Source: Clostridia bacterium (GTDB taxonomy: Bacteria; Bacillota; Clostridia; Oscillospirales; CAG-272). From it: a stretch of 64,000 nucleotides of DNA. The notes beneath the pieces are model-generated. The model was not told the DNA's origin. It was given only the letters and a program-made list of their open reading frames with translations, and made no database searches. Each line of letters starts with the position of its first letter. Within the stretch, counting starts at the first letter, position 1. This document shows positions 1 through 64,000 of the stretch, one piece after another. The stretch is from NCBI GenBank assembly GCA_017504995.1, contig JAFVQC010000048.1, forward strand, positions 58,946 through 122,945, read 5' to 3'. Position numbers and translations under genes: made by a program.

Positions 1-462
1 ATCTCCATCGGCACGATCGGGCTGATCAAGGCGATCAATACTTTTCGCGCCGACAAGAATATCAAGCTTGCTACCTATGCGTCCCGTTGCATTGAAAATG
101 AAATCCTGATGTATATCCGCAAGCACGCGGGGGCAAGCAGGATAGAGGTGTCCATCGACGAGCCGCTGAATACCGACTGGGATGGAAACGAGCTTCTGCT
201 TTCGGATATTCTCGGCAACGACGAGGACGTCATCGCGCGGGAGATCGAGCGCATGGAGGAGCGACGGCTCATTCGCGAGGCGGTGGCGGGGCTTGCCCCG
301 AGAGAAAGGGAGATCATTGAGCTTCGCTACGGCATGGGCGGCGAAAAGGAGCTGACGCAAAAGGAGGTTGCCGACCGATTGGGAATCTCCCAGTCCTATA
401 TTTCCCGATTGGAAAAGAAGATCATTGCCCGTCTGAAGGAGGAAATTCGGGCGAGCTTTTAA
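1..462 (+). CDS. sigE: Sporulation-type sigma-70 family sigma factor, 5'-truncated by the window edge (SigE-like)
   Basis: Frame 1 is open from nt 1. Translation [76 protein letters not shown] matches regions 2.4-4.2 of SigE better than SigK/SigG as I recall them. Stop at 460-462. Confidence 0.85.
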
Positions 463-489
463 AAAAATAAAAAAATTTTGAAAAAACTC

Positions 490-518
490 TTGCAATTTCG
501 TTTTGAATGTGTTATAAT
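490..518 (+). promoter_or_regulatory. sigma-A type promoter upstream of rpmE
   Basis: TTGCAA (490-495), 17-nt spacer, TGtTATAAT extended -10 (510-518), about 60 nt upstream of the rpmE start. Confidence 0.7.
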
Positions 519-578
519 CTACTATGTTTGCAAACGATGTCAAAGAACATCGGAATATAAGAAACGAGGTATTATGAA

Positions 579-788
579 ATGAAATCCGGAATTCATCCTA
601 AGTATGAAGAGTGCGTAATCCGTTGCGCTTGCGGCGAAACTGTTACGACCAGATCCACCACCGCCGGCGAAATGAGAGTTGAAATTTGCTCCAAGTGCCA
701 CCCCTTCTTTACCGGCAAGCAGAAGTTTGTCGACGTGGGCGGTCGTGTTGATAAGTTCAAGAAGAGACTCGAAAACTCCGGTCGCTGA
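579..788 (+). CDS. rpmE: 50S ribosomal protein L31
   Basis: 69 aa [11 protein letters not shown]..Cx[15 protein letters not shown] is the classic zinc-type L31 sequence. Confidence 0.95.
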
Positions 789-804
789 TTGGACGCAGAT
801 TGCA

Positions 805-849
805 AAAGACAGGTTACGCGAACATCGCTTAGCCTGTCTTTGTTTTTTT
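805..849 (+). terminator. intrinsic terminator of rpmE
   Basis: Stem AAAGACAGG (805-813) / CCTGTCTTT (833-841) followed by GTTTTTTT. Confidence 0.75.
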
Positions 850-863
850 GGGATGCGAAGGGG

Positions 864-955
864 CGCGTTAGGGAAACCTTCTTTCGAGAAGGTTTCCCTA
901 AAACCCTTCCAAGAACTTGCTTGCAATTTCTTGGAATTCGTATTGCTCACTTCTG
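864..955 (+). repeat. copy 1 of a ~95-nt double-hairpin intergenic repeat (other copies at 24555-24649 and 31834-31928, inverted)
   Basis: Hand alignment to the reverse complement of the other two copies. Both stems are kept through compensatory changes (AGGGAAACCTTC..GAAGGTTTCCCT here versus GAGGGGAACTTC..GAAGTTCCCCTC). Confidence 0.8.
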
Positions 956-976
956 TTTATTGTGAATAACCGAAAC

Positions 977-1171
977 GGACCGCCGAGGACGTCGGTCCCT
1001 ACAAGATTCAAAAAAACGATTGGACACGGTTCTTTTGAAACAAACGGCGGGGTGATGAACAATAAAATTTATGTAAAACCCGTAAAAAAACAAAGGTCAA
1101 CCGCAACCAAACGGCGAACCGATAAACATTATTTTTCAAGAGACTGTAGGGACCGACGTCCTCGGCGGTCC
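977..1171. repeat. perfect 27-nt inverted repeat pair flanking 141 nt (MITE/REP-like, GTAGGG family)
   Basis: GGACCGCCGAGGACGTCGGTCCCTACA (977-1003) is the exact reverse complement of 1145-1171. A nearby direct repeat CAACCAAACGGCGAACCGA occurs twice (~1105 and ~1193). Confidence 0.8.
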
Positions 1172-1418
1172 GAAAAAAACAAACAAAATTTTGCAACCAA
1201 ACGGCGAACCGAAGGACGATATTTTTTAGGAAACGGTAGGGGAGGGGCAATGTTTGAGTAAGCAAACTTGCAGTTGAGCGTAGCGAAACATGATTGCATC
1301 CTCCCGAAAAAACAAATTTTCGCAAACAAATGTTTCAACTATGGAACAATAATGAATACGCAAACCGATACGGCGGGATATAGCCCCCGTCTTACGATAA
1401 AAGAAAAGAGATAAAAAT

Positions 1419-2720
1419 ATGGAACAAAACGAAAAAAAACTGTCTGACCGCACGGTACTTGTGGGTCTGATCTTCGGGTCGGAAACGCAAGAGAGTGTGG
1501 AGAGAAGCATGGACGAGCTGGAAGGACTTCTGACCACCGCGGGGGGCGTTGCCGTGGCAAGGCTCACCCAAAACAAGGAAGCCCCCGATACCCGAACCGT
1601 CATCGGAAGCGGCAAGGCGGCGGAGCTTGCCTATCTTTGCGCCTGCAACGACGTGACTCTCGTGGTCTTTGACTGCGAGCTGACTCCGTCCCAGATCCGC
1701 AATCTGGAGGACATCGTGGGAGACGGCGTACGAGTCATTGACAGATCCATGCTGATCCTTGATATTTTCGCCCTTCACGCCGTGACGGGGGAGGGAAAGC
1801 TTCAGGTCGAGCTGGCGCAGCTGAAATATACCGCCCCCCGTTTGGTGGGACACGGTACGGAGCTGTCCCGTCTTGGCGGCGGCATTGGAACGAGAGGTCC
1901 GGGTGAGAGCAAGCTGGAGACCGACCGACGCCATTTGATGCGGCGGATACACGCCTTGGAAGCCCAGATCGCCGAGATGGACAAGAACCGTCGCACCCAG
2001 CGTGCGTCCCGTGACAAAAGCGGAATTCCCGAGGTTGCCATCGTGGGCTATACCAACGCGGGAAAATCCACTCTTCTGAATCGGCTGACCGACGCGGGGG
2101 TCTTGGCAGAGGACAAGCTCTTTGCTACCCTTGATCCTACCACGAGAAAATACGAGCTTCCCTCGGGAGAATCGATCCTTCTCACCGACACCGTCGGGCT
2201 GATCAACAAGCTGCCTCACCATCTGATCCGCGCCTTTCGCTCTACCCTGGAGGAGGCGTGCCGTGCCGACGTGCTGTTGATCCTCACCGATGCCTCCGAC
2301 CCCAATTTCCGTGAGCAGCTACAGGTCACCGAGCAGCTGCTCTGCGACCTCGGCGCGTCGGGAAAGCCTACGCTGTACGTGTTCAATAAGTGCGATCGGG
2401 GCATTGCCGAACTGGGACGGATCGGCGTATCCGCACCCACCGAAAATATCGTCTATATTTCCGCGCTGACGGGGCAGGGCATCGAGCGCATGATCGAACG
2501 CTTGGAAGCCATGGTGTCCGAGGGAAAGCGGAGAGTGACCTATCGGATTCCCAATACCGACGGCGGCGCGCTGAATACTCTTTATCGCCTCGCTTCCGTG
2601 GAAAGCGTGGAGTACGGCGCGGAGGCGATGACCGTCGTTGCCCTCGCCGACAGGAAAGCAAGGGGCATGATGCGCCGCTACGCCATCGACGATCCTCAAC
2701 CCGTGAATGACGAAGAATAA
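1419..2720 (+). CDS. hflX: GTPase HflX
   Basis: 433 aa. HflX N-domain followed by a G domain: GYTNAGKSTLLNRLT (G1), DTVG (G3), NKCD (G4). Confidence 0.9.
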   Translation: MEQNEKKLSDRTVLVGLIFGSETQESVERSMDELEGLLTTAGGVAVARLTQNKEAPDTRTVIGSGKAAELAYLCACNDVTLVVFDCELTPSQIRNLEDIVGDGVRVIDRSMLILDIFALHAVTGEGKLQVELAQLKYTAPRLVGHGTELSRLGGGIGTRGPGESKLETDRRHLMRRIHALEAQIAEMDKNRRTQRASRDKSGIPEVAIVGYTNAGKSTLLNRLTDAGVLAEDKLFATLDPTTRKYELPSGESILLTDTVGLINKLPHHLIRAFRSTLEEACRADVLLILTDASDPNFREQLQVTEQLLCDLGASGKPTLYVFNKCDRGIAELGRIGVSAPTENIVYISALTGQGIERMIERLEAMVSEGKRRVTYRIPNTDGGALNTLYRLASVESVEYGAEAMTVVALADRKARGMMRRYAIDDPQPVNDEE

Positions 2721-2737
2721 GAATGCGAGGACGCATG

Positions 2738-2767
2738 AAGGGGAGCTTCTTTTGGGAAGCTCCCCTT
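2738..2767 (+). terminator. hairpin after hflX (weak T tract)
   Basis: AAGGGGAGCTTC (2738-2749) pairs with GAAGCTCCCCTT (2756-2767). Only a short T run follows. Confidence 0.5.
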
Positions 2768-2865
2768 TAAATCTTCACTGTAAAACAAAAATGATATCCA
2801 ACCGTAGGGCGAACGGTGTTCGCTCGCGAGAAAACGAATTTCGACACCAATCGAAGAACCGCGCG

Positions 2866-4269
2866 TCACACGTCTTTTTTCTTAACACGTACCAGCAGGC
2901 TGAGAAGCGCCTTGGGGTGGAATGGGATCAGGGGATAGAGATAATTTCGCTTTCCGTTCACCGTCTTGTTCGTGGCAAGCAAAAGGATTACCAAAAGGAA
3001 GCCGCCCACAAAGCCCCACAGCCCCAGCGCCGCGGTCAGAATGAGAAGCATGATCCGTAAAAATTTGATGGCGTATCCAAGCTCGTAGCTCCTCTGGGTA
3101 AAATTGGCAATGGCAACGAACGCCATATACAAAATCACCTCGGGGATCAGCCAACCCACGTCCACCGCAAAGTCCCCGAGGATCAAGCCTCCCACCACGG
3201 ACAAAGAATTGTTCAGCATATTCGGGGTGTTCAGGGACGCCAACCGAAGGGCGTCAATAATAAATTCCACCAGTAAAAGCTGCGCGAGGATCGGAAGCTT
3301 TCCCGTCTCCTCGGGGAAGGCAAAGGTCAACCATTGTGGGATAAAATCGGGGTATTTCAACATGAGATACCACGCGGGCGTGATGATCAGCGTCAAAAAG
3401 AACACCAAGTATCGAACCACGCGAATATACGTTCCCGTCAGGGGTGGAAAGTAGAAATCGTTGGATTCCTGCATAAAATCGAAGATCGTGGACGGCAGAA
3501 CCATGACCTGCGGCGAGTTGTCCATGAGGATCAGCACGCTTCCCTCCATCAATTGCGCCGTTGCCGAATCGGGGCGCTCGGTGGTTCGGATCTTGGGGAA
3601 GGGATTGTACCACCGTTTTTTGATAAGACACTCCGCCAAGGACTCGTGCCCTACCGTCAACGCCCCCGTTTTTACCGACGAAAGCTTTTTCTTGAGAAAT
3701 TCCACGTAATTAAGATCCGCCCGATCGCTCATATAGCAGAGCACCACGTCCGTCCCCGAATCCTTGCCCACCGTCATATAGTGCATGGTCAGGGCGGGGT
3801 TGCGGATCCTGCGGCGGATCAGGGCAGTATTGAAGATCAGCGTTTCCACAAAGCCGTCTCTCGCTCCCTGCATGACCCGATCTCCCTCGGGCTCTTGCGT
3901 CTCGCGGGCGGGATAGGTGCGAGAGTCGATAATGATCGCCTGCGCACCGAAGGACTCGGCGATCATTAAGGTCGCCCCCGACAGCACCATACGGATCATC
4001 AGATCCACGTCCTCGGTTACGTCGGTCTCCACGTACGGAACGCCCGTCTCCATAAATTCTCTTGCCGAGGTCATTTTCTTCTGAGAAAGAAAATGCATCA
4101 TCAGCTTTTGCATCACAGTATCCTTCACAAAGCCGTCGATATAATACAGCGTGGCTTCTCCGTTGCCGAAGCGCAAGGTTTTGCTCAACACGTCAAAGTT
4201 TTCCTTGACCCGAAGCGCCCGATTCAGATTATTTACGTTTTCCCGATAATTTTCACTCAGTCTGCGCAT
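2866..4269 (-). CDS. spore germination protein, GerA/SpoVAF family
   Basis: 467 aa. Soluble N-terminal part (..YIDGFVKD..) and a C-terminal multi-TM region typical of GerA-family A subunits. RBS GGGAGGG lies upstream of the ATG. Confidence 0.8.
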   Translation of the reverse strand: MRRLSENYRENVNNLNRALRVKENFDVLSKTLRFGNGEATLYYIDGFVKDTVMQKLMMHFLSQKKMTSAREFMETGVPYVETDVTEDVDLMIRMVLSGATLMIAESFGAQAIIIDSRTYPARETQEPEGDRVMQGARDGFVETLIFNTALIRRRIRNPALTMHYMTVGKDSGTDVVLCYMSDRADLNYVEFLKKKLSSVKTGALTVGHESLAECLIKKRWYNPFPKIRTTERPDSATAQLMEGSVLILMDNSPQVMVLPSTIFDFMQESNDFYFPPLTGTYIRVVRYLVFFLTLIITPAWYLMLKYPDFIPQWLTFAFPEETGKLPILAQLLLVEFIIDALRLASLNTPNMLNNSLSVVGGLILGDFAVDVGWLIPEVILYMAFVAIANFTQRSYELGYAIKFLRIMLLILTAALGLWGFVGGFLLVILLLATNKTVNGKRNYLYPLIPFHPKALLSLLVRVKKKDV

Positions 4270-4362
4270 ACGTCCCTCCCAAGCTTTTTCTTTGTTAGTA
4301 TTCCGTTTCTACGCTCCGATCATACCACCCTCTTGATAAATTTGCCGTTTCTTTCTGTATGA

Positions 4363-4396
4363 TAAAAAAGACCGTTGCGGCAAAGCCGCAACGGTC
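4363..4396 (-). terminator. intrinsic terminator after the small Cys-rich ORF
   Basis: GACCGTTGCGGC (4370-4381) / GCCGCAACGGTC (4385-4396), 12-bp stem, followed on the minus strand by CTTTTTTATC. Confidence 0.75.
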
Positions 4397-4428
4397 ATGT
4401 CGTTTTTTAGGGGATCAAGCTTTTTGGA

Positions 4429-4527
4429 TCAGCAGCCGCAACCGCCGCAGCAGAAAATAATCAACAGCGCGATAATAATCAGCCAGATCCAGTTATCGTC
4501 AAACAGATTGCACAAACAGTTATTCAT
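4429..4527 (-). CDS. 32-aa Cys-rich small membrane peptide (not in the ORF track)
   Basis: Hand translation gives MNNCLCNLFDDNWIWLIIIALLIIFCCGGCGC. AGGAGG sits 7 nt upstream of the ATG (4525-4527) and it has its own terminator downstream. Confidence 0.55.
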   Translation of the reverse strand: MNNCLCNLFDDNWIWLIIIALLIIFCCGGCGC

Positions 4528-4608
4528 CTTCGGTCCTCCTTGAAAGGTTTGAATCAAGGGCGATTGCCCTTCGATACTATCATATGACGGAGAACCTCAT
4601 TTGGTGCA

Positions 4609-5676
4609 TCAACAAATTTCGTCGTCAATCGCAACGGGCGCGCCCAGCTCGTCGGAACGGAACGCCGCTTCCATGACCTTCATCACGCGCATGAGCTGAG
4701 CGTGGGTCACGATCTGCTTTTCCTCGCCGTCTATGGCGCGGCAAACGTTGCGGTAGAAGTCGTGAACGTCGGATACGGGAAGCTCCAGCTCGCTTTCGGT
4801 GATCGTCTTTTCGTCTCTGGGGGCCATGGTTTTGGTCAGACCCGCGGCGGTCACCACGGGAACCACGTCCTTCTCATCCCAGTTCTTACAGCAAACTACT
4901 CTTGCGTTCATCCGCCAGTCGGGGATCAGCGCGCTTCCGTTTGCGCCCTTCATGTAATATCTGCCCAGCTTGATAAAGTGAGAGGTTCCCACCTCAATAC
5001 GGGCGGTCAGATCACCCTCAAAATAGAGATCCAGCTGGAAGCCGTCGTCTACCTCGTAGTTGGTAATATGGTCGCAACGGCAGTATACCGACTTGATCTT
5101 GCGGTCGTAAACGATGCCCAGCATCTGGTCGATCAGGTGAACGCCCCAGTCCAGAATCATACCGCCGCCATGCTCCTTCTTTCCTCTCCAGTCACCCGGG
5201 ATTCCGCGAGAGCCCTGCACGCGGGATTCAATACCGAACACCTCGCCCAGCTCTCCCGACGCATAGATCTGCTTCATCAGCAGATAATCCGCGTCCCAAC
5301 GGCGATTCTGATGCACCGTAAACAGCTTGCCCGTACGCTCCGAGGTGTCGATCATCTTTTGCAGATCCTCCGAGCTTACGGTCACGGGCTTCTCGGAGAT
5401 CACGTTCTTGCCCGCTTCCATTGCCTGAATTGCCATGGGCATGTGCAGCTCATTGGGCACGGCAAGGGTCAGAATGTCCACGCTCTCGTCTGCCAGAACC
5501 GCCTCAAAGCTTTCGTATACGTGCAGTCCGTTCTCTCTTGCCAGCTGCCGTCTTTCTTCCTTAATATCACAAATTCCCGCAAGCTCGGCAACGTCGCTGG
5601 TCAGCAACCGCTTTACGTGCCAACCGCCCATACCGCCGTATCCGATCACGGCTACTCTTTTCTTCTTGTCTGCCAT
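4609..5676 (-). CDS. Gfo/Idh/MocA family NAD(P)-dependent oxidoreductase
   Basis: N-terminal Rossmann motif VAVIGYGGMGGWH. Start moved to the second Met (5676), which is preceded by AGGAGGAATT. Confidence 0.85.
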   Translation of the reverse strand: MADKKKRVAVIGYGGMGGWHVKRLLTSDVAELAGICDIKEERRQLARENGLHVYESFEAVLADESVDILTLAVPNELHMPMAIQAMEAGKNVISEKPVTVSSEDLQKMIDTSERTGKLFTVHQNRRWDADYLLMKQIYASGELGEVFGIESRVQGSRGIPGDWRGKKEHGGGMILDWGVHLIDQMLGIVYDRKIKSVYCRCDHITNYEVDDGFQLDLYFEGDLTARIEVGTSHFIKLGRYYMKGANGSALIPDWRMNARVVCCKNWDEKDVVPVVTAAGLTKTMAPRDEKTITESELELPVSDVHDFYRNVCRAIDGEEKQIVTHAQLMRVMKVMEAAFRSDELGAPVAIDDEIC

Positions 5677-5855
5677 TTCAAATTCCTCCTGCCATTGCGG
5701 CATATTTTAGTCATTGTACTGCTATTATAAGACAAATCTATCGTCAATTCAAGTCAAGAAATGATATTTTCAAGACAAATATTGCTTATTTGGCGCGTTT
5801 TTCCCTTTGTTTTTCCCTCGCTGCTTTCTTTTTTCTTGATTTTTCAAAAAAACTA

Positions 5856-5884
5856 TTGAGAAAAAGAAAAAAATATTATATAAT
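5856..5884 (+). promoter_or_regulatory. sigma-A type promoter upstream of lepA
   Basis: TTGAGA (5856-5861), 17-nt spacer, TATAAT (5879-5884). Confidence 0.6.
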
Positions 5885-5931
5885 ATTAGTAGTAACCGAT
5901 TCTATAGAGATAATAAAAACGGAGTAGATTC

Positions 5932-7752
5932 ATGGCAAACACCGAAAAGCAAAAGCATATACGAAATTTTTCCATTATCGCCCATATCGACCATGGAAAA
6001 TCCACGCTGGCAGACCGCATTCTGGAAGCTACCAATACCGTATCCTCCCGTGAAATGGAAGAACAGCTGTTGGACAACATGGACTTGGAGCGCGAGAGGG
6101 GCATTACCATCAAGGCGCGCGCCGTCCGCTTACAGTACGACGCTCCCGACGGCGAGACCTATCAATTCAATCTGATCGACACCCCCGGTCACGTGGACTT
6201 CAACTACGAGGTATCCCGTTCCCTCAACGCCTGCGACGGTGCGCTTCTGGTGGTGGACGCCACTCAGGGCATTGAGGCGCAGACCTTGGCAAACGCCTAT
6301 CTCGCGGTGGACGCCAATCTGGAGATCGTTCCCGTGGTGAACAAGATCGATCTTCCCTCCGCGGACCCCGATCGGGTACGGGGAGAGATCGAGGATATCA
6401 TTGGGATTCCCGCCGAGGGCTGCCCCGCGGTATCCGCAAAGACGGGACTGAACATCGAGCAGGTCCTGCAAGCCGTGGTGGAGCAGGTTCCCCCTCCCGT
6501 GGGCGACGAGAACGCTCCCCTCAAGGCGCTCATTTTCGACTCTTATTACGACAGCTATCTTGGCGTGGTCGTCAACGTCCGTATCTTCGACGGCTCGGTC
6601 AAAAGCGGCGACAAGATCCGTCTGATGAGCAACGGCGCGACCTTTGACGTGGTAGACGTGGGATATATGACCCCCTTTGGACTGCAAAAGACCGACCGCC
6701 TTTGCGCGGGAGAGGTGGGTTATCTCACCGCCTCCATCAAGAGCGTAGGCGAGACTCGCGTGGGCGACACCGTCACCTCCGACGGAAATCCCACCGACAC
6801 GGCCCTTCCCGGCTTCAAAGCTGTTCAGCCTATGGTCTACGCGGGTATTTACCCTGCCGACGGCGCGAGGTACGGCGACCTCCGCGACGCGCTGGACAAG
6901 CTTCAGCTCAATGACGCGGCGCTGGTCTTTGAGCCCGAAACCTCCGTGGCGCTCGGATTCGGCTTCCGTTGCGGCTTTCTCGGTCTGCTCCACATGGAGA
7001 TCATTGAGGAGAGACTGGAGAGAGAATTCAATCTGGACCTGATCACCACCGCACCCTCGGTCATCTATGAGATCAAGCGAAAGGACGGCGAGCTGGTGCG
7101 GATCGATAATCCCTCCAATTACCCCTCGGCAGATGAGATCGATACCGCATACGAGCCTCTGGTGCGCGCCAATATCATCACTCCCACCGAATACGTGGGC
7201 GGTCTGATGGATCTGTGTCAGGACAGACGGGGCAATTTTCTCGATATGAAATACATCGATACCTCCCGTGTGGAGCTGCATTACGATCTGCCCCTCAACG
7301 AGATCATCTACGATTTCTTCGACGCGCTGAAGAGCCGTTCCCGCGGATACGCTTCTCTGGACTACGAGCTTGGGGAATACGTCCCCAGTAAGCTGGTGAA
7401 GCTGGACTTCCTGCTCAACGGCGAGCAGGTGGACGCTCTGTCCTTTATCGTTCACGAGGAAAAAGCCTACGGCAGAGCCAGACGGATCGCCGAAAAGCTG
7501 AAGGATAACATTCCCCGTCAGCTCTTTGAGGTGCCGATCCAAGCCGCCATCGGCTCAAAGATCATCGCCAGAGAGACGGTAAAGGCAATGCGGAAGGACG
7601 TGCTTGCCAAGTGCTACGGCGGTGATATTACCCGTAAGAAGAAGCTTCTGGAAAAACAGAAGGAAGGAAAGAAAAAAATGCGTCAGCTCGGGTCGGTTCA
7701 GGTTTCTCCCGAAGCCTTTATGGCGGTGCTCAAGCTGGATGACGATAATTAA
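5932..7752 (+). CDS. lepA: translation elongation factor 4 (LepA)
   Basis: 606 aa. [32 protein letters not shown] GTPase motifs and the conserved LepA C-terminal domain. Confidence 0.97.
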
Positions 7753-8104
7753 ATACGAAAACGGGCTAAGCCCAAACTCTTACAACGAGCAGGAAGAGAG
7801 AACAAAGCGGTCTTTGCTAAGTTCTCTCTTTTCTGTTGGTGAAGTTTGCGCTTTGCCGAAGGCAAAACTTCACGATCCGCAGGATAACTTCGCTTATCGT
7901 AGGCGCGTCAAGCAATTCGCTTTTTTGAAAAACCTTTTTGATTTCCTTGAAAAATGGGGAAAATAGCGTCAAAAACGGTGCTGTAAAGAAAAAAGAAGGG
8001 CAAAAAGGGGAAGAATTGAAGAAAAAGCTTGATTTTTTGTATGAAATTAACAATGAAAGGCGGAATAATATTAAAAAAATCTGCGAAACGACGAACAAAA
8101 ACGC

Positions 8105-8133
8105 TTGCAATATCGAAAAAAGTATGATATAAT
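8105..8133 (+). promoter_or_regulatory. sigma-A type promoter of the S10 operon
   Basis: TTGCAA (8105-8110), 17-nt spacer, TGaTATAAT (8125-8133). This leaves a ~300-nt leader before rpsJ. Confidence 0.7.
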
Positions 8134-8439
8134 AGTTGAGCTTGATATGCGTTGAAGCGAGAGGTTGCTGTCGGATTGACACTCCGACAGGGAATTTTCG
8201 CGGAGTATGTCCGTTTGAATCGGGCGAAAGCAGTCCTTAGGACGGCGTGTGTCGTGGACTTGGCGTTCCCGAGATCGTTCTCACAGATGCTGATGTGCGG
8301 GCGATTTTCGGCTTTTTCAATGAACAAAAAGAAAACGCACGGTGCGGTGTTGAGGAATGCGCCCCTGAAAATGCGGTTCGCGTGAGCGAGACCCATGAGC
8401 TGACGCGAGCAGGCAAATCTATTAAAGGAGGAAAAACAG

Positions 8440-8751
8440 GTGGCAGTCAAGGAAAAGATCAGAGTAAGACTGAAGAGCTACGACCACACCCTCATCGATG
8501 CTGCGGCAGAGAAGATCGTGGAAGTTGCCAAGAGAAACGGCGCAACCGTTTCCGGTCCTATTCCGCTTCCCACGGAGAAGGAGATCGTTACGATCCTCCG
8601 CGCCGTTCACAAGTACAAGGACAGTCGCGAGCAGTTCGAGATGAGAACGCACAAGAGACTGATCGACATTGTGAAGCCGTCGCAGAAGGTTGTTGACGCG
8701 CTCATGAGCGTTGAGCTCCCCGCCGGCGTTGAGATCGAGGTAAAAATCTAA
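8440..8751 (+). CDS. rpsJ: 30S ribosomal protein S10
   Basis: [15 protein letters not shown].. is the canonical S10 sequence. GTG start with AGGAGG upstream. Confidence 0.97.
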
Positions 8752-8890
8752 TCAAGCACCGAGAGATCACACGGCAAAACAAAGATAACAGCCGATGCAA
8801 GTTATCATTCTTACAGTTCGGCAACTTTGTAAGTCAAGTTGGCATCATTATAATAGATGTCAACCAATAATTTACAGGAGGAAAAACAAA

Positions 8891-9520
8891 ATGAAAAAGG
8901 GCATTATCGGAAAGAAAATCGGTATGACGCAGATTTTCGACGAAATCGGAAACGTAATTCCGGTTACGGTAATCCAGGCAGGTCCCTGCGTGGTCGCGCA
9001 GAAAAAGACCGTTGAAGCTGACGGCTACAACGCAGTTCAGCTCGGCTTCTCCGACGTAAAAGAGAAGCACATGACCAAGGCCGAGAAGGGTCATTTCGAA
9101 AAGGCGGGCGTTGCTTTCAAGAAGCACCTCAAGGAATTCCGTCTTGACGACATTTCCGCAATCAACGTTGGCGACGTCATTACAGCCGATACCTTCGCCG
9201 CAGGCGACAAGGTCGACGTAACAGGTATGACGAAGGGTCACGGTTATTCGGGTGTTATCAAGAGATGGAATCACCACCACCTCCGTATGACGCACGGTAC
9301 GGGTCCTATTCACCGTCAGCCCGGCTCGATGGGTGTCATCGACCCCGCCAGAATCTTCAAGAACAAGAAGATGGCAGGTCAGTACGGTAACGAGCAGGTT
9401 ACGGTTCTCAATCTTAAGGTTGTGAAAATCGACGCGGAAAAGAATCTGATCGCCATCAAGGGCGCCGTTCCCGGCGCAAAGGACGGCATCGTGTTCATTC
9501 GCGATTCGGTCAAAGCATAA
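8891..9520 (+). CDS. rplC: 50S ribosomal protein L3
   Basis: [17 protein letters not shown]-terminus. Start set at the internal Met preceded by AGGAGG, not the track start at 8795. Confidence 0.96.
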
Positions 9521-9540
9521 GCGGAAGGAGGAAATGAATC

Positions 9541-10251
9541 ATGGCTAATATTAAGGTTGTTGATATGACCGGTAAAGAAGTTGGCGTAATGGAGCTGTCC
9601 GACGCGATCTTTGCCAGAGAAGTAAATGAAGCAGTCCTCCACGCTGCTGTCAGAGCATATCTGATGAACCAGAGACAAGGCACGCAGTCCACGCTGACTC
9701 GCACCGAGGTATCGGGCGGCGGTAAGAAGCCTTGGAGACAGAAGGGTACGGGAAGAGCTCGCCAGGGATCTACTCGCGCTCCTCAGTGGACGCACGGCGG
9801 TGTTGCTCTCGGCCCGAAGCCCAGAGATTACCGCATTGCTATGAACAAGAAGACCAAGAGAGTTGCGCTGTTCAGTGCGCTGTCCGCGAAGGTTGCTTCC
9901 GGTGAGCTGATCGTCGTAGACGAGATCAAGATGGAAGCATACAAGACCGCGGAGATGGTCAAGATGTTCAAGGCGCTCGGATGCGAGAAGGAGGTTACCA
10001 AGAACTATAAGGTGACCACCGTAAACGAGGGTGAGGTTATCAAGGAGAGAAAGACCAGAACCGCTGTGGTTCCCCAGAGCGCGTTGGTTGTTCTGCCCGC
10101 TGTTGACGCTTACGTCATCGGAAGCTGCAGAAATATCCCCGGTGTTGCAACCACCCTGTACAGCACCATCAACGTATACGAGGTGCTGAAGGCTGAGAAG
10201 GTCGTTATGACCCGCGCAGCAGTTGAAAAACTTCAGGAGGTATATGCATAA
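9541..10251 (+). CDS. rplD: 50S ribosomal protein L4 (with ~30-aa internal insertion)
   Basis: [19 protein letters not shown] signature. 236 aa versus ~207 in the Bacillus L4 I recall. Confidence 0.96.
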
Positions 10252-10544
10252 TGAAAATGGTACAGGATATCATCATTAAGCCCGTTATCACCGAGGCAAG
10301 CATGGACGCGATCGGCGATAAGAGATATACCTTCAAGGTACAGTCCGACGCAACCAAGCCCGAGATCGCAAAGGCGGTTGAGGAAATGTTCGGCGTAAAG
10401 GTTGAGAAAGTCAACACAATCAATATGAAGAAGAAGCCCAAGAGACTCGGCGTTCACTTCGGATACACCTCCGAGTGGAAGAAAGCGATCGTAACCCTGA
10501 CCGCTGACTCCAAGACCATCGAGTTCTTCGACGGCCTCAACTGA
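10251..10544 (+). CDS. rplW: 50S ribosomal protein L23
   Basis: [11 protein letters not shown].. motif. TAATG overlap with rplD. Position fits the operon order. Confidence 0.96.
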
Positions 10545-10563
10545 TGGTAGGAGGTAAAGAAGA

Positions 10564-11394
10564 ATGCCTACGAAGAAGTATAAGCCTACTACACCGTCCA
10601 GAAGACACATGACGGTTGCTACCTTTGAGGAGATCACCAAGTTTACTCCCGAAAAGAGCCTGACCGTTATCAAGAAGAAGTTCGCCGGACGTAACAGCTA
10701 CGGCAAGATCACCGTTCGTCACAGAGGCGGCGGAAACAAGGTGAAGTACAGAATCATCGATTTCAAGAGAGCAAACAACGCTCCCGCAACGGTAATCGGT
10801 ATCGAGTACGACCCCAACAGAAGCGCATATATCGCACTTCTGCAGAATGAAGCAGGCGAGAAGAGCTACATCATCGCTCCCGTTGGTCTGAAGGACGGCG
10901 ACGTCGTTTACACCGGTGCGGAAGCAGATATCAAGCCCGGTAACACCCTGCCCATCGAGAACATTCCCGTTGGTACGTTCATTCACAACATCGAAATCTA
11001 CCCCGGTAAGGGCGCGCAGCTGGTTCGTTCCGCAGGCGTTGCCGCACAGCTGATCTCCAAGGAGAACGGCGTGGCGCAGGTCAGACTGCCTTCCGGCGAG
11101 GTTAGAATCATTCGCCTTGATTGTAAGGCAACCATCGGTCAGGTCGGCAACATCGAGCACGACACCGTGAAGATCGGTAAGGCCGGTAAGACCAGACACA
11201 TGGGCATCCGTCCCACAGTCCGCGGTTCCGTAATGAACCCCTGCGATCACCCTCACGGTGGTGGTGAAGGTAAGTCTCCCATCGGTAGACCCTCTCCCGT
11301 TACTCCTTGGGGTAAGCCTGCTCTGGGCTATAAGACCAGAAACAAGAAGGCAAGAACAGACAAGTTCATCGTAAAACGCAGAAACGCTAAATAA
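10564..11394 (+). CDS. rplB: 50S ribosomal protein L2
   Basis: RHRGGGNK and [16 protein letters not shown] motifs. Confidence 0.98.
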
Positions 11395-11408
11395 GGAGGG
11401 AATATAAG

Positions 11409-11690
11409 ATGAGCAGAAGCCTGAAAAAAGCACCGTACGTAGAAGAAAAGCTCTACGCGCGCATTTGTGCCATGAATGAAAAGAATGAGAAAAAAGTTCT
11501 CAAGACCTGGTCTCGTGCATCCACCATATTCCCTGAGTTCGTAGGTCACACCATTGCGGTTCACGACGGAAGAAAGCACATTCCGGTATACGTAACCGAG
11601 GATATGGTTGGTCACAAGCTCGGCGAGTTTGCGCTGACGAGAACCTTTAAGGGACACGCCGGTTCCAAGACGTCCAACAACGGTAAATAA
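11409..11690 (+). CDS. rpsS: 30S ribosomal protein S19
   Basis: [27 protein letters not shown]. Confidence 0.98.
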
Positions 11691-11713
11691 TGCAAAGGGA
11701 GGAGATATTTGAA

Positions 11714-12055
11714 ATGGAAGCAAAGGCAACATTGAAATATGCAAGAATTTCCCCGCGCAAGGTAAAGATCGTTCTGGACCTCATCAGAGGCAAGGATGCA
11801 GGAACCGCAATGGCGATCCTGAAGAACACCAACAAGAGCGCATCTGAGTACCTTGTAAAGCTGTTGGGAAGCGCAATAGCGAACGCGGTAAATGACCCCG
11901 GTAAGCAGATGGATGAGACAAAGCTTTATGTATCCGAGTGCTTCGTATGCCCCGGCCCGACTCTGAAGAGAATCATGCCCAGAGCAAAGGGAAGCGCAGA
12001 CAGAATTCTGAAGAGAACGTCTCACGTAACCATCGTAGTCAAGGAAAGAGACTGA
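11714..12055 (+). CDS. rplV: 50S ribosomal protein L22
   Basis: MEAKATLKYARISPRKV. Start at the Met preceded by GGGAGGAG. Confidence 0.96.
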   Translation: MEAKATLKYARISPRKVKIVLDLIRGKDAGTAMAILKNTNKSASEYLVKLLGSAIANAVNDPGKQMDETKLYVSECFVCPGPTLKRIMPRAKGSADRILKRTSHVTIVVKERD

Positions 12056-12072
12056 GAAGGAGGTAAGAACGA

Positions 12073-12840
12073 ATGGGTCAGAAAGTAAATCCCCACGGAC
12101 TCCGTGTGGGCGTAATTAAAAACTGGGATTCGAGATGGTTCACCTCCGACGAGAAGTTCGGGGACACCCTCGTATCCGACTACAACATCAGAAAGTATCT
12201 GAAGAAGGAGCTTCAGGCTGCAGGCGTTCCGAAGATCGAGATCGAGCGTGACAGCCAGAGAGTTCGCGTATTCATTCACTGCGCAAAGCCCGGTATGGTT
12301 ATCGGCCGCGGCGGCGTAGAGATCGAGAAGTACAAGAACGAGCTTCAGAAAATGGTTGGCATGCCTGTTGCTCTCAACGTAGTTGAGGTCAGACAGCCCG
12401 ACCTGAACGCGCAGCTGGTTGCAGAGAACATTGCAGGACAGCTGGAAAGAAGAGTTGCTTTCCGCCGCGCAATGAAGATGGCGATCAGAAACACCATGAG
12501 ACTTGGCGCGAAGGGAATCAAGATCTCCTGCAGCGGCCGTTTGGCAGGCGCGGAGATCGCAAGAACCGAGCACTATCATGAGGGAACGATCCCGCTGCAG
12601 ACGCTCAGAGCCGACATCGACTACGGTTTCTGGGAAGCGAACACCACCTACGGAAAGATCGGCGTAAAGGTTTGGATCTACAAGGGTGAGGTTCTGAACG
12701 AAGTCAACAGACCCGCAGCAAACGCACCCAGAGATAACAGACGTGGCGATCGCCGTGACAACCGTGGCGGTGAGAGACGCGGCCGTCGTCCCGAGGGCGC
12801 AAGAGGCGAGAGAGCTCCGAGAGAAGGAGGACGTAAATAA
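12073..12840 (+). CDS. rpsC: 30S ribosomal protein S3 (Arg/Gly-rich C-terminal tail)
   Basis: [13 protein letters not shown].. with KH and S3-C domains. 255 aa including the tail. Confidence 0.97.
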
Positions 12841-13253
12841 TGTTAATGCCGAAGAGAGTCAAGTACCGTCGCGTACAGCGCGGTAGATTGAAGGGTAAAG
12901 CAATGAGCGGCAATAAGGTTACAAACGGTTCTTACGGTCTTGTAGCGCTTGAGCCCGCATGGATCACCAGCAATCAGATCGAGGCTGCCCGTATCGCGAT
13001 GACGCGTTACATCAAGCGTGGCGGTAAGGTCTGGATCAAGATTTTCCCCGACAAGCCCATCACCGAGAAGCCTGCTGAGACCCGAATGGGTTCCGGTAAG
13101 GGATCTCCCGAGTACTGGGTAGCAGTCGTCAAGCCGGGCAGAGTGATGTTCGAGATGGACGGCGTAGCGGAAGAGGTGGCAAAGGAAGCAATGAGACTTG
13201 CGTCTCACAAGCTCCCCATCAAGTGTAAGTTTGTAGTGAAGGAGGAAGCATAA
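12840..13253 (+). CDS. rplP: 50S ribosomal protein L16
   Basis: [11 protein letters not shown].. N-terminus. TAATG coupling to rpsC. Confidence 0.97.
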
Positions 13254-13453
13254 TGAAGGCAACGAAATTCACAGAAGATCTGAGAACGATGAGCGCCGAA
13301 GAGCTGAACGCAAAGCTCAAGGAACTCAAGGAAGAGCTTTTCACGCTTCGCTTCCAACACGCAATCAACCAGCTTGACAATCCTCACAAGATCGTGGAAG
13401 TCAAGAAGAACATTGCTCGTGTAATGACAGTTCTTTCAGAGAAAAACGCGTAA
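13253..13453 (+). CDS. rpmC: 50S ribosomal protein L29
   Basis: 66 aa, ..[14 protein letters not shown].. motif. Position fits the operon order. Confidence 0.95.
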
Positions 13454-13466
13454 GGAGGAATAAGTC

Positions 13467-13727
13467 ATGACAGAAGAAAGAAATCTTAGAAAAGTACGTG
13501 TCGGACGTGTGGTCAGCGATAAGATGAACAAGACTGTTGTCGTTGCGATCGAGGACAACGTAAAGCACCCCGTATACGGAAAGATCATTAAGCGTACCTT
13601 GAAGGTTCATGCACACGACGAGAAAAACGAGTGCGGCATCGGCGACAAGGTTGAAATTATGGAGACAAGACCCCTTTCCAAGACGAAGAGATGGCGTGTT
13701 GTTGAAATAATCGAAAAAGCTAAATAA
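13467..13727 (+). CDS. rpsQ: 30S ribosomal protein S17
   Basis: [19 protein letters not shown].. motif. Confidence 0.96.
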
Positions 13728-13791
13728 TTTAGCTCCAAACCATATACAGTAAATACGGCAAACATCGTATTGAAATCAGGAGGAAAAGAAA

Positions 13792-14160
13792 GTGATACAG
13801 CAACAAACACTCATGAAGGTTGCCGATAACACCGGAGCTAAAGAGCTGATGTGCATTCGCGTACTGGGTGGAACCGGTCGCAGATACGCAAACATCGGTG
13901 ACGTGGTGGTAGCTTGCGTAAAGAAGGCTACTCCCGGCGGTGTTGTAAAGAAGGGCGACGTCGTCAAGGCTGTTGTAGTAAGAAGCGTAAAGGGCATGAA
14001 GCGCGCTGACGGTTCTTACATCAAGTTTGACGAGAACGCTGCGGTAATCATTAAGGAAGACAAGACCCCCAGAGGAACCCGTATTTTTGGGCCTGTGGCA
14101 AGAGAACTCCGCGAGAAGGATTATCTGAAGATCCTGTCCCTCGCACCTGAAGTACTTTAA
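13792..14160 (+). CDS. rplN: 50S ribosomal protein L14
   Basis: [17 protein letters not shown].. GTG start after AGGAGG. Confidence 0.97.
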
Positions 14161-14176
14161 TGGAGGTATCGAGAAG

Positions 14177-14482
14177 ATGAATATCAGAAGAGACGATACC
14201 GTCATCGTTCTTTCCGGTGACGACAAGGGCGTAAAGGGAAAGGTAATTGCCGTTTCTCCTAAGGAGGGCAAGGTACTTGTTGAGAAAGTAAACGTGATCC
14301 ATAAGCACGTAAAGCCCCGCAAGCAGGGCGAAGCAGGCGGAATCATTGACGCCGAGGGCGCGATCTACGCATCCAAGGTTGCTCTGTACTGCTCCAAATG
14401 CGGCAAAGGCGTCAGAGTCAAGATGAAGGACGTTGACGGCAAAAAGGTTCGTGTCTGCGCGAAGTGCGGACAGGAGCTGTAA
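14177..14482 (+). CDS. rplX: 50S ribosomal protein L24
   Basis: KOW motif GDDKGVKGKV. Position fits the operon order. Confidence 0.95.
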   Translation: MNIRRDDTVIVLSGDDKGVKGKVIAVSPKEGKVLVEKVNVIHKHVKPRKQGEAGGIIDAEGAIYASKVALYCSKCGKGVRVKMKDVDGKKVRVCAKCGQEL

Positions 14483-14496
14483 GGAGGTAGGAACGA

Positions 14497-15039
14497 ATGG
14501 CAAGAATGAAAGAGATGTACCAAGCCGAGGTTGCTCCCGCTCTGATGAAGAAATTCGAGTACAAGAGCCCGATGCAGATCCCGAAGCTTGACAAGATCGT
14601 GATCAACTGCGGCGTTGGCGACGCGAAGGATAACTCCAAGGCGCTGGACGCAGTCATCGCAGACCTGACTCTGATCTCCGGTCAGAAGGCAGTTCCCACC
14701 TACGCAAAGAAGTCGGTTGCAAACTTCAAGCTCCGTGAGGGCATGAAGATCGGCGCAAAGGTAACCCTGCGCGGCGAGAGAATGTATGAGTTCGTAGACA
14801 GACTCTTCAACTTCGCGCTGCCCAGAGTCCGCGACTTCAAGGGAATCAACCCCAACGCGTTCGACGGCAGAGGAAACTATGCTCTTGGACTGAAGGAACA
14901 GCTGATCTTCCCCGAGATCGAGTACGATAAGGTAGAGAAGATCCGCGGTATGGATATCTGCTTTGTAACCACCGCAAACACGGACGAAGAAGCAAGAGAG
15001 CTGCTCAAGCTGATGGGCGCTCCCTTCGCAAAAAACTGA
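14497..15039 (+). CDS. rplE: 50S ribosomal protein L5
   Basis: 180 aa, ..[14 protein letters not shown].. motif. Confidence 0.97.
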
Positions 15040-15056
15040 TCGGGAGGTAAGACACG

Positions 15057-15242
15057 ATGGCAAAGAAGGCTATGATTTTGAAGCAGCAGAAGGCGCAGAA
15101 GTACTCCACCAGAGAGTACAACCGTTGCAAGATCTGCGGCCGTCCTCATGCTTATCTCCGCAAATACGGCATCTGCCGTATCTGCTTCCGTGAACTCGCT
15201 TACAAGGGCGAAATTCCCGGCGTAAAGAAAGCAAGCTGGTAA
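15057..15242 (+). CDS. rpsZ: 30S ribosomal protein S14, zinc-binding type Z
   Basis: 61 aa with CxxC..CxxC: [24 protein letters not shown]. Confidence 0.96.
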
Positions 15243-15421
15243 TCCTTTTTCGGCGTAAGCCGAAAGGGCATCGGCTTGCGCCGATGCAAAAACGAAGTTT
15301 TTGGGAAACAAAAATCCCCTAACGATCGGTAGGAAGCGAATCTACGGATGCGCTTAACCCCCGAACCGCCGCCCGAAAGGGCAGCAAGAAGAAATAACTT
15401 GCATACAGGAGGATAATAATT

Positions 15422-15820
15422 ATGCAAATGTCAGACGTAATCGCCGATATGCTCACGAGAATCAGAAATGCGAACGACGCAAAGCACGCAACCGTGGACA
15501 TTCCGGCATCCAACATGAAAAAAGCAATCGCAGACATTCTCGTTGAGGAAGGCTACGTAAAGAGCTATCAGGTCATCGAGGATGGCAAGCAGGGTGTGAT
15601 CCGTGTCACGCTGAAGTACGCTGCCGGCAAGCAGAAGGTAATTCGCGGTATCCGCCGCGTATCCAAGCCCGGTCTCCGTATTTACGCAGGCTACGAGGAT
15701 ATGCCCAAGGTGATGAACGGACTGGGAATCGCAATCGTTTCCACGTCCAAGGGAATTATGACCGACAAGAAAGCAAGAGCCACCAAGATCGGCGGCGAAG
15801 TGCTTGCCTTTGTTTGGTAA
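15422..15820 (+). CDS. rpsH: 30S ribosomal protein S8
   Basis: [15 protein letters not shown].. N-terminus. Confidence 0.97.
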
Positions 15821-15841
15821 TGAAAGCGGGAGGTAATTGAA

Positions 15842-16414
15842 ATGTCTAGAATAGGAAGAATGCCTATCACCGTTCCCGCAGGCGTTACCGTCACCATTGC
15901 TGATGACAATGTTGTAACGGTTAAGGGACCGTTGGGAACTCTTACAGAAAAGTTTAACAGCCGTATGGAGATCAAGCTGGAGGGCACTGAGCTGACCGTT
16001 ACTCGTCCTACCGACGAGAAGGAAGACAGAAGCCTTCACGGTCTGACCCGCGCGCTGCTGAACAACATGGTAGTTGGCGTAACGCAGGGCTTCTCCAAGA
16101 CCTTGGAGATCATCGGCGTGGGCTACAAGGCAGCAAAGGTCGGCAAGACCGTTGAGCTGTATCTGGGCCACTCGCTGGTAGCCGGCGGTAAGCCTCAGGA
16201 GAAGTTCTGCATTACCGAGCCCGAGGGAATCACCCTTGAGGTAGCGGACAAGGCAGTACCGATCACCATCACCGTAAAGGGAATCGATAAGCAGGCAGTC
16301 GGACAGATGGCAGCTGTGATCAGAGGCAAGAGACCGCCTGAGCCCTACCACGGTAAGGGTGTCAAGTATTCCGACGAGAGAGTTCGCCGTAAAGCCGGAA
16401 AAGCCGGTAAATAA
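15842..16414 (+). CDS. rplF: 50S ribosomal protein L6
   Basis: MSRIGRMPITVPAGV.. N-terminus. 190 aa. Confidence 0.96.
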   Translation: MSRIGRMPITVPAGVTVTIADDNVVTVKGPLGTLTEKFNSRMEIKLEGTELTVTRPTDEKEDRSLHGLTRALLNNMVVGVTQGFSKTLEIIGVGYKAAKVGKTVELYLGHSLVAGGKPQEKFCITEPEGITLEVADKAVPITITVKGIDKQAVGQMAAVIRGKRPPEPYHGKGVKYSDERVRRKAGKAGK

Positions 16415-16432
16415 AGAAAGGAGTAGAAAGTC

Positions 16433-16795
16433 ATGGTATCGAGAAAGGACGCAAATAAGGCTCGTCTTAAGAGACATAAGAGAGTCAGAGCAAAAATTTC
16501 GGGCACTGCTGCTCGTCCTCGTCTGTGCGTTTACCGTTCCAACGCGAATATCAGCGCGCAGATCATTGACGACGTTGCAGGCGTAACATTGGTTTCTGCT
16601 TCTACCCACGAGAAGGAATTCGAGGGTAACAACGGCGGAAATAAGGAAGCTGCAAAGTGGGTCGGTCAGACGATCGGCGCAAGAGCAGCGGCAAAGGGTA
16701 TCACCGAAGTCGTATTCGACCGCGGCGGCTATCTTTATCACGGACGTGTATCGGAATTGGCTGACGGCGCTCGCGAGAGTGGCTTGAAGTTCTGA
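16433..16795 (+). CDS. rplR: 50S ribosomal protein L18
   Basis: [27 protein letters not shown].. motif. Confidence 0.96.
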
Positions 16796-16873
16796 TTGCG
16801 CTTGCAATCAGTCCGGTTTGTACACTGTTCAACACACAAACAATTGTATTGAACATCAATTAGGAGGAAAAAC

Positions 16874-17377
16874 ATGGCAACAAAAATTAACCCGGCTGAG
16901 CTGGATCTGAGAGAACAGCTCGTCGCGCTGAACCGTGTTTCCAAGACCGTAAAGGGTGGTCGTATCGCTCGTTTTGCAGCACTTATGGTTGTAGGTGACG
17001 GAAACGGTCACGTTGGCGTAGGACTTGGAAAGGCAGCCGAGGTTCCCGAGGCAATCCGCAAGGGAATCGAGGATGCGAAAAAGAATATGATTACAGTTTC
17101 TCTGAAGGGCACCACCATTCCTCACGAGGTAGTCGGTGTATACGGAGCAGGAAAGGTTCTTCTGAAGCCTGCGGCTCCCGGTACCGGTATCATCGCGGGC
17201 GGTAAGGTCAGAGCCGTTCTGGAGCTGGTTGGTATTTCGAACATTCGTGCGAAGTGCCTGCGCTCCAATAACCCCACCAACGTTGTAAAGGCAACGATCG
17301 CAGGTCTGGAAGCGCTTCGCTCCGCAGAGGAAGTGGCAAAGATCCGTGATATCACGGTGGAGCAGGTCAAGGGCTAA
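16874..17377 (+). CDS. rpsE: 30S ribosomal protein S5
   Basis: ..[43 protein letters not shown].. Confidence 0.97.
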
Positions 17378-17390
17378 GGAGGGAACAGCA

Positions 17391-17564
17391 ATGAAAAAAG
17401 TGATTCTCGTAAAGAGCCTGATCGGCGCAAAGCCCAATCAGAAGGCAACCGCAAAGTCTCTGGGACTTGTAAAAATCGGTGATAGCATTGTTCACGAGGA
17501 CAATGCGGTCTTGGCAGGAAAGATCAAAGTGATCTCTCATCTGGTCAAGGTCGAAAACGCATAA
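17391..17564 (+). CDS. rpmD: 50S ribosomal protein L30
   Basis: MKKVILVKSLIG.. Start at the internal Met after GGAGGG, not the track start at 17346. Confidence 0.93.
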   Translation: MKKVILVKSLIGAKPNQKATAKSLGLVKIGDSIVHEDNAVLAGKIKVISHLVKVENA

Positions 17565-17576
17565 GGAGGCAGAGAC

Positions 17577-18017
17577 ATGAAACTGAATGAACTTTCGCCC
17601 GCAGTAGGCTCCGCAAAGGATTCCTACCGTAAGGGAAGAGGTCCCGGATCCGGCAACGGTAAGACCGCGGGTAAGGGACACAAGGGTCAGAACGCGCGCT
17701 CCGGCGGCGGTGTCAGACCCGGATTTGAGGGAGGTCAGCTTCCTCTTTACAGAAAGCTTCCCAAGAGAGGCTTTAAGAACAGATTCGCTGTTAATTATGC
17801 GATCGTAAACGTTTCCGCGCTCAACAAGTTTGAGGACGGAGCAGTAGTTGATCTGGAAGCATTGCTGGCAGCAAAGCTGGTTCGCAAGGAGCTGGATGGA
17901 TTGAAGATCCTCGGCGAAGGCGAGCTGACCAAGAAATTAACTGTCAAGGCAAATGTCTTTTCGGCAAGCGCAAAGGAAAAGATTGAAGCAGCAGGTGGAA
18001 AGACCGAGGAGGTATAA
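17577..18017 (+). CDS. rplO: 50S ribosomal protein L15
   Basis: [31 protein letters not shown]. Confidence 0.96.
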
Positions 18018-18019
18018 GG

Positions 18020-19351
18020 ATGTTCAAGACGCTGAAAAACGCTTGGAGAATTCCGGAGCTGAAGAAGAAGCTCCTCTTCACATTGCTTATCGTCGTCCTC
18101 TACCGTCTGGGTGCTAACATCCCCGTTCCTTACGTTGATCCGCAGATCTTTCAGGATGCCAGCGCGATCACAAGCGGAACGATCCTGTCGTTCCTGAACC
18201 TGCTTTCGGGCGAAGCGCTCGGAAAAGCAACGCTTCTGGCATTGGGCGTATCTCCCTACATTACCGCGTCTATCGTCATTCAGCTTTTGACCGTCGCCAT
18301 TCCCGTTTTGGGAAGATGGTCGAAGGACGGCGAGGAGGGACGCAAGAAGATTAACGTGCTGACCCGTATTATTACCGTGGCGTTGGCACTGGTAACCAGT
18401 ATCGGATATGCGTTCTACCTGAACAACTATGATTTCTTGATCATTGACGATCCGAACTTCTTCCAGTACATGGTGATCGTTCTGTGCTACTGCGCAGGCG
18501 CGGCACTGGTTATGTGGATGGCGGAAAAGATCAACGAATCGGGTATCGGAAACGGTATTTCCATCATTCTGTTTGCCAACATTATCGCAGGTACGTTCTC
18601 CGCGGTTCAGTCCATTTGGAGTAACGTATTCCCCGAGGGCGGTTTCCGTGGCTTCAACGGCTTGGGTCTGACCTTCTCCATCATCGAGATCATCGTTCTG
18701 GTCGGCATGGTTATGCTGATCGTATGGATGTCCGATGCGGAGAGAAGAATCCCGATCCAGTACGCAAAGCGCGTGGTTGGCAGAAAAATGTACGGCGGTC
18801 AGAATACCAACCTGCCCATTAAGGTCAATATGTCGGGCGTTATGCCGATCATCTTCGCGAACTCGATCGTTGCGATTCCCGCAACCATCATCTCCTTCGC
18901 GGATCCCGACGGCAGCGCAAAAATCTCCAAGTGGATCATCAAGTGGTTTAACTACGACACATGGCCTTACTTCGGCGTATTTCTGGTGCTTCTGATTGCG
19001 TTCGCGTACTTCTACGTAGCGATTTCCTTCAATCCCGTAGAGGTTGCGAATAACATCAAAAATAACGGCGGCGCGATCCCCGGCATCCGTTCGGGCAGAC
19101 CCACGGTTGAGTTCATCAAGAAGGTTCTGAACCGTATCACGCTGGTTGGCGCGCTGTTGGTAGCGTTTATCGCTTGCTTCCCCATGATCTTGACCAACGT
19201 TACGTCCTATTTCCCGTCCGTTGCGGGAATGTTCGCCGCGCTTGCGTTCGGCGGTTCTTCCATGATGATCGTGGTAGGCGTTGCATTGGAAACCACCAGA
19301 GAGCTGGAAGCACAGATGACGCTGAGAAATTACAAGGGCTTCTTGGATTGA
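18020..19351 (+). CDS. secY: preprotein translocase subunit SecY
   Basis: 443 aa, 10-TM profile. Conserved ..LGVSPYITASIVIQLL.. motif. Canonical position after rplO. Confidence 0.97.
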   Translation: MFKTLKNAWRIPELKKKLLFTLLIVVLYRLGANIPVPYVDPQIFQDASAITSGTILSFLNLLSGEALGKATLLALGVSPYITASIVIQLLTVAIPVLGRWSKDGEEGRKKINVLTRIITVALALVTSIGYAFYLNNYDFLIIDDPNFFQYMVIVLCYCAGAALVMWMAEKINESGIGNGISIILFANIIAGTFSAVQSIWSNVFPEGGFRGFNGLGLTFSIIEIIVLVGMVMLIVWMSDAERRIPIQYAKRVVGRKMYGGQNTNLPIKVNMSGVMPIIFANSIVAIPATIISFADPDGSAKISKWIIKWFNYDTWPYFGVFLVLLIAFAYFYVAISFNPVEVANNIKNNGGAIPGIRSGRPTVEFIKKVLNRITLVGALLVAFIACFPMILTNVTSYFPSVAGMFAALAFGGSSMMIVVGVALETTRELEAQMTLRNYKGFLD

Positions 19352-19381
19352 TTCCGACGGATTTTCTATTTGGAGGAAACT

Positions 19382-20023
19382 ATGAATTTGATCATTATGG
19401 GTGCGCCCGGCGCGGGAAAAGGCACTCAGTCTGAAAAAATTTCGCAAAAATGGAATATTCCCGCAGTCTCTACGGGTGATATGCTCCGCGCTGCCGTCAA
19501 GGCAGGTACGGAGATGGGCGTCCTCGCAAAATCCTATATGGATGCGGGACAGCTGGTTCCCGATGAGGTCGTGATCGGAATCATCAAGGATTATCTTTCG
19601 TCAGATACCTGCAAGGGCGGCTTTATTCTGGACGGCTTCCCCCGTTCCATTCCTCAGGCAGAGGCATTGGACGCAATGGGCGTGAAGATCGATGCGGTTC
19701 TCAGCATCGAGGTCGCGGATGAAAAGATTGTGGAAAGAATGAGTGGACGGAGAATCTGCTCCGGTTGCGGCGCGTCTTACCACGTGGTCTACAAGCCTAC
19801 CAAGGTTGCCGATATCTGTGACAGCTGCGGCAAGCCTCTGTATATCAGAGACGACGACGCGGCAGAAACCGTGCTGAAGCGTCTGACCACCTACCACGGA
19901 ACCACCGAGCCTTTGAAGGATTACTACGGGGCAAAGGGACTTCTCGTGTGTGTCGAAGGACAGGAAAAGGTAGAGGACACGACGGCAGCCGTCATGAACG
20001 CGCTTTCGAAATTTGAGGCGTGA
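19382..20023 (+). CDS. adk: adenylate kinase
   Basis: MNLIIMGAPGAGKGTQ P-loop and a Cys4 lid (CSGCG..CDSCG). Start at the Met after GGAGGAAAC. Confidence 0.96.
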   Translation: MNLIIMGAPGAGKGTQSEKISQKWNIPAVSTGDMLRAAVKAGTEMGVLAKSYMDAGQLVPDEVVIGIIKDYLSSDTCKGGFILDGFPRSIPQAEALDAMGVKIDAVLSIEVADEKIVERMSGRRICSGCGASYHVVYKPTKVADICDSCGKPLYIRDDDAAETVLKRLTTYHGTTEPLKDYYGAKGLLVCVEGQEKVEDTTAAVMNALSKFEA

Positions 20024-20025
20024 GC

Positions 20026-20787
20026 ATGATTCAACTGAAAAATTCTGCCCAGATTTCCATGATGATGGAAGCAGGACGCATCACGGGCGAGGCATTGCTC
20101 GTCGCCCGTGAGCACGTCCGCGAAGGCATCAGTACCAAGGAGCTGGATACGTTGATTCGAAGCTATATCGAGAAATGCGGCGCAAAGCCATCGTTTCTCG
20201 GATACGGCGGCTTTCCGGGATCGGCGTGCATCAGCGTCAACGACGAGGTCATTCACGGAATCCCTTCCAAGAATCGGATTCTTCGGGAAGGCGATATCGT
20301 TAAGGTTGATGTAGGGGCATTCTACAAAGGATTCCACGGAGACAGCGCGAGAACGATTCCCGTAGGGAAGGCCAGCGAGGAAGCGTTGCGGTTGATTGAA
20401 ACCACACGAAACAGCTTCTTTGAGGGGGTCTCGGCAATGAAGGTCGGAAATCGGATCGGTGACGTGGGTCACGCGATTCAGACCTGCGTGGAAGGGGAAG
20501 GCTTTTCCGTGGTACGGCGCTATATCGGTCATGGAATCGGACGCGAGCTTCACGAATCTCCCGACGTTCCGAATTTCGGAACGGCAGGACGGGGCACACG
20601 GCTTTGCGTCGGAATGGCACTTGCCATCGAACCGATGGTCAACGTCGGCTCGGAGGAGGTTTATGAAATGGCGGACGGCTGGACGGTAAAAACCAAAGAC
20701 AAAAGTCTGTCGGCACACTATGAAAATACCGTAGCTCTTACCTCGGACGGGGTGGTGATCACCACGCTTGTGGATCAGAGCTGGTAA
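20026..20787 (+). CDS. map: type I methionine aminopeptidase
   Basis: MIQLKN..EAGRI..; metal ligands in GYGGFP, DxxxD, HGIG. ATG 20026 is preferred over the track GTG 20020 (GAGG 8 nt upstream). Confidence 0.93.
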   Translation: MIQLKNSAQISMMMEAGRITGEALLVAREHVREGISTKELDTLIRSYIEKCGAKPSFLGYGGFPGSACISVNDEVIHGIPSKNRILREGDIVKVDVGAFYKGFHGDSARTIPVGKASEEALRLIETTRNSFFEGVSAMKVGNRIGDVGHAIQTCVEGEGFSVVRRYIGHGIGRELHESPDVPNFGTAGRGTRLCVGMALAIEPMVNVGSEEVYEMADGWTVKTKDKSLSAHYENTVALTSDGVVITTLVDQSW

Positions 20788-20835
20788 AAAAGTTGAAAGA
20801 ACCATGTCACAGAACACAGCAGAGGAGGGATTATT

Positions 20836-21054
20836 CTGCCGAAGGATGATGTTATTGAATTTGAGGGTGAAGTGATTGAGGCACTGCCCAACGCCACCTT
20901 CAAGGTAAAGCTTCCCAATGGGCATATCGTAACCGCCCACATTTCGGGAAAGCTTCGCATGAACTATATCAGAATACTGCCCGGTGACCGCGTTACCATC
21001 GAGGTTTCGGTCTACGACCTGACCAAGGGACGCATTACCTGGCGTGCAAAGTAA
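20836..21054 (+). CDS. infA: translation initiation factor IF-1, probable non-canonical (CTG or ATT) start
   Basis: The track ORF starts at GTG 20872. The in-frame upstream codons encode [11 protein letters not shown], the conserved IF-1 N-terminus. No ATG/GTG/TTG lies between the in-frame stop (20794) and 20872. GGAGG at 20824-20828. Confidence 0.8.
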
Positions 21055-21078
21055 GAAAGAAAGGGTTGGTGTAATAAG

Positions 21079-21192
21079 ATGAAGGTTAAACCATCCGTAA
21101 AAAAGATTTGCGAAAAGTGCAAAATCATTAAGAGAAAAGGCAAAGTAATGGTTATCTGCGAGAACCCCAAGCACAAGCAGAAACAGGGCTAA
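21079..21192 (+). CDS. rpmJ: 50S ribosomal protein L36 (not in the ORF track)
   Basis: Hand translation gives [37 protein letters not shown], 37 aa. Confidence 0.95.
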
Positions 21193-21226
21193 GCCGAAAA
21201 ATCTAACAGAGAGGTGAATAAACAGT

Positions 21227-21595
21227 ATGGCTCGTATAGCTGGTGTTGATATTCCGAACAACAAGCGCATGGAGATCGCCCTTACCTACATTTACGGTAT
21301 CGGCCGCAAGAGCTCGAACGATATTCTTGCAAAGACGGGCGTAGATCCCGACAAGCGCGCAAAGGATCTTACCGAGGATGAGATCGCAAAGCTTCGTGAC
21401 GAGATCGAAAACTCTTACACCGTAGAAGGAGATCTGCGTCGTGACGTAGCGCTCAACATCAAGAGAATGGTTGAGATCAACTGCTACCGCGGCATCAGAC
21501 ACAGAAAAGGTCTGCCTGTAAGAGGACAGAGAACCAAAACCAATGCAAGAACCAGAAAAGGTCCTGCAAAGACGATCGCTAACAAGAAGAAATAA
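21227..21595 (+). CDS. rpsM: 30S ribosomal protein S13
   Basis: [14 protein letters not shown].. N-terminus. Confidence 0.97.
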
Positions 21596-21607
21596 GGAGG
21601 CAGACAG

Positions 21608-22003
21608 ATGGCTAAAGTTGCTAAGAAAGTTGTCAAGAGACGCCGCGAGAAAAAGAACATTGAAAAAGGCGCGGTTCACATCAGTGCAACTTTCAATAAC
21701 ACAATCATCACGATCACCGACGTTGCCGGAAACGCAATTTCTTGGGCATCCGCAGGTGAGCTTGGCTTCAAGGGTTCCAGAAAGTCCACTCCTTTCGCCG
21801 CTCAGATGGCATCTGAGACTGCGGCAAAGGCAGCAATGGAGCACGGTCTGAAAACCGTTGAGGTTTATGTAAAGGGTCCCGGTTCGGGACGTGAGTCGGC
21901 AATCCGCGCACTGGAGACGGTAGGTCTGTCGATCACCATGATCAAGGACGTAACCCCCGTTCCTCACAACGGATGCAGACCGCCTAAGCGCAGACGCGTT
22001 TAA
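21608..22003 (+). CDS. rpsK: 30S ribosomal protein S11
   Basis: ..[29 protein letters not shown].. Confidence 0.97.
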
Positions 22004-22025
22004 TGAAATCAGGAGGTAAAGGAAA

Positions 22026-22652
22026 ATGGCAAGATATACTGGTCCTGTGTGTAAGCTGTGCCGCAGAGAGGGAACGAAGCTGTTCCTGAAGGGCGACAGA
22101 TGCACGTCGGGTAAGTGCGCGATTGACCGCAGATCGACTGCTCCCGGTCAGCATGGCGCGGCAAACAAGAAGCAGAGAGAGTACGGAATGCAGCTTCGTG
22201 AGAAGCAGAAGACCAGAAGATACTACGGCGTTCTGGAGAAGCAGTTCAAGAACTACTTCGCAGAGGCTGATCGCAAAGAGGGCATGACGGGTGAGAACCT
22301 GTTGAAGCTTATCGAGCGCCGTCTGGACAACGTAGTATACAGAATGGGTATGGCAGAGAGCCGCAAGGAAGCTCGTCAGCTCGTTCTTCATGAGCATTTC
22401 GAGTTGAACGGCAAGAAGGTAAACATTCCTTCCATCATCGTCAGCGCAGGCGACGAGATCAAGGTAAGAGAGAACTTCCGTTCTTCCGCAAAGTGCAAGG
22501 CTCTGGCAGAGGGTCTGCAGACCAAGATCGCTCCCAAGTGGTTGGCTGTTGATAAGAACAATCTCTCCGCAAAGGTAGTAGCGCTGCCCGCAAGAGAAGA
22601 TATCGATTTCGAGATCAACGAGCAGCTGATCGTCGAGCTTTACTCCAAGTAA
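22026..22652 (+). CDS. rpsD: 30S ribosomal protein S4
   Basis: [16 protein letters not shown].. plus an S4 RNA-binding domain. Confidence 0.97.
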
Positions 22653-22781
22653 TCAACGCCCTTTATTGATATGGCACGTTGCCGTATCAATAAAACCGGC
22701 GTCGGGAGTTGAAAGACGAACGGCACCGGTCAGGTTATCCTTGTTGCATAACGAAAATATTATTAGGAGGGTTTATTTGGA

Positions 22782-23756
22782 ATGATCGAGATTGAAAAGC
22801 CCAATATCACAGCGGTTAGTCTGAATGAAGACGGAACGGTCGGTAAATTTATCGTAGAGCCCTTAGAGCGTGGATTTGGTATTACGCTGGGTAACTCCCT
22901 GCGCAGAATCATGCTCAGCTCGCTTCCCGGATACGCTGTAACCAATATTAAAATTGACGGCGTACTCCACGAGTTCTCCACGATCCCCGGAGTAACCGAG
23001 GACGTCACGGAGATCGTACTCAACGTCAAAGGCATCATTGCAAAGCTGCACGGAAACGCACCCAAGACCGTCGTAATCGACGTGATCGGCGAGCAGGAAG
23101 TGACGGCAGGTGACATCAAGGTAGATTCGGATATTGAGATTCTGAACCCCGCGCACCACATCTGTACGGTAGGAGAGAATGACAGATTCTATATGGAGCT
23201 GACCTTCGACCACGGCAGAGGATACGTGTCGCAGGAACGGAATAAGCAATTGGACGCGCAGATGCGCGGATCCAGCATTTCCGCCCCCATCGGAACAATC
23301 TTTACCGATTCGATCTACACACCTGTATATAACGTAAGCTTTTCGGTAGAGAATACCCGTGTGGGTAACATCACCGACTTTGATAAGCTTGTGATCGAAG
23401 TGGAGACCAACGGAACGATTACCGCAAAGGAAGCAGTTTCCTTTGGCGCCAAGATTCTCAACGAGCATCTCAACTTGTTTGTAGATTTGTCTGATGACGC
23501 AAAGAACGTAGAAATTCTGGTTGAAAGAGAAGAGACCAAGAAGGAAAAGGTTCTTGAGATGACCATTGAGGAGCTTGACATGTCCGTGCGTAGCTTCAAC
23601 TGCTTGAAGCGCGCGGGCATTGATACCGTAGAGGATCTGACAAACCGTACCGAGGAGGACATGATCAAGGTCCGTAATCTCGGAAAGAAATCTCTTGAAG
23701 AAGTGATTCAGAAGTTGCATTCCTTGGGTCTGGAGCTCAGAAAAGAAGAGGACTGA
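22782..23756 (+). CDS. rpoA: DNA-directed RNA polymerase subunit alpha
   Basis: 324 aa. ..[14 protein letters not shown].. and the C-terminal ..[16 protein letters not shown].. helix-hairpin-helix. Confidence 0.97.
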
Positions 23757-23826
23757 GACCCTGTGGAGGGAGACTCCGCATGAATGCAAAGGATTAGTTT
23801 GAAATACGGCAAAGGAGGGAAAGAAG

Positions 23827-24228
23827 ATGCCCGGAACAAGAAAACTCGGCAGACCTACCGCGCACAGAAACGCAATGCTTCGCGGTATGGTAACCTTGCT
23901 GCTGGAGAACGGACAGGTAGAGACGACGCTCTCAAGAGCAAAGGAAGTCCGTTCCATGGCTGAAAAAATGATTACGCTTGGCAAGAAGAATACGCTTGCC
24001 AGCCGCCGCGCTGCATTGGCATACATTACGAAGGAGGACGTTGTCACGAAGGTGTTCAGCGAGCTTGCTCCTCTGTATGCAGAGCGCAACGGTGGATATA
24101 CGCAAATCTTCAAGCTCGGACCTCGCAGAGGAGACGGCGCGGAGATGGCGATCGTGAAGCTGATCGATTACGTAAAGCCTGAAGCAAAGGATAGCAAGAA
24201 GAAGGAAAAGAAAGCAGACGCTGAATAA
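23827..24228 (+). CDS. rplQ: 50S ribosomal protein L17
   Basis: [15 protein letters not shown].. motif. Last gene of the alpha operon. Confidence 0.96.
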
Positions 24229-24245
24229 TTCCTCTTCTGAAGCAA

Positions 24246-24288
24246 AAAGCCGCATAGAGAAGCCGAAAGGGTTCTCTATGCGGTTTTT
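24246..24288 (+). terminator. intrinsic terminator of the alpha operon
   Basis: CCGCATAGAGAA (24250-24261) / TTCTCTATGCGG (24272-24283) followed by TTTTT. Confidence 0.85.
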
Positions 24289-24375
24289 GGTTGATTCGTT
24301 AAAATTGCCCCTGCGTACGATAGGACGGCAAACTTGCATCGTTCGCCGTTTCTTTACGGTTGATCTTTGTTTTTT

Positions 24376-24522
24376 CGGGAGGAGCAAGCCCCTCCCCTAC
24401 CTCGTATGGTGGTAGTTCAAAAGCGAATTGCAATCCGTTTTATTCGTAAAACGCGAAAGAAAAACTGAATGCTATCATTAAAACAAACAAAAAAGCGGTA
24501 GGGGAGGGGCTTGCTCCTCCCG
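24376..24522. repeat. perfect 26-nt inverted repeat pair flanking 95 nt (GTAGGG family)
   Basis: CGGGAGGAGCAAGCCCCTCCCCTACC (24376-24401) is the exact reverse complement of 24497-24522. Confidence 0.8.
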
Positions 24523-24554
24523 CTTGTTGTCAAAAAAAAGACGAGGAAATTGAC

Positions 24555-24649
24555 GGGCGAGCAGGAACAATATGAAATTCAAGAAATTGCGCGCAAGTTC
24601 TTGAAGGGAGTTTGAGGGGAACTTCTCGAAAGAAGTTCCCCTCAACGCG
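24555..24649 (-). repeat. copy 2 of the ~95-nt double-hairpin repeat
   Basis: 7 mismatches in 95 nt versus 31834-31928 by hand alignment. It lies 10 nt past the stop of the minus-strand gene 24659-25183. Confidence 0.85.
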
Positions 24650-24658
24650 TTTTTTGTC

Positions 24659-25183
24659 CTATTTCAATATAATATGATACGCTGATAGATCGGGCTTTTG
24701 GACGGATTCCCATTGTTCCTGCGTGCCACAGAAGCGGATCGTTTGCAAATCGGGAAGCTGTGAGAGCGCGTCCGACGCGATCCGTTGCAGCGTTGCGGGA
24801 AGCTCCAATTCGACGATGCCCTTGCCTGCATCGTCAAGAGCGCCGCAAAATTCCACCACGTCCAGCCACAGAAGCCGTCGGGGCAGGGAAACTGTCGTTT
24901 CATCGTTGACACGCTTCGTTACGGTGACTGCCAGACCGTCGGCGACCCGACGCTGAGACAGCCCCAACTGCTTTTTCAGCTCGTCGCCAAGGCAATATCG
25001 ATAGATCAGCGCGGTCAATATGGCGGCAAGCACGCCGTATAGCACCTTGACGTAGACCGCGATGGCAACCGAAACGGCGCAAAGAAAGGCGCAACCGATC
25101 ACCAAAAACAAATAAAAATTTTCAAAGCTCCGCAACCGCGCCTTGGGGGCTTGAATTGCCGAATTTGTCAAGGGCTGTTTCAT
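24659..25183 (-). CDS. hypothetical membrane protein with a short leucine-rich-repeat-like C-terminal segment
   Basis: 174 aa. Two hydrophobic helices, then ..ELELPATLQRIASDALSQLPDLQTIRF... AAGGAG RBS. Likely co-transcribed with mreB. Confidence 0.6.
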   Translation of the reverse strand: MKQPLTNSAIQAPKARLRSFENFYLFLVIGCAFLCAVSVAIAVYVKVLYGVLAAILTALIYRYCLGDELKKQLGLSQRRVADGLAVTVTKRVNDETTVSLPRRLLWLDVVEFCGALDDAGKGIVELELPATLQRIASDALSQLPDLQTIRFCGTQEQWESVQKPDLSAYHIILK

Positions 25184-25195
25184 ATCTCGTCTCCT

Positions 25196-26203
25196 TTATC
25201 GCTCCCGATAATGCAAAAATTCCTCGGGCATATTCGTTTGATTGATGACACGGAAAATTCCGTTGCATACGCTCTCCATGGGGCGTTTGGCAAAGCGTAC
25301 CCGAAGTCCCGTTCGTTCGTGAAGCAGCTTGCCAAGACCGGGAAGGAGACTGCCGCCGCCCGTCAGCATCATGCCGAAGTCGTACAGATCGGAAGAAATT
25401 TCGGGGGGCGTTTGTTCCAAGGTCTGCTTGATGGTCAGTACGATCTGATCCAACTGAGGAGCGATGGCTTCCCGTACCTCCGCCGAGGTGATCTCTACCG
25501 TCGCGCCCATACGCCGATGCAGGCTCATGCCGCAGACGGGGAAGCTTCCCCGATCCAGCTCGGGGTGCGCTACGCCCACGCGGAGCTTTAGCTCCTCTGC
25601 CGTTCCGTCGCCGATGAGCAACCCCCGTGTGCGCCGCAGATGCGCCACGATGGCACGATCCAGCTCGTCTCCCGCCACGCGAAGAGAGCGAGAGGCGACG
25701 ATGCCGCCCATGCTGATGACCGCTACCTCGGTGGTTCCGCCGCCGATATCGACGATCATCATGCCGCGAGAGCCGCCCAAGGGCAAGCCGATGCCCAGCG
25801 CCGCCGCAATGGGCTCTTCCATCAGAGAAACCTTTCTTGCGCCCGCTTCAAAGGCGGCGTCCTCCATGGCGCGTTTCTCCACCTCGGTCACTCCGTGGGG
25901 AATGCACGCCACCACCAAGGGACGGCTGAAGGTCGAGATCGCGCCGATGGAGCGAAAATAATTTCGGAGCATACCCGCCGTCACGTCGGCATCGGTGATC
26001 ACGCCGTCTTGTAGAGGGCGAAACGCGAGAATGCCCTCGGGGGTCTTTCCCAGCATGCGCTTTGCTTCCGCGCCCTGGGTGAGGATTTCCCGACTTTCCC
26101 GATGGATCGCCACCACCGAGGGGGAACGGATCACGATCCCTTCGCCTCTGAGGCAGATCAGCGTGTTGGCTGTGCCCAGATCTACGCCTACCGTCTTTGC
26201 CAT
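25196..26203 (-). CDS. mreB: rod shape-determining protein MreB/Mbl family
   Basis: MAKTVGVDLGTANTLI.., DIGGGTTEVAV, actin-fold phosphate motifs. Confidence 0.93.
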   Translation of the reverse strand: MAKTVGVDLGTANTLICLRGEGIVIRSPSVVAIHRESREILTQGAEAKRMLGKTPEGILAFRPLQDGVITDADVTAGMLRNYFRSIGAISTFSRPLVVACIPHGVTEVEKRAMEDAAFEAGARKVSLMEEPIAAALGIGLPLGGSRGMMIVDIGGGTTEVAVISMGGIVASRSLRVAGDELDRAIVAHLRRTRGLLIGDGTAEELKLRVGVAHPELDRGSFPVCGMSLHRRMGATVEITSAEVREAIAPQLDQIVLTIKQTLEQTPPEISSDLYDFGMMLTGGGSLLPGLGKLLHERTGLRVRFAKRPMESVCNGIFRVINQTNMPEEFLHYRER

Positions 26204-26243
26204 GGTATACTCCTTTCTTTCTTATTTTTGAGGGAGTTTTTTC

Positions 26244-26843
26244 TTATCCCAGAAATTCACCCGTTACCGAGAAGAACAGGTGATTCAGCGCGTTGACGGG
26301 CAGTCCTACCACGTTGAAATAGCAGCCGTCGATTCCCACGATCCACTTGGAGAATGCGCCCTGTATGCCGTACGCCCCCGCCTTGTCCAAGGGGTCGCCG
26401 CTTTCTACGTAACGGGACAGCTCCTCCTCGGGGATCCAGTCCACGCGTACGCGGGTCACACAGCTTGCCGTGTGGGTCACGCCACCAACGGTCACGCCGA
26501 TTCCCGTCACCACTACATGCTCTCTGCCCCGAAGCAGACGGAGCATTCGCAACGCGTCGGACGCGTTCTTGGGCTTGCCCAGAATTTCTCTTTCAGTCGC
26601 TACTACCGTGTCGGCGGAGAGGATCACCGCGTCGGTATCGTCCACGCCTTCTTTCAGCTTCAATTTGATCTGCGCCCACGCCGCCTGCCCCTTTCTTCGG
26701 GCAAGCTCCTCGGCATACGCGCAAGGCTCGGGCAGATGGCAGGTCTCGTCGGTATCCGCCGCAAGGACGGTAAACGATACGCCCAGCCCCTCCAAAATTT
26801 CACGCCGCCGTGGGGACGCGGAGGCAAGAATCAGCTTGGTCAT
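26244..26843 (-). CDS. maf: Maf-like nucleoside triphosphate pyrophosphatase
   Basis: MTKLILASASPRRREIL..DTVV..GKP..AYGIQG. Start at the internal Met (26843). Confidence 0.9.
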   Translation of the reverse strand: MTKLILASASPRRREILEGLGVSFTVLAADTDETCHLPEPCAYAEELARRKGQAAWAQIKLKLKEGVDDTDAVILSADTVVATEREILGKPKNASDALRMLRLLRGREHVVVTGIGVTVGGVTHTASCVTRVRVDWIPEEELSRYVESGDPLDKAGAYGIQGAFSKWIVGIDGCYFNVVGLPVNALNHLFFSVTGEFLG

Positions 26844-27036
26844 CACGGGTTCTCCATTCGTTTTTTCTATCATTGGAAAGTGCGTACAAAACTCCACAAT
26901 ACTCTATTATATCATTATAACACAGATTTTTGCTTTTTGCAAGTGGTAAAGAGGGTGTTTTATCGGAAAGCGCATACTTTTCGCAGAAATAAAAAACGAT
27001 GGGGCGCAAGATCGAACCCCATCGTATGTAAGTAGC

Positions 27037-28404
27037 TTATTTTAATTTTTTCATTTCGCCTTTTTTGAATTTAAAGTGATAGATATAGAACGTGAAGGCA
27101 ACGTTGAGCAAAAGCAGGAGCAGCCACGACACGGTAAAGCATTGGCAAAGCACCTCGAAGGTGGGGCATTTGGGATAGACGAGCTCCGTCCAGAAAATGC
27201 GGAAGCAAAGAACGGAGAATACGGAATTGACGGTAGACAGCAGGGAATAGCCGAAGGTCTGGAGCAGGCGGCTCAAGCAGGTATTCGCACAGGAGATGCA
27301 GTAAAGCTGCAAGACGTACCGCATTCGTGTTTTTGCAGCCACGATCGCCGCTTCCTCGGAGACGAACAGCGAGATCAACGGACGGGAAAGGACGGTGCAA
27401 ATCACGCTAAAGCAAACGCCCAAAGCGACCGAGATGGAAATACAGTACGCCACCGATTTTTTGACTCGATCGTGCTTTCCCGCACCGAGGTTTTGCCCCG
27501 CAAAGCCTGTAATGGAATTCGCCATTGGTGTGGCTACCACCGTTGCTACGATGCTCTCAATATTTGCCATTGCGGTGTTGCCCGCGATGGTTGCCGCGCC
27601 GAAGGAGTTGATCTGTGTCTGGATCTGGAGATTCGACAGAGGGTACAGGGCGGTCGCCAAGCCCACGGGAGCGCCCTGCGCAAGGATTTTTCGGCAGGCG
27701 GAGAAGCTCCACCTCATTTCCGAGAAGCGCAGGCGGCAAGGTCCTTCCATGCGGAAGAGCTGACGGGTCACGAGCAATGCGCCCACCAGCTGGGATACTG
27801 CCGTTGCGATGGCGACGGCGGCAACCTTCTGCTCCAGCACCATACAAAGCGCAAGATTCAAAACGAAATTCAAACCGCCCGACACCAGCATATAATACAT
27901 GGGTCGTTGGGTATCCCCCGCTACCGCGAGAATCGCAGAGCCGAAATTATACAAGAGGATTACGGGAGATGCCAGCAGATAAACCCGCATATAGATCAGC
28001 GCGCCCTCGTAGCATTCGGTGGGGCATTTGGTGATATCCAGAAAGGCAGGGGCGAAAATGAAGCCCAATATGCCTGTGAGAACACCGATCAGAAGCGACA
28101 GATAGACAGAGGTAGCGCAGGCGGCTTTGATCCTTTTTTGATCCCCCGCGCCAATGAGTCTTGCAAGAACCACGCGCGTGCCTACCGAAATGCCGAAAAA
28201 GGAGTCGATCAGCAGATGAATGATGGAATTCGATGCTCCTACCGATGCCACGGCGTCCGTATCGGCAACCCAGCCAAGAACCATGATGTCCACCGCGCCG
28301 AACAGCTTTTGCACCAGACCCATCAAAAGGATCGGGATTGCGTACCGAATGATCGCGGGCAGAAGCGGTCCTTCCAGCATATTGACGTTTTTGATTTTTG
28401 TCAC
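27037..28404 (-). CDS. MATE family efflux transporter
   Basis: 455 aa, 12 predicted TM segments. N-terminal ..GPLLPAIIRYAIPILLMGLVQ.. is typical of MATE/NorM-like proteins. Confidence 0.85.
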   Translation of the reverse strand: MTKIKNVNMLEGPLLPAIIRYAIPILLMGLVQKLFGAVDIMVLGWVADTDAVASVGASNSIIHLLIDSFFGISVGTRVVLARLIGAGDQKRIKAACATSVYLSLLIGVLTGILGFIFAPAFLDITKCPTECYEGALIYMRVYLLASPVILLYNFGSAILAVAGDTQRPMYYMLVSGGLNFVLNLALCMVLEQKVAAVAIATAVSQLVGALLVTRQLFRMEGPCRLRFSEMRWSFSACRKILAQGAPVGLATALYPLSNLQIQTQINSFGAATIAGNTAMANIESIVATVVATPMANSITGFAGQNLGAGKHDRVKKSVAYCISISVALGVCFSVICTVLSRPLISLFVSEEAAIVAAKTRMRYVLQLYCISCANTCLSRLLQTFGYSLLSTVNSVFSVLCFRIFWTELVYPKCPTFEVLCQCFTVSWLLLLLLNVAFTFYIYHFKFKKGEMKKLK

Positions 28405-28428
28405 GTTTCTCGCCTCTTTTCGAATCGG

Positions 28429-29598
28429 TTATCCGTTGCTTTCCTTTTTTAAGGCTGCTTCCGTCCCACAATCCGCAAGGAACTGCTTGAAGATTTTCAC
28501 GCCGATCTCCAAGGCGTCCTCGTCCAGATCAAAACGATCGGTATGTGGACCGTTGACAATGCCGCGCTTCTCGTTGCGCACGCCCAAACGAAACATACAG
28601 CCCGACTTTCTTTGGGCAAAGTAGGCAAAATCTTCGCCACCCATGGCTCTGCGATTGTTTTTGACTTGCTCCTCGCCCACTACTGCCGCCGCCGCTATTC
28701 TGACGCGTTCCGTCAAAATCGGATCGTTATATACGATGGGGTAATGCTTGCGAGGTTCAAAGGAAAAGCTGCCGCCCGCAATCGAGGCAAGGCTTTCTCC
28801 GATGCGCTTGATCTTGTCGATGATTTTTCCTGCGAGCTCCTCGTTCCACGTGCGCAAGGTGCAATACATGGAGCATTGCTCGGCAATAATATTATTTGCC
28901 GTACCGCCCTGAATCGTTCCCGCGTTGAAGATTACCCGTTCCTTTACCGCGATCTCCTTGGCGATCATTAGCTCGATGGCAGTATACGCCTGTACCGCCA
29001 TCTGGATTGCGTCTATACCGCGCTCCTGATTACCCGCGTGAGCGCTCTTGCCGAAAAATCCCAGTACGAAGCCGTCGCTGATGGCATTTTGCTCGTAGGG
29101 AGTAATGGCGATGGTTCCTGCGCTGAATCCCGTATCACAATGTAACGCTACGATGCAGTCGATGTCGTCCATTACGCCGTCCTCTGCCATGAGCTTTGCC
29201 CCCGAGGGCGCGTATTCCTCTGCGCTCTGGAATAAAAATTTGATCCGAAAATCAAAGGAGTCTCTTTCCTCGTATATTTCCTTCAGCGTTGCCAACGCGA
29301 TCGCCGTATGGGCGTCGTGACCGCAGGCGTGCATCTGTCCGTCGATCCGAGAGCAATACTCGACCTCGTTCTTTTCGTGGATCGGAAGGGCGTCGATATC
29401 GGCGCGGATTCCCACGGTAAAGTGGCTTTTTTCGGGATTCACCGTCGCGACGATACTGCTTTTTCCGTACTCCTCGGTATAGGGGACGCCGATGGCGTCC
29501 AACTCTCGGCGAAGGAGCGCCAGCGTGCGGGGAAGATCAAAGCCTATCTCGGGATATTGATGCAATTCGCGGCGGATTCGGACGGCGTAAGCATTCAT
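28429..29598 (-). CDS. M20 family amidohydrolase (N-acyl-amino acid amidohydrolase-like)
   Basis: 389 aa. ..LHQYPEIGF.., ..MHACGHDAH.., ..FQSAEE.. metal-binding motifs. Confidence 0.85.
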   Translation of the reverse strand: MNAYAVRIRRELHQYPEIGFDLPRTLALLRRELDAIGVPYTEEYGKSSIVATVNPEKSHFTVGIRADIDALPIHEKNEVEYCSRIDGQMHACGHDAHTAIALATLKEIYEERDSFDFRIKFLFQSAEEYAPSGAKLMAEDGVMDDIDCIVALHCDTGFSAGTIAITPYEQNAISDGFVLGFFGKSAHAGNQERGIDAIQMAVQAYTAIELMIAKEIAVKERVIFNAGTIQGGTANNIIAEQCSMYCTLRTWNEELAGKIIDKIKRIGESLASIAGGSFSFEPRKHYPIVYNDPILTERVRIAAAAVVGEEQVKNNRRAMGGEDFAYFAQRKSGCMFRLGVRNEKRGIVNGPHTDRFDLDEDALEIGVKIFKQFLADCGTEAALKKESNG

Positions 29599-29635
29599 GA
29601 CAAAAGTCTCCTCAAAACAAAAATCAAGATTTGAC

Positions 29636-29664
29636 TTGATTATATCACAAAATCATGATATAAT
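29636..29664 (+). promoter_or_regulatory. sigma-A type promoter upstream of hemW
   Basis: TTGATT (29636-29641), 17-nt spacer, TGaTATAAT (29656-29664). Confidence 0.6.
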
Positions 29665-29705
29665 CAAGTCAAATGAAAATTTTTCGACGAAAGAAGGCGG
29701 TTTTT

Positions 29706-30857
29706 ATGAAGCGGAGTCTGGGGCTTTATCTGCATATTCCTTTTTGTATTCAAAAATGTCTGTATTGCGATTTTTGTTCCTTTCCCAAGGCAACCGAAGC
29801 GAGCATGACCTCCTATGCCAAGGAGCTTTGCCGCCGTCTTGAACGGGCGGCAGGGCGGTGCGAGGAATATCGGGTGGATACCGTCTATTTCGGCGGTGGC
29901 ACGCCTACGCTGCTCCCCCTTTCCGCCATGGAATCGATCCTTGACTGTATCCGAACGCGCTACGACCTTGCCCCTGACGCGGAGATCACCTGCGAGTGCA
30001 ATCCCGCAAGTGCCGACGGCGAAAAGCTTTCCGCCCTTCGCCGCATGGGGATCAACCGTTTGAGTCTTGGGCTGCAAAGCGTTCATGATAGCGAGCTTGC
30101 CCTTCTCGGTCGGGCGCACGACTACGGCGAATTCCTTGCCACCTTCGGGCAGGCGAGAGAGGCGGGCTTTGAGAATATCAGCGTGGATCTGATGTACGGC
30201 ATTCCCGATCAGACCCTTGAAAGCTTTCGCGCGTCGCTTCGTACCGTTGCCGCCTTGTCGCCCGAGCATATTTCCGCCTACGGACTCAAGGTCGAGGAAG
30301 GCACGCCCTTCTTTCGCATGGCAGACCGTCTCGTTCTTCCCGACGAGGATACCGAATTTAAAATGTATGAGGCAATGACGGATATTTTAGGAGAATACGG
30401 ATATGCTAAATACGAGATCAGCAACTTTGCCAAGGCGGGAAGGGAATCTCGGCACAACCTGCGGTACTGGCGGCGAGAGCCATACCTTGGCTTTGGCGTT
30501 GCCGCCCATTCTTGCTTTGAGGGGGAGCGATTCGGGAATTCCCGTGATCTTGATGCGTTCCTTCGGGGAGAGGATATTACCGCCGAGAGAGAACGGCTGG
30601 ACGATATCGACGAGAGGGACGAGTACCTTTTTTTGGGACTTCGACTGGCAAGCGGGATCGACCTTGCTGATTATCGGCGGCGTTTTGGGGCGTTCTTCCG
30701 AGAGGTGTATCCACAAGCCGACGCGCTTCTTGCCGCGGGTTATCTGAAAACCGACGGCGAGAGAATCGCCTTTACCGACAAGGGTTTTTTCGTCAGCAAT
30801 ACGATCCTTGCCGAGCTTATGGCGCAGAACGAGAGAAAATTTTCAAAAAACTGTTGA
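29706..30857 (+). CDS. hemW: radical SAM heme chaperone HemW / coproporphyrinogen III oxidase-like protein
   Basis: LGLYLHIPFCIQKCLYCDF radical-SAM CxxxCxxC. Start is uncertain: 29706 is preferred, and 29673 would be nearly leaderless. Confidence 0.85.
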   Translation: MKRSLGLYLHIPFCIQKCLYCDFCSFPKATEASMTSYAKELCRRLERAAGRCEEYRVDTVYFGGGTPTLLPLSAMESILDCIRTRYDLAPDAEITCECNPASADGEKLSALRRMGINRLSLGLQSVHDSELALLGRAHDYGEFLATFGQAREAGFENISVDLMYGIPDQTLESFRASLRTVAALSPEHISAYGLKVEEGTPFFRMADRLVLPDEDTEFKMYEAMTDILGEYGYAKYEISNFAKAGRESRHNLRYWRREPYLGFGVAAHSCFEGERFGNSRDLDAFLRGEDITAERERLDDIDERDEYLFLGLRLASGIDLADYRRRFGAFFREVYPQADALLAAGYLKTDGERIAFTDKGFFVSNTILAELMAQNERKFSKNC

Positions 30858-30914
30858 CTTTCGGCGCACAATAGGATACAATAATAACAGAATATCCCCC
30901 GAAAGGAGCTTGAA

Positions 30915-31208
30915 ATGGACGATAAGATTTTGGAAAACGATTACTTTACCCTCACCGACGAGGACGGAAACGATATCGAATTTGAACTGATCGGTCAGTG
31001 CGAACGGAACGGCGAGCGTTACTTCGCCATGATCCCCGTAGAGGACGAAGGGAACACCGACGACGGCGTTTGCGAATACATCATTCTGAAGCTTGCCAAG
31101 GACGGCGATGAGGAGATCCTCGTAACCGTGGACGACGACGATGAGCTGGACGACGTTGCCGATTACTTCGACGACCTCTTTTCTCAGGAAATCGATTACG
31201 ATAATTGA
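30915..31208 (+). CDS. DUF1292 domain-containing protein
   Basis: 97 aa, acidic. ..FTLTDEDGNDIEFELIGQCERNGERYFAMIP.. is typical of DUF1292. Confidence 0.8.
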   Translation: MDDKILENDYFTLTDEDGNDIEFELIGQCERNGERYFAMIPVEDEGNTDDGVCEYIILKLAKDGDEEILVTVDDDDELDDVADYFDDLFSQEIDYDN

Positions 31209-31833
31209 GATAAATGAGGACGCGCCTTACTTTTCTTTCGCGAAAGAAAAGTAAGCAAAAGAAAGCAAAGCATTTGGTTTGATTTTCTTAATCTTGTTTG
31301 CGAAACAAAACCGAAGCGGCGATCATTGACCGTCTGCGGAAAGCAAATAATTTTTTGTCAATAAACGGCGAGAACGCAAGTTTGCCGTCCTTGCCCATGG
31401 CAAGGTTTTGGCTTTGCCAAAAAGGCAACCTTGCCTTTTTCAAGATGCCTGCGGCATCTTGAAAAAAGCTCCTGCTTGGTTCGTGATATTCGGGTATAAA
31501 AACCCACAAATTGAAAAAGGAGTCCGAAAACAGAGTCGAACGTGGTTTGCAGACCTCCCTTTTTCCCCCTCGATTGACTTGTCTCGACAGGGAAAACAGG
31601 ACGCTGGGAGCAGTAAAGCGGGAGATAGGACGCCGCCTTGCACATGCAGGGTTTCTCTATTCTCGGATACACGGCCCGGTGGGGTTAAAATCGGCGCACC
31701 TGCTTTTGTGGCAGGTGCGCCGATGATGTTGCTTCGCGAATGAAAACCTTAAAAACCGCATCCAAATCCGTCGGTACGTAGTGTCCGACGGATTTTTACT
31801 TTAAAAAAACAATTCCTTGCGGTCATTCACAAA

Positions 31834-31928
31834 GGGCGAACAAGAACAATATGAAATTCAAGAACTTGTCAGCAAGTTCTTGAAGGGAGTTTGAGGGGAA
31901 CTTCTCGAAAGAAGTTCCCCTCAATGCG
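31834..31928 (-). repeat. copy 3 of the ~95-nt double-hairpin repeat; overlaps the stop codon of the TepA-like gene
   Basis: Perfect 12-bp stem TTCAAGAACTTG/CAAGTTCTTGAA and stem GAGGGGAACTTC/GAAGTTCCCCTC. The last codons and TGA (31921-31923) of the gene lie inside the repeat. Confidence 0.85.
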
Positions 31929-32643
31929 TCCTCTCTCTTGCCTCTCGGATCATTTCGCGCAGGGCGTCCATGGCGTCGGAAAGACCGCCGATCTGATCGA
32001 TGATCCCATATCTCACTGCCTCGTCTCCGTCGATGATCGACCCCACGTCGGTGGCGATCTCGTCGGGGCGCATCATCAGCTCCCGTACCCGATCGGGATC
32101 GGCCTTCGAATGATCGCAGATGAATTTGATGATCCGCTTCTGCATTTCGTTGAAATAATGGAAGGTTTGGGGCACGCCCACCACAAGTCCCGTGATCCGA
32201 ACGGGGTGAATGGTCATGGTGGCGGATGGGACGATAAAGGATCGGCGCGCCGATGTGGCAAGGGGGACGCCGATGGAATGACCGCCGCCCAACACCAGAG
32301 AGACGGTGGGCTTTTTCATGGATGCGATCATTTCGGCAAGGGCAAGTCCAGCCTCCACGTCGCCTCCCATGGTGTTCAGGACGATCAGCAAGCCGTCGGT
32401 CTCGTCGCTTTCCTCAATAGAGACGAGCAGAGGAATGATATGCTCGTATTTGGTTGCCTTTTGTCCGTCGCCCAGCAGGTAATGACCCTCGATCTGCCCA
32501 ATGATCGAAAGGCAGTGAATCGACTCCCGTCCGTTGCGGATCTCTACGCCCCCGCTGTTTTCGATGCTTTCCCATTGTCCCTCGGTACTTCCGCCGTCCT
32601 GCTTTTTTGTGTCTCCGCTGTCGGTGTTTTTCTCGTTTTTCAT
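31921..32643 (-). CDS. ClpP-fold serine protease, TepA-like
   Basis: 240 aa. ..IIGQIEGH.., ..LNTMGGDVEAGLALAEMI.., ..GGGHSIGVPLA.. resemble TepA/ClpP-family proteins. Confidence 0.7.
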   Translation of the reverse strand: MKNEKNTDSGDTKKQDGGSTEGQWESIENSGGVEIRNGRESIHCLSIIGQIEGHYLLGDGQKATKYEHIIPLLVSIEESDETDGLLIVLNTMGGDVEAGLALAEMIASMKKPTVSLVLGGGHSIGVPLATSARRSFIVPSATMTIHPVRITGLVVGVPQTFHYFNEMQKRIIKFICDHSKADPDRVRELMMRPDEIATDVGSIIDGDEAVRYGIIDQIGGLSDAMDALREMIREARERTH

Positions 32644-32707
32644 GATAGCTTCCTCGATCTCTCAATAATTTTAATATAATTATTTGCAGAAAAGTGCTTT
32701 TTTAATC

Positions 32708-32736
32708 TTTACAAGAAGGGAAAAGTATGGTATAAT
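32708..32736 (+). promoter_or_regulatory. sigma-A type promoter upstream of pduL
   Basis: TTTACA (32708-32713), 17-nt spacer, TGgTATAAT (32728-32736). Confidence 0.65.
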
Positions 32737-32795
32737 AAGTACTGTGGACGATTCTGTCCGCGGATTGATTTTTTATTACATAGTGAGGTAGAAGG

Positions 32796-33365
32796 ATGGC
32801 AAACAAATTTTTGGTTGAGACCTCTGCAAGACACGTCCATCTCACCGCTGAGGCGGTAGAGATCCTGTTCGGCAAGGGACATACGCTGACAAACAAGAAG
32901 GATCTGAGTCAGCCCGGGCAGTACGCCTGCGAGGAAAAGGTGACCGTAAAGGGACCCAAGGGTGCGCTGAAGGCTAGCATTCTCGGACCCACCCGTCCCG
33001 CCAATCAGGTGGAGCTTTCCCTGACCGATGCCCGTACCATCGGCGTTACGGTTCCCGTGCGCGAGTCGGGTGACGTAGCGGGAAGCGCGGGTTGCGTTCT
33101 GGAAGGTCCTTGCGGCACGGTAGAAATGACCGAGGGCGTGATCGCGGCAAAGCGTCATATCCATATGACCACGGCAGACGCGGCAGCGCTTGGCGTGAGC
33201 GATAAGGAGATCGTCAGCGTAAAGGTAGACACGGCTCGTCCCCTGATCTTCGGCGACGTAGTCGTCCGTGTTAACGATAACTTTGCTCTGGCAATGCATA
33301 TCGATACCGACGAGGCAAACGCGGCAGGCGCTTGCGGCGCGGTTTACGGTGAGATCGTAAAATAA
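32796..33365 (+). CDS. pduL: phosphate propanoyltransferase PduL-like
   Basis: 189 aa. ..VETSARHVHLT..LFG.. and a second ..RHIHMT.. repeat are characteristic of PduL. Confidence 0.8.
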   Translation: MANKFLVETSARHVHLTAEAVEILFGKGHTLTNKKDLSQPGQYACEEKVTVKGPKGALKASILGPTRPANQVELSLTDARTIGVTVPVRESGDVAGSAGCVLEGPCGTVEMTEGVIAAKRHIHMTTADAAALGVSDKEIVSVKVDTARPLIFGDVVVRVNDNFALAMHIDTDEANAAGACGAVYGEIVK

Positions 33366-33377
33366 GGAGAACGGAGC

Positions 33378-34010
33378 ATGAAAAAAATCACGCTTGTGTT
33401 CCAAGGCGACAGCATTACCGACGCGGGCAGAGACAAGAGAAATTATTTCAACATGGGAAACGGATATCCTAAGTATGCGTCGGCATTGCTGGCGGAAGCC
33501 CTTCCCGAGGTGGACTTTACCTTTATCAATCAGGGAATCGGCGGCAACCGTACCGATCAACTACATGACAGACTGTATAAAGATGCCATTGAGTTTGATC
33601 CCGACGTGATATCGATCCTCATCGGCATCAACGACGTTTGGCACCGTTACGGAAGCGCCAAGGTCGCTACGACGGACGAGCAGTTGGAGCTGAACTACCG
33701 ATCGATCCTCACCCGTCTGAAGAAGGAGACCCATGCGAAGATCGTGATGATCGCGCCCTACGTGCTGGACGCGGACGATAAGGATATGATGAAAGAGGAC
33801 CTCCGGACGGTTCAGCCCATTATTCGCAAGCTGGCAGAGGAGTTTGCCGACGTGTTTATTCCTCTGGACGAGCATTTCGCAAAGGCGCTCCAGACCCAGC
33901 CCGAGCCGAAGTTCTATTCCAAAGACGGCGTGCATCCCAACGAAAACGGCGCCGAGTTTATCGGCAAGCTTTACGCAGAGGCAGTAAAGCCCTTGATCGA
34001 ACGTTTATAA
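33378..34010 (+). CDS. SGNH/GDSL hydrolase family protein
   Basis: FQGDSITD (block I), GIGGN (block II), DGVHPN (block V). Confidence 0.85.
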   Translation: MKKITLVFQGDSITDAGRDKRNYFNMGNGYPKYASALLAEALPEVDFTFINQGIGGNRTDQLHDRLYKDAIEFDPDVISILIGINDVWHRYGSAKVATTDEQLELNYRSILTRLKKETHAKIVMIAPYVLDADDKDMMKEDLRTVQPIIRKLAEEFADVFIPLDEHFAKALQTQPEPKFYSKDGVHPNENGAEFIGKLYAEAVKPLIERL

Positions 34011-34033
34011 TTTTATCAAAGGAGATAGAAACC

Positions 34034-34750
34034 ATGAGCAAAGAATTTTCTTGCGAGTACGCAATGAGCACTGAAGTTCAGAAGATGTGTACGGTAGCAA
34101 AGGGACCCAACCACGGTCCCGCGTCCATTCCAGAAGAGGGCAAGTGGGTACAGGCAAAGGAGATCACCGATATTTCGGCATACACCCACGGTGTGGGCTG
34201 GTGCGCACCCCAGCAGGGCGCGTGCAAGCTGTCTCTGAACGTAAAGAACGGTATCATCGAGGAAGCCCTCGTTGAGACCATCGGTTGCTCGGGTATGACC
34301 CACTCCGCTGCAATGGCGGCAGAGATCCTTCCCGGCAAGACCATCCTTGAGGCGCTGAATACCGACCTGGTTTGCGACGCCATCAACACCGCAATGAGAG
34401 AGCTGTTCCTTCAGATCGTGTACGGACGCAGCCAGTCTGCCTTCTCCGAGGGCGGTCTTGTTATCGGCGCGGGCATGGAGGACCTTGGTAAGGGCGAGCG
34501 TTCCATGGTTGGTACCATGTACGGAACCAAGGCAAAGGGCGTTCGTTATCTGGAAATGACCGAGGGCTACTGCACCAGAATGGCGCTGGACGCTGACGAT
34601 CAGGTGATCGGTTACGAATTCGTATCTCTGGGCAAGATGACCGACTTCATCAAGAAGGGCATGGAGCCCAACGAAGCGTACGAGAAGTCCAAGGGTACTT
34701 ACGGCAGATTTGCTGACGCTGTGAAGTACATCGATCCCCGCAAGGAATAA
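34034..34750 (+). CDS. NifU-N-like iron-sulfur scaffold domain protein, partner of the GGGtGRT protein
   Basis: 238 aa. ..GWCAPQQGACKLSLNVKNGIIEEALVETIGCSGMTHSAAM.. resembles the NifU/IscU N-terminal fold. Tightly linked to the downstream gene. Confidence 0.6.
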   Translation: MSKEFSCEYAMSTEVQKMCTVAKGPNHGPASIPEEGKWVQAKEITDISAYTHGVGWCAPQQGACKLSLNVKNGIIEEALVETIGCSGMTHSAAMAAEILPGKTILEALNTDLVCDAINTAMRELFLQIVYGRSQSAFSEGGLVIGAGMEDLGKGERSMVGTMYGTKAKGVRYLEMTEGYCTRMALDADDQVIGYEFVSLGKMTDFIKKGMEPNEAYEKSKGTYGRFADAVKYIDPRKE

Positions 34751-34767
34751 TCAGGAGGTACATAGGA

Positions 34768-35766
34768 ATGGCACATTTTGAAGGTTATGAGAGACGCGAG
34801 GCGAAGATCCTTGCTGTCCTGAAGGAATACGGCATCTCCTCCATCGACGAGTGCAAGGAGATCTGCACCGCAAAGGGAATCGACCCCTACAAGATCGTAG
34901 AGGAGACCCAGCCCATCGCGTTTGAGAACGCAAAGTGGGCGTACACCGTCGGCGCGGCGATCGCAATCAAGAAGGGTTGCGTGAAGGCTGCTGACGCCGC
35001 AGCCGCAATCGGTATCGGTCTGCAGGCGTTCTGTATCCCCGGATCGGTTGCAGAAAACCGTAAGGTTGGTCTGGGCCACGGAAATCTGGGCGCAATGCTG
35101 CTGTCCGAGGAGACCGAGTGCTTCTGTTTCCTGGCAGGTCACGAGTCCTTCGCGGCTGCCGAGGGCGCAATCAAGATCGCGCTCAACGCAAACAAGGTGC
35201 GTGTAAAGCCCCTGCGCGTGATTTTGAACGGTCTTGGTAAAGACGCCGCTATGATCATTTCCAGAATCAACGGCTTTACCTACGTGCAGACCGAGTTTGA
35301 TCCCTATACCGAGGAGGTTAAGGTGATCAAGGAGACCGCGTACTCCAACGGTGACAGAGCAAAGGTCAAGTGCTACGGCTCCGATAGCGTGCCCGAGGGC
35401 GTTGCGATCATGAGACTGGAAAACGTTGGCGTATCCATCACGGGTAACTCCACCAACCCCACCCGCTTCCAGCACCCCGTTGCAGGCACCTACAAGAAGT
35501 GGGCAATCGAGAACGGCAAGAGCTACTTCTCCGTAGCGTCGGGCGGCGGTACGGGACGTACCCTGCACCCCGATAACATGGCGGCAGGCCCTGCTTCCTA
35601 CGGTATGACCGATACCCTCGGAAGAATGCACGGCGACGCGCAGTTCGCGGGATCTTCCTCCGTTCCAGCTCACGTAGAGATGATGGGACTTATCGGCGCA
35701 GGTAACAACCCCATGGTGGGAATGACGGTAGCAGTAGCCGTAGCGATTGAGGAAGCAAGCAAATAA
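34768..35766 (+). CDS. GGGtGRT family protein (uncharacterised)
   Basis: 332 aa containing the eponymous ASGGGTGRTL motif. Its last 30 codons are duplicated at 48605-48697. Confidence 0.75.
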   Translation: MAHFEGYERREAKILAVLKEYGISSIDECKEICTAKGIDPYKIVEETQPIAFENAKWAYTVGAAIAIKKGCVKAADAAAAIGIGLQAFCIPGSVAENRKVGLGHGNLGAMLLSEETECFCFLAGHESFAAAEGAIKIALNANKVRVKPLRVILNGLGKDAAMIISRINGFTYVQTEFDPYTEEVKVIKETAYSNGDRAKVKCYGSDSVPEGVAIMRLENVGVSITGNSTNPTRFQHPVAGTYKKWAIENGKSYFSVASGGGTGRTLHPDNMAAGPASYGMTDTLGRMHGDAQFAGSSSVPAHVEMMGLIGAGNNPMVGMTVAVAVAIEEASK

Positions 35767-35902
35767 TCCTTGCGGCGTAAGGCTTTTTGAGACTTTCTTG
35801 ATTTCAAGGAATCATTGAAAAAGATCTTTAGCTGAAAATCACAAATAAAAAGTTGGACACATCATTTACGTGTTTTTGCACGATGATGTGTCCAATATTT
35901 TA
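35673..35902 (+). repeat. left direct repeat (attL region) of the island
   Basis: Aligns to 48604-48848. It covers 30 codons plus the stop, the block TTGCGGCGTAAGGCTTTTTGA and a GGACACATC-stem terminator. The middle part is divergent. Confidence 0.85.
35853..35902 (+). terminator. terminator downstream of the GGGtGRT gene (island-side copy)
   Basis: TTGGACACATCAT (35853-35865) / ATGATGTGTCCAA (35883-35895) followed by TATTTTA. Confidence 0.7.
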
Positions 35903-35976
35903 TATATCAAAATTCAAACAAAAAATTAAAACAGTAAATCAAAAAAGAATTTAGTATCATATAAGTGCTTCAACAA

Positions 35977-37653
35977 TTATTTTTTCCATATTTGTAAAGC
36001 ATAGGAAGCAAACTCTTGTTGACGCGTTTCAATTTCCACTGCAGTCCAAGCAAGACAATTCGCTAAAGAAGGATTCGGCTCAATTTTAGATTCCTCATAT
36101 CGTTCTTTTTTGCTTTCAAACATTCTATTGGAGATTTCTCTATTAAAAGCTCCACTTAAAAGTGCTAGGTTCCCCAATCTCCAAAGATATGTTTCGTGAA
36201 CATCATCATCCACCTGCCAAATCGAATTGTCCTCCGGCATAATATGTTCAATGTGTACTTCAGTATTATCAATATTTATTTCATTGGAGGAGTCTAAAAA
36301 TTTATGAACCTTTCGAAGAATATACCGAATAGGCTCCTTTGCCGTTTTTGATCCACTCCAAATCTTGAACATATCATAAAATTCTTGATCTCCAACCATT
36401 TCATGCTTAATGCGCGCAATAATTAATTCTTTAGTACTTAATACTCCGTCATAAATTTCTTTAGCGATCGTTGCAAAAATTACTTCTGCCTTGTTTGCAA
36501 CTTTACCGCAAATGGTAAAGTTACGGAACACATAGACCTCAATCGTTTGAATAACTTCACGGATTTCTTGTTCATTAAATTCAGATGGCGCTTGTTTAAT
36601 TGCAAGAACTACGGGATAAAAAGTACTTGCTTTAAGCATTTTCAATGCCTTTAAGCTGTTAATTAATTGTATGTCGCTAAAACCAACATTATCGTCAGGA
36701 GCAGAAATATCATGATAGCACTGCGCGCACGAAGCTAGGTTCCTAAGGAACTCCTTGCTTGCTCTAGGGCTAGAAATAATTTTGCTAATACTTTTATACA
36801 AACTTTTTTCTCGAGTAAATGCTTGTGTCGCATTCCAATAATGACGAATGTACTTCGTGGGGTCTGCCTGATCTAATGTATTAATCATTGAATTCCAAAG
36901 ATTTTGTGCCGAAATAATATCCTGCGTTTGACTAAACACAAAATTTTTCAACAAATCAGCAGTTTCCAAATCTTTGCCTCGCGCGTTAAGCGTTTCAAAA
37001 ATAACAAACGCCTCCTCTAATTTTGTGGCCTCCATATACAGAACGCTAAATCGTTTAGTAAATGTATCATAATATTCATCTAAAACGTCCAGTTTGTCCT
37101 CCACATCTATAGGTTGATCCATCTTCTCTTTAATACGCTCATAGAAATACACATATGCTTTTCGAAGTCTTTCGTGCGATTTTTTTCTAACCCGCACCGT
37201 ATCTTCAGGAGATCCCAATTGAATCTTCTCACGGAAATACTCATTGTCCAATTCACCAAGATGCAAATGCAACTCGTCATTTGAGTCTGACAGGTATCGC
37301 CCGATGTGAATACTGGAAATATCTGATTTTCTATAGTCCGCTCTTTGTCTTCCCGTATCTCTATAAATCAAGTCGTAAAAGTATTGTAATGTACGCATAA
37401 ATATCATGGAGGTAATAGTTCTTTGCTGACCGTCAATGATATATTTCTTCCGGTTTGTTTCATCGTTATGAACCACAATTTGCCCAAAAAAGTGCTCCGA
37501 ATTTTCGCCACTTATTCTGGTCGCATTAAGGTCATCCCAAAAATCTTCAAGTTCAGCCACTTCCCATGAATATTCGCGTTGGTAATTTGGAATATAGTAG
37601 ATTTTACTCAAAAAAGTATTCATTGGTTCGATTGAGCAATTTTGTAATGCCAT
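35977..37653 (-). CDS. GmrSD-type DUF262/DUF1524 nuclease (putative type IV modification-dependent restriction enzyme)
   Basis: 558 aa. N-terminal IPNYQREYSW and IIDGQQRTITS (DUF262/ParB-like). C-terminal HIEHIMPED..LGNLALLSGAFNREISN (DUF1524 His-Me finger). Confidence 0.85.
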   Translation of the reverse strand: MALQNCSIEPMNTFLSKIYYIPNYQREYSWEVAELEDFWDDLNATRISGENSEHFFGQIVVHNDETNRKKYIIDGQQRTITSMIFMRTLQYFYDLIYRDTGRQRADYRKSDISSIHIGRYLSDSNDELHLHLGELDNEYFREKIQLGSPEDTVRVRKKSHERLRKAYVYFYERIKEKMDQPIDVEDKLDVLDEYYDTFTKRFSVLYMEATKLEEAFVIFETLNARGKDLETADLLKNFVFSQTQDIISAQNLWNSMINTLDQADPTKYIRHYWNATQAFTREKSLYKSISKIISSPRASKEFLRNLASCAQCYHDISAPDDNVGFSDIQLINSLKALKMLKASTFYPVVLAIKQAPSEFNEQEIREVIQTIEVYVFRNFTICGKVANKAEVIFATIAKEIYDGVLSTKELIIARIKHEMVGDQEFYDMFKIWSGSKTAKEPIRYILRKVHKFLDSSNEINIDNTEVHIEHIMPEDNSIWQVDDDVHETYLWRLGNLALLSGAFNREISNRMFESKKERYEESKIEPNPSLANCLAWTAVEIETRQQEFASYALQIWKK

Positions 37654-37873
37654 AGTATTACCTCTTTTCGCAAAGATTACAGTTTAATTGTACCATAATT
37701 CTCATAAAAAAGCAAGACCATTCCAAAACATATATATTTAGAACTTATTAATAATCACCCATTTTACAACCTCTTTGCAAACAATCCCCCTTCCCCTATT
37801 CGCAAATGCATTAAAATACGTTATAATGCTCTTGGCAAAACGATGTATCTGATACCCTTGGGAGGATTTTACC

Positions 37874-38812
37874 ATGAAAAAGCTGAAGATGACCACTCAA
37901 AAACTAACCTTTTCAGAGGGCTGTGAGAAGTATCTGGAACACTGTCGGCAGAGGAATTTGAGGCAAGGAACGATCAATCACTATAAGCAGAGTTACACGC
38001 AGTTCTTTAAATACTTCGATCCTCAAATGCCTATTGAGGACATCGACGAGCAGAGCTATAAGGACTACGTTCTGCACCTCAAGGCGACGCTCAACAATGA
38101 CACAAGTATTAATTCATATCTTCGGGATCTCATAACGACTATTCATTTTTTCATGAACGAAGGCTGGCTTCCCTACTTCAAGATGCAGGCGATCAAGGTT
38201 GATAAAAGCCATATCGAGACCTATAACGAGAATGAACTACAACTGCTTTTGAAGAAACCAAACATCAAAAAATGCTCCTTTACCGAATACCAATGTTGGG
38301 TGATGACGAACTTCTTTTTCAGCACAGGAGTAAGGCAGCGGAGTTTGATGCACATTCAGATCAAGAACATCGATTTTGATAACAACGTCGTCTACGTCAA
38401 CGTGACAAAGAATAGAAAGCCTTTGATCGTTCCTCTCAATCGAACGATGTCTGGTATCCTCTCCGAGTACTTGAAATACAGACAACATAAATCAAATGAC
38501 GACTTTCTCTTCTGCAACGTCTTCGGTCAACAGCTCACGAAAAGCACCTGCTATCATATGCTCTATGAGTACAACAAGCGTCGAGGCGTACAGACCACAG
38601 GCATCCACCGCTACCGCCATACCTTCGCAAAGCAATGGATCCTCAACGGCGGCAACGTCGTCTCCCTCTCAAAGCTTCTCGGACATAGCAGTTTGGAAAT
38701 CACACAGAACTATATCCACCTTCTCACCAGCGATATAGCTGAACAAGTTGACGAATTCAACGTACTGGATAAGTTTTATGGGAAGAAGCGCATTTTCATG
38801 ATTAAAGAATAG
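37874..38812 (+). CDS. tyrosine-type site-specific recombinase/integrase
   Basis: 312 aa. ..STGVRQRSL.. (Arg I), HRYRHTFA (His-x-x-Arg), LGHSS, and the catalytic Tyr in ITQNYIHL. Confidence 0.9.
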   Translation: MKKLKMTTQKLTFSEGCEKYLEHCRQRNLRQGTINHYKQSYTQFFKYFDPQMPIEDIDEQSYKDYVLHLKATLNNDTSINSYLRDLITTIHFFMNEGWLPYFKMQAIKVDKSHIETYNENELQLLLKKPNIKKCSFTEYQCWVMTNFFFSTGVRQRSLMHIQIKNIDFDNNVVYVNVTKNRKPLIVPLNRTMSGILSEYLKYRQHKSNDDFLFCNVFGQQLTKSTCYHMLYEYNKRRGVQTTGIHRYRHTFAKQWILNGGNVVSLSKLLGHSSLEITQNYIHLLTSDIAEQVDEFNVLDKFYGKKRIFMIKE

Positions 38813-38838
38813 CCATTACCTAAATAATGCAAAAAAAC

Positions 38839-38867
38839 TTGAAATATTCATAATTATGTGATATAAT
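38839..38867 (+). promoter_or_regulatory. near-consensus sigma-A promoter driving the structured RNA/leader
   Basis: TTGAAA (38839-38844), 17-nt spacer, TGaTATAAT (38859-38867). Confidence 0.75.
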
Positions 38868-38873
38868 AAAAGA

Positions 38874-39078
38874 GCCAAACTAATCGAATACTTTTTAGAG
38901 CGTATTTTTACTTTAGGGTGACTATACTCTTTTTGTCGTACACATTTTTATAGTAGAATTTGATAAAAACGCAAATTCCGGCTATGAAGATGTGTTAATA
39001 CGCTCTTACAGTAGATTAGTTTGGCGACTATCGGAGTTTGCGTTTTTTAGGCGTTGACTTCGGTTGGCGCCTTTTTTA
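38874..39078 (+). ncRNA. candidate structured RNA or attenuating 5' leader of the 39122-42133 operon (class unknown)
   Basis: 12-bp perfect helix 38874-38885/39014-39025. Coaxial 10-bp helix 38897-38906/38997-39006. A 15-17-bp helix 38965-38981/39031-39047 ends in a U tract. A second terminator hairpin at 39050-39071 is followed by TTTTTTATTTT. Confidence 0.55.
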
Positions 39079-39121
39079 TTTTAATAGTCTCGAAACTTAA
39101 CACACGAAGGAGAACCGCGCG

Positions 39122-40843
39122 ATGAACATTATGTTTATTCTTATCCCATGTATAGCTTGTTTGATTATCGCCATTGTTGGTGTCTTCATAGCAAAAAAGC
39201 AAAATACCAAGTCAAATGAGAAATATGTTGCTTCAGAGAATGCTACTTTCACACATATTGTCACCGCCACCAGCCAAAAGCCCTCCCCCACTGCTTTTGT
39301 GATATGGCTGATAGCCACCATTGTGCTTTTGGGCGGTGCAATAACGCTCGGAATTTTCACATTACTTTGGGGAGACGATTATCAATATTACAAAGAAGAG
39401 TGCGAAGAAATAAAATCAAAAATGAGTTTGGAACAGCCTTTTGATGAGTTTGAAGAGTTTATTGCCGCATGCAAAAGCGAAGAGGTTGAAGATGGTGTCG
39501 ATTTAGCCCCTTATTGGAACAACTATGTATATGCTATGGAGCAGCGTGGATTCGATTACTTACGGTCATCCAATTGGGCTATGGAATCAAGTTCATATTA
39601 TCTGGATTGGTATGACGTGCAAGATATTGCAAAAAGCACAGGATTCATGAAGGATAAGTATGATGAATACGGAGGTTTAGTGTCTGCCAATGCAACAGAC
39701 GCTGCGTACGCAAACGCATTCGAAAACGAGCTTTTGAAGAAGCTCAACAACGTCATCCATCAAAATTTAACAAAGGAGTTAGCAGCAAAAGAGGAATACA
39801 CAGGAGAGGTTCTTCTTATTACCATCGTTGCTTTCTTTATTCCATGCGTTATCTGTCTTGCGCTTGGCATTGTTGGTATCTTTGTAACGATAAAGCAACG
39901 CAAAAAGCTGAAGGAATGGCGCGTGGCTTACGAATCTGCTATACAGGAGCGTGCTACTGCCGAGAATTTGGAAAAGCAACAATATCTTTTGAAGCTGGAA
40001 GAAATGCAGAGAAGAATTGACACTTTGGAGGGAAAAGCTCCGACGGAAGTTACTTCTCAAAGTACAATGCAAGCATCACCAAAACGAGCGGAAGATTTCC
40101 TGCGTACAACCTCGTCATCTCAACAAGATACAAGCGCGCCCACGAGTTCAAATGGCCCGAAACCTATTGAGCAATCGTCGGCGTTTACGCCACATATAGA
40201 TGTGAAAAAAAGAACTTTGCTTCAAACTCTAAGCGACATAGAAAAAGATAAAGAAGGAATTGTTAAATTTCTTTTAGCTGTGGCTTTCTTCCCTTTGAAA
40301 ACGATTCTACGAACCATAGCACTTCCTAATACATGCTCCACACTTGTTAAGGCGGATACAATGGCAAAGGAAATTGCTGCAAAAGGAAACGCATACTTAG
40401 CCGAGGGCTATGAAAACGTGAGACGCCGCGAAGCGAGGGAAGCTTACGAAAAAGCAAATACGACTCAAGAAAAGATGGAGTTTTTCTATTGTTATTTTTC
40501 TTCTGTTGAGAATTGCAAAAAGCCGACGTTGTGCGCATACATTATGACGTATATTGCCGAAAACAGTAGTCTTTTTGATAAAAACGATCCGTTACACTTA
40601 GCTTCCTATTTTGCAGATGATGTTGATAACGCCTTGTACTCATTGCTTGGATTTGATCCGCAGGAAACAACAAATGGTCGACATTACGAACATTTGCTGA
40701 GAGTAAATGACGGAGAGCGGGGCTCTGATAAGTATATTTTACAGTGTCTGATAATCGCGGCAAATGGTAGCGAAGGTGACTCGGTTCCACTCTACAAATA
40801 TGATATTCTTGGGCAAGAGTGCATGTCCGAGGATGCAGAATAA
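39122..40843 (+). CDS. hypothetical membrane protein (3 TM, coiled coil, Ser/Thr/Gln-rich linker); no domain recognised
   Basis: 573 aa. GAAGGAG RBS. TM1 and TM3 are an internal duplication: IPCIACLIIAIVGVFIAKKQ versus IPCVICLALGIVGIFVTIKQ. Confidence 0.75.
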   Translation: MNIMFILIPCIACLIIAIVGVFIAKKQNTKSNEKYVASENATFTHIVTATSQKPSPTAFVIWLIATIVLLGGAITLGIFTLLWGDDYQYYKEECEEIKSKMSLEQPFDEFEEFIAACKSEEVEDGVDLAPYWNNYVYAMEQRGFDYLRSSNWAMESSSYYLDWYDVQDIAKSTGFMKDKYDEYGGLVSANATDAAYANAFENELLKKLNNVIHQNLTKELAAKEEYTGEVLLITIVAFFIPCVICLALGIVGIFVTIKQRKKLKEWRVAYESAIQERATAENLEKQQYLLKLEEMQRRIDTLEGKAPTEVTSQSTMQASPKRAEDFLRTTSSSQQDTSAPTSSNGPKPIEQSSAFTPHIDVKKRTLLQTLSDIEKDKEGIVKFLLAVAFFPLKTILRTIALPNTCSTLVKADTMAKEIAAKGNAYLAEGYENVRRREAREAYEKANTTQEKMEFFYCYFSSVENCKKPTLCAYIMTYIAENSSLFDKNDPLHLASYFADDVDNALYSLLGFDPQETTNGRHYEHLLRVNDGERGSDKYILQCLIIAANGSEGDSVPLYKYDILGQECMSEDAE

Positions 40844-40861
40844 GAATGGAGGGATAATGAT

Positions 40862-42133
40862 ATGACAACAGAAATAAATACAATGATTCAAGAATTGGAT
40901 CGCATTGATGCTCTTTGCCATAAAAAAGATGAGTTGCAAATTGCTTTGGGGCTGGCAGATGGCGAAAAAGACAACAGAGACATAAAAGCCTTAAATAACA
41001 AAAACAAAAAAGCAAGAGCCTTTCAAACGCAGAGAAGCGCTAAACTTCCGCAACTGAATCACGGGATAAATCTTGAAGGCGACAATGCTCCGACTGCTGT
41101 TAAACCGTGGAGGGAGCCTCTCGTGCTTTTTGACAAGAAAGCAAACGCATGGATACCAAAAAAGCACTACAGCAACGACTTGATTCGTGATTTTGTCGTT
41201 TCGTGGTTATTTGTAGCATTCCTTATCGGTTTAATTGTTAGCGCGGTATTATTGGCAACCACAAGCGCCTACTCAGCATATATTATGTTTTGCATTTTCG
41301 GTTTCGGTTTTATAGCTTCCGGTATAGCATGCTTGTTGTTATACAGTTCCATAGAATTCAATGATGAGTGGGTTGAAGGCATAAAACGCAGGCATGTAGG
41401 CAAAGAGCAGTATGACGAAAAGGTGAAGGAATGGGAAGACGCGACCAAAAACTATATTTCTGAATTCTGCAAGAATGATCACGCCAATGTTATAGATACT
41501 CTTATTGCATCGGTAGAAAAATATGACAAGGATTTTCTTGGTATGGTAGCTGATTGTGAGACTACTTTAGAGGCGCTCGACGATGAATATCGTCACCAGC
41601 TTCAAGAAAGCTACTATACGTACGAGGCAGACATAGCTGCAATTAAAGCCGATATCGCGGAAAACGAAAAAGAACTAAGCGCTATCACTTTAATTCATCC
41701 CGACCTGTTCAGAAAGGCTGCAAAAATATCTGCTGTTCTTAAAATGTATCGTGCAGAGTCGTTGCCTGGGGCTATCAATATAGTTTTCGATGATGAACGT
41801 CGTGAAGCCGAGGAAGCAGAACGGAGAGCAGAAGCAGAAAGACGCGAGCGACTCTTGGAGCAACAGATTAGGGAAAACAGGTTTGCGGCAGAAGAAGCAG
41901 CACGTGAAATGCGTCAACACAACGAAGCGATGGAAAAGCAAGCGCAGGAAGCACAAAGAAAAGCGGATCTTCAAAGAGAAAGAGATAATCAAGCCGCAGA
42001 AAATCTGCTGAAGCAGAGAAAAAAGGCTGCCAGCGACAGATGCTATCATTGTGCAAATTCCTCCTGCTCCTTAAGAGTGAGATCGAGCTTCTATAACACC
42101 GGTGATGTTTGTCCTAATTACAGACCAAAGTAA
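40862..42133 (+). CDS. hypothetical membrane protein (2 TM, long Glu/Arg coiled coil, C-terminal Cys cluster); no domain recognised
   Basis: 423 aa. GGAGGG RBS 18 nt after the upstream stop. C-terminus CYHCANSSC..x17..CPNY. Confidence 0.75.
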   Translation: MTTEINTMIQELDRIDALCHKKDELQIALGLADGEKDNRDIKALNNKNKKARAFQTQRSAKLPQLNHGINLEGDNAPTAVKPWREPLVLFDKKANAWIPKKHYSNDLIRDFVVSWLFVAFLIGLIVSAVLLATTSAYSAYIMFCIFGFGFIASGIACLLLYSSIEFNDEWVEGIKRRHVGKEQYDEKVKEWEDATKNYISEFCKNDHANVIDTLIASVEKYDKDFLGMVADCETTLEALDDEYRHQLQESYYTYEADIAAIKADIAENEKELSAITLIHPDLFRKAAKISAVLKMYRAESLPGAINIVFDDERREAEEAERRAEAERRERLLEQQIRENRFAAEEAAREMRQHNEAMEKQAQEAQRKADLQRERDNQAAENLLKQRKKAASDRCYHCANSSCSLRVRSSFYNTGDVCPNYRPK

Positions 42134-42231
42134 AAGCAAACGATTTACATAAAAAACATTTACAAAACAATGTGAATTTTGAAAAGGGATTTTGACTTCT
42201 TACTTAAAAAAGCCAAAGTTCCTTTTCTGTT

Positions 42232-42942
42232 TTAAATTTGTTTGGTATGATCTTTAAGCTCTCTCTTATACTTATAATAACTATTCCTCGAACACCCACA
42301 AAGTTTGATAACATCGGGATCTTCAAGGCTACCACCGAAGTCTTTGGCGTGTTTCAATATGATAGCCTTACACTCAATAGACTTCTTGGTGGTAAGGGGT
42401 GAGCCTTTGGTAAGACCTATCTGTGTCCCATTCTTTTTAGCTTCACGGATTCCTTGACTGATTCTTGAATGAAGGTCGGTGACTTCTTTTTCGGCTTGGT
42501 CAAAAGCGGCTTTGATCTGTTCCTCTGCCAAAGCTAATATGAAATCATTAATCAATTGGATATTGCCCTTAAAGAAAGCGTCAACTGCTTGATTTCCAGT
42601 GTCGATGCTGACGTTCAGCAGTTTGCTTTTGGTGGCATCGAGAACAGATGTATTTATAAGTGGCTCGTTAAGAAAGACGAGGTTAATGCCACGCTCATAG
42701 AGCATTTTATAATCTTTATAGCCCTCTGCGCTATTACGCGCCATTCGGGAGACACTGTCGAAAACGATGGTGTCTTCCTTTTTTACTTGGGGTATGAATT
42801 TCTCCCAATGTGGACGGTTCTGTGTAGTACCTGTGTAAAATTCTTTGATGATAATTGCATTCGGGTAGATAGCGGTGATATTGGTGATCTGTCGGGCGAT
42901 TTTCTGATGTTGGGTGCTAACGCGGCAATAAGCATAGATCAT
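42232..42942 (-). CDS. small serine recombinase (resolvase/invertase family)
   Basis: MIYAYCRVSTQHQ (nucleophile Ser), ..VFDSVSRMARN.., C-terminal HTH region. Confidence 0.9.
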   Translation of the reverse strand: MIYAYCRVSTQHQKIARQITNITAIYPNAIIIKEFYTGTTQNRPHWEKFIPQVKKEDTIVFDSVSRMARNSAEGYKDYKMLYERGINLVFLNEPLINTSVLDATKSKLLNVSIDTGNQAVDAFFKGNIQLINDFILALAEEQIKAAFDQAEKEVTDLHSRISQGIREAKKNGTQIGLTKGSPLTTKKSIECKAIILKHAKDFGGSLEDPDVIKLCGCSRNSYYKYKRELKDHTKQI

Positions 42943-43110
42943 AATGTGTACTTCCTTTCAGCATTGAAACAAACTAAAGTTTCTTTTGATGCTATCATTA
43001 TGCCGTGTATTTGCTAATTGGGCACGAACTTTCGGTATAACTTTTGCGAACTTTGTTTTGGTGCTGATGTTAAAAAATATAGCCATGGCGATATGCTATA
43101 GCTATATACA

Positions 43111-43126
43111 AAGATAGATCTATCTT
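43111..43126. repeat. perfect 16-bp palindrome AAGATAGATCTATCTT
   Basis: Read directly from the sequence. It lies in the divergent region between the serine recombinase and the Rep-like gene. Confidence 0.9.
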
Positions 43127-43198
43127 AAGCTTTTTATTTCATTCAATTAATTTAGCGCTTTGTTTTGTAATATTATATGGACAAGTATAAAAACTAGT

Positions 43199-43227
43199 GC
43201 TATAATTATATAGGTAACAGTTGCAAA
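43199..43227 (+). promoter_or_regulatory. TATAAT box plus iteron-like motif ATAGGTAACAGTTGCAAA, copy 1
   Basis: TATAAT at 43199-43204. The 18-nt motif at 43210-43227 is identical to 44643-44660. It lies 25 nt upstream of the Rep-like start. Confidence 0.6.
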
Positions 43228-43251
43228 TCAAGACAGATGCGAGGGGCTATT

Positions 43252-44604
43252 ATGATATCGGTAGTGGAAATTGCGAGTAGATTGGTAGATAGAAAAGAAT
43301 ATGAGTTTAGTGTTAATAAGGTGGGCTGGGAACCTAAACGAGCTGAATCTTATACGCTACCGGCATTTCATATAACTGAGAGCAAAGCCAAAGGAGCAGA
43401 GGCAAAGCTTAGAACAAAGTTAAGTAAGGTCTTGGCGTTTATTGATACGGTGAAGCATAAGCGTTTTAAAGGCGGCTGTACCATTATGCCTATTAGTGTA
43501 ACGAACAAGGATAACTTGGCAATCTGGGGCGACAAGATGGGCGTTTCAAGAGCGATTGCTTATATGATAGAAATTGGACTGATAAGTGTCGAGAGTGATA
43601 AATATCAGTTTGGAGCTTATTATGATAAAGATAATAAGAGCAAGTCGTATTACTATTATAAAGAGAACGAGGACAAGGTCAAGGCATATTGTGAAGCGCA
43701 TGGCATTACTATGCACGTGGTTCAGAATAAGGTATATGACATGGCTGAGGTTAAAAGCGTTCCTCTGGCAATGGATAAGTCTATGGTGCGTTTTGCAACG
43801 GGACTTAAGCTGATAAGACCTGAGGACCTGAGCAAGGCGGAGTTTGAGAAGCAATTGACTTTGTGCTTATATGAGAACTACCCGGGCTTGCGGTTTCATA
43901 TCATAAAGGCGAACGAGATCAACGAGAGATATTATAAGGACTATCCGGAATTTCGGATTCGTTTTCAGCCGAATTTTACTTGGTCAGACGATGATCTGTA
44001 TGTAAGTAGGATCGGTATCAGAGCAACGAATTCCATGATCAATGTTAAGAAAGAGGTACGTAAAGAAATATTAAATGTGTATGGCTTGAACTTGGAGCAT
44101 GATATTAATGCTTCAGTGCCGCGTATGACGGCATCTTTGAACGCGGGGCGTTGGATTGATGAGGCGGAAGATATGTACGAGCTCATATTTCGTGTTATGG
44201 AGCCGAATGGCGACTTCAACCATGAAGTGCGTGAAGCAATCAAAAAGCTTCATATGCGAGCTTATTTTGACTCTGGGGACAAGCTTACAGGGCATCATAC
44301 TTGGTTGTCGATGGATCAGAGTGGCATTGATAGAGAGGACGTTTGCGATACTATGAAAGCTTTTCGTGAAGCAATTATAGAAGCTGAGGGCGGTAAGCTT
44401 TATGGGAGTGATATCTTTTACATTGAGTCATGTGTATATCTGATGACGTTATATGATCTGGTTACATCGGGGCATAAGGTGTGGCAGGTTTATGATTGCT
44501 TTTATGCGACGGGGGAAGAAGATCAAGAGTTGTTTGATTTTATGATTTCAAATGGAGTAAAGAGAAATTTTGAAGATTTCTTGTCGGTTTGGTGGAAAGT
44601 ATAG
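43252..44604 (+). CDS. hypothetical protein with an N-terminal HTH-like segment; possible replication initiator
   Basis: 450 aa from the Met at 43252 (GAGGGG RBS). ..MGVSRAIAYMIEIGLI.. is HTH-like. Flanked by repeated motifs and an AT-rich stretch. The functional call rests on context only. Confidence 0.4.
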   Translation: MISVVEIASRLVDRKEYEFSVNKVGWEPKRAESYTLPAFHITESKAKGAEAKLRTKLSKVLAFIDTVKHKRFKGGCTIMPISVTNKDNLAIWGDKMGVSRAIAYMIEIGLISVESDKYQFGAYYDKDNKSKSYYYYKENEDKVKAYCEAHGITMHVVQNKVYDMAEVKSVPLAMDKSMVRFATGLKLIRPEDLSKAEFEKQLTLCLYENYPGLRFHIIKANEINERYYKDYPEFRIRFQPNFTWSDDDLYVSRIGIRATNSMINVKKEVRKEILNVYGLNLEHDINASVPRMTASLNAGRWIDEAEDMYELIFRVMEPNGDFNHEVREAIKKLHMRAYFDSGDKLTGHHTWLSMDQSGIDREDVCDTMKAFREAIIEAEGGKLYGSDIFYIESCVYLMTLYDLVTSGHKVWQVYDCFYATGEEDQELFDFMISNGVKRNFEDFLSVWWKV

Positions 44605-44633
44605 AGATAAAAAATATAAATAATAAATATAAT

Positions 44634-44745
44634 ATATATACAATAGGTAACAGTTGCAAAAAGTGTGGCGGAAAAGATAAAAAAAGATATTTATAGTGAG
44701 AGAGATAGAAATTATATAATATATACAATAGGTAACAGTTGTAAA
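44634..44745 (+). repeat. two further iteron-like copies (23 nt identical, 85-bp period) in a very AT-rich stretch
   Basis: ATATATACAATAGGTAACAGTTG occurs at 44634-44656 and 44719-44741. Each copy is preceded by a TATAAT-like box. Confidence 0.8.
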
Positions 44746-44780
44746 AAAACAGATAATTCGGGGTGAATTATCTGTTTTTG
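44743..44780. terminator. bidirectional terminator
   Basis: ACAGATAATTC (44749-44759) / GAATTATCTGT (44765-44775), flanked by AAAAAAA and TTTT. Confidence 0.75.
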
Positions 44781-44793
44781 ACTTTATATGGGA

Positions 44794-45123
44794 TTATTTA
44801 TTGGAATAAATAATATTTATGATTTGTTTAAGTGAGTAGTCGTTTTTGATAAGGTCTATGGAATGAATAACATGAGGATATTTGGAAGGATGGGTATATG
44901 AGGTGGTAAGTATTTTAATGAGAGATTTATACGTGTTGATATTATATTTAGAGGATGTGGTGAAGTAGAAATTTAAGAATTTTTGGTAAGTATCTTCAGA
45001 CATGAAGAAATTACAATGGATATTGAGTTGTTGGTAGACGAAGAAGAGGAGATCGAGTTGATTGATAGTTAGGGTATCGATTTGAGTTTGAATGAACGTG
45101 GACGAATAAATTTTACTTTTCAT
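44794..45123 (-). CDS. hypothetical small protein (109 aa), paralog of 45289-45666
   Basis: AT-rich codon usage. It has its own promoter and terminator. Shares DL(L/F)xF(V/F)Y..LN.H.N......FL.. and ..(I/V)IN..Y with its neighbour. Confidence 0.6.
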   Translation of the reverse strand: MKSKIYSSTFIQTQIDTLTINQLDLLFFVYQQLNIHCNFFMSEDTYQKFLNFYFTTSSKYNINTYKSLIKILTTSYTHPSKYPHVIHSIDLIKNDYSLKQIINIIYSNK

Positions 45124-45156
45124 AATATAAAATTCCTTTCATTTAAAATATTTTAT

Positions 45157-45184
45157 ATTATAAAATACAGTTTTATTTTGTAAA
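45157..45184 (-). promoter_or_regulatory. putative promoter of the 109-aa ORF
   Basis: On the minus strand: TTTACA (45184-45179), 16-nt spacer, TATAAT (45162-45157). Confidence 0.5.
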
Positions 45185-45210
45185 ATCTAATCGTTTTACG
45201 AAAAAAGGTC

Positions 45211-45250
45211 GAAAATTGAAAAAGCTGATGATCCATACCGGACCATCAGC
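45211..45250 (-). terminator. intrinsic terminator of the 125-aa ORF
   Basis: Minus strand GCTGATGGTCC..GGATCATCAGC (one mismatch) followed by TTTTTCAATTTTC. Confidence 0.7.
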
Positions 45251-45288
45251 CTTTGTTATTGATATTTTGTGCTATCAATATATCTTAA

Positions 45289-45666
45289 TCAGAATACGTC
45301 GTAGCCGAAAGCGTCTACGTTAGCGTAGTAGTTGTTGATTACTTCATCAATCGTAAATTTCTTTTTGAGCAGTAGCGTTGCAGTCAGCAGACTCATATGG
45401 TCAAAGCAATATTTTGTCAGATTTTCAATCAGTTCCTTTCTAAATGCTTTGTCCTCATGATGCCTGAATGGGTTGCTGTTAAAAGCCTCAAGGAACTCAT
45501 TGAACTTGTCATTGTAGATCATATTTCCGTGCTGGCAGTTCAGCTTATAGAAAAAGATAAATAAGTCGTGTAGCCCGGAGTCACTCATGGTTTCCAGTTC
45601 TTTAATCAATGTTTCTGTTGTTTTGTTAATAGGGGTATTTGTATTTTCAATATTTGCCATAATCAT
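45289..45666 (-). CDS. hypothetical small protein (125 aa), paralog of 44794-45123
   Basis: ORF in the track; no domain recognised. See the paralogy evidence above. Confidence 0.6.
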   Translation of the reverse strand: MIMANIENTNTPINKTTETLIKELETMSDSGLHDLFIFFYKLNCQHGNMIYNDKFNEFLEAFNSNPFRHHEDKAFRKELIENLTKYCFDHMSLLTATLLLKKKFTIDEVINNYYANVDAFGYDVF

Positions 45667-45729
45667 TCTTCTTTCTATCTGTAATCATTAGAACCGCAAC
45701 AGAGCACAAATTATTGCCGTTCGTATAAT

Positions 45730-45867
45730 TTAGCAGATATTTGAAGAATCGGTGGTAGGTAAAAGCACCTCAATAGCAATCCTCGCTCCAAGCCGAAAGG
45801 CATAGACGAAGACCTCACGTTCGTTGATCTCCGTCAGTTTGTCGTAGTAATGATTGAAATAAATGTC
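45730..45867 (-). pseudogene. 5'-truncated gene remnant (45 codons, no start codon)
   Basis: Locally GC-richer patch. The minus frame reads DIYFNHYYDKLTEINEREVFVYAFRLGARIAIEVLLPTTDSSNIC-stop, with an in-frame TAA immediately upstream. Confidence 0.35.
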
Positions 45868-45896
45868 TTAAGCTAATATATTTACATATAAATATA

Positions 45897-45928
45897 AATA
45901 GCTAGGTGCGAAAACACCTAGCTATTTA
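45897..45928 (-). terminator. hairpin terminator after the SIR2-NTPase gene
   Basis: AAATAGCTAGGTG / CACCTAGCTATTT 13-bp stem, 15 nt past the stop codon. Confidence 0.65.
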
Positions 45929-45942
45929 TAAACATATTTTTA

Positions 45943-48210
45943 TCAGATTTGATTTAACAAAAATATTATATGTTTGTTAGAACCATTTGCTTCATTGTTT
46001 GCAATCTCCAGCCATTGTTTGGCTTGATCAATATATTGGAAATTATTCCAAAAATTCTTTAAGTAAATAGCAAATTCAGCATATTTGATAGCGTGAAAAA
46101 TTTTCCTTTTATCGTTATTAAAGCAACTTTCAAGGATTTCCATCGCCTCTATAAGTCCAGATAACGCAATATCGGTCTTTTTATCTTTATTTGCTTCAAA
46201 AAGTATGATGGCACGCGTATTTTTTATACTAAAATTATTTCTTTGCATATTAATTGCTTTGTCAATGTCACGAAAAGCTTCAGAGTAATTCCCATTTAAT
46301 GCTTTATAAAGTGCCCATTGTTGAAGATTATATGCACTAGAATCAGTATTAAATAATCTTTGATATAAGTTGTTAGCATTTTCACCGAATAGTTGCTTCA
46401 TCATGCGCGCATCATATGCTTTTCTTTTAAATATATGATTTTTATATATAACATGTGGTGGTACATTTTCAATGAATTTTTGGATCACCGCCGAATATTC
46501 TCTATTATAAAATTTCATTAACGCAGCAGAGGAATAATATAGAAACATATTCGATCTTAAACTATAGTAATCTTGGTCAGACATATCAGAAGAAAACTCT
46601 AAATCATATTCCCACAAATAGCTCTTTACTTTTCGAACTTCGTTTTGTATATATTCATAATTACTAGTGTTGAAATAAGAAAAAAGCACATCGGTATTAA
46701 GTAATGATCTATTAACAGATAGATACGTCGTTAATGCTACGATTTCAAATCCTATTTGAGATTGTTCTTTTATCCGTTCAAGAATAATCTTTACTTTTTG
46801 AATTGATAATACTTTATAAACATTATCCGCTACAAATTCAAGCATGGAATATTGTTGATTATCATTGTTGTTATAAGAAAAAGTTCTCTTCTTTATGGCT
46901 TTGGGGATCTTATTATATATTCTTTGAGCTTCCTCTAATTTTAATTCGTGTATATTTACACACTCAAAATTGAAGCCTACAAGTTTATGCTTTGATGATT
47001 CAAAAGCATAGTCGTCAGCAAACCCGATTACTTTAAATTTATTTTGTTCCATCAATAGAGCTATAGCGTCGATGTCATCGCAACAATTATCTATAAAAAT
47101 CGTAATGTCCGTATCGTGATATCGGTTTACAAACAATTTCGCTTGCTCGTAGGTAATGCTATTCATAACGACTTTATTGTCAACTATTATTTTTGAAGCT
47201 AACTGCATTAACATTGTTGTTTTTCCCGAAAATGGAATTCCGATGCATAACAAATTTTTAGTTGTTAGATATTTCTCATATGCCAAATTAACGTATTTAG
47301 TTTCATAGGCGTAATTTGCTAATATACAATACCAGTGCGTTTGACCAAGAGAAAAGTAATTTTCTGCAGAAACAACTTCAACTTGGTTTATAGTGGGAAT
47401 TTGATATTCGATTGGTGGTTGAAAAACATTAGATGGTGGTAACACATAATTGTCAAGTTTTTCGTCTATCCACGTTAATAGGCTTTCGGTATCGGCTTCT
47501 ATTACATAACAACCTAGTTCACGAAAATAATTTGCATTCGAATGATTATTATAGCATTGAACCCAGATATTATGCCTCTTTTCTTGAATTACTTTAGATA
47601 TTATACGTTCAACGGCATTGTCATGAAATCCATATCCCATAAACAAAGTAGGAGCTTCAAGGAGTTTGGCATGCATAGTATCAAACAAAGCTCTGTTATC
47701 AACATCTACATTTGCTAATTCGAATTTTCCAAAATATAAGTTGCTTTCATTTTTAACTTCACCATGTAAGGGTATATAAGTTATTATATCTTTATTTTTT
47801 TTACTGGCACCATACCGAGTAATATCATTTAGAAAATATCTTGAACTATTATCTATAACACATTGAATAGTATTATCTATATTAGTAGTTATATACGATT
47901 TAATGGTTATTTTATTTAAAGTATCATATAAAGGATTATACGATGATACTGTATATTTTTCTCTTAAAAAAGATTGAAATAAATCTTTAGATCGCGTAGA
48001 TGCGATATTAGATACTCTTTCCAAGTCACAACTAAAAGATTCGGATATATTGAACATCTTACAGATTTCAGAGCTTAATGCGGTAGCATCAGGTAAAATG
48101 TTTCCATCTTTGTCTGGCAATTTAGAAAAGCCTGCACCTGTAAACAAGTTTATACCATTTTTTAGAGTTTCAATAAAAAGATTTTCATAATCAATAATTG
48201 GTTTCATCAT
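45943..48210 (-). CDS. SIR2-like domain / P-loop NTPase / TPR-like repeat protein (Avs5 / SIR2-STAND-like antiphage candidate)
   Basis: 755 aa. N-terminal SIR2_2-type motifs LFTGAGFSK, YITTNIDN, IPLHGEV, LFMGYGFHDN. Walker A GIPFSGKTTM and Walker B-like ITIFIDNCCDD. Helical TPR-like C-terminus. Confidence 0.75.
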   Translation of the reverse strand: MMKPIIDYENLFIETLKNGINLFTGAGFSKLPDKDGNILPDATALSSEICKMFNISESFSCDLERVSNIASTRSKDLFQSFLREKYTVSSYNPLYDTLNKITIKSYITTNIDNTIQCVIDNSSRYFLNDITRYGASKKNKDIITYIPLHGEVKNESNLYFGKFELANVDVDNRALFDTMHAKLLEAPTLFMGYGFHDNAVERIISKVIQEKRHNIWVQCYNNHSNANYFRELGCYVIEADTESLLTWIDEKLDNYVLPPSNVFQPPIEYQIPTINQVEVVSAENYFSLGQTHWYCILANYAYETKYVNLAYEKYLTTKNLLCIGIPFSGKTTMLMQLASKIIVDNKVVMNSITYEQAKLFVNRYHDTDITIFIDNCCDDIDAIALLMEQNKFKVIGFADDYAFESSKHKLVGFNFECVNIHELKLEEAQRIYNKIPKAIKKRTFSYNNNDNQQYSMLEFVADNVYKVLSIQKVKIILERIKEQSQIGFEIVALTTYLSVNRSLLNTDVLFSYFNTSNYEYIQNEVRKVKSYLWEYDLEFSSDMSDQDYYSLRSNMFLYYSSAALMKFYNREYSAVIQKFIENVPPHVIYKNHIFKRKAYDARMMKQLFGENANNLYQRLFNTDSSAYNLQQWALYKALNGNYSEAFRDIDKAINMQRNNFSIKNTRAIILFEANKDKKTDIALSGLIEAMEILESCFNNDKRKIFHAIKYAEFAIYLKNFWNNFQYIDQAKQWLEIANNEANGSNKHIIFLLNQI

Positions 48211-48604
48211 GCCCTCCGATTGAAAGATTATAATTAATTATAATTAAAATATTATAATTAAAATGTTGTAATATAATTATACCATTTTTTTCGACATTAT
48301 TCAACTGTTTTTTGCTTTTATTTCTATTGTTTGAGTGTTTTGAAACATTCCGCAGTTTATTTAAAGTACGTTATTGCCCCTACAATCTACGTTATTAACT
48401 GATTGGTTAGCAAAAAAGTCGCAAATAAACTTCCTCCAAAGCCGTGTACGAAAGCCTAAAAACACGATATAATGCATTCAGCAAAACTTAATATGATGTG
48501 TTCGACGTAATGGATTTTGCAATGCAATTATATCAAAAGGCTTATATTTCAAGGCTTTGGGCGGCAGCTATTCACCCCGAAGCTATAGTTAAAGCTCCTG
48601 AAGC

Positions 48605-48697
48605 GTAGAGATGATGGGACTCATCGGCGCAGGTAACAACCCCATGGTCGGTATGACTGTAGCGGTTGCGGTTGCGATCGAAGAGGCAAGCAAATAA
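48605..48697 (+). pseudogene. orphan 3' fragment (30 codons plus stop) of the GGGtGRT gene
   Basis: Encodes VEMMGLIGAGNNPMVGMTVAVAVAIEEASK, identical to the end of 34768-35766. An in-frame TGA lies at 48599-48601. Confidence 0.85.
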
Positions 48698-48728
48698 GTC
48701 TTGCGGCGTAAGGCTTTTTGAACGATTC

Positions 48729-48776
48729 GTAGGGGCGAACTGCGTTCGCCCGCGGGCGTTCACAGAACGCCCCTAC
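48729..48776. repeat. GTAGGG-family palindromic element
   Basis: GTAGGGGCG..CGCCCCTAC outer stem enclosing two inner hairpins (GCGAACTGCGTTCGC; GGGCGTTCACAGAACGCCC). Confidence 0.8.
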
Positions 48777-48798
48777 AAACAAAATAAATAAAAAAGTT

Positions 48799-48848
48799 GG
48801 ACACATCATTTTCGCGTTTTGCGAGAGGATGTGTCCGATATTTTTATG
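48799..48848 (+). terminator. terminator (host-side copy) after the orphan gene fragment
   Basis: GGACACATC (48799-48807) / GATGTGTCC (48828-48836) followed by GATATTTTTAT. Confidence 0.65.
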
Positions 48849-48901
48849 TATAAGACGTGATCAACAAAAAGCAGAGCAGAAGTATATGTCAGAAGAATGG
48901 T

Positions 48902-49846
48902 TTAATTGTTGTGACAGTTTGTGATGTGTTCAATAAATTTTTGGCAGGCAATAGAACGATATTGATTTTTCTTTTGATAGAAGTAAATATTTCTCGCAAT
49001 TTCTGAATCGCTCAAGCGATAATATCGCATAGGGGCGTGTGGCTCCATATTTTTTACAAGCGTATCACTGACGAAGCAGATTCCCAATCCCGAGGAGGAA
49101 ATGTTATAGGCGGTGATCTGCTGGTCAAGTCGAAACAGGATATTGGGGTTTATAAGATGCTTTTTGAAGAGAAAATCTGCTCGATTCCCCGTGTCGTTTT
49201 CAGAATTGAGCAAAACAAACGGAAGATCCGCAAACCGTTCTAGCTCTACGGCGTATTTGGCGTCGAGATGCATTCCTGCTTTTACCTCTGTTGTACGCAA
49301 AGCAAAAGCCCCCATTTCCGCATGGATGGAAAAGCTATCGGGTACGGCGAGGAGAAGTATCTCTGAAGCGCAGATGGTATGAAAAAGAGCTTCGTTTTTC
49401 AGCATTACGTTGTCGATCACCAGATCAAGCTCGCCTGCTGCAAGATCACGCATAAGATTTTTGGTGTTATTTTCAAATATTTTTATTCGAACGCGCGGAT
49501 GTTTTTTGTTAAAATCAGCGATCATGCGAGGTAACATAAACGCAGAAAACAAGCTGCTTGCCCCGATTTTGATTTCTCCTATGGAAAGATTGACCAGATC
49601 GCTGATATATTGCTCCAGTTCCCGTTCAATTCTTTCAATCTCGTTGGCTCGCTGCACGTATTCTTTTCCTGCTTCTGTGAGGGCAATGGGATTGCTTGTA
49701 CGGTCAAAGATCGGAACAGTCAATTTCTCCTCGATCCGCTTGACGGTAGCGCTTAACGAGGGCTGTGAAATATAAAGCTTTTCTGCTGCTTTGGAGATTC
49801 CTCCCTCTCGAACGATCGCCAATACGTATTCTTTGTTTCTAAACAT
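48902..49846 (-). CDS. LysR family transcriptional regulator
   Basis: N-terminal HTH ..GGISKAAEKLYISQPSLSATVKRIE... Start at the Met preceded by GGAGGAAC. Divergent from aspA. Confidence 0.9.
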   Translation of the reverse strand: MFRNKEYVLAIVREGGISKAAEKLYISQPSLSATVKRIEEKLTVPIFDRTSNPIALTEAGKEYVQRANEIERIERELEQYISDLVNLSIGEIKIGASSLFSAFMLPRMIADFNKKHPRVRIKIFENNTKNLMRDLAAGELDLVIDNVMLKNEALFHTICASEILLLAVPDSFSIHAEMGAFALRTTEVKAGMHLDAKYAVELERFADLPFVLLNSENDTGNRADFLFKKHLINPNILFRLDQQITAYNISSSGLGICFVSDTLVKNMEPHAPMRYYRLSDSEIARNIYFYQKKNQYRSIACQKFIEHITNCHNN

Positions 49847-49963
49847 AGTTCCTCCATATAACTTTTGAGTTATGAAAATCATATCCGAATATGTATTTGA
49901 TTATATCACGTTTGCGTGATATAATCAATAGGAAATCAAATTTTTTCTTGAAAGGAACGAAAA

Positions 49964-51343
49964 ATGAAGACATACAGAGAGGAACGGGACTCCATTGGAG
50001 TGAGAAAAATCCCCCAAGAGGTTTATTACGGCGTGCAGAGCCTGCGCGGAGCAGAAAATTTCAAGATTACGGGAAGAGGCGTGCATTCCGAGATGATTCG
50101 GGCAATCGTGGAATTAAAGAAGGCAGCCGCCATCACGAACAGGGAGGTAGGGGTATTGGATGAACGTATCGCCGATGCGATCATCACTGCCTGCGATGAG
50201 ATCCTTGAAGGTAAATTGCTTGAAAATTTCATCATAGATGCCATTCAGGGCGGAGCGGGTACGTCGGTCAATATGAACGCAAACGAAGTCATAGCCAATC
50301 GGTCGATCGAGATACTTGGCGGAGCAAAGGGAGATTACGGAATCGTTCACCCGAACGATCACGTGAACTGCAGTCAATCCACCAATGACGTTATTCCCAG
50401 CGCGGGACGCATTGCAACAGTAAGGCTTTTCATGCAAGCGATCCATTCTTTGAAAAAACTGCAAAATGCTTTTGCCGAAAAATCCAACGAATTCAAAAAT
50501 GTTATAAAAATGGGACGCACCGAGATGCAGGATGCCGTTCCGATCAGCTTTGGTCAGGTGTTTGGGGCATACGCCGCTGCTCTTTCGCGTGATATTCAAA
50601 GATTTTCTCTTGCCATTGAGGAGATGTCGGTCATCAATATGGGCGGGACAGCCATTGGAACGGGAATCAATGCGCATCCCGACTATGTGAAAGGTATTAC
50701 AACCAATATTCGCATCGTAACCGGGCTTTCTCTCATGCAGGCTGACGACCTGATCGATGCCACGCAAAATCTCGATTCCTTCGTTTTCGTTTCGGGTATC
50801 GTAAAATCTTGCGCTGTCACACTTTCCAAAATTGCCAACGATCTTCGGATGATGTCCTCGGGACCGCGGACGGGATTTGGAGAGATCAATCTTCTGCCAA
50901 AGCAAAACGGCTCTTCCATCATGCCCGGAAAGGTCAATCCCGTTATGCCCGAGGTGATGAATCAGATATGCTTCAACGTGATCGGAAACGATACTGCCGT
51001 AACCCTTGCAGCCGAGGCGGGACAGCTTGAGCTTAATGCGTTTGAACCCGTTTTGTTCTATCGTTTGTTTGAATCGATTGAAACTCTTAAAAACGGTATA
51101 GAGGTTTTTCGGAGCGAATGTATCGAGGGGATCACGGTCAACGTAGACAAGTGTCGTAACGACGTTGAAAACAGTATAGGGATCATTACCGCGCTTTGTC
51201 CTTACATCGGGTATACGGAAGCCGCGCATATCGCCAAACGCGCGTTGCGGGAAGGAAGAAGCGTGAGAGAGCTTGTGGTTGAGGAAAGGCTCATGTCTGC
51301 CGAAAAGCTCAACGGAATTTTGGATCCCCTTAAGATGATTTGA
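49964..51343 (+). CDS. aspA: aspartate ammonia-lyase (fumarase/aspartase class II family)
   Basis: 459 aa. GSSIMPGKVNPVMPE signature and an N-terminus resembling AspA. Aspartase versus fumarase specificity is not provable here. Confidence 0.8.
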   Translation: MKTYREERDSIGVRKIPQEVYYGVQSLRGAENFKITGRGVHSEMIRAIVELKKAAAITNREVGVLDERIADAIITACDEILEGKLLENFIIDAIQGGAGTSVNMNANEVIANRSIEILGGAKGDYGIVHPNDHVNCSQSTNDVIPSAGRIATVRLFMQAIHSLKKLQNAFAEKSNEFKNVIKMGRTEMQDAVPISFGQVFGAYAAALSRDIQRFSLAIEEMSVINMGGTAIGTGINAHPDYVKGITTNIRIVTGLSLMQADDLIDATQNLDSFVFVSGIVKSCAVTLSKIANDLRMMSSGPRTGFGEINLLPKQNGSSIMPGKVNPVMPEVMNQICFNVIGNDTAVTLAAEAGQLELNAFEPVLFYRLFESIETLKNGIEVFRSECIEGITVNVDKCRNDVENSIGIITALCPYIGYTEAAHIAKRALREGRSVRELVVEERLMSAEKLNGILDPLKMI

Positions 51344-51474
51344 GTTGTTATTCGGATTGTTGTTAAAATATATATCCGATATTTTTGAAATCCGAAAATT
51401 TGTATCTTCCTCCTCTTGTTTTTTCGTCCGAATTATGCTATAATAAATCGATTCTAAATGACAAAGGAGCAGAT

Positions 51475-53235
51475 ATGAAACAAGAACGAAAGACGGGAAG
51501 TCTAACTCTGATCAAGCGTTTCCTTCCTTATTATAAAAAATACAAATGGGTGATGGTGTTGGATCTGTTTTGCGCCGCGTTGACCACGCTGTGCGAGCTG
51601 ATTCTTCCTCTGATCGTTCGCGAGATCACGGACGGGGCGACCGCCGTGCCCATGACGCTGACGGTTACGCTGGTGCTTCGTTTGGGCGCGTTGTATCTTA
51701 TTTTGCGGATCATTGATACCGTGGCGAATTATTACATGGCGTCCGTCGGACACATTATGGGAACGAAGATCGAAACCGATATGCGCCGTGACTTTTTCGG
51801 GCATCTGCAAAAGCTCTCCTTTTCCTATTACGACAACGCCAAGGTGGGTACGCTGATGTCAAGGATCACCAGCGATCTCTTTGACGTGACCGAGTTTTCT
51901 CACCACTGTCCCGAGGAATTTTTCATTGCGGGTATTAAGATCGTTTGCGCGTTTGTGATCCTTTGTACCATGAGTGTTCCGCTGACGCTGATCGTCTTTG
52001 CCTCCATTCCGTTGATGCTGGTGGTGCTTTCCAAATTCAACGGACGGATGCGGGCAGGCTTCCGCGCCTCCCGCGTGCAGATCGGAGAGCTGAATTCCTC
52101 GGTGGAGGATAGTCTGGTGGGCATTCGCGTGGTCAAATCCTTTGCCAACGAGGCGGTGGAGGAAGAAAAATTCGAGGAGGGAAACCAGAAATTTCTCGCC
52201 ATCAAGAAAAAAGTGTATCACGCCATGGCGGGCTTTCAGTCCACCACGCGGTTCTTTGACGGCTTGATGTATATCATCGTCGTAGTGGTCGGAGCGCTCT
52301 TTATGATTCGCGGAAAGATCGGCGCGGGGGACTACGTGGCGTATCTGATGTTCGTGACCACCCTGCTCAACTCCATTCGGCGGATCGTAGAGTTTGCCGA
52401 GCAGTTCCAACGCGGCATGACGGGCATAGAACGATTTTATGAGATTATGGATATCGAGCCGGAAATCACCGATGCGAAGAACGCGACCAAAGCCGAAAGC
52501 CTTCGGGGAGAGGTGGAATTCCGCAACGTGACCTTCCGCTATGAGACCGAAAACAAAAACGTTCTGACCAATCTGAATCTGTCGGTCAGGGCAGGGGAGA
52601 GCATTGCCTTGGTTGGTCCTTCGGGTGGAGGAAAGACCACGCTTTGCTCGCTGATTCCCCGATTTTACGAGGTATCCGACGGAGAGATTTTGTTGGACGG
52701 GATCAATATTAAGGACTTGGCGCTGACCTCGCTTCGAGAAAACGTCGGCGTGGTTGCCCAGGACGTGTATTTGTTCTCTGGCAGTATTCGTGAAAATATC
52801 GCTTATGGAAAGAGGAACGCCACCGAGGAGGAGATCGTAGCGGCTGCCAAAATGGCGGGCGCGCACGAGTTTATAGAGTCTCTGCCCAACGGGTACGATA
52901 CCTACGTGGGCGAGCGAGGGGTGAAGCTGTCGGGCGGACAAAAGCAGCGCGTTTCCATTGCCCGTGTCTTTTTGAAAAATCCCCCCGTGCTGATTATGGA
53001 CGAGGCGACCAGCGCGCTGGACAACGAAAGCGAGAAGCTGGTGCAGGAATCCTTGGAGAAGCTGGCGCGGGGACGGACTACCTTTACCATCGCGCACCGC
53101 CTGACCACGGTGCGGAACGCAGACCGTATTCTGGTGCTGACCGAGGACGGCATCGCCGAATCGGGGACTCACGAGGAATTGGTGAAACAAGGCGGCATCT
53201 ACGCCGAGCTGTATCGGCTTTACGCCACGATGTAA
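51475..53235 (+). CDS. ABC exporter, fused permease/ATP-binding protein (MsbA/LmrA-like)
   Basis: Six-TM domain plus NBD with GPSGGGKTT, LSGGQKQR, LIMDEATSALD. Start at the Met after AAAGGAG. Confidence 0.9.
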   Translation: MKQERKTGSLTLIKRFLPYYKKYKWVMVLDLFCAALTTLCELILPLIVREITDGATAVPMTLTVTLVLRLGALYLILRIIDTVANYYMASVGHIMGTKIETDMRRDFFGHLQKLSFSYYDNAKVGTLMSRITSDLFDVTEFSHHCPEEFFIAGIKIVCAFVILCTMSVPLTLIVFASIPLMLVVLSKFNGRMRAGFRASRVQIGELNSSVEDSLVGIRVVKSFANEAVEEEKFEEGNQKFLAIKKKVYHAMAGFQSTTRFFDGLMYIIVVVVGALFMIRGKIGAGDYVAYLMFVTTLLNSIRRIVEFAEQFQRGMTGIERFYEIMDIEPEITDAKNATKAESLRGEVEFRNVTFRYETENKNVLTNLNLSVRAGESIALVGPSGGGKTTLCSLIPRFYEVSDGEILLDGINIKDLALTSLRENVGVVAQDVYLFSGSIRENIAYGKRNATEEEIVAAAKMAGAHEFIESLPNGYDTYVGERGVKLSGGQKQRVSIARVFLKNPPVLIMDEATSALDNESEKLVQESLEKLARGRTTFTIAHRLTTVRNADRILVLTEDGIAESGTHEELVKQGGIYAELYRLYATM

Positions 53236-53489
53236 TGAGCAACGATACCATCGCTTGGCGCTGGCAAGGGCGTTTTTGTAAATAAAACAAAAGTCGGACA
53301 CGTCGTGGGGGAACGTTCCCTTGTGACGTGTCCGTTTGACTGCGCCGTTCGTTTGATTTGGGACGGTTGAGCGTTTCGGCTTTCTTTTTGGGCGACTTGA
53401 AAAAACAGACTTGACAAACCACGCTATTTGTGATAGGATAACAATATAGAGGTCGTATCGAAATAAACGTGGCGAAAGGGGAAACGGTA

Positions 53490-55400
53490 ATGAAATCAAA
53501 GCTGCTTGCATTACTGATGTGTCTTTTTATGTTGACGAATTTAATTGCCTGCCAATCAAAGGGAAATCCGTCGGATTCCGTCGGATTGGGAGGAGCGCCC
53601 GATTTGAACGAAGAAACGACGATGGATGCGGTCGGACCGACGGGAGAAGAACCGCCCGCGCCACTCAAGCTGCTTGCGTTCAGCTCCCCTAACGCGCCCG
53701 CTTCGCTTCCGAGCAGTACGGCGGGGATAGAGGGCGTATTCATTGCTGATTTTGAAAATCCGGACGATTATTTTCAGGCAACGGCATCGGGAGATTCGCT
53801 TGACGTGACCTTGAACCGCGACGGAAGTGTGAAAAGGTTTGGAAATCAGTATTGCTCCAGGGCGGAGATCGATGCCTGTTCTTCTACGACGGCGGGCTTG
53901 AAGATTTACGCCAGAACCGGACAAAATCTATCGATGCAGTCGGATTTCTATGTTAAAAACCGCCCGGATATGAGAGACTATACGGGTGTGATGCTTTACG
54001 TGGATACTACGAACGTAGTATCTCCCAACTCCACGTATATTTCCGATCCCAACGATACGAAAAAGTATACCGCGGTCAGCGTCAATCTGATCTTGTCGTC
54101 TTCCGCGGATACGGCGTTGCTGCCCGAGAATTACACCGATTCCGTAGAAAGCTTTTTCTCGTATTTTAACGAAACTGCCAGAACGGTTGAGGCGTATTAC
54201 TACGATAGCGCGGCAGGGGCGTGGGTTCGTTCTGCCAACGCATTCGCTTCCAAGCACGTCATTCTCGTTCCCGAAAACTACACGGGTTACGTTTACGTTC
54301 CTTTTGCGTCGTATTATAATAGCAAGCAAACCTCGACCTCCATGGTGGATTATTTCGAAGAGGGCTACTGTTATACGGCAAAAATGTGCGTCCATACGGG
54401 TGGATATAACAAAACCGAGCCGACGAATGCCTATATTTCGATTGACGATATTGCGTTTGTCAGATCGGCAGGCTCCAATCCGAGAACAGATTACGAAAAG
54501 GAGGATACGGAAAACGTGGTTCGGGTCGATGATCCCAACGCGCCGACGGCAACGGTATCTTTCGTGCTAAAGCAGAGTGGCGCGGGCGCGAATAAAAGCT
54601 ATGAATATTCCGTTGGAAAAACGATCTATTCCTCGGATATTCCCAAAACGCCCAACGTAGGAAACTTCGCGTTTAATTGCTGGACCTCGGACGAGAGAGG
54701 ACTGATCCCTTGTAATCCAAAGGATTACGTGATCACGGGAGACGTGACGTTTTACGGGCACTGGTTTGACAATACCTATTCCTACGCTACCTCGGCAACC
54801 GAAATCGAGATGCGAGATGGAGGCGTATATTCCTTGCCGAAGGGTAAGGTGATCTTCTACGGCGCGTCGAATTTCACCAGATGGACGACGCTGGAAGCCG
54901 ACATGAAGCCCGATATTGACGCGTTGAACCACGGAATCGGCGGCGCTACCGATCTGATCCTCTTGCATCATTTGGATCGACTGGTGCTTCGGTATGAGCC
55001 GTCGGCGGTGGTGATCCAATGCAGTAACAACGACGTGGTAAAATACACCGACGAGCAATGCAAGCAGACCAAGGAGCAGCTTTACAATCGGATCCACGAG
55101 GCGCTTCCCAATACGAAGATTATCTTCGTTTCCCATATGCCGCTTCCTAACCGTACGGAGTATTGGAAAACCTCCAATCGCTTGCAAGATCTGAACGTAT
55201 GGGTCAAGAGCTTTTGCGAGTCCCATAATAACTGCGAATATCTTGACGTTTTCGACGCGATCCTTGAGATTGCCAACGTATATCTTTCCGGTAATCCCTC
55301 GGCATATTTCGATGCTACCAATCATTTCAACGCCGCGGGTCAGGCGAAATTCTGCGCAGCGCTGAAGCCGGAGATTCTTCGGATCATGGCGGCCCAATAA
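53490..55400 (+). CDS. secreted lipoprotein with Listeria-Bacteroides-type repeat and C-terminal SGNH hydrolase domain
   Basis: Signal peptide with lipobox LIAC. C-terminal ..FYGASNF.., GIGGATD, ..NDVV.. SGNH blocks. Confidence 0.7.
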   Translation: MKSKLLALLMCLFMLTNLIACQSKGNPSDSVGLGGAPDLNEETTMDAVGPTGEEPPAPLKLLAFSSPNAPASLPSSTAGIEGVFIADFENPDDYFQATASGDSLDVTLNRDGSVKRFGNQYCSRAEIDACSSTTAGLKIYARTGQNLSMQSDFYVKNRPDMRDYTGVMLYVDTTNVVSPNSTYISDPNDTKKYTAVSVNLILSSSADTALLPENYTDSVESFFSYFNETARTVEAYYYDSAAGAWVRSANAFASKHVILVPENYTGYVYVPFASYYNSKQTSTSMVDYFEEGYCYTAKMCVHTGGYNKTEPTNAYISIDDIAFVRSAGSNPRTDYEKEDTENVVRVDDPNAPTATVSFVLKQSGAGANKSYEYSVGKTIYSSDIPKTPNVGNFAFNCWTSDERGLIPCNPKDYVITGDVTFYGHWFDNTYSYATSATEIEMRDGGVYSLPKGKVIFYGASNFTRWTTLEADMKPDIDALNHGIGGATDLILLHHLDRLVLRYEPSAVVIQCSNNDVVKYTDEQCKQTKEQLYNRIHEALPNTKIIFVSHMPLPNRTEYWKTSNRLQDLNVWVKSFCESHNNCEYLDVFDAILEIANVYLSGNPSAYFDATNHFNAAGQAKFCAALKPEILRIMAAQ

Positions 55401-55430
55401 CGGCATCTAAAACGAAAATACAAAGCTGAA

Positions 55431-55475
55431 AAAAGCGTATCCGTGAAGCTCTTTCACGGATACGCGAATTTTTAT
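55431..55475. terminator. bidirectional terminator between convergent genes
   Basis: GCGTATCCGTGAA (55435-55447) / TTCACGGATACGC (55453-55465), flanked by A and T runs. Confidence 0.8.
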
Positions 55476-55492
55476 TACGTGCTTTGTCCCAC

Positions 55493-56800
55493 TTACTGCT
55501 GTTCTTCCATTTGTTTCTTTTTGTGCAGTGCGTGGAGCGCCTCGTGGCGAGCGCTGGTTTTGTGCTCGGGCTTGATCTCTCCCGCCTTCATCAGGGAGAT
55601 CTTCGTCAGAAGCGGTCCGACGATCTCATAGATCAGTACCGCAAACAGGGTGATCTGGGCGACGATGGCGCCGTCTGCCCCAAGCGTCTGAGCCTTGATC
55701 GCCATGCCGAGGGCGACGCCTGCCTGAGGAAGCAGAGTGATACCCAAATATTTGACGATAGGGGGATCGCATTTGGTTGCCCTTGAGCTGATCGATGCGC
55801 CAAGGTATTTTCCCGCGGAACGGGCAATGACGTAAGCGACGCCGATCAGAACGATCGCGAGATCGGTAAAGACCGACAGCTCCAGCTCCGCGCCGCTGAG
55901 CACGAAGAAGAGAATGAACAGAGGTGCGGTCCAACGATCCACGCGGTCCATCAGCTCCTCGGATACGTCGCAGAAGTTACAGAACATGGTTCCGAGCATC
56001 ATGCAGACCAGCAGAGAGGAGAAGGAGATATGTACGCCCCCGATCCTGAACTTGATCATGGAGAGGGCGACGGTGAGAAACACGAAGGTGACCGACATGG
56101 AAAGACGCTTGGAACGGGAGTGGAAGAAGCGTTCAAAGAAGGTGAACAAGAGACCCATGACAAGTCCCAGCAAGAGGGAGAGAGCCACCTCAAGGATCGG
56201 CTCGACCAGAATCGAAACCAAGCTTAGTCCCTCGGTGGAGCGCATTGCCTTTGCCACGCCGAAGGAGATGGCGAACAGAATGAGACCCACCGCGTCGTCC
56301 AAGGCGACGATGGGGAGCAGAATATCGGTCAGAGGTCCCTTTGCCTTATACTGACGGACGACCATCAGCGTTGCGGCGGGGGCGGTTGCGGAAGCTACCG
56401 CGCCCAGCACGATGGCGGCGGGGAGAGGGAGCTTATCGGGCATCAGGAAATGCAGTCCGATAAAGATCGCGTCTACCAGGAGGGTGGTGAACACCGCTTG
56501 GAAAATGCCGATAATAGTTGCTTGTCTGCCCGTTTTTTTCAATTGAGACAGACGGAATTCGTTTCCGATGGAAAAGGCGATAAAGCCCAGCGCCACGTCG
56601 GCGAGCAGAGAATAGGATTTTACGTCTGCCATGCTGACGAAGCCCAAGCCCTTCACGCCCAGCGCGCCGAGAACGTAGGGACCCACGAGGATACCCGCGA
56701 TCAGATAGGCGGTAACGGCGGGGAGCTTGACGAGCTTGGCGAGACGGGACAGCATAAGTCCTGCGAACAGCGCCACGGATAAGCTGAGTAGAATCTGCAT
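55493..56800 (-). CDS. cation:proton antiporter (CPA family)
   Basis: ~435 aa, polytopic. N-terminal ..LPAVTAYLIAGILVGP.. is typical of Na+/H+ exchanger family proteins. ATG 56800 follows GGAGG. Confidence 0.85.
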   Translation of the reverse strand: MQILLSLSVALFAGLMLSRLAKLVKLPAVTAYLIAGILVGPYVLGALGVKGLGFVSMADVKSYSLLADVALGFIAFSIGNEFRLSQLKKTGRQATIIGIFQAVFTTLLVDAIFIGLHFLMPDKLPLPAAIVLGAVASATAPAATLMVVRQYKAKGPLTDILLPIVALDDAVGLILFAISFGVAKAMRSTEGLSLVSILVEPILEVALSLLLGLVMGLLFTFFERFFHSRSKRLSMSVTFVFLTVALSMIKFRIGGVHISFSSLLVCMMLGTMFCNFCDVSEELMDRVDRWTAPLFILFFVLSGAELELSVFTDLAIVLIGVAYVIARSAGKYLGASISSRATKCDPPIVKYLGITLLPQAGVALGMAIKAQTLGADGAIVAQITLFAVLIYEIVGPLLTKISLMKAGEIKPEHKTSARHEALHALHKKKQMEEQQ

Positions 56801-57023
56801 AGAAGCCTCCAAAATAGTTACATTATTATATAAGACGTGAGATACGGAATGCGCGATCGGTTCGCGGGTTTCCCCAAACCTTACAGATTATAGCACTTTT
56901 CCCAAGGGAAGTCAAGCCTAAGTTGAAAAATATTTTGGGTTTTTTGAAATTATGATAACAAAAGCAGGCGTAGCCGCAAGAAAGCCTCGCGGCTACGCCC
57001 TTCGTCATAAAATACGGATTGCT

Positions 57024-57857
57024 CTACTGCCGTTCGTCCTCTTCCTTTTCTTCCTCCTGTTCATTTTCCAAGGGTTGGAAAACGTCGTGGTTGCTGTTGA
57101 GATATTCCTTTCGCATCTGGGTGGGGGTAATGTTATAGAAATCGCGGAAGGTATTGGAAAAATAATAGGCGTTGTTGTAGCCGCAACGGGCGGCGATTTC
57201 GTTGACGGGCAAGTTGGTATGCAGAAGCATATTTTTGGCAGACCCGAGACGGATCATGGTCAGGTATTGGGACAGGGTGTATTGGGTATAGCGCTTGAAC
57301 TTCCACAATAGCCCCACGTGGCTCAGGTGGACCTGCGCGGCAAGGCTATCCATGTCGATTTTTTCATGGAAATGATCGTTCATGTACTGAATGACCTGTA
57401 AAATATCATCGGGATATTCGGTGACGGTTGGAAGGGCGGTCTTTTGACGAAGATGGTTTTCCACGAAGATCGTCTCAATGTTGTGATGCAACAGCTCCGC
57501 GTTGGCGGGCAGACGGGCAATGATCTGCATATTTTCCACGATCCGCTTTACGTGATCCTTGGGGATATTAAGCTTGCCCGGTTGAAGGCGTTTATAAAAA
57601 GGATGGGTGAGATCCGCGGAGAAGGCGAACTGATGGAAGCTGATGGGCTGAATGACGCTTCTGCGAAAGCGGACGTTGGCGGGGAAATAGACGATTTCAT
57701 TCTCCTCGGCGATATGCTCCTCGTTGCTTCCCTCAAAGGTAAAGCGAAAGGAGCCCGCGCTGATGATCAGAAAAACGTCCCAAGGACGCTTGGCTGATTC
57801 CTGTTCAAAAAAATCCCGATTCGTAAAGGTATTGTAAAAGATTTGCTTGATCCGCAC
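57024..57857 (-). CDS. AraC family transcriptional regulator
   Basis: C-terminal double HTH ..LSQYLTMIRLGSAKNMLLHTNLPVNEIAARCGYNNAYYFSNTFR... GTG start after AGGAGGGG. Confidence 0.9.
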   Translation of the reverse strand: MRIKQIFYNTFTNRDFFEQESAKRPWDVFLIISAGSFRFTFEGSNEEHIAEENEIVYFPANVRFRRSVIQPISFHQFAFSADLTHPFYKRLQPGKLNIPKDHVKRIVENMQIIARLPANAELLHHNIETIFVENHLRQKTALPTVTEYPDDILQVIQYMNDHFHEKIDMDSLAAQVHLSHVGLLWKFKRYTQYTLSQYLTMIRLGSAKNMLLHTNLPVNEIAARCGYNNAYYFSNTFRDFYNITPTQMRKEYLNSNHDVFQPLENEQEEEKEEDERQ

Positions 57858-58051
57858 GGTAGACCCCTCCTAAAAAGCACTATAAAAAATTATATCTTTA
57901 TTATAAATTATCGTATTGCATTTGTCAAGAGTTTGTGGTAAAATAATGATGGATTCGAAGCTTTTTATAGCTTTGTCACAAATTTTTTAAAAAATTGGGA
58001 GATTCATTCCGCAAGTTGCTGTTAAGGCGGAATGAAAGCAAGGAGGGTCCA

Positions 58052-59857
58052 ATGAACGACAAATTGATGAAAAAAACATTAGAGTGTGATCTTTGCGTAA
58101 TCGGCGGTGGCTTGTCCGGTTCCTTTGCGGCGCTGGCGGCGGCTCGTCACGGCGCGAAGGTTATTCTGATGCAGGACAGACCGATGCTGGGCGGTAACGC
58201 ATCCTCGGAGATCCGTATGTGGGTTCGAGGCGCGGCAAAAGACTGTGGTAAGCTTGCCAGAGAGACGGGTCTGATCTCCGAGCTGGAGGAGCGCAATATT
58301 TATTACAACCCCACGCTGGTCAGCACGTCCTTTGACGCCACGCTGTACGGCTTGGTCAACGAGAACGAAAACGTTCAGCTTCTGATGAACACCAGCTGTA
58401 TGGATGCCGAGATGGACGGAAACAAGATCGTTTCGGTAACGGGCTGGCAGATGACCACCTATACCATGATCACCGTCAAGGCGAAGCTCTTTATGGACTG
58501 CTCGGGCGACAGTATTCTCGCACCTCTTACGGGAGCAGAGTACCGCGTAGGCAGAGAGGCAAAGTCCGAGTTTGGCGAGGAGCTTGCCAAGGACGTTGCC
58601 GACAGAAGAACCATGGGTATGTCGGTTCTTCTCGCAGCGCGCGAGACCGATCACCCCGTAAAGTTCACTCCCCCTCCTTTCGCAAATATCTATCCCACCG
58701 ACGAGTGCTTCACGGGTGAGATGGGACGCGCCCACGAGCTGGGACGCGAGCATAACATCGAAACCAGCGGCGGCAACCTGTGGTGGGTCGAGCTTGGCGG
58801 CGAGATGGATTCCATTCACGACGCGGATAGAGTCAGAGAAGAGCTTTTGGCTTGCATCTACGGCGTATGGGATCACATCAAGAACCAAGGCGACCACGGC
58901 AAGGAAAACTGGGATCTGGAGTGGGTCGGTTTCCTCCCCGGTAAGCGCGAATCCCGCAGATACGTGGGCGATCTCATTATGACCGAGCACGATCTCGTGT
59001 CGGGCGGACGCTTCGAGGACGAGGTTGCTTACGGCGGATGGCCCATTGACGATCATAACCCCTACGGAATGAGAAGAAACGCGGAGGAGCAGGTGGCGTC
59101 GATTTCGACTCCCGTGAAAGAGCCATACGGCATTTCGCTTCGCACGCTCCACTCCAAGAATATTGATAACCTGATGTTCGCGGGACGCAACATCAGCGTC
59201 AGCCACGTAGCGCTCTCCAGTACGAGAGTAATGGCTACCTGCTCCCTGATCGGTCAGGCTGCGGGAACGGCAGCGGCTACCTCGCTGAAATACGGCATCA
59301 CGCCTCGCCAGACCGCAAACAAGCATTACGCCGAGGTTCAGCGCCAGCTGATGGACGACGGCGTGTTCCTGCCTCACGTGCTTCGTAAGACCAACGAGAA
59401 GCTCGTGGGCGCGAAGTTCAACGTATCCGACGCGGAGAAGGCGCTTCTGCTCAACGGACGCGACAGACCTGTCAGCGAGGCAGAGGAAGGCGGCGTTTGG
59501 CAGAACGTGGGCGACTCGCTGTGCATGAACTTCGGTAAGAAGGAAAAGCTAGGCACGCTTCGTCTCGTGATGGACCCCGACTTCTCCAGAATGACCATTT
59601 CCCAGAACTTCAAGATGCGCGTATTCTGTCAGAAGCTTCATACGGGTAAGGACTTCGTACCCGTAACGGTGGCAAACACCATCGTCAAGAGCTTTGAGGT
59701 TTACGCAGACGGTAAGCTGGTATGGAGCACCGATGACAACTTCCGTTCCTTCGTCAAGATTCCTTTGAATCTGGAAGCGAGCGAGATCTGCGTCAAGTGG
59801 CTGGAAACCAGAGGCGCGGAGAAGGTACATTTGTTCTCCGTGGACTTGCTTGACTGA
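58052..59857 (+). CDS. FAD-dependent oxidoreductase
   Basis: N-terminal dinucleotide-binding motif DLCVIGGGLSGSFAALAAARHGAKV. Start at the Met after AGGAGGG. Confidence 0.8.
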   Translation: MNDKLMKKTLECDLCVIGGGLSGSFAALAAARHGAKVILMQDRPMLGGNASSEIRMWVRGAAKDCGKLARETGLISELEERNIYYNPTLVSTSFDATLYGLVNENENVQLLMNTSCMDAEMDGNKIVSVTGWQMTTYTMITVKAKLFMDCSGDSILAPLTGAEYRVGREAKSEFGEELAKDVADRRTMGMSVLLAARETDHPVKFTPPPFANIYPTDECFTGEMGRAHELGREHNIETSGGNLWWVELGGEMDSIHDADRVREELLACIYGVWDHIKNQGDHGKENWDLEWVGFLPGKRESRRYVGDLIMTEHDLVSGGRFEDEVAYGGWPIDDHNPYGMRRNAEEQVASISTPVKEPYGISLRTLHSKNIDNLMFAGRNISVSHVALSSTRVMATCSLIGQAAGTAAATSLKYGITPRQTANKHYAEVQRQLMDDGVFLPHVLRKTNEKLVGAKFNVSDAEKALLLNGRDRPVSEAEEGGVWQNVGDSLCMNFGKKEKLGTLRLVMDPDFSRMTISQNFKMRVFCQKLHTGKDFVPVTVANTIVKSFEVYADGKLVWSTDDNFRSFVKIPLNLEASEICVKWLETRGAEKVHLFSVDLLD

Positions 59858-59885
59858 TTATCGTCAAGCATAGGAGGGAACGCCA

Positions 59886-60731
59886 ATGAAGCTTACTTAT
59901 TACGGTACGGGCGCGGGCGCGGGCATTCCCGAGATCTTCTGCGACTGCCGCGTGTGCCGATACGCGAGAGAGAAGGGCGGCAAGGAGATTCGCTCCCGTT
60001 CTCAGGCGGTGATCGACGGCGTGCTTAGCATTGATTATCCCGTGGATACCTTTCTGCATACCGCCTTTTACGGTCTGGATATGAGAAAGGTCAAGAACGT
60101 GCTGATCACCCACGGTCACCACGATCACTATCTGCCCGCGGATATTTTCAGCCGCGCGGTGGGTATGACCGAGCCGGTCACCTTCCATCTTCCAGTCCCC
60201 ACGGCGGCAGGACTGAAAAAGTCGGCGGAAGCCCGCGAGGAATCCTTCCGCAACGGACGGACGAGAACCAACGAGGTGCTGGTGGCGGTGAAGGAGCTGG
60301 AGATGTTCACCCCCGTGGATATCGACAAGTATCACGTGATCCCCGTAAAGGCGCGCCACGGCGCTGAATCGCTGTACGCCATGAACTTCATCATTCAGGC
60401 AGAGGGAAAGAATATTTTCTGGGCGCACGACGCGGGACTTCCCCGAACGGTGACCAAGGACTACCTGAAGGAGTCGGGCATTCTGTTTGACTTCGTTTCC
60501 TTGGACTGCACCCTGAAAAGAGGCAATCCCATTACCGGCGGCCACATGGATCTGGACCGTTGCCTTGAGACGCTGCGGATTCTCCGCGAGTGTGGCAACG
60601 TGGACGATCATACGGTGGTGGCGTTGAGCCATATCGGACATCTGGTGGAGCAGACCCACGAGGAATTGGTTGCCGAGGCAGCCGAATACGGCATCCTGGT
60701 CGCTTACGACGGTATGACGATTGAGATCTGA
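59886..60731 (+). CDS. MBL-fold metallo-hydrolase
   Basis: HGHHDH motif in ..VLITHGHHDHY.. 281 aa. Confidence 0.8.
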   Translation: MKLTYYGTGAGAGIPEIFCDCRVCRYAREKGGKEIRSRSQAVIDGVLSIDYPVDTFLHTAFYGLDMRKVKNVLITHGHHDHYLPADIFSRAVGMTEPVTFHLPVPTAAGLKKSAEAREESFRNGRTRTNEVLVAVKELEMFTPVDIDKYHVIPVKARHGAESLYAMNFIIQAEGKNIFWAHDAGLPRTVTKDYLKESGILFDFVSLDCTLKRGNPITGGHMDLDRCLETLRILRECGNVDDHTVVALSHIGHLVEQTHEELVAEAAEYGILVAYDGMTIEI

Positions 60732-60858
60732 GGATCTCACAAAGCGGTATTTTGTCACGGAGAAGGAATAGGAACGGATTCTTTTGACCGTGTTTCAAAA
60801 TAAGGCATTCTTTCCGAGTGCCACATAAATAAAAAAATCTATAGAAAGGATGATTATT

Positions 60859-62382
60859 ATGCAAAAACAAACCAAGCTATGGATGAGAGTACTGTCGCTT
60901 ACCTTGGTCGTGTTCATGCTGGGCTCGATGCTTCTCGCTTGTAAGAAGAAGGATGAGGGCGCTGCGGATACCACGAACGGCGGCGACGTAGTCAATTCCG
61001 ACAATGGGGAAAAGAACGTACTGGATGGCGTTCGCTATAACGGCGAAATCATTCGCGTATACGGTTGGATTCCCTCTAACATCGACGAGCAGGTCGAGGA
61101 ATTCAGTGCTGACCTCGGCGTTGTAGAGCAGAACGTCTATAAGAGATTGGACGAAACGAAGAAGCAGCTCAACATCAACGTCGAGTGGAAAGAAGAAAAA
61201 CACGGTACGACGTTCATTCAGAACGTTGCTAACGCAAACACGACGGGCGGTTACGACGTCGTTGCGTGCTATTCGATGAACGCTACGTCTTTGACGACGC
61301 AGGGCGTTGCGAAGAACCTGCTTGCCTACAACACCATGGACTTTAGCGAGCCTTGCTGGCCCGCGGATATGGTGGACCAGACCCAGATGTTCAACAAGCT
61401 GTACTTCTGTACGGGTGACATCTCCACCAACCTGATCTTTATGACCTCTCTGGTTTTTGTGAATCTGGACATGGTTTCCACCTGGAACATCAACCAGAAG
61501 ATTCAGGAGCTGTACGGTGAGGAGGACATTTATGATCTCGTCAGAGAAGGCAAATGGACCTACGACGCAATGTTCAAGCTGACGGAGGGTATCTGGAGAG
61601 ATTCGGACAACTCGGGAGGACGTACCAAGACGGATACCTACGGTCTGGGTACGTACTCTACGTTGCTCTGTAACTTCTACGCAGGCGCGGGCTACAGCCT
61701 TCTGGAGTCGGACGAGGCGGGTCTGTACGTATCCGAGGACTACACGAACGTAGACTCGATCGAAAAGCTTCTGAAGTACGTCAACGAGAACCTTTACGAA
61801 AGCGGATACTGCCGCTATTTTGACGGCAGCTTCGAGGATACGAGAAACAACTTCTCGGCAGGACTCAACCTGTTCAGCCTTGCTCCCGCTTCTCACGCGT
61901 ATGTGACGCACTATCACACGGATAACTTGAACTACGCCGCGCTTCCCGTTCCGAAGTACGACGCAGCGCAAGAGAAATACTCTTCTTGGCACTCCAACCC
62001 CTACACCAACTACGTTGTAGCGTCGGGTTCGGCAAACGCTCATATTGCCGCTTCCTTCCTGCAATGTCTGGCGCAGTGGTCCTACGACACCACGAGAATC
62101 GCGATCTTTGAGAACACCATGAAGGCTCGTTTCGCTCAAGGTGACGGCGATATTGCGGAGATGTGGGAAATGATCGTGGATTCTCAAACCTTCGACCTCG
62201 GAAGAATCTTCCAGCAGTCCTTGCAGCGCGGCGGTAACGGTCTGTACCTCACGAACCTGTTTAACGCTAAGCTGGAAGACCAGCGTTCCGACTGGGCGAA
62301 CGTGATGGACTCCTACGAGCAGGAGCTGAAGGATCTGGTAGCGGGCTTGAACGTCACGCTTCAGGGACTTCCCCAAGAGTAA
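60859..62382 (+). CDS. extracellular solute-binding lipoprotein (ABC-type, sugar-like)
   Basis: Signal peptide with lipobox LLAC. Size and composition are typical of family-1 sugar-binding proteins. No permease genes are visible in the window. Confidence 0.6.
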   Translation: MQKQTKLWMRVLSLTLVVFMLGSMLLACKKKDEGAADTTNGGDVVNSDNGEKNVLDGVRYNGEIIRVYGWIPSNIDEQVEEFSADLGVVEQNVYKRLDETKKQLNINVEWKEEKHGTTFIQNVANANTTGGYDVVACYSMNATSLTTQGVAKNLLAYNTMDFSEPCWPADMVDQTQMFNKLYFCTGDISTNLIFMTSLVFVNLDMVSTWNINQKIQELYGEEDIYDLVREGKWTYDAMFKLTEGIWRDSDNSGGRTKTDTYGLGTYSTLLCNFYAGAGYSLLESDEAGLYVSEDYTNVDSIEKLLKYVNENLYESGYCRYFDGSFEDTRNNFSAGLNLFSLAPASHAYVTHYHTDNLNYAALPVPKYDAAQEKYSSWHSNPYTNYVVASGSANAHIAASFLQCLAQWSYDTTRIAIFENTMKARFAQGDGDIAEMWEMIVDSQTFDLGRIFQQSLQRGGNGLYLTNLFNAKLEDQRSDWANVMDSYEQELKDLVAGLNVTLQGLPQE

Positions 62383-62431
62383 TATTCCAAACGCATTTTA
62401 CAAAATCTGAAAAGAAAGAAGGAATCATCAA

Positions 62432-64000
62432 ATGAAAAAGTTATTTGCACTTCTTCTTGCAGCAACCATGTTGCTTTGCACCGTCCCCTTCGTCGTTTCG
62501 GCAGACACTGCTGAACCGTCTTTCACCCCGGTTAGCAGTCTTGCTGACTTTTACTGGGTAAAGGGTGACGGAACCACCGATAACCCCTACGAGCTTACCA
62601 ACGCTTTGGGCGGTGAGAACAACTACAAGCTGACGGCTGACATCGTTTTCGGCAACGAGACCAAGGTTGTTTTGCAGAGAGTGGTTAAGAACACCGAAAC
62701 CGAGGAATACGAGCCCATGCTTGACGCAACCACGCAGCAGCCCCTGACCTACGAGTGGACCTTCGCGGCTCTGGATCGCGGTCTGATCGACGGCGACTTC
62801 GAGGGTATCTTCGACGGCGACGGTCACTCCATCATTTACACGGGTACCTTTAAGAAAGAATCCTCCGGTGGATTCTTCTTCAACGGCACGTTCAAGGGTA
62901 CGCTGAAGAACCTGACCATCGGTAGCAAGGATCAGCCCACTGACGTGTTCTTGGGTAAGCCGAGTGGCGGTTCTAACTGCGGCGTGCTTGGCGCACAGAC
63001 GGGTTACGCAGACCCCCTGCCTTCTCTTGAAAACGTCGTAGTGTACGCTGACCTTGAGGTTCAGGGACAGGGTTCGAGAAACGCCGGCTTCTTGTTCGGT
63101 AAGACCCTTGCGGGCGTAAGCTTCAACAACGTTCGTTGCTACGGTACGCTGGAGATTGGACAGACCAAGGATGGCCAGACCATGGGTATCGGCGGTATGG
63201 TAGGTATGCACGTTTGCAACGCAGGCGACGGCGGCCCCATCAAGTTCAACAACTGCTACACCGACGTTGATATTACGGCTCCCGCGATGGTCGAAGGCAG
63301 CCTGAAGGCGAAGGAAGGTTCCTCCGGCGTAGGCGGTCTGGTTGGCGTTAACAACTGCAAAAACGCAGATACCGAGTTCTACGCTACCAACTGCGTGACC
63401 GTTGGCGATCTGCCCGAGATTACGGGACTTACCGTTGGCGCGGGCAAGCTGCTTGGTAACGTCGTGAGCAACGCAGGCAAGACTGCTGAAGAGTTGACCA
63501 TCCTTACCGACTGCCAGAAGCCCATTATGAACGCGGTAGGCGCATCCATCAAGATCGCTGACGGTACTCTCCGTTTCCGTGTTAGCGTTGCGGTTTACAA
63601 CGCATACGTTGATATGTACGGCGCGGATAACGTCAAGGTCGGTGTGATCTATGCTGAAAAGGCTACGGCTGAGACCCTTGGCGAAAACTTCAAGATCGAT
63701 CCGCTAAACAACGACATAACCAACGTTGTAGTTGCCGAGCTTGACAACGGAAACATTTACGCAGACGTGGCTGCTACCGCAAATTCCTATGGCACCGAGT
63801 ACACGGCTTTGGGTTACATTCAGTACACCACCGACGGCACGACTTGGACCACCGAGTACGCTGAGGCAAGCACCACCAGAAGCGTATCCGCAGTCGCTAC
63901 GGCAGCGCTCGCAGACGTAGCGGACGTTCAAGGAAACGGATACGGCTACGCAACCGCGGACGGCAAGTATTGCTTCTACACTGCTGAACAGCAGACCAAG
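62432..64000 (+). CDS. secreted protein with GLUG-like (GGxVG) repeats, 3'-truncated by the window edge (not in the ORF track)
   Basis: Hand translation in frame 2 is open for all 523 codons to nt 64000. Signal peptide MKKLFALLLAATMLLCTVPFVVSA. Motifs GIGGMVG and GVGGLVG. AAGGAA RBS. Confidence 0.75.
   Translation, partial: MKKLFALLLAATMLLCTVPFVVSADTAEPSFTPVSSLADFYWVKGDGTTDNPYELTNALGGENNYKLTADIVFGNETKVVLQRVVKNTETEEYEPMLDATTQQPLTYEWTFAALDRGLIDGDFEGIFDGDGHSIIYTGTFKKESSGGFFFNGTFKGTLKNLTIGSKDQPTDVFLGKPSGGSNCGVLGAQTGYADPLPSLENVVVYADLEVQGQGSRNAGFLFGKTLAGVSFNNVRCYGTLEIGQTKDGQTMGIGGMVGMHVCNAGDGGPIKFNNCYTDVDITAPAMVEGSLKAKEGSSGVGGLVGVNNCKNADTEFYATNCVTVGDLPEITGLTVGAGKLLGNVVSNAGKTAEELTILTDCQKPIMNAVGASIKIADGTLRFRVSVAVYNAYVDMYGADNVKVGVIYAEKATAETLGENFKIDPLNNDITNVVVAELDNGNIYADVAATANSYGTEYTALGYIQYTTDGTTWTTEYAEASTTRSVSAVATAALADVADVQGNGYGYATADGKYCFYTAEQQTK

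Follow-up and report, generated by a model that had tools for sequence, protein, structure and literature searches.

An integrative island at the 3' end of a GGGtGRT gene and its family in mostly uncultured gut Clostridia

The window analysed is a 64-kb stretch of DNA in which an intact GGGtGRT gene is followed by an AT-rich island and then by a LysR-fumarase flank (Table 1). GC content outside the island is about 0.52 on average; from a level of about 0.55 it drops to 0.27-0.43 between 35790 and 48600. In 500-nt windows it steps at the left edge from 0.57 (35250-35749) to 0.34 (35750-36249), stays at 0.26-0.45 until about 48600 and returns to only 0.40-0.49 on the right, since the LysR-fumarase flank is itself GC-poor; values of at least 0.52 are reached from about 51750. 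The abrupt switch that the initial annotation had described near 35766 and 48600 was confirmed by this sliding-window calculation.

The island is flanked by a direct repeat of 118 nt with 89% identity (35673-35790 and 48604-48721, offset 12,931). A second repeat block, corresponding to the terminator hairpin, follows at an offset of 12,943 (35843-35901 and 48786-48844). The shift in offset is due to a 54-nt GC-rich palindrome in the host copy (48726-48779), whose place is taken by an AT-rich spacer in the element copy. The two hairpins fold strongly (z = -7.3 and -7.7). The 17-mer GGTAACAACCCCATGGT occurs twice in the 64 kb, both times in the repeat copies, with 0.06 occurrences expected. The duplication at 12,931 bp proposed earlier was recovered, including the repeated hairpin, and alignment agreed with its description as the last 30 codons, a post-stop block and a stem terminator. 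The island, taken as the 12,931 bp between the repeats, is supported by these sequence comparisons as an insertion in the tail of the GGGtGRT gene.

Table 1. Features of the island and its target site (positions in the 64-kb window).
Feature	Position	Strand	Evidence or remark
GGGtGRT target gene	34768..35766	+	Pfam PF14057 E 2e-191, full length; intact
attL homology block: last 30 codons, stop, small post-stop hairpin (35768-35782)	35673..35790	+	89% to 48604-48721
Left edge of att homology, GAGATGATGGG; twin copy 48608-48618	35677..35687	+	Homology edge in attR remnants
Element copy of the GGACACATCAT stem terminator hairpin (P' arm)	35845..35903		Inverted repeat I6; -48.8 kcal/mol, z -7.65
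Cargo slot 1: GmrSD-type type IV restriction gene 35977-37653 (minus strand)	35913..37860		Pfam GmrSD_N + GmrSD_C; PADLOC HEC-06
Tyrosine integrase, 312 aa	37874..38812	+	Pfam Phage_integrase E 8e-31 and SAM-like N-terminal domain; full-length ORF
Conserved non-coding segment after int, terminator 39049-39072, borders cargo slot 2	38853..39082		Common to L016, L046, L050
Cargo slot 2: two membrane or coiled-coil proteins, 573 aa and 423 aa	39122..42133	+	No significant family match
Small serine recombinase, resolvase/invertase type, 236 aa	42232..42942	-	Pfam Resolvase E 7e-19; PHROG DNA invertase E 1e-30
Promoter-like unit, TATAAT ... ATAGGTAACAGTTGCAAA, first of three copies	43187..43229	+	Repeat family D2
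U455, 455 aa, putative replicase with family-A-polymerase-like fold	43237..44604	+	AF2 model, Foldseek, motifs
Two small conserved ORFs, 109 aa (44794-45123) and 125 aa (45289-45666)	44794..45666	-	Homologues in many family loci
Cargo slot 3: SIR2 + STAND-NTPase protein, 755 aa	45943..48210	-	Pfam SIR2_2 E 3e-11; weak nSTAND
Right end of element (P arm)	48406..48603		86% identical to L050; also in L018, L047, L064
attR: host 30 codons and stop, post-stop hairpin, palindrome 48726-48779, terminator hairpin 48789-48848	48604..48848	+	Fold -67.7 kcal/mol

Within the island, the integrase, the serine recombinase and the two defence genes named in the initial annotation were found, while its Rep-like gene, U455, has no family match and a polymerase-like fold. 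The first defence protein combines DUF262 (GmrSD_N, E 4e-35) and DUF1524 (GmrSD_C, E 2e-22) and matches PADLOC HEC-06 over its full length (E 2e-151). It does lie between attL and the integrase as noted before, but as a 1.95-kb cargo insertion of this variant: in most relatives int starts about 45 nt after the hairpin, the segment is missing from L016, L015 and L019, and contigs joining 35911 to 37867 were present in runs X1, X3 and X4. For the two proteins of slot 2, searches of Pfam, PADLOC, PHROG and NCBIfam yielded no family at a significant level, and the slot is occupied by other genes in L016. In slot 3, the SIR2 domain resembles ThsA (E 7e-5), STAND matches stay below the Pfam cut-off and PADLOC models give no match; from these domains the protein is a candidate NAD-depleting defence protein. 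The 109-aa and 125-aa ORFs had no family match in Pfam, PHROG or NCBIfam.

No sequence-family or profile match was obtained for U455, Pfam, PHROG and NCBIfam included. Its structure was modelled with AF2 (pLDDT 91.8). The best Foldseek matches were Pol I, Taq and apPol, with probabilities of 0.77-0.99 and E values of 4e-3 to 3e-2, at TM scores of only 0.25-0.31 to solved structures; against phage polymerase-like proteins of 400-450 aa, E values went down to 1e-7. Motifs A, B and C match those of E. coli Pol I with equal spacing, and D289, K336 and D420 are invariant, while a profile comparison with the single E. coli Pol I sequence gave no match. U455 was connected with polymerases only through the structural comparison; it is polymerase-like in fold and not a classical Rep. 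Proteins related to U455 are about 450 aa long, form 466 clusters at 50% identity and have no Pfam family. One homologue (40% identity) comes from a phage contig of 24.8 kb that also has genes for terminase, portal and lysis, and another from a 6.5-kb faecal-virome scaffold marked 'UNVERIFIED', beside an integrase and cI-like repressors. The unannotated protein family to which U455 belongs is widespread in these islands, also occurs in small phages and probably represents a family-A-type polymerase of very small size.

Occupied and empty versions of the site were then compared. The GGGtGRT protein was found with 100% identity on 16 metagenome contigs, in four distinct downstream contexts that include an LRR protein, an HTH and ABC set, and LysR-fumarase. 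An empty site, which the initial annotation had proposed to look for in relatives, is present in L001, L007 and L010, where a gene for the identical GGGtGRT protein is followed by the host-type post-stop block, the hairpin and LysR-fumarase. The right repeat copy matches these empty sites and is therefore the displaced host 3' end, nearly identical after the stop codon to L001 and L007. The left copy was found solely in the island, and is therefore the element-borne replacement. attL and attR have no mismatch over 35673-35694. Starting at 35695/35719, attL departs from every empty-site allele at wobble positions. The last ~90 nt of the GGGtGRT gene come from the element, with the gene left intact. 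An assembly artefact was excluded, since L011, which was assembled independently, shows 100% identity across 13.2 kb, both junctions included, and contigs of four public runs span both junctions. Island depth in these runs was about that of the flanks, as for a single copy.

A search with the integrase returned 1607 homologues. Relatives at 66-91% identity adjoin GGGtGRT or its remnant in 49/49 informative species-representative loci: in 46 the integrase relative lies 180-1300 nt 3' of a full gene, and in three more after a 30-codon remnant. In 14 islands of different species, the attR remnant becomes homologous to the host gene at GAGATGATGGG. All remnants start from one codon, at GA(G/A)ATGATGGG. 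Family islands measure about 3.6-16 kb and some form tandem arrays (L046; L018 with L050). The backbone is 94% identical to that of L016, from another species, while the cargo differs, as in a mosaic; the serine recombinase is present in 17 family loci. Within the family, large LRR surface proteins are exchanged along with the defence genes GmrSD, SIR2-STAND and type I RM. By these comparisons the island is one member of a large undescribed family in gut bacteria of the Oscillospiraceae, Acutalibacteraceae and Christensenellaceae, whose backbone, as read from the shared genes, consists of the integrase, the small serine recombinase, U455 and the two small ORFs, with three variable cargo slots.

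Replacement of the gene end is also reflected in host alleles. Alleles encoding the identical protein have a synonymous diversity of 0.0078 over their first 905 nt and of 0.093 over their last 94 nt; between L001 and L002, there are 11 differences in the last 94 nt and 0 in the first 905 nt. This 12-fold silent-diversity excess has the appearance of a mark left by repeated 3'-end replacement.

The locus is best explained, with a probability of roughly 0.85, as a site-specific integrative island that rebuilds the GGGtGRT 3' end and belongs to a family with a U455 backbone. On this reading the tyrosine integrase recombined the element attP with an attB within the last 30 codons of GGGtGRT, and the homology edges suggest that strand exchange takes place at GAGATGATGGG (35677-35687) or immediately to its right. 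The P' arm brings synonymous 30 codons, stop, post-stop hairpin and terminator; since this arm carries its own GGGtGRT 3' end, the host gene is rebuilt at attL and stays intact, while what was originally its 3' end persists untranslated at attR. After excision, U455 may copy the circle and the serine recombinase may resolve multimers; GmrSD and SIR2-STAND, as cargo, may shield the host from phage, and repeated integration and loss would swap the host 3' end and build tandem arrays. Against this reading, neither an excised circle nor a repaired attB of the same strain was recovered from the assembled contigs, no excisionase was recognised and no transfer function (relaxase, packaging) was found in the island.

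A comparable replacement is known in Escherichia coli, where the tyrosine integrases of e14 and phage 21 target the icd 3' end and a synonymous 3' end is brought in; in natural icd alleles, the excess of silent changes is confined to the replaced segment. Both the preserved function of the target gene and the silent excess at its 3' end are shared with the present case. However, those elements are a defective prophage and a prophage of Enterobacteria, respectively, whereas here there are no phage structural genes, the target and the integrase family are others and the host belongs to the Clostridia. A prophage was discarded for the island itself, with no capsid, portal, terminase, tail or lysis families among its ten ORFs in Pfam and PHROGs.

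PICI- and P4-like satellites are small integrase islands with a replication module and anti-phage genes in discrete slots. That the island is such a satellite, which excises, replicates with a phage-derived replicase, is packaged in helper capsids and carries its defence genes in satellite hotspots, is a rather doubtful but serious proposal. The island sizes overlap those of satellites, the backbone pairs an integrase with a replication-type protein that has homologues in the phage contig and the virome scaffold, and the defence cargo sits in discrete slots. However, searches of Pfam and PHROGs detected neither a repressor or small terminase nor genes for capsid-size redirection or packaging, no helper is known, the integrase family has one distant match only in IMG/VR, and the virome scaffold carries its 'UNVERIFIED' mark. 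An IME that borrows the conjugation pore of an ICE or plasmid in the same cell would have the same design as those of Firmicutes, with a lone tyrosine integrase, an undisrupted 3'-end target, accretion in tandem, and cargo with adaptive or defence roles (PMC5704250; PMC12084326). This is unlikely here, as no ORF matches a relaxase or coupling protein in Pfam, PHROGs or NCBIfam and no recognisable oriT was found, and U455, the one conserved protein of large size and unknown function, has a polymerase-like fold and not that of a relaxase.

Two further explanations deny mobility. Fixation of a decayed, immobile remnant in the lineage would agree with the absence of attP or attB junctions in the Logan contigs of four runs (k=31), which break inside the shared core, and with the fact that no excisionase was recognised among the island ORFs. 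It is nevertheless improbable, since the backbone ORFs are all intact, copies are 100% identical across samples while near-identical strains have no island, and the backbone is conserved in another species (L016). Exchange of a non-mobile region by homologous recombination, with GGGtGRT and the downstream ABC gene as anchors, would fit the hypervariability of the region downstream of GGGtGRT even without an integrase. Such exchange is hardly credible given the precise and conserved repeat edges, with remnants starting from one codon, the intact integrase adjoining the site in every informative locus, and a diversity jump located exactly at the att edge instead of being spread over the gene.

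The site-specific island is of a kind already known, while its target, its family and its polymerase-like backbone gene are new. The earlier statement that 3' ends of protein genes are much less common integration targets than tRNA/tmRNA genes calls for adjustment, as they are not rare in Firmicutes elements and include those of rpsI, rpmG, rplL, guaA and trmE (PMC5704250). The Firmicutes IMEs that use rpsI, rpmG, rplL or guaA are 6-16 kb long, carry adaptive cargo and form tandem arrays (PMC5704250). The island resembles them in size and cargo, in its single tyrosine integrase, in the tandem arrays and in a repeat that holds the end of the target gene, so that integration leaves the target undisrupted; it differs in the relaxase and oriT, neither of which was detected, and in a conserved gene that is polymerase-like. 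Pipolins, integrative elements with a primer-independent family-B DNA polymerase, act as defence-gene platforms (PMC5695915, PMC11551731). Direct repeats, tyrosine recombinase(s), an own polymerase gene (putative in the island) and exchangeable defence cargo are common to both, but the polymerase-like protein of the island is close to family A and not to piPolB, the target is a protein gene and not a tRNA, and the hosts are gut Clostridia; the island was not classed as a pipolin, as Pfam gave no PolB domain and the U455 fold matches family-A polymerases. It is conceivable, as a tentative extension of the structural model, that the islands are the family-A counterpart of pipolins. They would be self-replicating, and their hallmark U455 would be a Pol I/T7-like polymerase of minimal size that has a winged-helix domain at its N terminus and starts synthesis at the three conserved ATAGGTAACAGTTGCAAA units. 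All of them would home to GGGtGRT, and in uncultured gut Oscillospirales they would be a main platform on which genes for defence and surface proteins are exchanged.

For mostly uncultured gut Clostridia, in which genetic tools are few, the island provides a verified element whose ends are defined and for which an empty site and an att core are available. Its integrase, which targets the conserved 3' end of a highly expressed gene, is a candidate chassis for inserting DNA site-specifically into their genomes, and one gene end serves as a family-wide landing pad where defence genes and LRR surface proteins are exchanged.

The promoter-like unit, in which a promoter scan found a TGGACA-17-TATAAT match, flanks U455 in three copies (43187-43229, 44620-44662 and 44705-44747; 3 matches versus 0.03 expected), all of which are also present in L016. 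The conserved segment after int coincides with a depth spike in metagenomes.

Base composition was calculated in 500-nt windows along the 64-kb window. GC content was 0.54–0.57 over the GGGtGRT operon, fell to 0.34 at 35750–36249 and then remained at 0.26–0.45 until about 48600, with an average of about 0.52 in the remainder of the 64-kb window. Both the abrupt AT-rich switch after the GGGtGRT stop, reversed near 48600, and the direct duplication at the switch points with an offset of 12,931, as described in the initial annotation, were recovered. The repeat finder gave a single long direct repeat in the region, 35673–35790 versus 48604–48721 (118 nt, 89% identity, spacing 12,931), and a repeated hairpin at 35847–35876 and 48791–48820. 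The two repeat blocks differ in offset since, in the pairwise alignment, a 54-nt GC-rich palindrome lies between them in the right copy and an AT-rich spacer in the left copy. The left copy (attL) and the right copy (attR) are identical over 35673–35694. A 17-mer from the att core occurred twice in the window, both times in the repeat copies, versus 0.06 occurrences expected, and both hairpins folded far better than shuffled controls (z about −7.5). A third hairpin copy at 51746 was discarded as a chance match inside an ABC-transporter gene. A tRNA or tmRNA target was also rejected, since no such gene was found anywhere in the window.

The GC-rich palindrome (GTAGGGGCGAAC...GAACGCCCCTAC) is located at 48726–48779, between the GGGtGRT stop and the terminator, and a palindrome at the same position was present in four of the compared contigs (L001, L002, L004 and L008). 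It had no further copies within the window. Depth in four gut metagenomes was about 2,000–3,700 at the palindrome vs 50–90 for the flanks, and the paths of the metagenome contigs out of it diverge widely. In these bacteria, it appears to be a REP- or MITE-like unit present in many copies.

Searching for the exact GGGtGRT protein returned 16 contigs. The empty site that the initial annotation had proposed to look for in relatives was found in L001, L007 and L010, where the GGGtGRT gene leads straight into the LysR–fumarase genes without the island. The island was present in L005, L011 and L012, its position was taken by an 824-aa Flg_new/LRR protein in L002, L003 and L006, and by an HTH regulator and ABC genes in L004 and L008. 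Strains with an identical GGGtGRT protein thus have at least four downstream contexts, each leading to the same 586-aa ABC gene. Being GC-poor (0.40–0.49) and missing from L004 and L008, the LysR–fumarase block (48850–51470) may itself have been acquired earlier, as cargo lacking an integrase.

In the gene-end alignment, attR after the stop codon matched the empty-site contigs L001 and L007 almost exactly, palindrome and hairpin included. In contrast, attL was unlike every island-free allele, with its own wobble bases, post-stop spacer and hairpin loop from 35695/35719 onwards. This is the pattern expected when attL joins host left to element right and attR joins element left to host right. 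Att-type repeats delimit the insertion in the 3' end of the gene; the element supplies a replacement end which restores the reading frame, and the original end is displaced.

The locus L011, from a different sample, was 100% identical to the window over 35600–48812, and contigs in four public metagenome runs (X1–X4) spanned both island junctions. Island depths of about 57–89, 19–21, 56–62 and 50–53 were near those of the LysR flank (82–95, 24, 58 and 49) in the four runs, respectively. Therefore, the repeat is not an assembly artefact, a concern raised at the outset, and these samples contain the island as a single chromosomal copy. No attP/attB junctions or excised form were found among the k=31 assembled contigs, but this weighs little because such contigs end within the shared core. 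The simplest explanation for a loose end at 48721 in X4 is that the attL contig was aligned to attR.

The integrase had 1607 homologues at E ≤ 1e-20, and the best 120 clusters were all at least 79% identical. A one-genome-per-species scan gave 51 loci (L014–L064) carrying integrase relatives at 66–91% identity, from Oscillospiraceae, Acutalibacteraceae, Christensenellaceae or unclassified Clostridia of animal and human guts, all of them MAGs except one isolate, Christensenella sp. Marseille-P2438 (LT700187, locus L056), in which a family member is thus available in culture. Using tblastn with the window's proteins, the integrase gene was located on the same strand as a full GGGtGRT gene and 180–1300 nt 3' of it in 46 loci, and after a 30-codon GGGtGRT remnant in three further ones (L050, L052 and L062); the others begin at a contig edge or contain an integrase fragment only. 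Remnant copies, which mark attR sites, were detected in 14 islands, and in 14/14 the remnant starts at one codon, V-E-M-M-G, 30 codons ahead of the stop. Since the end of host homology on the island side is only a few bases away from GA(G/A)ATGATGGG, we place the crossover at or just right of this motif (35677–35687), and from the sequences we infer that it lies in GAGATGATGGG. The L046 locus contains the GGGtGRT gene plus two remnants, and L018 and L050, both on contig JAFTPF010000011.1, together contain a full gene with four remnants; their two different integrases share 88% and 74% identity with that of the window. These arrays are tandem accretion, as known for Firmicutes elements (PMC12084326). 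Only one distant match to the integrase was found in IMG/VR, and the literature search returned no paper linking GGGtGRT to integration. With the att repeats, the empty site and a family-wide target, the integrative island proposed in the initial annotation is real, and its interpretation was essentially right.

The host gene itself also bears a mark. In ten contigs with an identical 332-aa GGGtGRT protein, pairwise nucleotide diversity was 0.0078 in the first 905 nt vs 0.093 in the last 94 nt, and L001 and L002 showed 0/905 differences followed by 11/94. This jump falls at the att edge and is most simply explained by repeated exchange of the gene's 3' end, either as islands are gained and lost or through recombination between tandem att sites. 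The same phenomenon of a swapped 3' end occurs in icd of E. coli with e14 and phage 21, to which the GGGtGRT diversity may be likened.

The gene content of the island and its flanks is listed in the table. No candidate small ORF for an excisionase was found beside the integrase gene or the P arm (the right element end, 48406–48603). Directly 5' of GGGtGRT, a 238-aa gene (34034–34750) shows weak similarity to NifU/IscU in one segment (E 1e-5, well short of the cut-off). Its conservation alongside GGGtGRT in nearly all of the loci examined suggests that the two genes form a unit, possibly tied to iron-sulfur chemistry.

Genes of the island and its flanks (window coordinates)
Feature	Position	Strand	Remarks
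GGGtGRT	34768–35766	+	
GmrSD-type type IV restriction protein	35977–37653	−	PADLOC HEC-06, E 2e-151
Tyrosine integrase	37874–38812	+	
Two membrane or coiled-coil proteins	39122–40843 and 40862–42133	+	No family match
Serine recombinase	42232–42942	−	Resolvase/invertase type, 236 aa
U455	43237–44604	+	455 aa, without family match
Two small ORFs		−	109 and 125 aa
755-aa protein	45943–48210	−	N-terminal SIR2 domain similar to ThsA, weak STAND-NTPase matches
LysR	48902–49882	−	Right flank, host
Fumarase-class lyase	49964–51343	+	Right flank, host
ABC transporter	beyond fumarase-class lyase		Right flank, host

Comparison with L016, from another species (GGGtGRT 97% and integrase 91% identical at the protein level), separated backbone from cargo. 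At the nucleotide level, the P' arm beside attL (35600–35913) was 88% identical, the integrase region (37861–39078) 84%, and 42260–45858, with the serine recombinase, U455 and the two small ORFs, 94%. The GmrSD segment (35913–37860) is missing from L016, and 39079–42259 is exchanged for unrelated genes. In most relatives, the integrase gene begins about 45 nt past the hairpin, and contigs joining 35911 to 37867 were present in runs X1, X3 and X4; thus, the defence gene earlier described as wedged between attL and the integrase is there in the window but as a cargo insertion, and the layout is atypical, most relatives being without it. There are three cargo slots: between attL and the integrase, between the integrase and the recombinase, and between the small ORFs and the P arm, the latter being conserved with L050, L018, L047 and L064. 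Across the family, the backbone block is found in either orientation relative to the integrase (e.g., L024 and L025). Non-backbone ORFs are very diverse, with 158 ORFs forming 141 clusters, the largest including BspA/LRR surface proteins, type I restriction-modification, DNA methyltransferases, subtilases and SPFH proteins. The few housekeeping genes among them probably lie beyond undetected island ends.

The non-coding segment after the integrase (38853–39082, terminator at 39049–39072) is common to distant family members, sometimes inverted, and its depth in metagenomes was 5–15 times that of neighbouring island DNA. In addition, two stretches within and next to the serine recombinase gene, of 387 nt (42354 to 42742) and 173 nt (42789 to 42963), are missing from contigs of X1, X3 and X4 at a depth of 15–21. 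These samples therefore also contain variant islands whose recombinase region is different.

The gene initially annotated as Rep-like is an intact ORF, U455, but no family match was obtained in Pfam, PADLOC, PHROGs, NCBIfam or the PDB (by sequence or by profile), and its predicted fold is polymerase-like instead. It had no homologue in the plasmid collection, and its longer homologues carry no additional Pfam domains. Clustering at 50% gave 466 representatives, and an alignment of 50 diverse members showed eight invariant residues, including D289, K336 and D420. AlphaFold2 performed poorly with an initial shallow alignment (pLDDT 55, with meaningless Foldseek matches) but gave a confident model with the diverse one (mean pLDDT 91.8). 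With Foldseek, the top solved structures were family-A DNA polymerases (M. smegmatis Pol1 POL domain, Taq large fragment and apicoplast apPol), with probability 0.77–0.99, E 4e-3 to 3e-2 and a low global TM (0.25–0.31). Among predicted viral structures, twelve phage proteins of 400–450 aa matched (E 1e-7 to 4e-4), one of them named DNA polymerase. Conserved segments of U455 align with motifs A, B and C of E. coli Pol I (from NC_000913). For motif A, SADYSQIELR corresponds to EHDINASVPR, the D705–R712 spacing being that of D289–R296. For motif B, RRSAKAINFGLIYG in Pol I corresponds to REAIKKLHMRAYFD in U455, where R754/K758/F762/Y766 and R332/K336/M340/F344 have equal helical periodicity, on a predicted helix. 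For motif C, QVHDE corresponds to QVYDC, with D882 matched by D420 at a predicted beta-hairpin. Since hhalign of the U455 profile against the single E. coli Pol I sequence gave no match, the assignment rests on fold and motifs, and U455 is provisionally regarded as a probable small family-A-type polymerase.

A U455 homologue with 40% identity is encoded at 8001–9386 of L070 (a 24.8-kb JGI 3300026549 contig; also in L071), next to phage genes for a terminase, an SPP1-type portal, Mu F, a holin and a CHAP endolysin. This occurrence in a small phage genome suggests that the U455-like family serves as a phage replicase. Another homologue (43% identity) lies in L067 (MT837627.1), a 6.5-kb human faecal-virome scaffold labelled 'UNVERIFIED Bacteriophage sp.', in which it is accompanied by two cI-like HTH genes, a 450-aa tyrosine integrase from a different family and a zinc-ribbon protein. 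The phage-type replicase and the virome match would fit a satellite-like life style of the island, but this is doubtful, as the hallmark genes of satellites were not found in it; prophage hallmark genes were also absent. Transfer by conjugative mobilisation, in line with the IME-like design, is improbable since, unlike in IMEs, no relaxase or oriT was found in the island.

For the integrative island itself, the attP of an excised circle would consist of the right end of the island, GAGATGATGGGACT and the element-type 3' end, and the repaired host junction would carry the attR-type 3' end. In typical members, the integrase gene would be reached by read-through from GGGtGRT, because only the hairpin and a ribosome-binding site separate the two genes. 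U455 would replicate the excised circle, the serine recombinase would resolve multimers, and the cargo would have an anti-phage function.

Many tyrosine-integrase islands in the 3' ends of housekeeping genes leave the gene undisrupted, with rpsI, rpmG, rplL, guaA and trmE as targets (PMC5704250), and the island works likewise. Pipolins (PMC5695915, PMC11551731) are a parallel in combining an integrase, their own polymerase gene and exchangeable defence cargo, but no family-B polymerase was found here. The island belongs to neither group. While the kind of element is ordinary, its novel aspects are the GGGtGRT target, how large and uniform the island family is, the quantifiable trace left in the host gene and the probable small family-A-type polymerase in the backbone.

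A promoter-like unit (TATAAT/TATATA, then ATAGGTAACAGTTGCAAA) flanks U455 in three same-strand copies (43187–43229, 44620–44662 and 44705–44747), the third directly followed by a hairpin with a T-run (44745–44779). L016 has three copies of the unit and L047 two, and they may act as promoters, as operators or as an origin. The stretch 44250–45250, which has 27–34% GC and covers the end of U455, the repeats and the 109-aa ORF, shows an extreme GC skew (up to +0.68).

Follow-up and report, generated by a model that had tools for sequence, protein, structure and literature searches.

A multi-copy 5′ leader RNA with the predicted architecture of a transcription attenuator in gut Clostridia and their phages

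We found that a 64,000-nt stretch of DNA from a Clostridia bacterium of the CAG-272 lineage (the window, meaning the whole stretch analysed) carries at 38839-39082 a leader RNA of ~205 nt with a near-consensus promoter and a strong intrinsic terminator. We read this RNA, with a probability of roughly three in four, as a cis-acting, riboswitch-like transcription attenuator that controls read-through, and as one of a large, unnamed family of 5′ leaders. The family is very common in gut Clostridia yet apparently undescribed.

A pattern derived from the window RNA had matches in at least 120 species-representative Clostridia genomes, as well as in phage and mobile-element contigs, the carriers being Oscillospiraceae, Acutalibacteraceae, Christensenellaceae and relatives, together with their phages and integrative elements. 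In gut metagenomes, a conserved 34-mer of the leader reached 36-130 times the depth of flanking DNA, and the leader sequence was also found in metatranscriptome contigs (Logan contigs). Family members scored 97-193 bits against covariance model (CM) R1, built from relatives, and had a mean fold z-score of −6.6; the window copy scored 169.5 bits (E ~1e-32) and was the sole copy in the 64 kb window. Beyond the pattern matches, a relaxed CM search of ~0.9 Mb of loci added only the first copy at locus L015 and a divergent variant at locus L109, and its other weak matches were the reverse strand of known elements. Scanning metagenomes with an 18-mer of the L109 variant returned 15 loci, none of which fit the model, indicating chance matches. 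An initial viral pattern that included the terminator was too strict and gave zero matches, and BLAST of the leader RNA returned one partial match among phage records (MT835503, a family member) and none among PLSDB plasmids.

A preliminary description of this DNA, made from the sequence of the window, had recognized no known riboswitch, T-box or small RNA, and covariance scanning agrees. With Rfam 15 at the gathering threshold, the sole match in the window was an S10-Clostridia leader at 8143-8227, with none at the leader RNA; in E-value mode, the best match on 38780-39140 reached 26 bits, where the gathering score is 141, and L059, the best-scoring relative, had no Rfam family either. We found no description of the leader in those parts of the literature that were searched, a scope that stops short of a sequence-by-sequence comparison with the microbiome catalogue of 3161 candidates (PMC8040213).

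The features of the window copy are collected in Table 1. Its promoter matches the consensus at 11 of 12 positions and has the TG of an extended −10, with transcription predicted to start at ~38873-38875; across the family the promoter consensus is TTGAnA-17-TGTGnTAnAAT, and P1 begins 5-7 nt past the −10. An integrase gene (tyrosine recombinase) ends 27 nt upstream of the window promoter. The minimum free energy (MFE) of the window RNA was −72.7 kcal/mol, compared to −42.8 ± 3.7 kcal/mol for 200 dinucleotide shuffles (z = −8.2), none of which was as stable. The promoter, the 12-bp and 10-bp helices, the third helix ending in U6, the second hairpin with its T-tract and the ribosome binding site (RBS) beyond it were thus all recovered as the preliminary description had drawn them, as was its view that such helices exceed chance. 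It had also counted two terminator-like hairpins; the second of these, T2, is a covarying terminator, whereas a switch helix is the better reading of the third helix. The sequence right after the T2 hairpin is TTTTTATTTT.

Table 1 Features of the leader and its surroundings, in positions of the window.
Feature	Position	Strand	Details
Sigma-A type promoter	38839-38867	+	−35 TTGAAA 38839-38844, 17-nt spacer, extended −10 TGaTATAAT 38859-38867
P1 5′ arm GCCAAACUAAUC	38874-38885	+	Pairs 39014-39025; 12 bp, 100% complementary
Asymmetric 5′ bulge between P1 and P2	38886-38896	+	Contains conserved (G)AAUA
P2 5′ arm	38897-38906	+	Pairs 38997-39006; 10 bp, 100% complementary
P3, small hairpin (GGG..UAUAC..CYC) followed by U-run, at three-way junction	38915-38930	+	MFE folds
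P4	38940-38995	+	Variable lower stem (38940-38954 with 38980-38995), conserved apex; MFE folds of window and 116 members
Apical hairpin A:B	38956-38978	+	GAAUUUG 38956-38962, loop AUAAAAACG, CAAAUUC 38972-38978
Segment B AAAAACGCAAAUUCCG	38965-38980	+	5′ arm of helix 3; 16 nt, 94% complementary to 39032-39047
P2 3′ arm	38997-39006	+	Partner of 38897-38906
P1 3′ arm GAUUAGUUUGGC	39014-39025	+	Distal 39017-39020 alternatively pairs linker 39027-39030 (H5)
Antiterminator (AT)	39026-39068	+	Linker and C paired with top of T2 (39049-39068); mutually exclusive with T2; window MFE
Linker GACUAUC	39026-39032	+	Joins H5 or outer part of antiterminator
Segment C GGAGUUUGCGUUUUUU (also given as GGAGUUUGCGUUUUU)	39033-39048	+	Helix 3 3′ arm or antiterminator 5′ strand; U-run at end
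Intrinsic terminator T2	39049-39083	+	10-bp stem with UUCG loop (39049-39072), then UUUUUAUUUU
RBS GAAGGAGA and ATG of first downstream gene	39107-39124	+	RBS 39107-39114, ATG at 39122
Cargo of window copy	39122-42133	+	573-aa and 423-aa membrane or coiled-coil proteins

Across the family, P1 had compensatory changes in 13 of 14 pairs, with 96.7% of cells paired, and the P2 position was a helix in every member, with sequences unrelated among members. The AAUA of the bulge between them was at least 90% conserved, the loop in most members having 3-9 nt on the 5′ side and 0-2 nt on the 3′ side, and the bulge may make a tertiary contact. In P3, the three modelled pairs were 86% paired and double changes occurred in all three (3/3), with the divergent L109 variant lacking the hairpin. 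The stem sequence of P4 varied freely against a conserved apex, where the A:B hairpin was paired in 95.3% of cells (101 members) and was worth −5.0 kcal/mol in the window.

Three more pairings are mutually exclusive: the antiterminator, helix 3 between the P4 apex and segment C, and a small hairpin (H5) that competes with P1. T2 showed compensatory changes in 8 of 10 pairs, with 98.7% of cells paired, so that the predicted intrinsic terminator, a hairpin with a U-tract as expected of an attenuating leader, is supported by covariation. The antiterminator was 96.3% paired in the family, compared to 21-63% when its partner was slid as a control. Its columns 212-258 were UA in 39 members, AU in 31, UG in 14 and GC in 3, the G-C arising in three different P1 backgrounds, and columns 213-257 were AU in 87 and GC in 3. 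Antiterminator and terminator were near-isoenergetic (mean −17.9 vs. −15.9 kcal/mol), and the antiterminator was the MFE structure in 64 of 101 members when C was left free. This pairing would account for the invariance of GUGCG and CUUCGG in T2 beside a variable mid-stem. These comparisons point to a conserved alternative pairing that excludes the terminator, a further feature expected of a transcription-attenuating leader. H5 is a candidate for a further alternative, with columns 201-212 of the A3 alignment being AU in 36 members, UA in 33 and GU in 24. The TTGACT-17-TATTTT found within T2 of the window was considered as a possible hidden promoter and dropped for want of conservation in the family.

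Helix 3, the B:C duplex, had an energy of −23.0 kcal/mol in the window, and its G.U pairs are possible on the + strand only. The preliminary description had called it a pseudoknot with, or an alternative to, the other two helices; it is conserved and appears to behave as an anti-antiterminator, with the pseudoknot being sterically feasible as argued from helix lengths. Columns 132-233, the one position of helix 3 that the search pattern left free, were AU in 50 members, GC in 16, UG in 6 and UA in 4 (A3). Segments B and C and most of the antiterminator were nearly invariant in the set, partly since the collecting pattern fixes them, so covariation in helix 3 and in the antiterminator comes down to one or two pairs apiece and a single divergent locus, and since members are related by descent, covariation counts throughout are not counts of independent events. 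The divergent locus is the L109 copy (6317-6475, − strand), in which B and C are entirely different yet complementary (−22.2 kcal/mol), the apical hairpin is kept by a different complementary sequence pair, and T2 is its own; its antiterminator-type pairing comes from a −7.2 kcal/mol fold and manual reading.

The leader lies in the 5′ UTR position expected of an attenuator, co-oriented with and close to an open reading frame (ORF). A co-oriented ORF with a Shine-Dalgarno motif followed the leader at 105 of 109 loci (96%), starting within 40 nt of the T-run at 74 of them, the family median for the gap between T2 T-run and start codon being 27 nt; at random control positions, a co-oriented ORF was found within 250 nt in 41% of cases and within 60 nt in 12%. 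Among the first downstream ORFs of 106 members, 71 unrelated Pfam families were represented, and the cargo included BspA-type LRR lipoproteins, zinc-ribbon membrane proteins, EcoRI-like methylases, SPFH proteins, and Ltp and superinfection-immunity proteins. Upstream genes, judged by N-terminal sequences without a Pfam scan, were diverse and mostly housekeeping. In the window, the 573-aa and 423-aa cargo proteins belonged to no informative family, with DUF4064 alone reaching the Pfam threshold and PADLOC and PHROGs returning nothing; in the Pfam scan of the window island the 423-aa protein, a 455-aa ORF and two small ORFs had no family, and no function emerged for the 455-aa ORF from PADLOC or PHROGs either. 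Orthologues of the window cargo retain the leader: in the orthologous island at L125 it was near-identical (9 differences in 38874-39082) and the protein 61% identical, and similarity to the window stopped just past the T2 U-run. The preliminary description had placed the RNA at the membrane-protein operon and offered a trans-acting partner of the downstream proteins as one explanation; the element is instead a dispersed, multi-copy leader that precedes more than 70 unrelated protein families, which lends no support to such a partner. Its other proposal, a new attenuator, is the one favored by the covarying terminator, the covarying antiterminator that excludes it and the conserved helix 3. 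A leader peptide was considered and dropped, there being no conserved ORF. Copies without an ORF were few (L015 copy 1, which has a second copy behind it, L008 and L099), such that some may act as free RNAs.

As an attenuator, the leader would work through two folds of one transcript. Transcription would initiate from the near-consensus promoter at the foot of P1, and the first ~150 nt would form a rod of P1, the bulge, P2 and a three-way junction with P3 and P4, the conserved tip of P4 carrying segment B. In the putative OFF state, C would pair with B of the same molecule as the long-range pseudoknot helix 3, which would serve as an anti-antiterminator and let T2 fold, with transcription stopping to give the ~205-nt RNA. 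In what we infer to be the ON state, B would instead be held in its weak hairpin at the apex, leaving C and the linker to pair with the top of T2 and block it, and RNA polymerase would read into the gene, whose RBS lies ~10-30 nt beyond. The balance is presumably tipped by a signal, which may be a ligand, a protein, pausing of RNA polymerase at the U-run or ionic conditions, and the U-run closing segment C could itself be a pause or first stop site.

We consider it unlikely that the leader is mainly an abundant, free-standing small RNA with its end at T2 and its action in trans, for instance through base pairing of the conserved B or C 15-mers with other copies or other targets, and that downstream genes simply use its strong promoter through terminator leak. 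Every copy does have its own consensus promoter and strong terminator, B and C hardly vary between copies or species, as partner recognition would require, L015 has an ORF-less copy, and the conserved part is abundant in gut DNA and present in metatranscriptome contigs. However, a co-oriented ORF directly follows 96% of copies, well above random positions, a pure small RNA would have no use for a covarying antiterminator, the need of B and C for two partners each can account for their invariance, and neither the window nor the loci showed a second target site. It is also rather improbable that the leader is a constitutive, non-sensing 5′ module, whether a stabilizing stem at the 5′ terminus combined with an attenuator or insulator of fixed ratio, or a put/EAR-like RNA that renders polymerase terminator-resistant. 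This would suit the location of P1 at the predicted 5′ end, typical of a protective stem, the consensus promoters without a visible operator, and a cargo that shares no function hinting at a ligand, but three mutually exclusive pairings are conserved, two of them covarying and close in energy, which marks a switch and not a static element, and a stabilizer needs no invariant apex or C segment.

Other readings place the function in DNA, or in reverse transcription, and strand asymmetry bears on the former. The sense fold was 10.6 kcal/mol better than the antisense fold in 112 of 116 members, G.U accounted for 10.8% of pairs, and P1 mismatches were G.T on the + strand ~25 times and A.C twice; judged by these asymmetries, the structured element is a + strand RNA. 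We reject a DNA-level inverted-repeat site, which the preliminary description had entertained, given this difference in fold energy and helices that tolerate G.U and not A.C. Its broader forms, namely an invertible promoter-proximal switch with P1 repeats for a tyrosine recombinase, an integron attC-like site, a MITE or IS end, or a single-strand origin, are together very improbable, even though an integrase gene ends just before the window promoter, the unit is multi-copy and occurs in mobile elements, and the P1 arms look like short terminal inverted repeats. Nested variable helices, promoter and terminator are all kept, and no strand-switch joints were found among the contigs of four metagenomes, which, with the strand asymmetry, led us to disfavor an inverton. 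A MITE or IS end was rejected on account of the fixed orientation to the downstream ORF, the diverse, mostly housekeeping rather than recombinase genes upstream, and the promoter and terminator carried by the unit. We give almost no credence to a retron-type msr-msd RNA in which P1 would supply the a1/a2 repeats and P4 the msd hairpin: the shape fits, in that terminal inverted repeats surround a small and a long hairpin, but there was no reverse transcriptase among the scanned ORFs of the window island or the first downstream ORFs of 106 members, the base past the P1 5′ arm is not a conserved G, and terminator/antiterminator logic is foreign to retrons.

If the attenuator reading holds, the leader would rank among the most abundant regulatory RNAs of the gut microbiome that lack annotation, and would gate genes with a part in cell-surface make-up and phage resistance, such that discovery of its input would give a regulon-level signal in mostly uncultured organisms. 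Better annotation would follow too, because leader units break metagenome assemblies, and a compact natural ON/OFF leader would become available for engineering of Clostridia. The chain of covarying alternative partners from P1 through H5 and the antiterminator to T2 would make it an unusually clear natural multi-state RNA switch. More tentatively, and at well below even odds, the family may represent a novel class of genuine sensor RNAs. Its members could be riboswitches that respond to a global signal, for example a nucleotide second messenger or a molecule linked to infection, or they could form a self-interacting network of multi-copy RNAs through pairing of the B and C 15-mers of different copies. 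In both cases, genes for surface proteins, superinfection exclusion and anti-phage functions, tens of them per genome, would come under common control across gut Clostridia and their phages.

Several known systems resemble the leader in part. Type III toxin-antitoxin loci (ToxIN-like) share the order of promoter, structured RNA, ratio-setting terminator and ORF and a presence in defence islands, but the leader has no tandem RNA repeats beyond one 10-nt two-copy direct repeat, and its cargo proteins are mutually unrelated and not endoribonucleases, with PADLOC empty for the 573-aa and 423-aa proteins. The c-di-GMP riboswitches of Clostridia (cf. the review PMC11477304) likewise stand in many copies before surface, adhesin-like and phage-borne genes rather than before a metabolic pathway; the leader has no similarity to them in sequence or structure, Rfam found neither GEMM-I nor GEMM-II, and a second-messenger ligand is only a guess. 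T-boxes are also multi-copy Firmicutes leaders of ~200 nt with an antiterminator that is marginally stable relative to the terminator, whereas the leader lacks Stem I, a specifier, the T-box sequence and any Rfam match, and precedes genes for LRR lipoproteins, zinc-ribbon proteins, methylases and others rather than aminoacyl-tRNA or amino-acid genes. Pairing of a tRNA CCA end to the UGGC of P1 was judged unlikely, the G being variable and column 206 differing in 19% of members.

In the pyr (PyrR) system of B. subtilis and trp-type attenuators, as in the leader, overlapping anti-antiterminator, antiterminator and terminator hairpins decide read-through. The protein of the pyr system stabilizes a local anti-antiterminator hairpin and the targets form a single pathway, whereas the leader has a non-local anti-antiterminator and dozens of unrelated target genes, and showed neither a leader peptide nor a binding-protein motif. 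SAM-I/S-box class riboswitches share with the leader the 5′ UTR location, a structured sensor domain, a strand common to the sensor-closing helix and the antiterminator, and an antiterminator that overlaps an intrinsic terminator. The leader differs from them in having no Rfam match and a cargo without a metabolic theme, in stems that are unusually long and perfect, in placing its most conserved nucleotides in the switching strands rather than the junctions, and in a switch helix that is a long-range pseudoknot from a hairpin tip to the 3′ tail.

The leader ahead of the 573-aa membrane-protein gene has the parts that a preliminary description had read from the sequence. The promoter (TTGAAA-17-TGaTATAAT, 38839-38867), from which transcription is predicted to start near 38874, the first base of stem P1, is followed by perfect 12-bp and 10-bp helices (P1 and P2), a third helix of 16 nt (38965-38980 with 39032-39047, 94% complementary), a terminator hairpin (39049-39072) with its T-run, and the ribosome-binding site (RBS) and ATG of the 573-aa ORF (39107-39124). 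The fold of the 216-nt stretch reached −72.7 kcal/mol, compared with −42.8 ± 3.7 kcal/mol in dinucleotide shuffles (z = −8.2).

Features of the leader (P1-P4, stems; T2, intrinsic terminator) and of the surrounding island, in window coordinates
Feature	Position	Strand	Remarks
P1	38874-38885 with 39014-39025	+	outermost stem
5' bulge after P1			conserved AAUA
P2	38897-38906 with 38997-39006	+	
P3	38915-38930	+	small hairpin at three-way junction
P4	38940-38995	+	long hairpin at three-way junction
P4 tip			GAAUUUG-AUAAAAAYG-CAAAUUC, nearly invariant
3' of P1, in order			linker GACUAUC, segment C GGAGUUUGCGUUUUU(U), T2 with UUCG loop, U-run, RBS
GGGtGRT gene	34768-35766		island apparently inserted beside it
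GmrSD type IV restriction gene	35977-37653	-	
Tyrosine integrase	37874-38812		ends 27 nt before leader promoter
Leader and its two-gene cargo (uncharacterised proteins, membrane or coiled-coil)			573 and 423 aa
Serine resolvase	42232-42942	-	
Unknown ORF	43237-44604		455 aa
SIR2-STAND protein	45943-48210	-	

A BLAST search of phage records gave a single partial match, MT835503, where the contig, read directly, showed a leader identical in plan with different stem sequences: a promoter, the outer helix GUCACACGAAC/GUUCGUGUGAC, another inner helix, and two hairpins, one small and one long, the tip of the long one being, like the 3' block and terminator, as in the window copy. In this region (MT835503.1 60-540) the leader lies close to the record end, with an EcoRI-like methylase and a DUF262/HNH gene downstream, and adjoins a tRNA-like sequence recognised by eye. 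With the two conserved 15-mers as search pattern, viral contigs yielded one more variant, present in three contigs inside an integrative-conjugative-element-like element, and at least 120 species-representative genomes contained a match; the carriers among the matches listed included Oscillospiraceae, Acutalibacteraceae, Christensenellaceae, Borkfalkiaceae, some Lachnospiraceae and many unnamed Clostridia, from the guts of human, ruminant, deer and rabbit. The covariance model built on 45 members (R1, from alignment A1) gave members 97-193 bits, with 169.5 bits for the window copy, and found no second leader copy in the 64-kb window. The stretch separating the 423-aa gene from the resolvase gene contains a weak model match (42147-42250, -; 15.5 bits), which has a counterpart in an orthologous island (L125 6873-6976, -) and is probably just a shared terminator.

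The leader family acts as + strand RNA. The core fold had a mean z of −6.6 over 116 distinct members, with 99% below −3, and the sense fold was better than its reverse complement by 10.6 kcal/mol, an advantage found in 112 of the 116 (p ~ 2 × 10−20). G.U made up 10.8% of all pairs in this set, and at imperfect P1 positions about 25 members had G.U whereas only 2 had non-pairs. The fold scores, the sense-strand advantage and the preference for G.U over non-pairs in P1 rule out, as the selected feature, the DNA-level inverted-repeat site offered in the preliminary description, and likewise an invertible segment, an attC-like site and a single-strand origin. Stem sequences of P2 and lower P4 are unrelated between members while the stems themselves are always present, and compensatory changes were found at 13 of 14 pairs in P1 and 8 of 10 in T2 (alignment A3, 101 members).

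Strand B of the P4 tip (38965-38980) lies half within the apical hairpin (−5.0 kcal/mol) and is fully complementary to segment C, with a B:C duplex (helix 3) of −23.0 kcal/mol. Most helix 3 positions are fixed by the search pattern, which biases the family set; the only pattern-free position covaries (AU 50, GC 16, UG 6, UA 4), and two constant U.G pairs are possible on the + strand only. In L015 2156-2381, which only the model detected, a C-to-U wobble preserves the pairing, and at L109 6317-6475 (-) B and C are wholly different, yet complementary to each other (−22.2 kcal/mol), the apical hairpin being different but self-matching; this shorter, higher-GC leader, without P3, has its own T2 and a lipoprotein-like ORF downstream.

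Segment C and the linker can also pair with the top half of T2, as an antiterminator (AT; 5'-CNAUCGGAGU with ACUUCGGUNG, plus GCG with UGC). AT cells were paired in 96.3% of cases, compared with 21-63% when the partner was slid, with counts of UA 39, AU 31, UG 14 and GC 3 at columns 212-258 (A3 numbering) and AU 87 and GC 3 at columns 213-257. The CUUCGG loop changes to CUCCGG preferentially in members that have lost the C before GGAG. AT also accounts for the invariance of GUGCG and CUUCGG in T2 next to a variable mid-stem. With C free, AT and T2 had similar energies (averages of −17.9 and −15.9 kcal/mol), and AT was the minimum free energy structure for 64 members out of 101, the window copy among them. 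In a further hairpin, H5, which competes with P1, the distal 3' arm of P1 can pair with the linker instead (UAGU with ACUA; middle pair AU 36, UA 33, GU 24). Mutual information joins columns 12-201-212-258-244 as a chain, such that each column is the alternative partner of the next, through P1, H5, AT and T2. Common ancestry within subfamilies could account for part of this signal, but the three G-C cases at columns 212-258, which are independent and occur in three different P1 backgrounds, argue for a structural role of the AT pair at least. The four pairings share strands, and the helices are mutually exclusive. Covariation lends thin, though consistent, backing to helix 3 and AT. The suggestion of a new attenuator is supported by the covarying T2 and the mutually exclusive AT; the third helix, described at the outset as terminator-like, fits a switch helix (B:C) better.

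These pairings suggest a switch in which capture of C by B would prevent AT, let T2 fold and stop transcription at the U-run, an OFF state that would be the thermodynamically favoured default and yield an RNA of ~205 nt. If B were kept in the apical hairpin as polymerase advances, C would pair locally with the emerging top of T2, and the AT so formed would block T2 and let polymerase continue into the ORF (ON); formation of P1 would leave the linker available to AT. Helix 3 would form an H-type pseudoknot, with lower P4 and helix 3 (about 30 bp) alongside P2 and P1 (about 24 bp), for which the closing strands (the 7-nt linker and a 9-nt displaced strand) should be long enough and the AAUA bulge would be favourably sited for a tertiary contact. 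The U-run ending C may be a pause site, allowing helix 3 time to form, and possible inputs include a ligand or protein on the apex or pseudoknot, polymerase speed and Mg2+.

At 105 of the 109 loci with enough downstream sequence, the leader was followed by an ORF in the same orientation that has an SD motif (median gap from T-run 27 nt), 74 starting within 40 nt, compared with 41% and 12% in a random-position control. The 106 distinct downstream ORFs fell into 71 Pfam families, most commonly BspA-type LRR (14) and zinc-ribbon proteins (8 or more), then EcoRI-like methylase, SPFH and MazE/AbrB (3 each), with Dockerin, collagen repeats, YpsA/SLOG, phage Ltp lipoprotein and superinfection-immunity protein among the others; about half the proteins had an N-terminal signal-like segment and 30% a lipobox. 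Judged by N-terminal sequences, upstream genes are mutually unrelated and often housekeeping. At three loci (L039, L042, L077) the ORF just upstream resembles a four-helix-bundle protein of the '23S rRNA intervening-sequence' or Avd-like type, which might tie it to diversity-generating retroelements. The leader unit directly follows rplM-rpsI in several species; behind this ribosomal operon three species carry three different cargo genes (L031, L047, L084), which points to a hot spot at which cargo is exchanged.

The window copy sits in a low-GC island (35900-49000; 29-43% GC vs 50-55% in the host) that resembles a defence island carried by an integrative element, and from this gene context its cargo of 573 and 423 aa is plausibly a defence or exclusion module. 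The orthologous island L125 likewise adjoins GGGtGRT, at the same site in the chromosome; gene calling gave no intact integrase there, although integrase-3'-end-like sequence persists upstream of its leader, and two further ORFs intervene. The leader unit is modular: the L125 leader is near-identical (9 differences over 38874-39082) while the protein is 61% identical, and similarity (L125 3580-4020 vs window 38700-39140) stops just past the T2 U-run. Beyond the U-run, L125 matches the sequence that precedes a homologue of 35% identity (L127). Ahead of a distant homologue of the 573-aa protein (L127 187-280, L128 41-134), only a hairpin of 13 bp and a terminator like T2 (GGCGGCAACUUCGGUUGGCGCC and a U-run) are present, with B and C absent; terminators with a UUCG loop may be widespread in these genomes.

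In four gut metagenomes holding the exact window locus, k-mer depth was 1820-6583 over block 39014-39047 vs 14-89 in the flanks, and conserved-block depth reached about 30000 in other runs. Run sizes give a rough estimate of several leader copies per average community genome, and carrier genomes therefore probably hold tens. L015 contains a tandem pair of complete leaders (2156-2381 and 2478-2704), each with promoter and terminator, the first with no ORF behind it, and L109 two convergent leader-gene units (4917-5122, +; 6317-6475, -). Some contigs fuse the 5' arm of P1 to its 3' arm (38883/39014, 38880/39019, 38890/39019, 38894/39014; depth about 5-13; runs X1, X3, X4, X13, X29), so that 119-138 nt of sensor interior are missing; these joints may be short-form leaders (hairpin and conserved 3' block, without B), hairpin-stimulated deletions or assembly artefacts.

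No Rfam 15 family matched the window copy or its best-scoring relative, the sole gathering-level match in the window being the S10-Clostridia ribosomal-protein leader (RF03136; 8143-8227, +; 41.8 bits), which assigns the host to Clostridia, and no description of the family was found in the searchable literature. The leader fails the defining tests of a T-box, retron, inverton and type III toxin-antitoxin system, as well as those of a MITE. Its gene order resembles that of type III toxin-antitoxin loci, and its many-copy use before surface genes is reminiscent of T-box leaders and of the c-di-GMP riboswitches. The terminator, antiterminator and anti-antiterminator logic is that of S-box-type riboswitches and the pyr and trp attenuators, and we file the leader as a new RNA class of a mechanistic kind already known.

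Follow-up and report, generated by a model that had tools for sequence, protein, structure and literature searches.

Analysis of a 64,000-nucleotide stretch of a contig from a gut Clostridia bacterium of the Oscillospiraceae (the window) has revealed that two adjacent genes, A and B, encode a membrane-anchored pair of proteins, both from families that no curated library describes. We show that this pair is a cargo cassette of a 12.9-kb integrative island, filling the segment from an edge composed of an integrase, a promoter and a leader RNA to a convergent resolvase, and that its products are two predicted inner-membrane proteins of an ancient obligate pair, in which the partner of B is the C-terminal domain of A (X domain). 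The island is composed of the following elements.

35673-35876, unstranded: left flanking direct repeat, att-like (3' end of a GGGtGRT gene and DNA downstream)
35977-37653, minus strand: GmrSD-type (type IV restriction) gene, cargo slot 1 (GmrSD_N 4e-35, GmrSD_C 2e-22, PADLOC HEC-06 2e-151)
37874-38812, plus strand: tyrosine integrase, backbone (Phage_integrase 8e-31 and SAM-like domains)
39122-40843, plus strand: gene A, 573-aa ORF
40862-42133, plus strand: gene B, 423-aa ORF
42232-42942, minus strand: small serine recombinase (resolvase type), convergent with B, right backbone edge of the slot (Pfam Resolvase 7e-19)
43237-44604 (module 43187-44747), plus strand: p455, backbone gene without a known domain (no Pfam, PHROG, NCBIfam or PDB match)
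44794-45123, minus strand: p109, small backbone gene (no family match)
45289-45666, minus strand: p125, small backbone gene (no family match)
45943-48210, minus strand: SIR2 and STAND-like NTPase gene, cargo slot 4 (SIR2_2 3e-11; weak nSTAND matches, 3e-4 and 6e-4; no PADLOC match)
48604-48820, unstranded: right flanking direct repeat (repeat families D1 and D4)

The view of A and B as real, coupled ORFs, taken in a preliminary description of this DNA, is borne out by their coordinates, by the 18-nt gap between them and by both ribosome-binding sites (AAGGAG, 9 nt 5' of the ATG of A; GGAGGG, 8 nt 5' of the ATG of B). Pfam likewise confirms the placement of the pair between a tyrosine integrase and a serine resolvase, and the GmrSD and SIR2-NTPase genes reported on either side are indeed present (GmrSD_N/GmrSD_C; SIR2_2 and weak STAND matches). 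The whole is an integrative genomic island, with an integrase, flanking direct repeats, atypical composition and variable presence at one site. A 118-nt repeat (35673-35790 vs. 48604-48721, 89%) and a 30-nt repeat (35847-35876 vs. 48791-48820, 93%) delimit it, GC content drops from ~52% outside to 30-42% between the flanking repeats, and the insertion site is common to loci L001, L007, L163 and L165.

Comparison of related islands separates a conserved backbone from exchangeable cargo. The integrase (124 members in its 90%-identity cluster) adjoins the GGGtGRT gene in both inspected loci, L163 and L165 (the gene order of the latter recurs in L166-L168), and the resolvase (74 members in its 90%-identity cluster) follows the cargo in the window, L001, L004, L007 and L165. 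The p455 gene is conserved (97% in L001, 75% in L007) and has 43-nt iteron-like repeats on its flanks, three in all (43187-43229, 44620-44662 and 44705-44747), with which it possibly forms a replication module; p109 and p125 are conserved in L001, L007 and L165. The GmrSD gene, on the other hand, is missing or replaced in L001, L007 and L165, and the SIR2 slot is filled in L001 by DUF6809 together with a 453-aa gene, and in L007 by an AAA_15/OLD-TOPRIM gene. Sister islands inserted at this chromosomal site have, in the slot of A-B itself, a gene for a 1728-aa Flg_new/Glug surface protein, and they keep the integrase, resolvase, p455, p109 and p125; thus, A-B is dispensable for the backbone, since an unrelated protein can fill its place. 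The left crossover of the slot lies at the 3' end of the conserved leader RNA, and homology between the window and L165 resumes at 42260, right of the cargo. That the resolvase might invert the cargo in the manner of Hin was also considered and rejected because no inverted repeats flank the cargo.

These comparisons bear on the suggestion that A-B serves the life cycle of the element (membrane anchoring of the excised form, transfer or replication coupling) in concert with both recombinases and the p455 iteron module. Its position between two recombinases in window-type islands, and the presence of an adjoining integrase in at least five lineages, would fit such a role; however, the backbone persists in sister islands whose slot holds the unrelated surface protein, a number of X-B pairs lie away from any recombinase, and no ATPase or DNA-binding domain was found in A or B. 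We regard this explanation as very unlikely.

Protein A comprises two transmembrane helices (TM1 and TM2), a ~140-aa acidic/aromatic ectodomain (84-225), a third transmembrane helix (TM3), a coiled coil (~250-300), an S/T/P/Q-rich linker (~300-375) and the C-terminal X domain (~385-573). The three helices and the internal duplication noticed earlier are upheld by hydropathy (hydrophobic segments at ~4-26, 60-83 and 230-256) and by the identity of 13 out of 20 residues between IPCIACLIIAIVGVFIAKKQ (8-27) and IPCVICLALGIVGIFVTIKQ (240-259), as read from the sequence; the coiled coil and the low-complexity linker also hold. The Cys-containing C-terminal domain stands as a domain, but its cysteines are not conserved. 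Homologues of A number five among 5.8 billion proteins, and TM1 is a lineage-specific addition, all other homologues beginning just before TM2. The X domain, in turn, is homologous to free-standing proteins of ~200 aa (BLASTP 2.5e-5), which carry an acidic tail, and its profile matches at 7e-81 to 6e-13 across 31 clusters. AlphaFold2 (AF2) modelling of A was limited to this C-terminal fragment and gave an all-helical model (pLDDT 66).

Protein B is built of an N-terminal helix, a TM hairpin (~106-164), a helical domain with the signature TxIHxDxF...GRADxLKEAIN, a ~100-residue heptad stalk (E/A/R-rich helix 301-399) and a C-terminal Cys4 knuckle (C394-x2-C397-x4-C402-x14-C417; motif RCxxCANxxxCS...CxxYRP). 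This agrees with the hairpin, long Glu/Arg/Ala coiled coil and terminal Cys cluster described previously, and the four cysteines are invariant across 54 diverse homologues. The family includes 231 clusters (E<=1e-3, among 1.84 billion representatives), a TM-like segment is present in 117 of 126 family representatives, and the AF2 model of B is all-helical (pLDDT 69). By the positive-inside rule, the coiled coil and X domain of A and both termini of B are probably cytoplasmic, and only the ectodomain of A and the hairpin loop of B would face outward. These outward-facing parts evolve 5-10 times as fast as the neighbouring genes: between the window and L001, dN reaches 0.54 in the A ectodomain and 0.65 in the B hairpin vs. 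0.057, 0.005 and 0.011 in the integrase, resolvase and p455, with dN/dS of 0.3-0.4 vs. 0.05-0.13 in the neighbours; as dS is saturated in the variable parts, positive selection on them is not established.

The absence of recognisable domains from both proteins, claimed at the outset, held in every library and fold search, with the exception of one borderline Pfam match of A. For A, B, p455, p109 and p125, nothing meaningful was found in Pfam, PADLOC, PHROGs or NCBIfam; A and B match none of the PADLOC-DB v2 families at E<=0.01 (Zorya, Kiwa, RexAB and others included), the backbone genes adjoining them have no PADLOC match either, and none of the 54 diverse B homologues matches Pfam. Searches of PDB sequences with single sequences and profiles returned chance or TM-region matches only. 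Foldseek comparison of the AF2 models of B and X with PDB and BFVD gave no match at E<1e-3, a weak negative given the only moderate confidence of these models. The exception, DUF4064, has a whole-protein score of 33.2 for A (cut-off 32.1); individual stretches all fall short, only the TM helices are covered, and we take the match for TM-helix similarity. Library and fold searches gave no sign in A or B of a nuclease, protease, NADase or known pore domain. A type II toxin-antitoxin assignment was rejected in view of the protein sizes (573 and 423 aa) and the lack of any Pfam or NCBIfam toxin or antitoxin domain.

The genomic association of the two families is consistent. Wherever the DNA upstream of B could be read (~20 lineages), X is the gene immediately before it, and two independent fusions join them in opposite orders (X-B in P0176, 651 aa; B-X in P0175, 526 aa). 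By this conserved adjacency and order and by the fusions, X-B is an obligate two-gene module, in line with the co-occurrence anticipated earlier, and the pair is ancient. The fusions in both orders also support the idea that X binds the cytoplasmic part of B. Close homologues of A and B are rare (5-6 among 5.8 billion proteins). The X-B pairs often adjoin integrases or TnpV, and their partners vary (Xre HTH, a 162-aa P-loop NTPase, the 'MGFMDKLK' protein). Distant pairs are small insertions, mostly amid housekeeping genes (glutamine synthetase III, SpoIVA, PhoU); a raw PADLOC tally among 97 neighbours of 11 such pairs yielded a type IIG restriction-modification gene, mad2/3/8, WYL and a few weak matches. 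No match of B or X was detected by tblastn in 50,697 phage and 72,556 plasmid records, no relative of B in IMG/VR, and no RNA-seq run containing the A-B operon was found.

The tight pairing could alternatively reflect an addiction or stabilisation module, in which B would be a membrane toxin neutralised by the acidic X domain, the two together retaining the island or mini-element. In its favour are the obligate, translationally coupled arrangement of the pair, in which the partner gene comes first, the acidic tail of free-standing X proteins mentioned above, a divergent Xre HTH gene in several lineages, and mini-elements of the composition Int-NTPase-X-B-162aa-TnpV, which carry little else. 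Nevertheless, we consider this reading improbable: A and B are far larger than typical toxin-antitoxin components, fusion of X and B into one polypeptide fits a toxin and its antitoxin poorly, no known toxin fold was found, and the ectodomain attached to X in the window would be superfluous for a simple antitoxin.

Transcription of the cassette is predicted to start on the integrase side of the slot, where the following elements precede gene A.

38839-38867, plus strand: sigma-70-type promoter of leader and cargo (TTGAAA-17-TATAAT, 11/12 matches, TG extension)
38874-39085, plus strand: structured leader RNA (MFE -81.9 kcal/mol, z = -6.7)
38874-38885/39014-39025, plus strand: leader helix P1
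38956-38978, plus strand: conserved apical box of the leader
39026-39048, plus strand: conserved tail of the leader
39049-39072, plus strand: intrinsic terminator of the leader (10-bp stem, TTCG loop, then U-run)

This is an intrinsic-terminator 5' leader, with a promoter, a conserved structured RNA and a GC hairpin with U-run located 5' of the ribosome-binding site. The promoter is identical in L165, and a -10 box lies 4-9 nt 5' of the RNA start in 74 of 85 distinct leader copies. The same three-way-junction fold is shared by 70 of 94 unique copies, and compensatory changes support P1 and the terminator (97.5% paired cells vs. 28-44% with partners slid; 137 double-change cells vs. 46 in shuffles). 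A further conserved pairing of 15-16 bp, from the apical box to the 3' tail, varies on one side only and is clear of the terminator stem; no antiterminator overlapping the terminator was identified. None of the Rfam 15 families reaches its gathering threshold (best tsr26, 26.1 bits vs. 141), and literature on the leader sequence and related descriptions was sought and none was found.

The suggestion that this terminator-containing leader gates toxic effectors did not survive: the leader is one copy of a generic RNA family, present in at least 120 copies before very diverse genes, and a part of the conserved integrase-side backbone. Metagenome contigs that contain an exact leader 22-mer number at least 120, and 4 contigs of IMG/VR contain it as well. 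The genes behind it are mutually unrelated and mostly encode exported proteins (hydrophobic start in 58 and lipobox-like motif in 28 of 93 distinct genes). A specific tie to the integrase was rejected, with no integrase homologue near 123 of the 124 other copies, and so was a tie to A-B, for which these copies show no clear homologue (one ~20-bit match to the B profile, in L045, ~2 kb downstream); the leader does recur before one divergent X-B pair. Also rejected were a leader peptide, whose sole recurrent AUG reads ACG in the window copy, and an inverton (invertible promoter), because no orientation variants were seen (no strand-change joints in four metagenomes and the same orientation of all assembled copies). 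The P1 ends GCCAAAC...GTTTGGC resemble RYYYAAC...GTTRRRY, the consensus of integron attC recombination sites, at 6 of 7 positions each.

Combining these lines, we tentatively favour a possible role of A-B as an envelope-level conflict module, i.e., phage exclusion or abortive infection. Transcription would start at the island promoter and have to read through the leader terminator to reach A-B; envelope events would be sensed by the fast-evolving outward parts of both proteins, the sensor-like module of A, which includes the 140-aa ectodomain, tethering the X domain to the membrane; the signal would run via the TM segments to a cytoplasmic assembly of X and B; and as output, either the B hairpin might oligomerise and compromise the membrane, or the putative zinc knuckle of B might recruit a partner. 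The obligate pairing with fusions, the rare, patchy and mobile families, the fast evolution of exposed parts and the modular partner swapping, which is common to many defence systems, all speak for this reading, as do the GmrSD and SIR2-STAND co-cargo of the island, the OLD-type ATPase in L007 and the type IIG restriction-modification and mad genes near some distant pairs. Against it stand the missing PADLOC matches of A, B and the neighbouring backbone genes, the missing relatives in phage and plasmid records, the lack of an effector domain or fold match, the surface protein in the same slot and the housekeeping surroundings of most distant pairs. Thus, the defence-island association proposed initially holds for the window island with its GmrSD and SIR2-STAND genes, but is weakened by the exchangeable slot and by the settings of distant pairs.

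A slightly less likely alternative makes A-B one of many interchangeable surface or membrane cargoes without a part in defence, an envelope accessory that would vary the cell surface, organise or scaffold the envelope, or remodel membranes in connection with sporulation. Hairpin and coiled-coil proteins commonly act as membrane scaffolds, the alternative slot occupant is a 1728-aa surface protein, leader-driven genes include those for lipoproteins and small TM proteins, distant X-B pairs lie amid housekeeping and sporulation genes, and no effector domain was found in A or B. Such a role is harder to reconcile with the rare, patchy, integrase-linked distribution of X-B, with the swapping in and out of an Xre regulator and a small NTPase as partners, and with defence cargo on the same island.

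Extending the conflict-module reading to the leader gives a bolder and quite improbable proposal: a new regulatory RNA class of gut Clostridia, possibly responsive to a ligand or protein, would control a large, mobile regulon of exported and conflict genes, its invariant 3' end would serve as a homology anchor for cassette swaps beside the integrase, and these swaps would deliver X-B, which would act in the membrane as a new system of phage defence or exclusion. Irrespective of function, both protein families and the leader RNA are undescribed in curated libraries, yet conserved and mobile in abundant uncultured gut Oscillospiraceae/Clostridia, with the proteins obligately paired. If A-B acts in defence or exclusion, it would add a membrane-based mechanism without a known effector domain, from a phylum whose defence biology is little explored. 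The leader is a candidate new class of regulatory RNA for surface and accessory genes, and the fixed slot (integrase and RNA, cargo, resolvase) provides a natural, comparable series of cargo swaps.

A side-by-side comparison with known systems revealed partial similarities as well as substantial differences. Zorya ZorA/ZorB form a complex that is embedded in the membrane and extends a very long coiled-coil tail into the cytoplasm; they occur on defence islands and probably sense envelope events and signal inward. A-B is similarly membrane-embedded, with a long cytoplasmic coiled coil predicted in B, resides on a defence-carrying island and would likewise signal inward from the envelope. However, A and B match no ZorA/ZorB HMM in PADLOC, B combines a two-TM hairpin with a Cys4 knuckle, and a MotAB-like stator, a peptidoglycan-binding domain and ZorC/D-type nuclease partners are all absent. 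Kiwa KwaA/KwaB and RexA/RexB are two-gene modules of one membrane protein and one cytoplasmic partner with a postulated membrane activity. A-B is likewise a two-gene operon on a mobile element for which membrane activity is postulated, but both of its proteins have membrane anchors, the X and B families are undescribed and show no PADLOC or Pfam match, and the pair is known from sequence alone. The leader resembles riboswitches and T-boxes in that a dedicated promoter precedes a conserved RNA of several stems, with covarying helices, which is followed by an intrinsic terminator and a ribosome-binding site; it differs from them in the lack of an Rfam match at threshold and of an identified terminator-overlapping antiterminator, and in its unrelated downstream genes. 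Finally, in morons and integron-like cassettes unrelated cargo is exchanged at a fixed place by a recombinase gene, behind a resident promoter; in contrast to integrons, the A-B slot has no attC array and its left crossover is at the 3' end of a conserved RNA rather than at a known recombination site, but it shares with these systems the swapping of unrelated cargo beside an integrase, downstream of a resident promoter.

The two adjacent genes A and B, which encode undescribed membrane proteins, are positioned as the preliminary description had them, 18 nt apart and each preceded by a GGAG-type RBS. They lie on a 12.9-kb island of low GC content (30-42%, from ~35.9 to 48.8 kb, vs. ~52% in the flanks) bounded by direct repeats:

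35673-35876 and 48604-48820, imperfect direct repeats of ~200 nt, duplicating the 3' end of a GGGtGRT gene
37874-38812, + strand, tyrosine integrase (Int)
38839-38867, promoter (TTGAAA-17-TATAAT)
38874-39085, + strand, leader RNA of ~210 nt, starting from this promoter
39122-40843, + strand, gene A, ORF of 573 aa
40862-42133, + strand, gene B, ORF of 423 aa
42232-42942, - strand, serine resolvase of 236 aa (Res), convergent
43187-43229, 44620-44662 and 44705-44747, three 43-nt direct repeats flanking p455, core TAGGTAACAGTTGCAAA
45881-45941, AT-rich perfect hairpin directly past the stop codon of the SIR2-STAND gene
45943-48210, SIR2 and STAND-like gene

Pfam and PADLOC bear out the neighbors named earlier (GmrSD nuclease, integrase, serine recombinase and SIR2-NTPase): GmrSD carries both Pfam domains and matches PADLOC HEC-06 at 2e-151, and the SIR2_2 domain is accompanied by weak STAND matches. 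The SIR2-STAND gene has no match in PADLOC v2 despite this domain and may represent an uncatalogued defense gene variant. The hairpin behind it is probably a terminator; its resemblance to mir-374 was rejected as a chance match (28 bits vs. a gathering score of 54).

The island backbone consists of Int, promoter and leader, Res, p455, p109 and p125, with 90%-identity clusters of 124 members for Int and 74 for Res. The first 43-nt repeat overlaps the promoter of p455 (455 aa, family unassigned), and the iteron-like character of these repeats suggests a replication module. The GGGtGRT site is common to related islands in other metagenomes, differently loaded, and the host is placed in Oscillospiraceae/Ruminococcaceae by the names of the clusters. 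Four such loci (L165-L168) share the site, Int, promoter and leader with the window (leader nhmmer 7e-40), and carry in the leader-to-Res slot a 1728-aa Flg_new/Glug repeat surface protein (10253-15439 in L165) instead of A-B, followed by Res, p450, p109 and p126; their DNA homology to the window covers 37861-39078 and begins again from 42260. Homology to loci L001 and L004 likewise breaks at 39081, where the leader terminator ends. Thus, A-B is a swappable cargo in a defined slot. A part for A-B in the life cycle of the element itself is very improbable, because the backbone persists without the pair.

Other positions vary as well: that of GmrSD holds a 436-aa gene in L001 and is empty in L007 and L165, and that of SIR2-STAND holds DUF6809 and a 453-aa gene in L001 and an OLD-type ATPase in L007. 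In L004 (4689-4763, equivalent to 42942-43016 of the window), the homology breaks off 74 nt before the Res start and leads straight into an apparently truncated 421-aa ABC-transporter ORF, so that Int-to-Res may move or recombine as a unit at a site ahead of the resolvase gene.

The leader is a structured element, its predicted fold being much stabler than shuffled controls (z = -6.7). Metagenome contig depth over 39005-39051 is in 30-115-fold excess, with many unlike sequences upstream, and at least 120 metagenome contigs (from human, camel and kangaroo gut) and four IMG/VR contigs contain the 22-mer TTGGCGACTATCGGAGTTTGCG unchanged. Copies of the family (window 38874-39085, L033-L156, L157 and L165-L168) share a -10 box 4-9 nt ahead of GCCAAAC, a closing stem P1 of variable extension with variable inner stems, a GGG...CCCUUUU hairpin, an apical hairpin GAAUUUG-AUAAAAAUG-CAAAUUC, the invariant 3' tail GACUAUCGGAGUUUGCGUUUUUU, the GUGCGnnnnCUUCGGnnnnCGCAC terminator, and an RBS, with the start codon ~10-40 nt past the terminator U-run. 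Compensatory changes in P1 and the terminator keep 97.5% of cells paired (vs. 28-44% with slid partners), with 137 double-change cells vs. 46 ± 5 in shuffles, and independent folding gives the same three-way-junction shape for 70 of 94 unique copies. A possible alternative pairing of apical box and tail would span 15-16 bp, with one-sided changes only. No Rfam 15 family matches the leader, and its sequence was not found in full-text literature searches. Assembled contigs of three out of four gut metagenomes contain a 130-nt skip joining 38883 to 39014, at a depth of 6-7 vs. 39-82 for the full form (~7-17% of local depth); the join may reflect either a genuine deletion variant or polymerase/assembly skipping over the hairpin.

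Genes downstream of the leader copies are very diverse and mostly encode exported proteins, including lipoproteins, small TM and zinc-ribbon proteins and SPFH/Band-7 proteins, as well as an ECF sigma factor and a type IIG-like enzyme; 58 of 93 start with a hydrophobic segment. The family is not linked to Int, A or B across copies. The leader thus serves the backbone as a generic platform for expression: the terminator-containing element anticipated earlier is real, but it is not a device evolved to gate toxic A-B. An envelope function of A-B other than defense draws on the same bias of the leader family toward exported proteins and on the surface protein sharing the slot; we regard it as less likely than not, yet nearly as probable as a conflict role.

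According to hydropathy and AF2 secondary structure, A combines three hydrophobic segments with a coiled coil, a linker rich in S/T/P/Q and a C-terminal domain. B starts with a helix, followed by a TM hairpin (~106-164), an E/A/R helix of 99 residues and a C-terminal pattern C394-x2-C397-x4-C402-x14-C417. This agrees with the anatomy first proposed for B and with most of that for A, including duplication of TM1 as TM3; TM1 is missing from all other A homologs, and the cysteines of the A C-terminal domain are not conserved among homologs. From the positive-inside rule (KKQ after TM1 and KQRKKLK after TM3 of A; basic residues ahead of the B hairpin), A residues 84-225 would face outside, and the cytoplasmic side would hold both B termini together with the coiled coil, linker and X domain of A. 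In a 586-aa JGI protein (P0005), the N-terminal membrane, ectodomain and coiled-coil module of A is joined to a different C-terminal region with additional hydrophobic segments and CxxC zinc-ribbon motifs; thus, this sensor-like module is itself shuffled among proteins.

The absence of recognizable domains held up in every library searched. Pfam, PADLOC, PHROGs and NCBIfam yield nothing meaningful for A or B (A reaches a borderline DUF4064 match confined to its TM helices), and PDB yields nothing by sequence or profile; 0 of 54 diverse B homologs match Pfam. All-helical AF2 models of moderate confidence (pLDDT 69 for B, 66 for the A C-terminal domain) yielded no Foldseek hit at E<1e-3 in PDB or BFVD, and relatives are absent from 50,697 phage and 72,556 plasmid records.

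Close homologs are rare (five of A and six of B among 5.8 billion proteins, always together), and each protein is a singleton in clustering. Scanning a single genome for each species added 12 distant B homologs (25-33% identity), all from gut/rumen Clostridia MAGs. These are preceded by X, which is soluble, translationally coupled, 200-255 aa long and acidic in its tail. Residues about 385-573 of A are homologous to X (BLASTP 2.5e-5, with consistent alignment throughout; 31 clusters came up in a profile search at E 7e-81 to 6e-13). HMM searches place X immediately upstream of B in all fetched loci with upstream DNA present, in ~20 lineages, and the two are fused in opposite orders (X-linker-B in P0176, 651 aa; B N-terminal half-X in P0175, 526 aa). 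Thus, A is an X protein joined to an N-terminal membrane module (TM, 140-aa ectodomain, TM, coiled coil), and the two-gene pairing described earlier is real and old. The fusions would fit with X acting on the cytoplasmic part of B.

Exhaustive HMMER search expands the B family to 231 clusters (146 at E<=1e-10), nearly all 310-435 aa, with a TM-like segment in 117 of 126 representatives of at least 300 aa. Its signature comprises an ExIxELxxIxxL helix at the N-terminus, TxIHxDxF...GRADxLKEAIN, heptad repeats of HNxxMER and the invariant RCxxCANxxxCS...CxxYRP. Optional X-B partners are a 138-168-aa protein beginning MGFMDKLK or MGFFDKIK, a divergent Xre HTH, and a 162-aa P-loop NTPase ahead of X or behind B (Walker A GxxxxGK[ST]T, weak nSTAND/MobB matches; L023:8982-9470, L018:3099-3590, L031:1913-2401), present in several lineages and absent from the window. 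In L023, the 230 nt that separate the arms of a perfect 25-nt inverted repeat (8674-8698 and 8929-8953) lie between a tyrosine recombinase of 281 aa and the NTPase-X-B operon. The arrangement is shaped like an invertible switch, with a single orientation in every assembled copy.

Between the window and L001, dN is 0.28 for A (ectodomain 0.54) and 0.18 for B (TM hairpin 0.65, residues 301-423 <=0.018), vs. 0.057 for Int, 0.005 for Res and 0.011 for p455; dN/dS is 0.3-0.4 for A and B vs. 0.05-0.13 for neighbors, but dS reaches saturation in the variable parts and differs along the island. The pattern shows rapid divergence with mosaic recombination, short of proof of positive selection.

The 97 neighbor genes of 11 distant pairs are led in Pfam by integrase (4), glutamine synthetase III (3), SpoIVA (2), TnpV (2) and various metabolism genes, and PADLOC finds few matches among them (one type IIG R-M gene, mad2/3/8, WYL and weak ATPase matches), by raw count. 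Layouts include Int-NTPase-X-B-162aa-TnpV and HTH(-)-X-B set between housekeeping genes, and one divergent pair (27% identity), with a Band_7 gene, stands behind the leader in L157. The X-B module is mobile and accessory, but a defense-island habitat is not established for it.

Overall, the facts support X/B as an obligate membrane-embedded complex that travels as exchangeable cargo, its transcription passing through a generic leader. A role in conflict at the envelope, by phage exclusion or abortive infection as first proposed, is tentatively ranked first, though judged less likely than not, because of mobility, rarity, partner modularity, defense co-cargo and fast-evolving exposed parts; an addiction module is unlikely. 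PADLOC models of Zorya and Kiwa do not match A-B, and the likeness of the pair to these systems is one of functional analogy.
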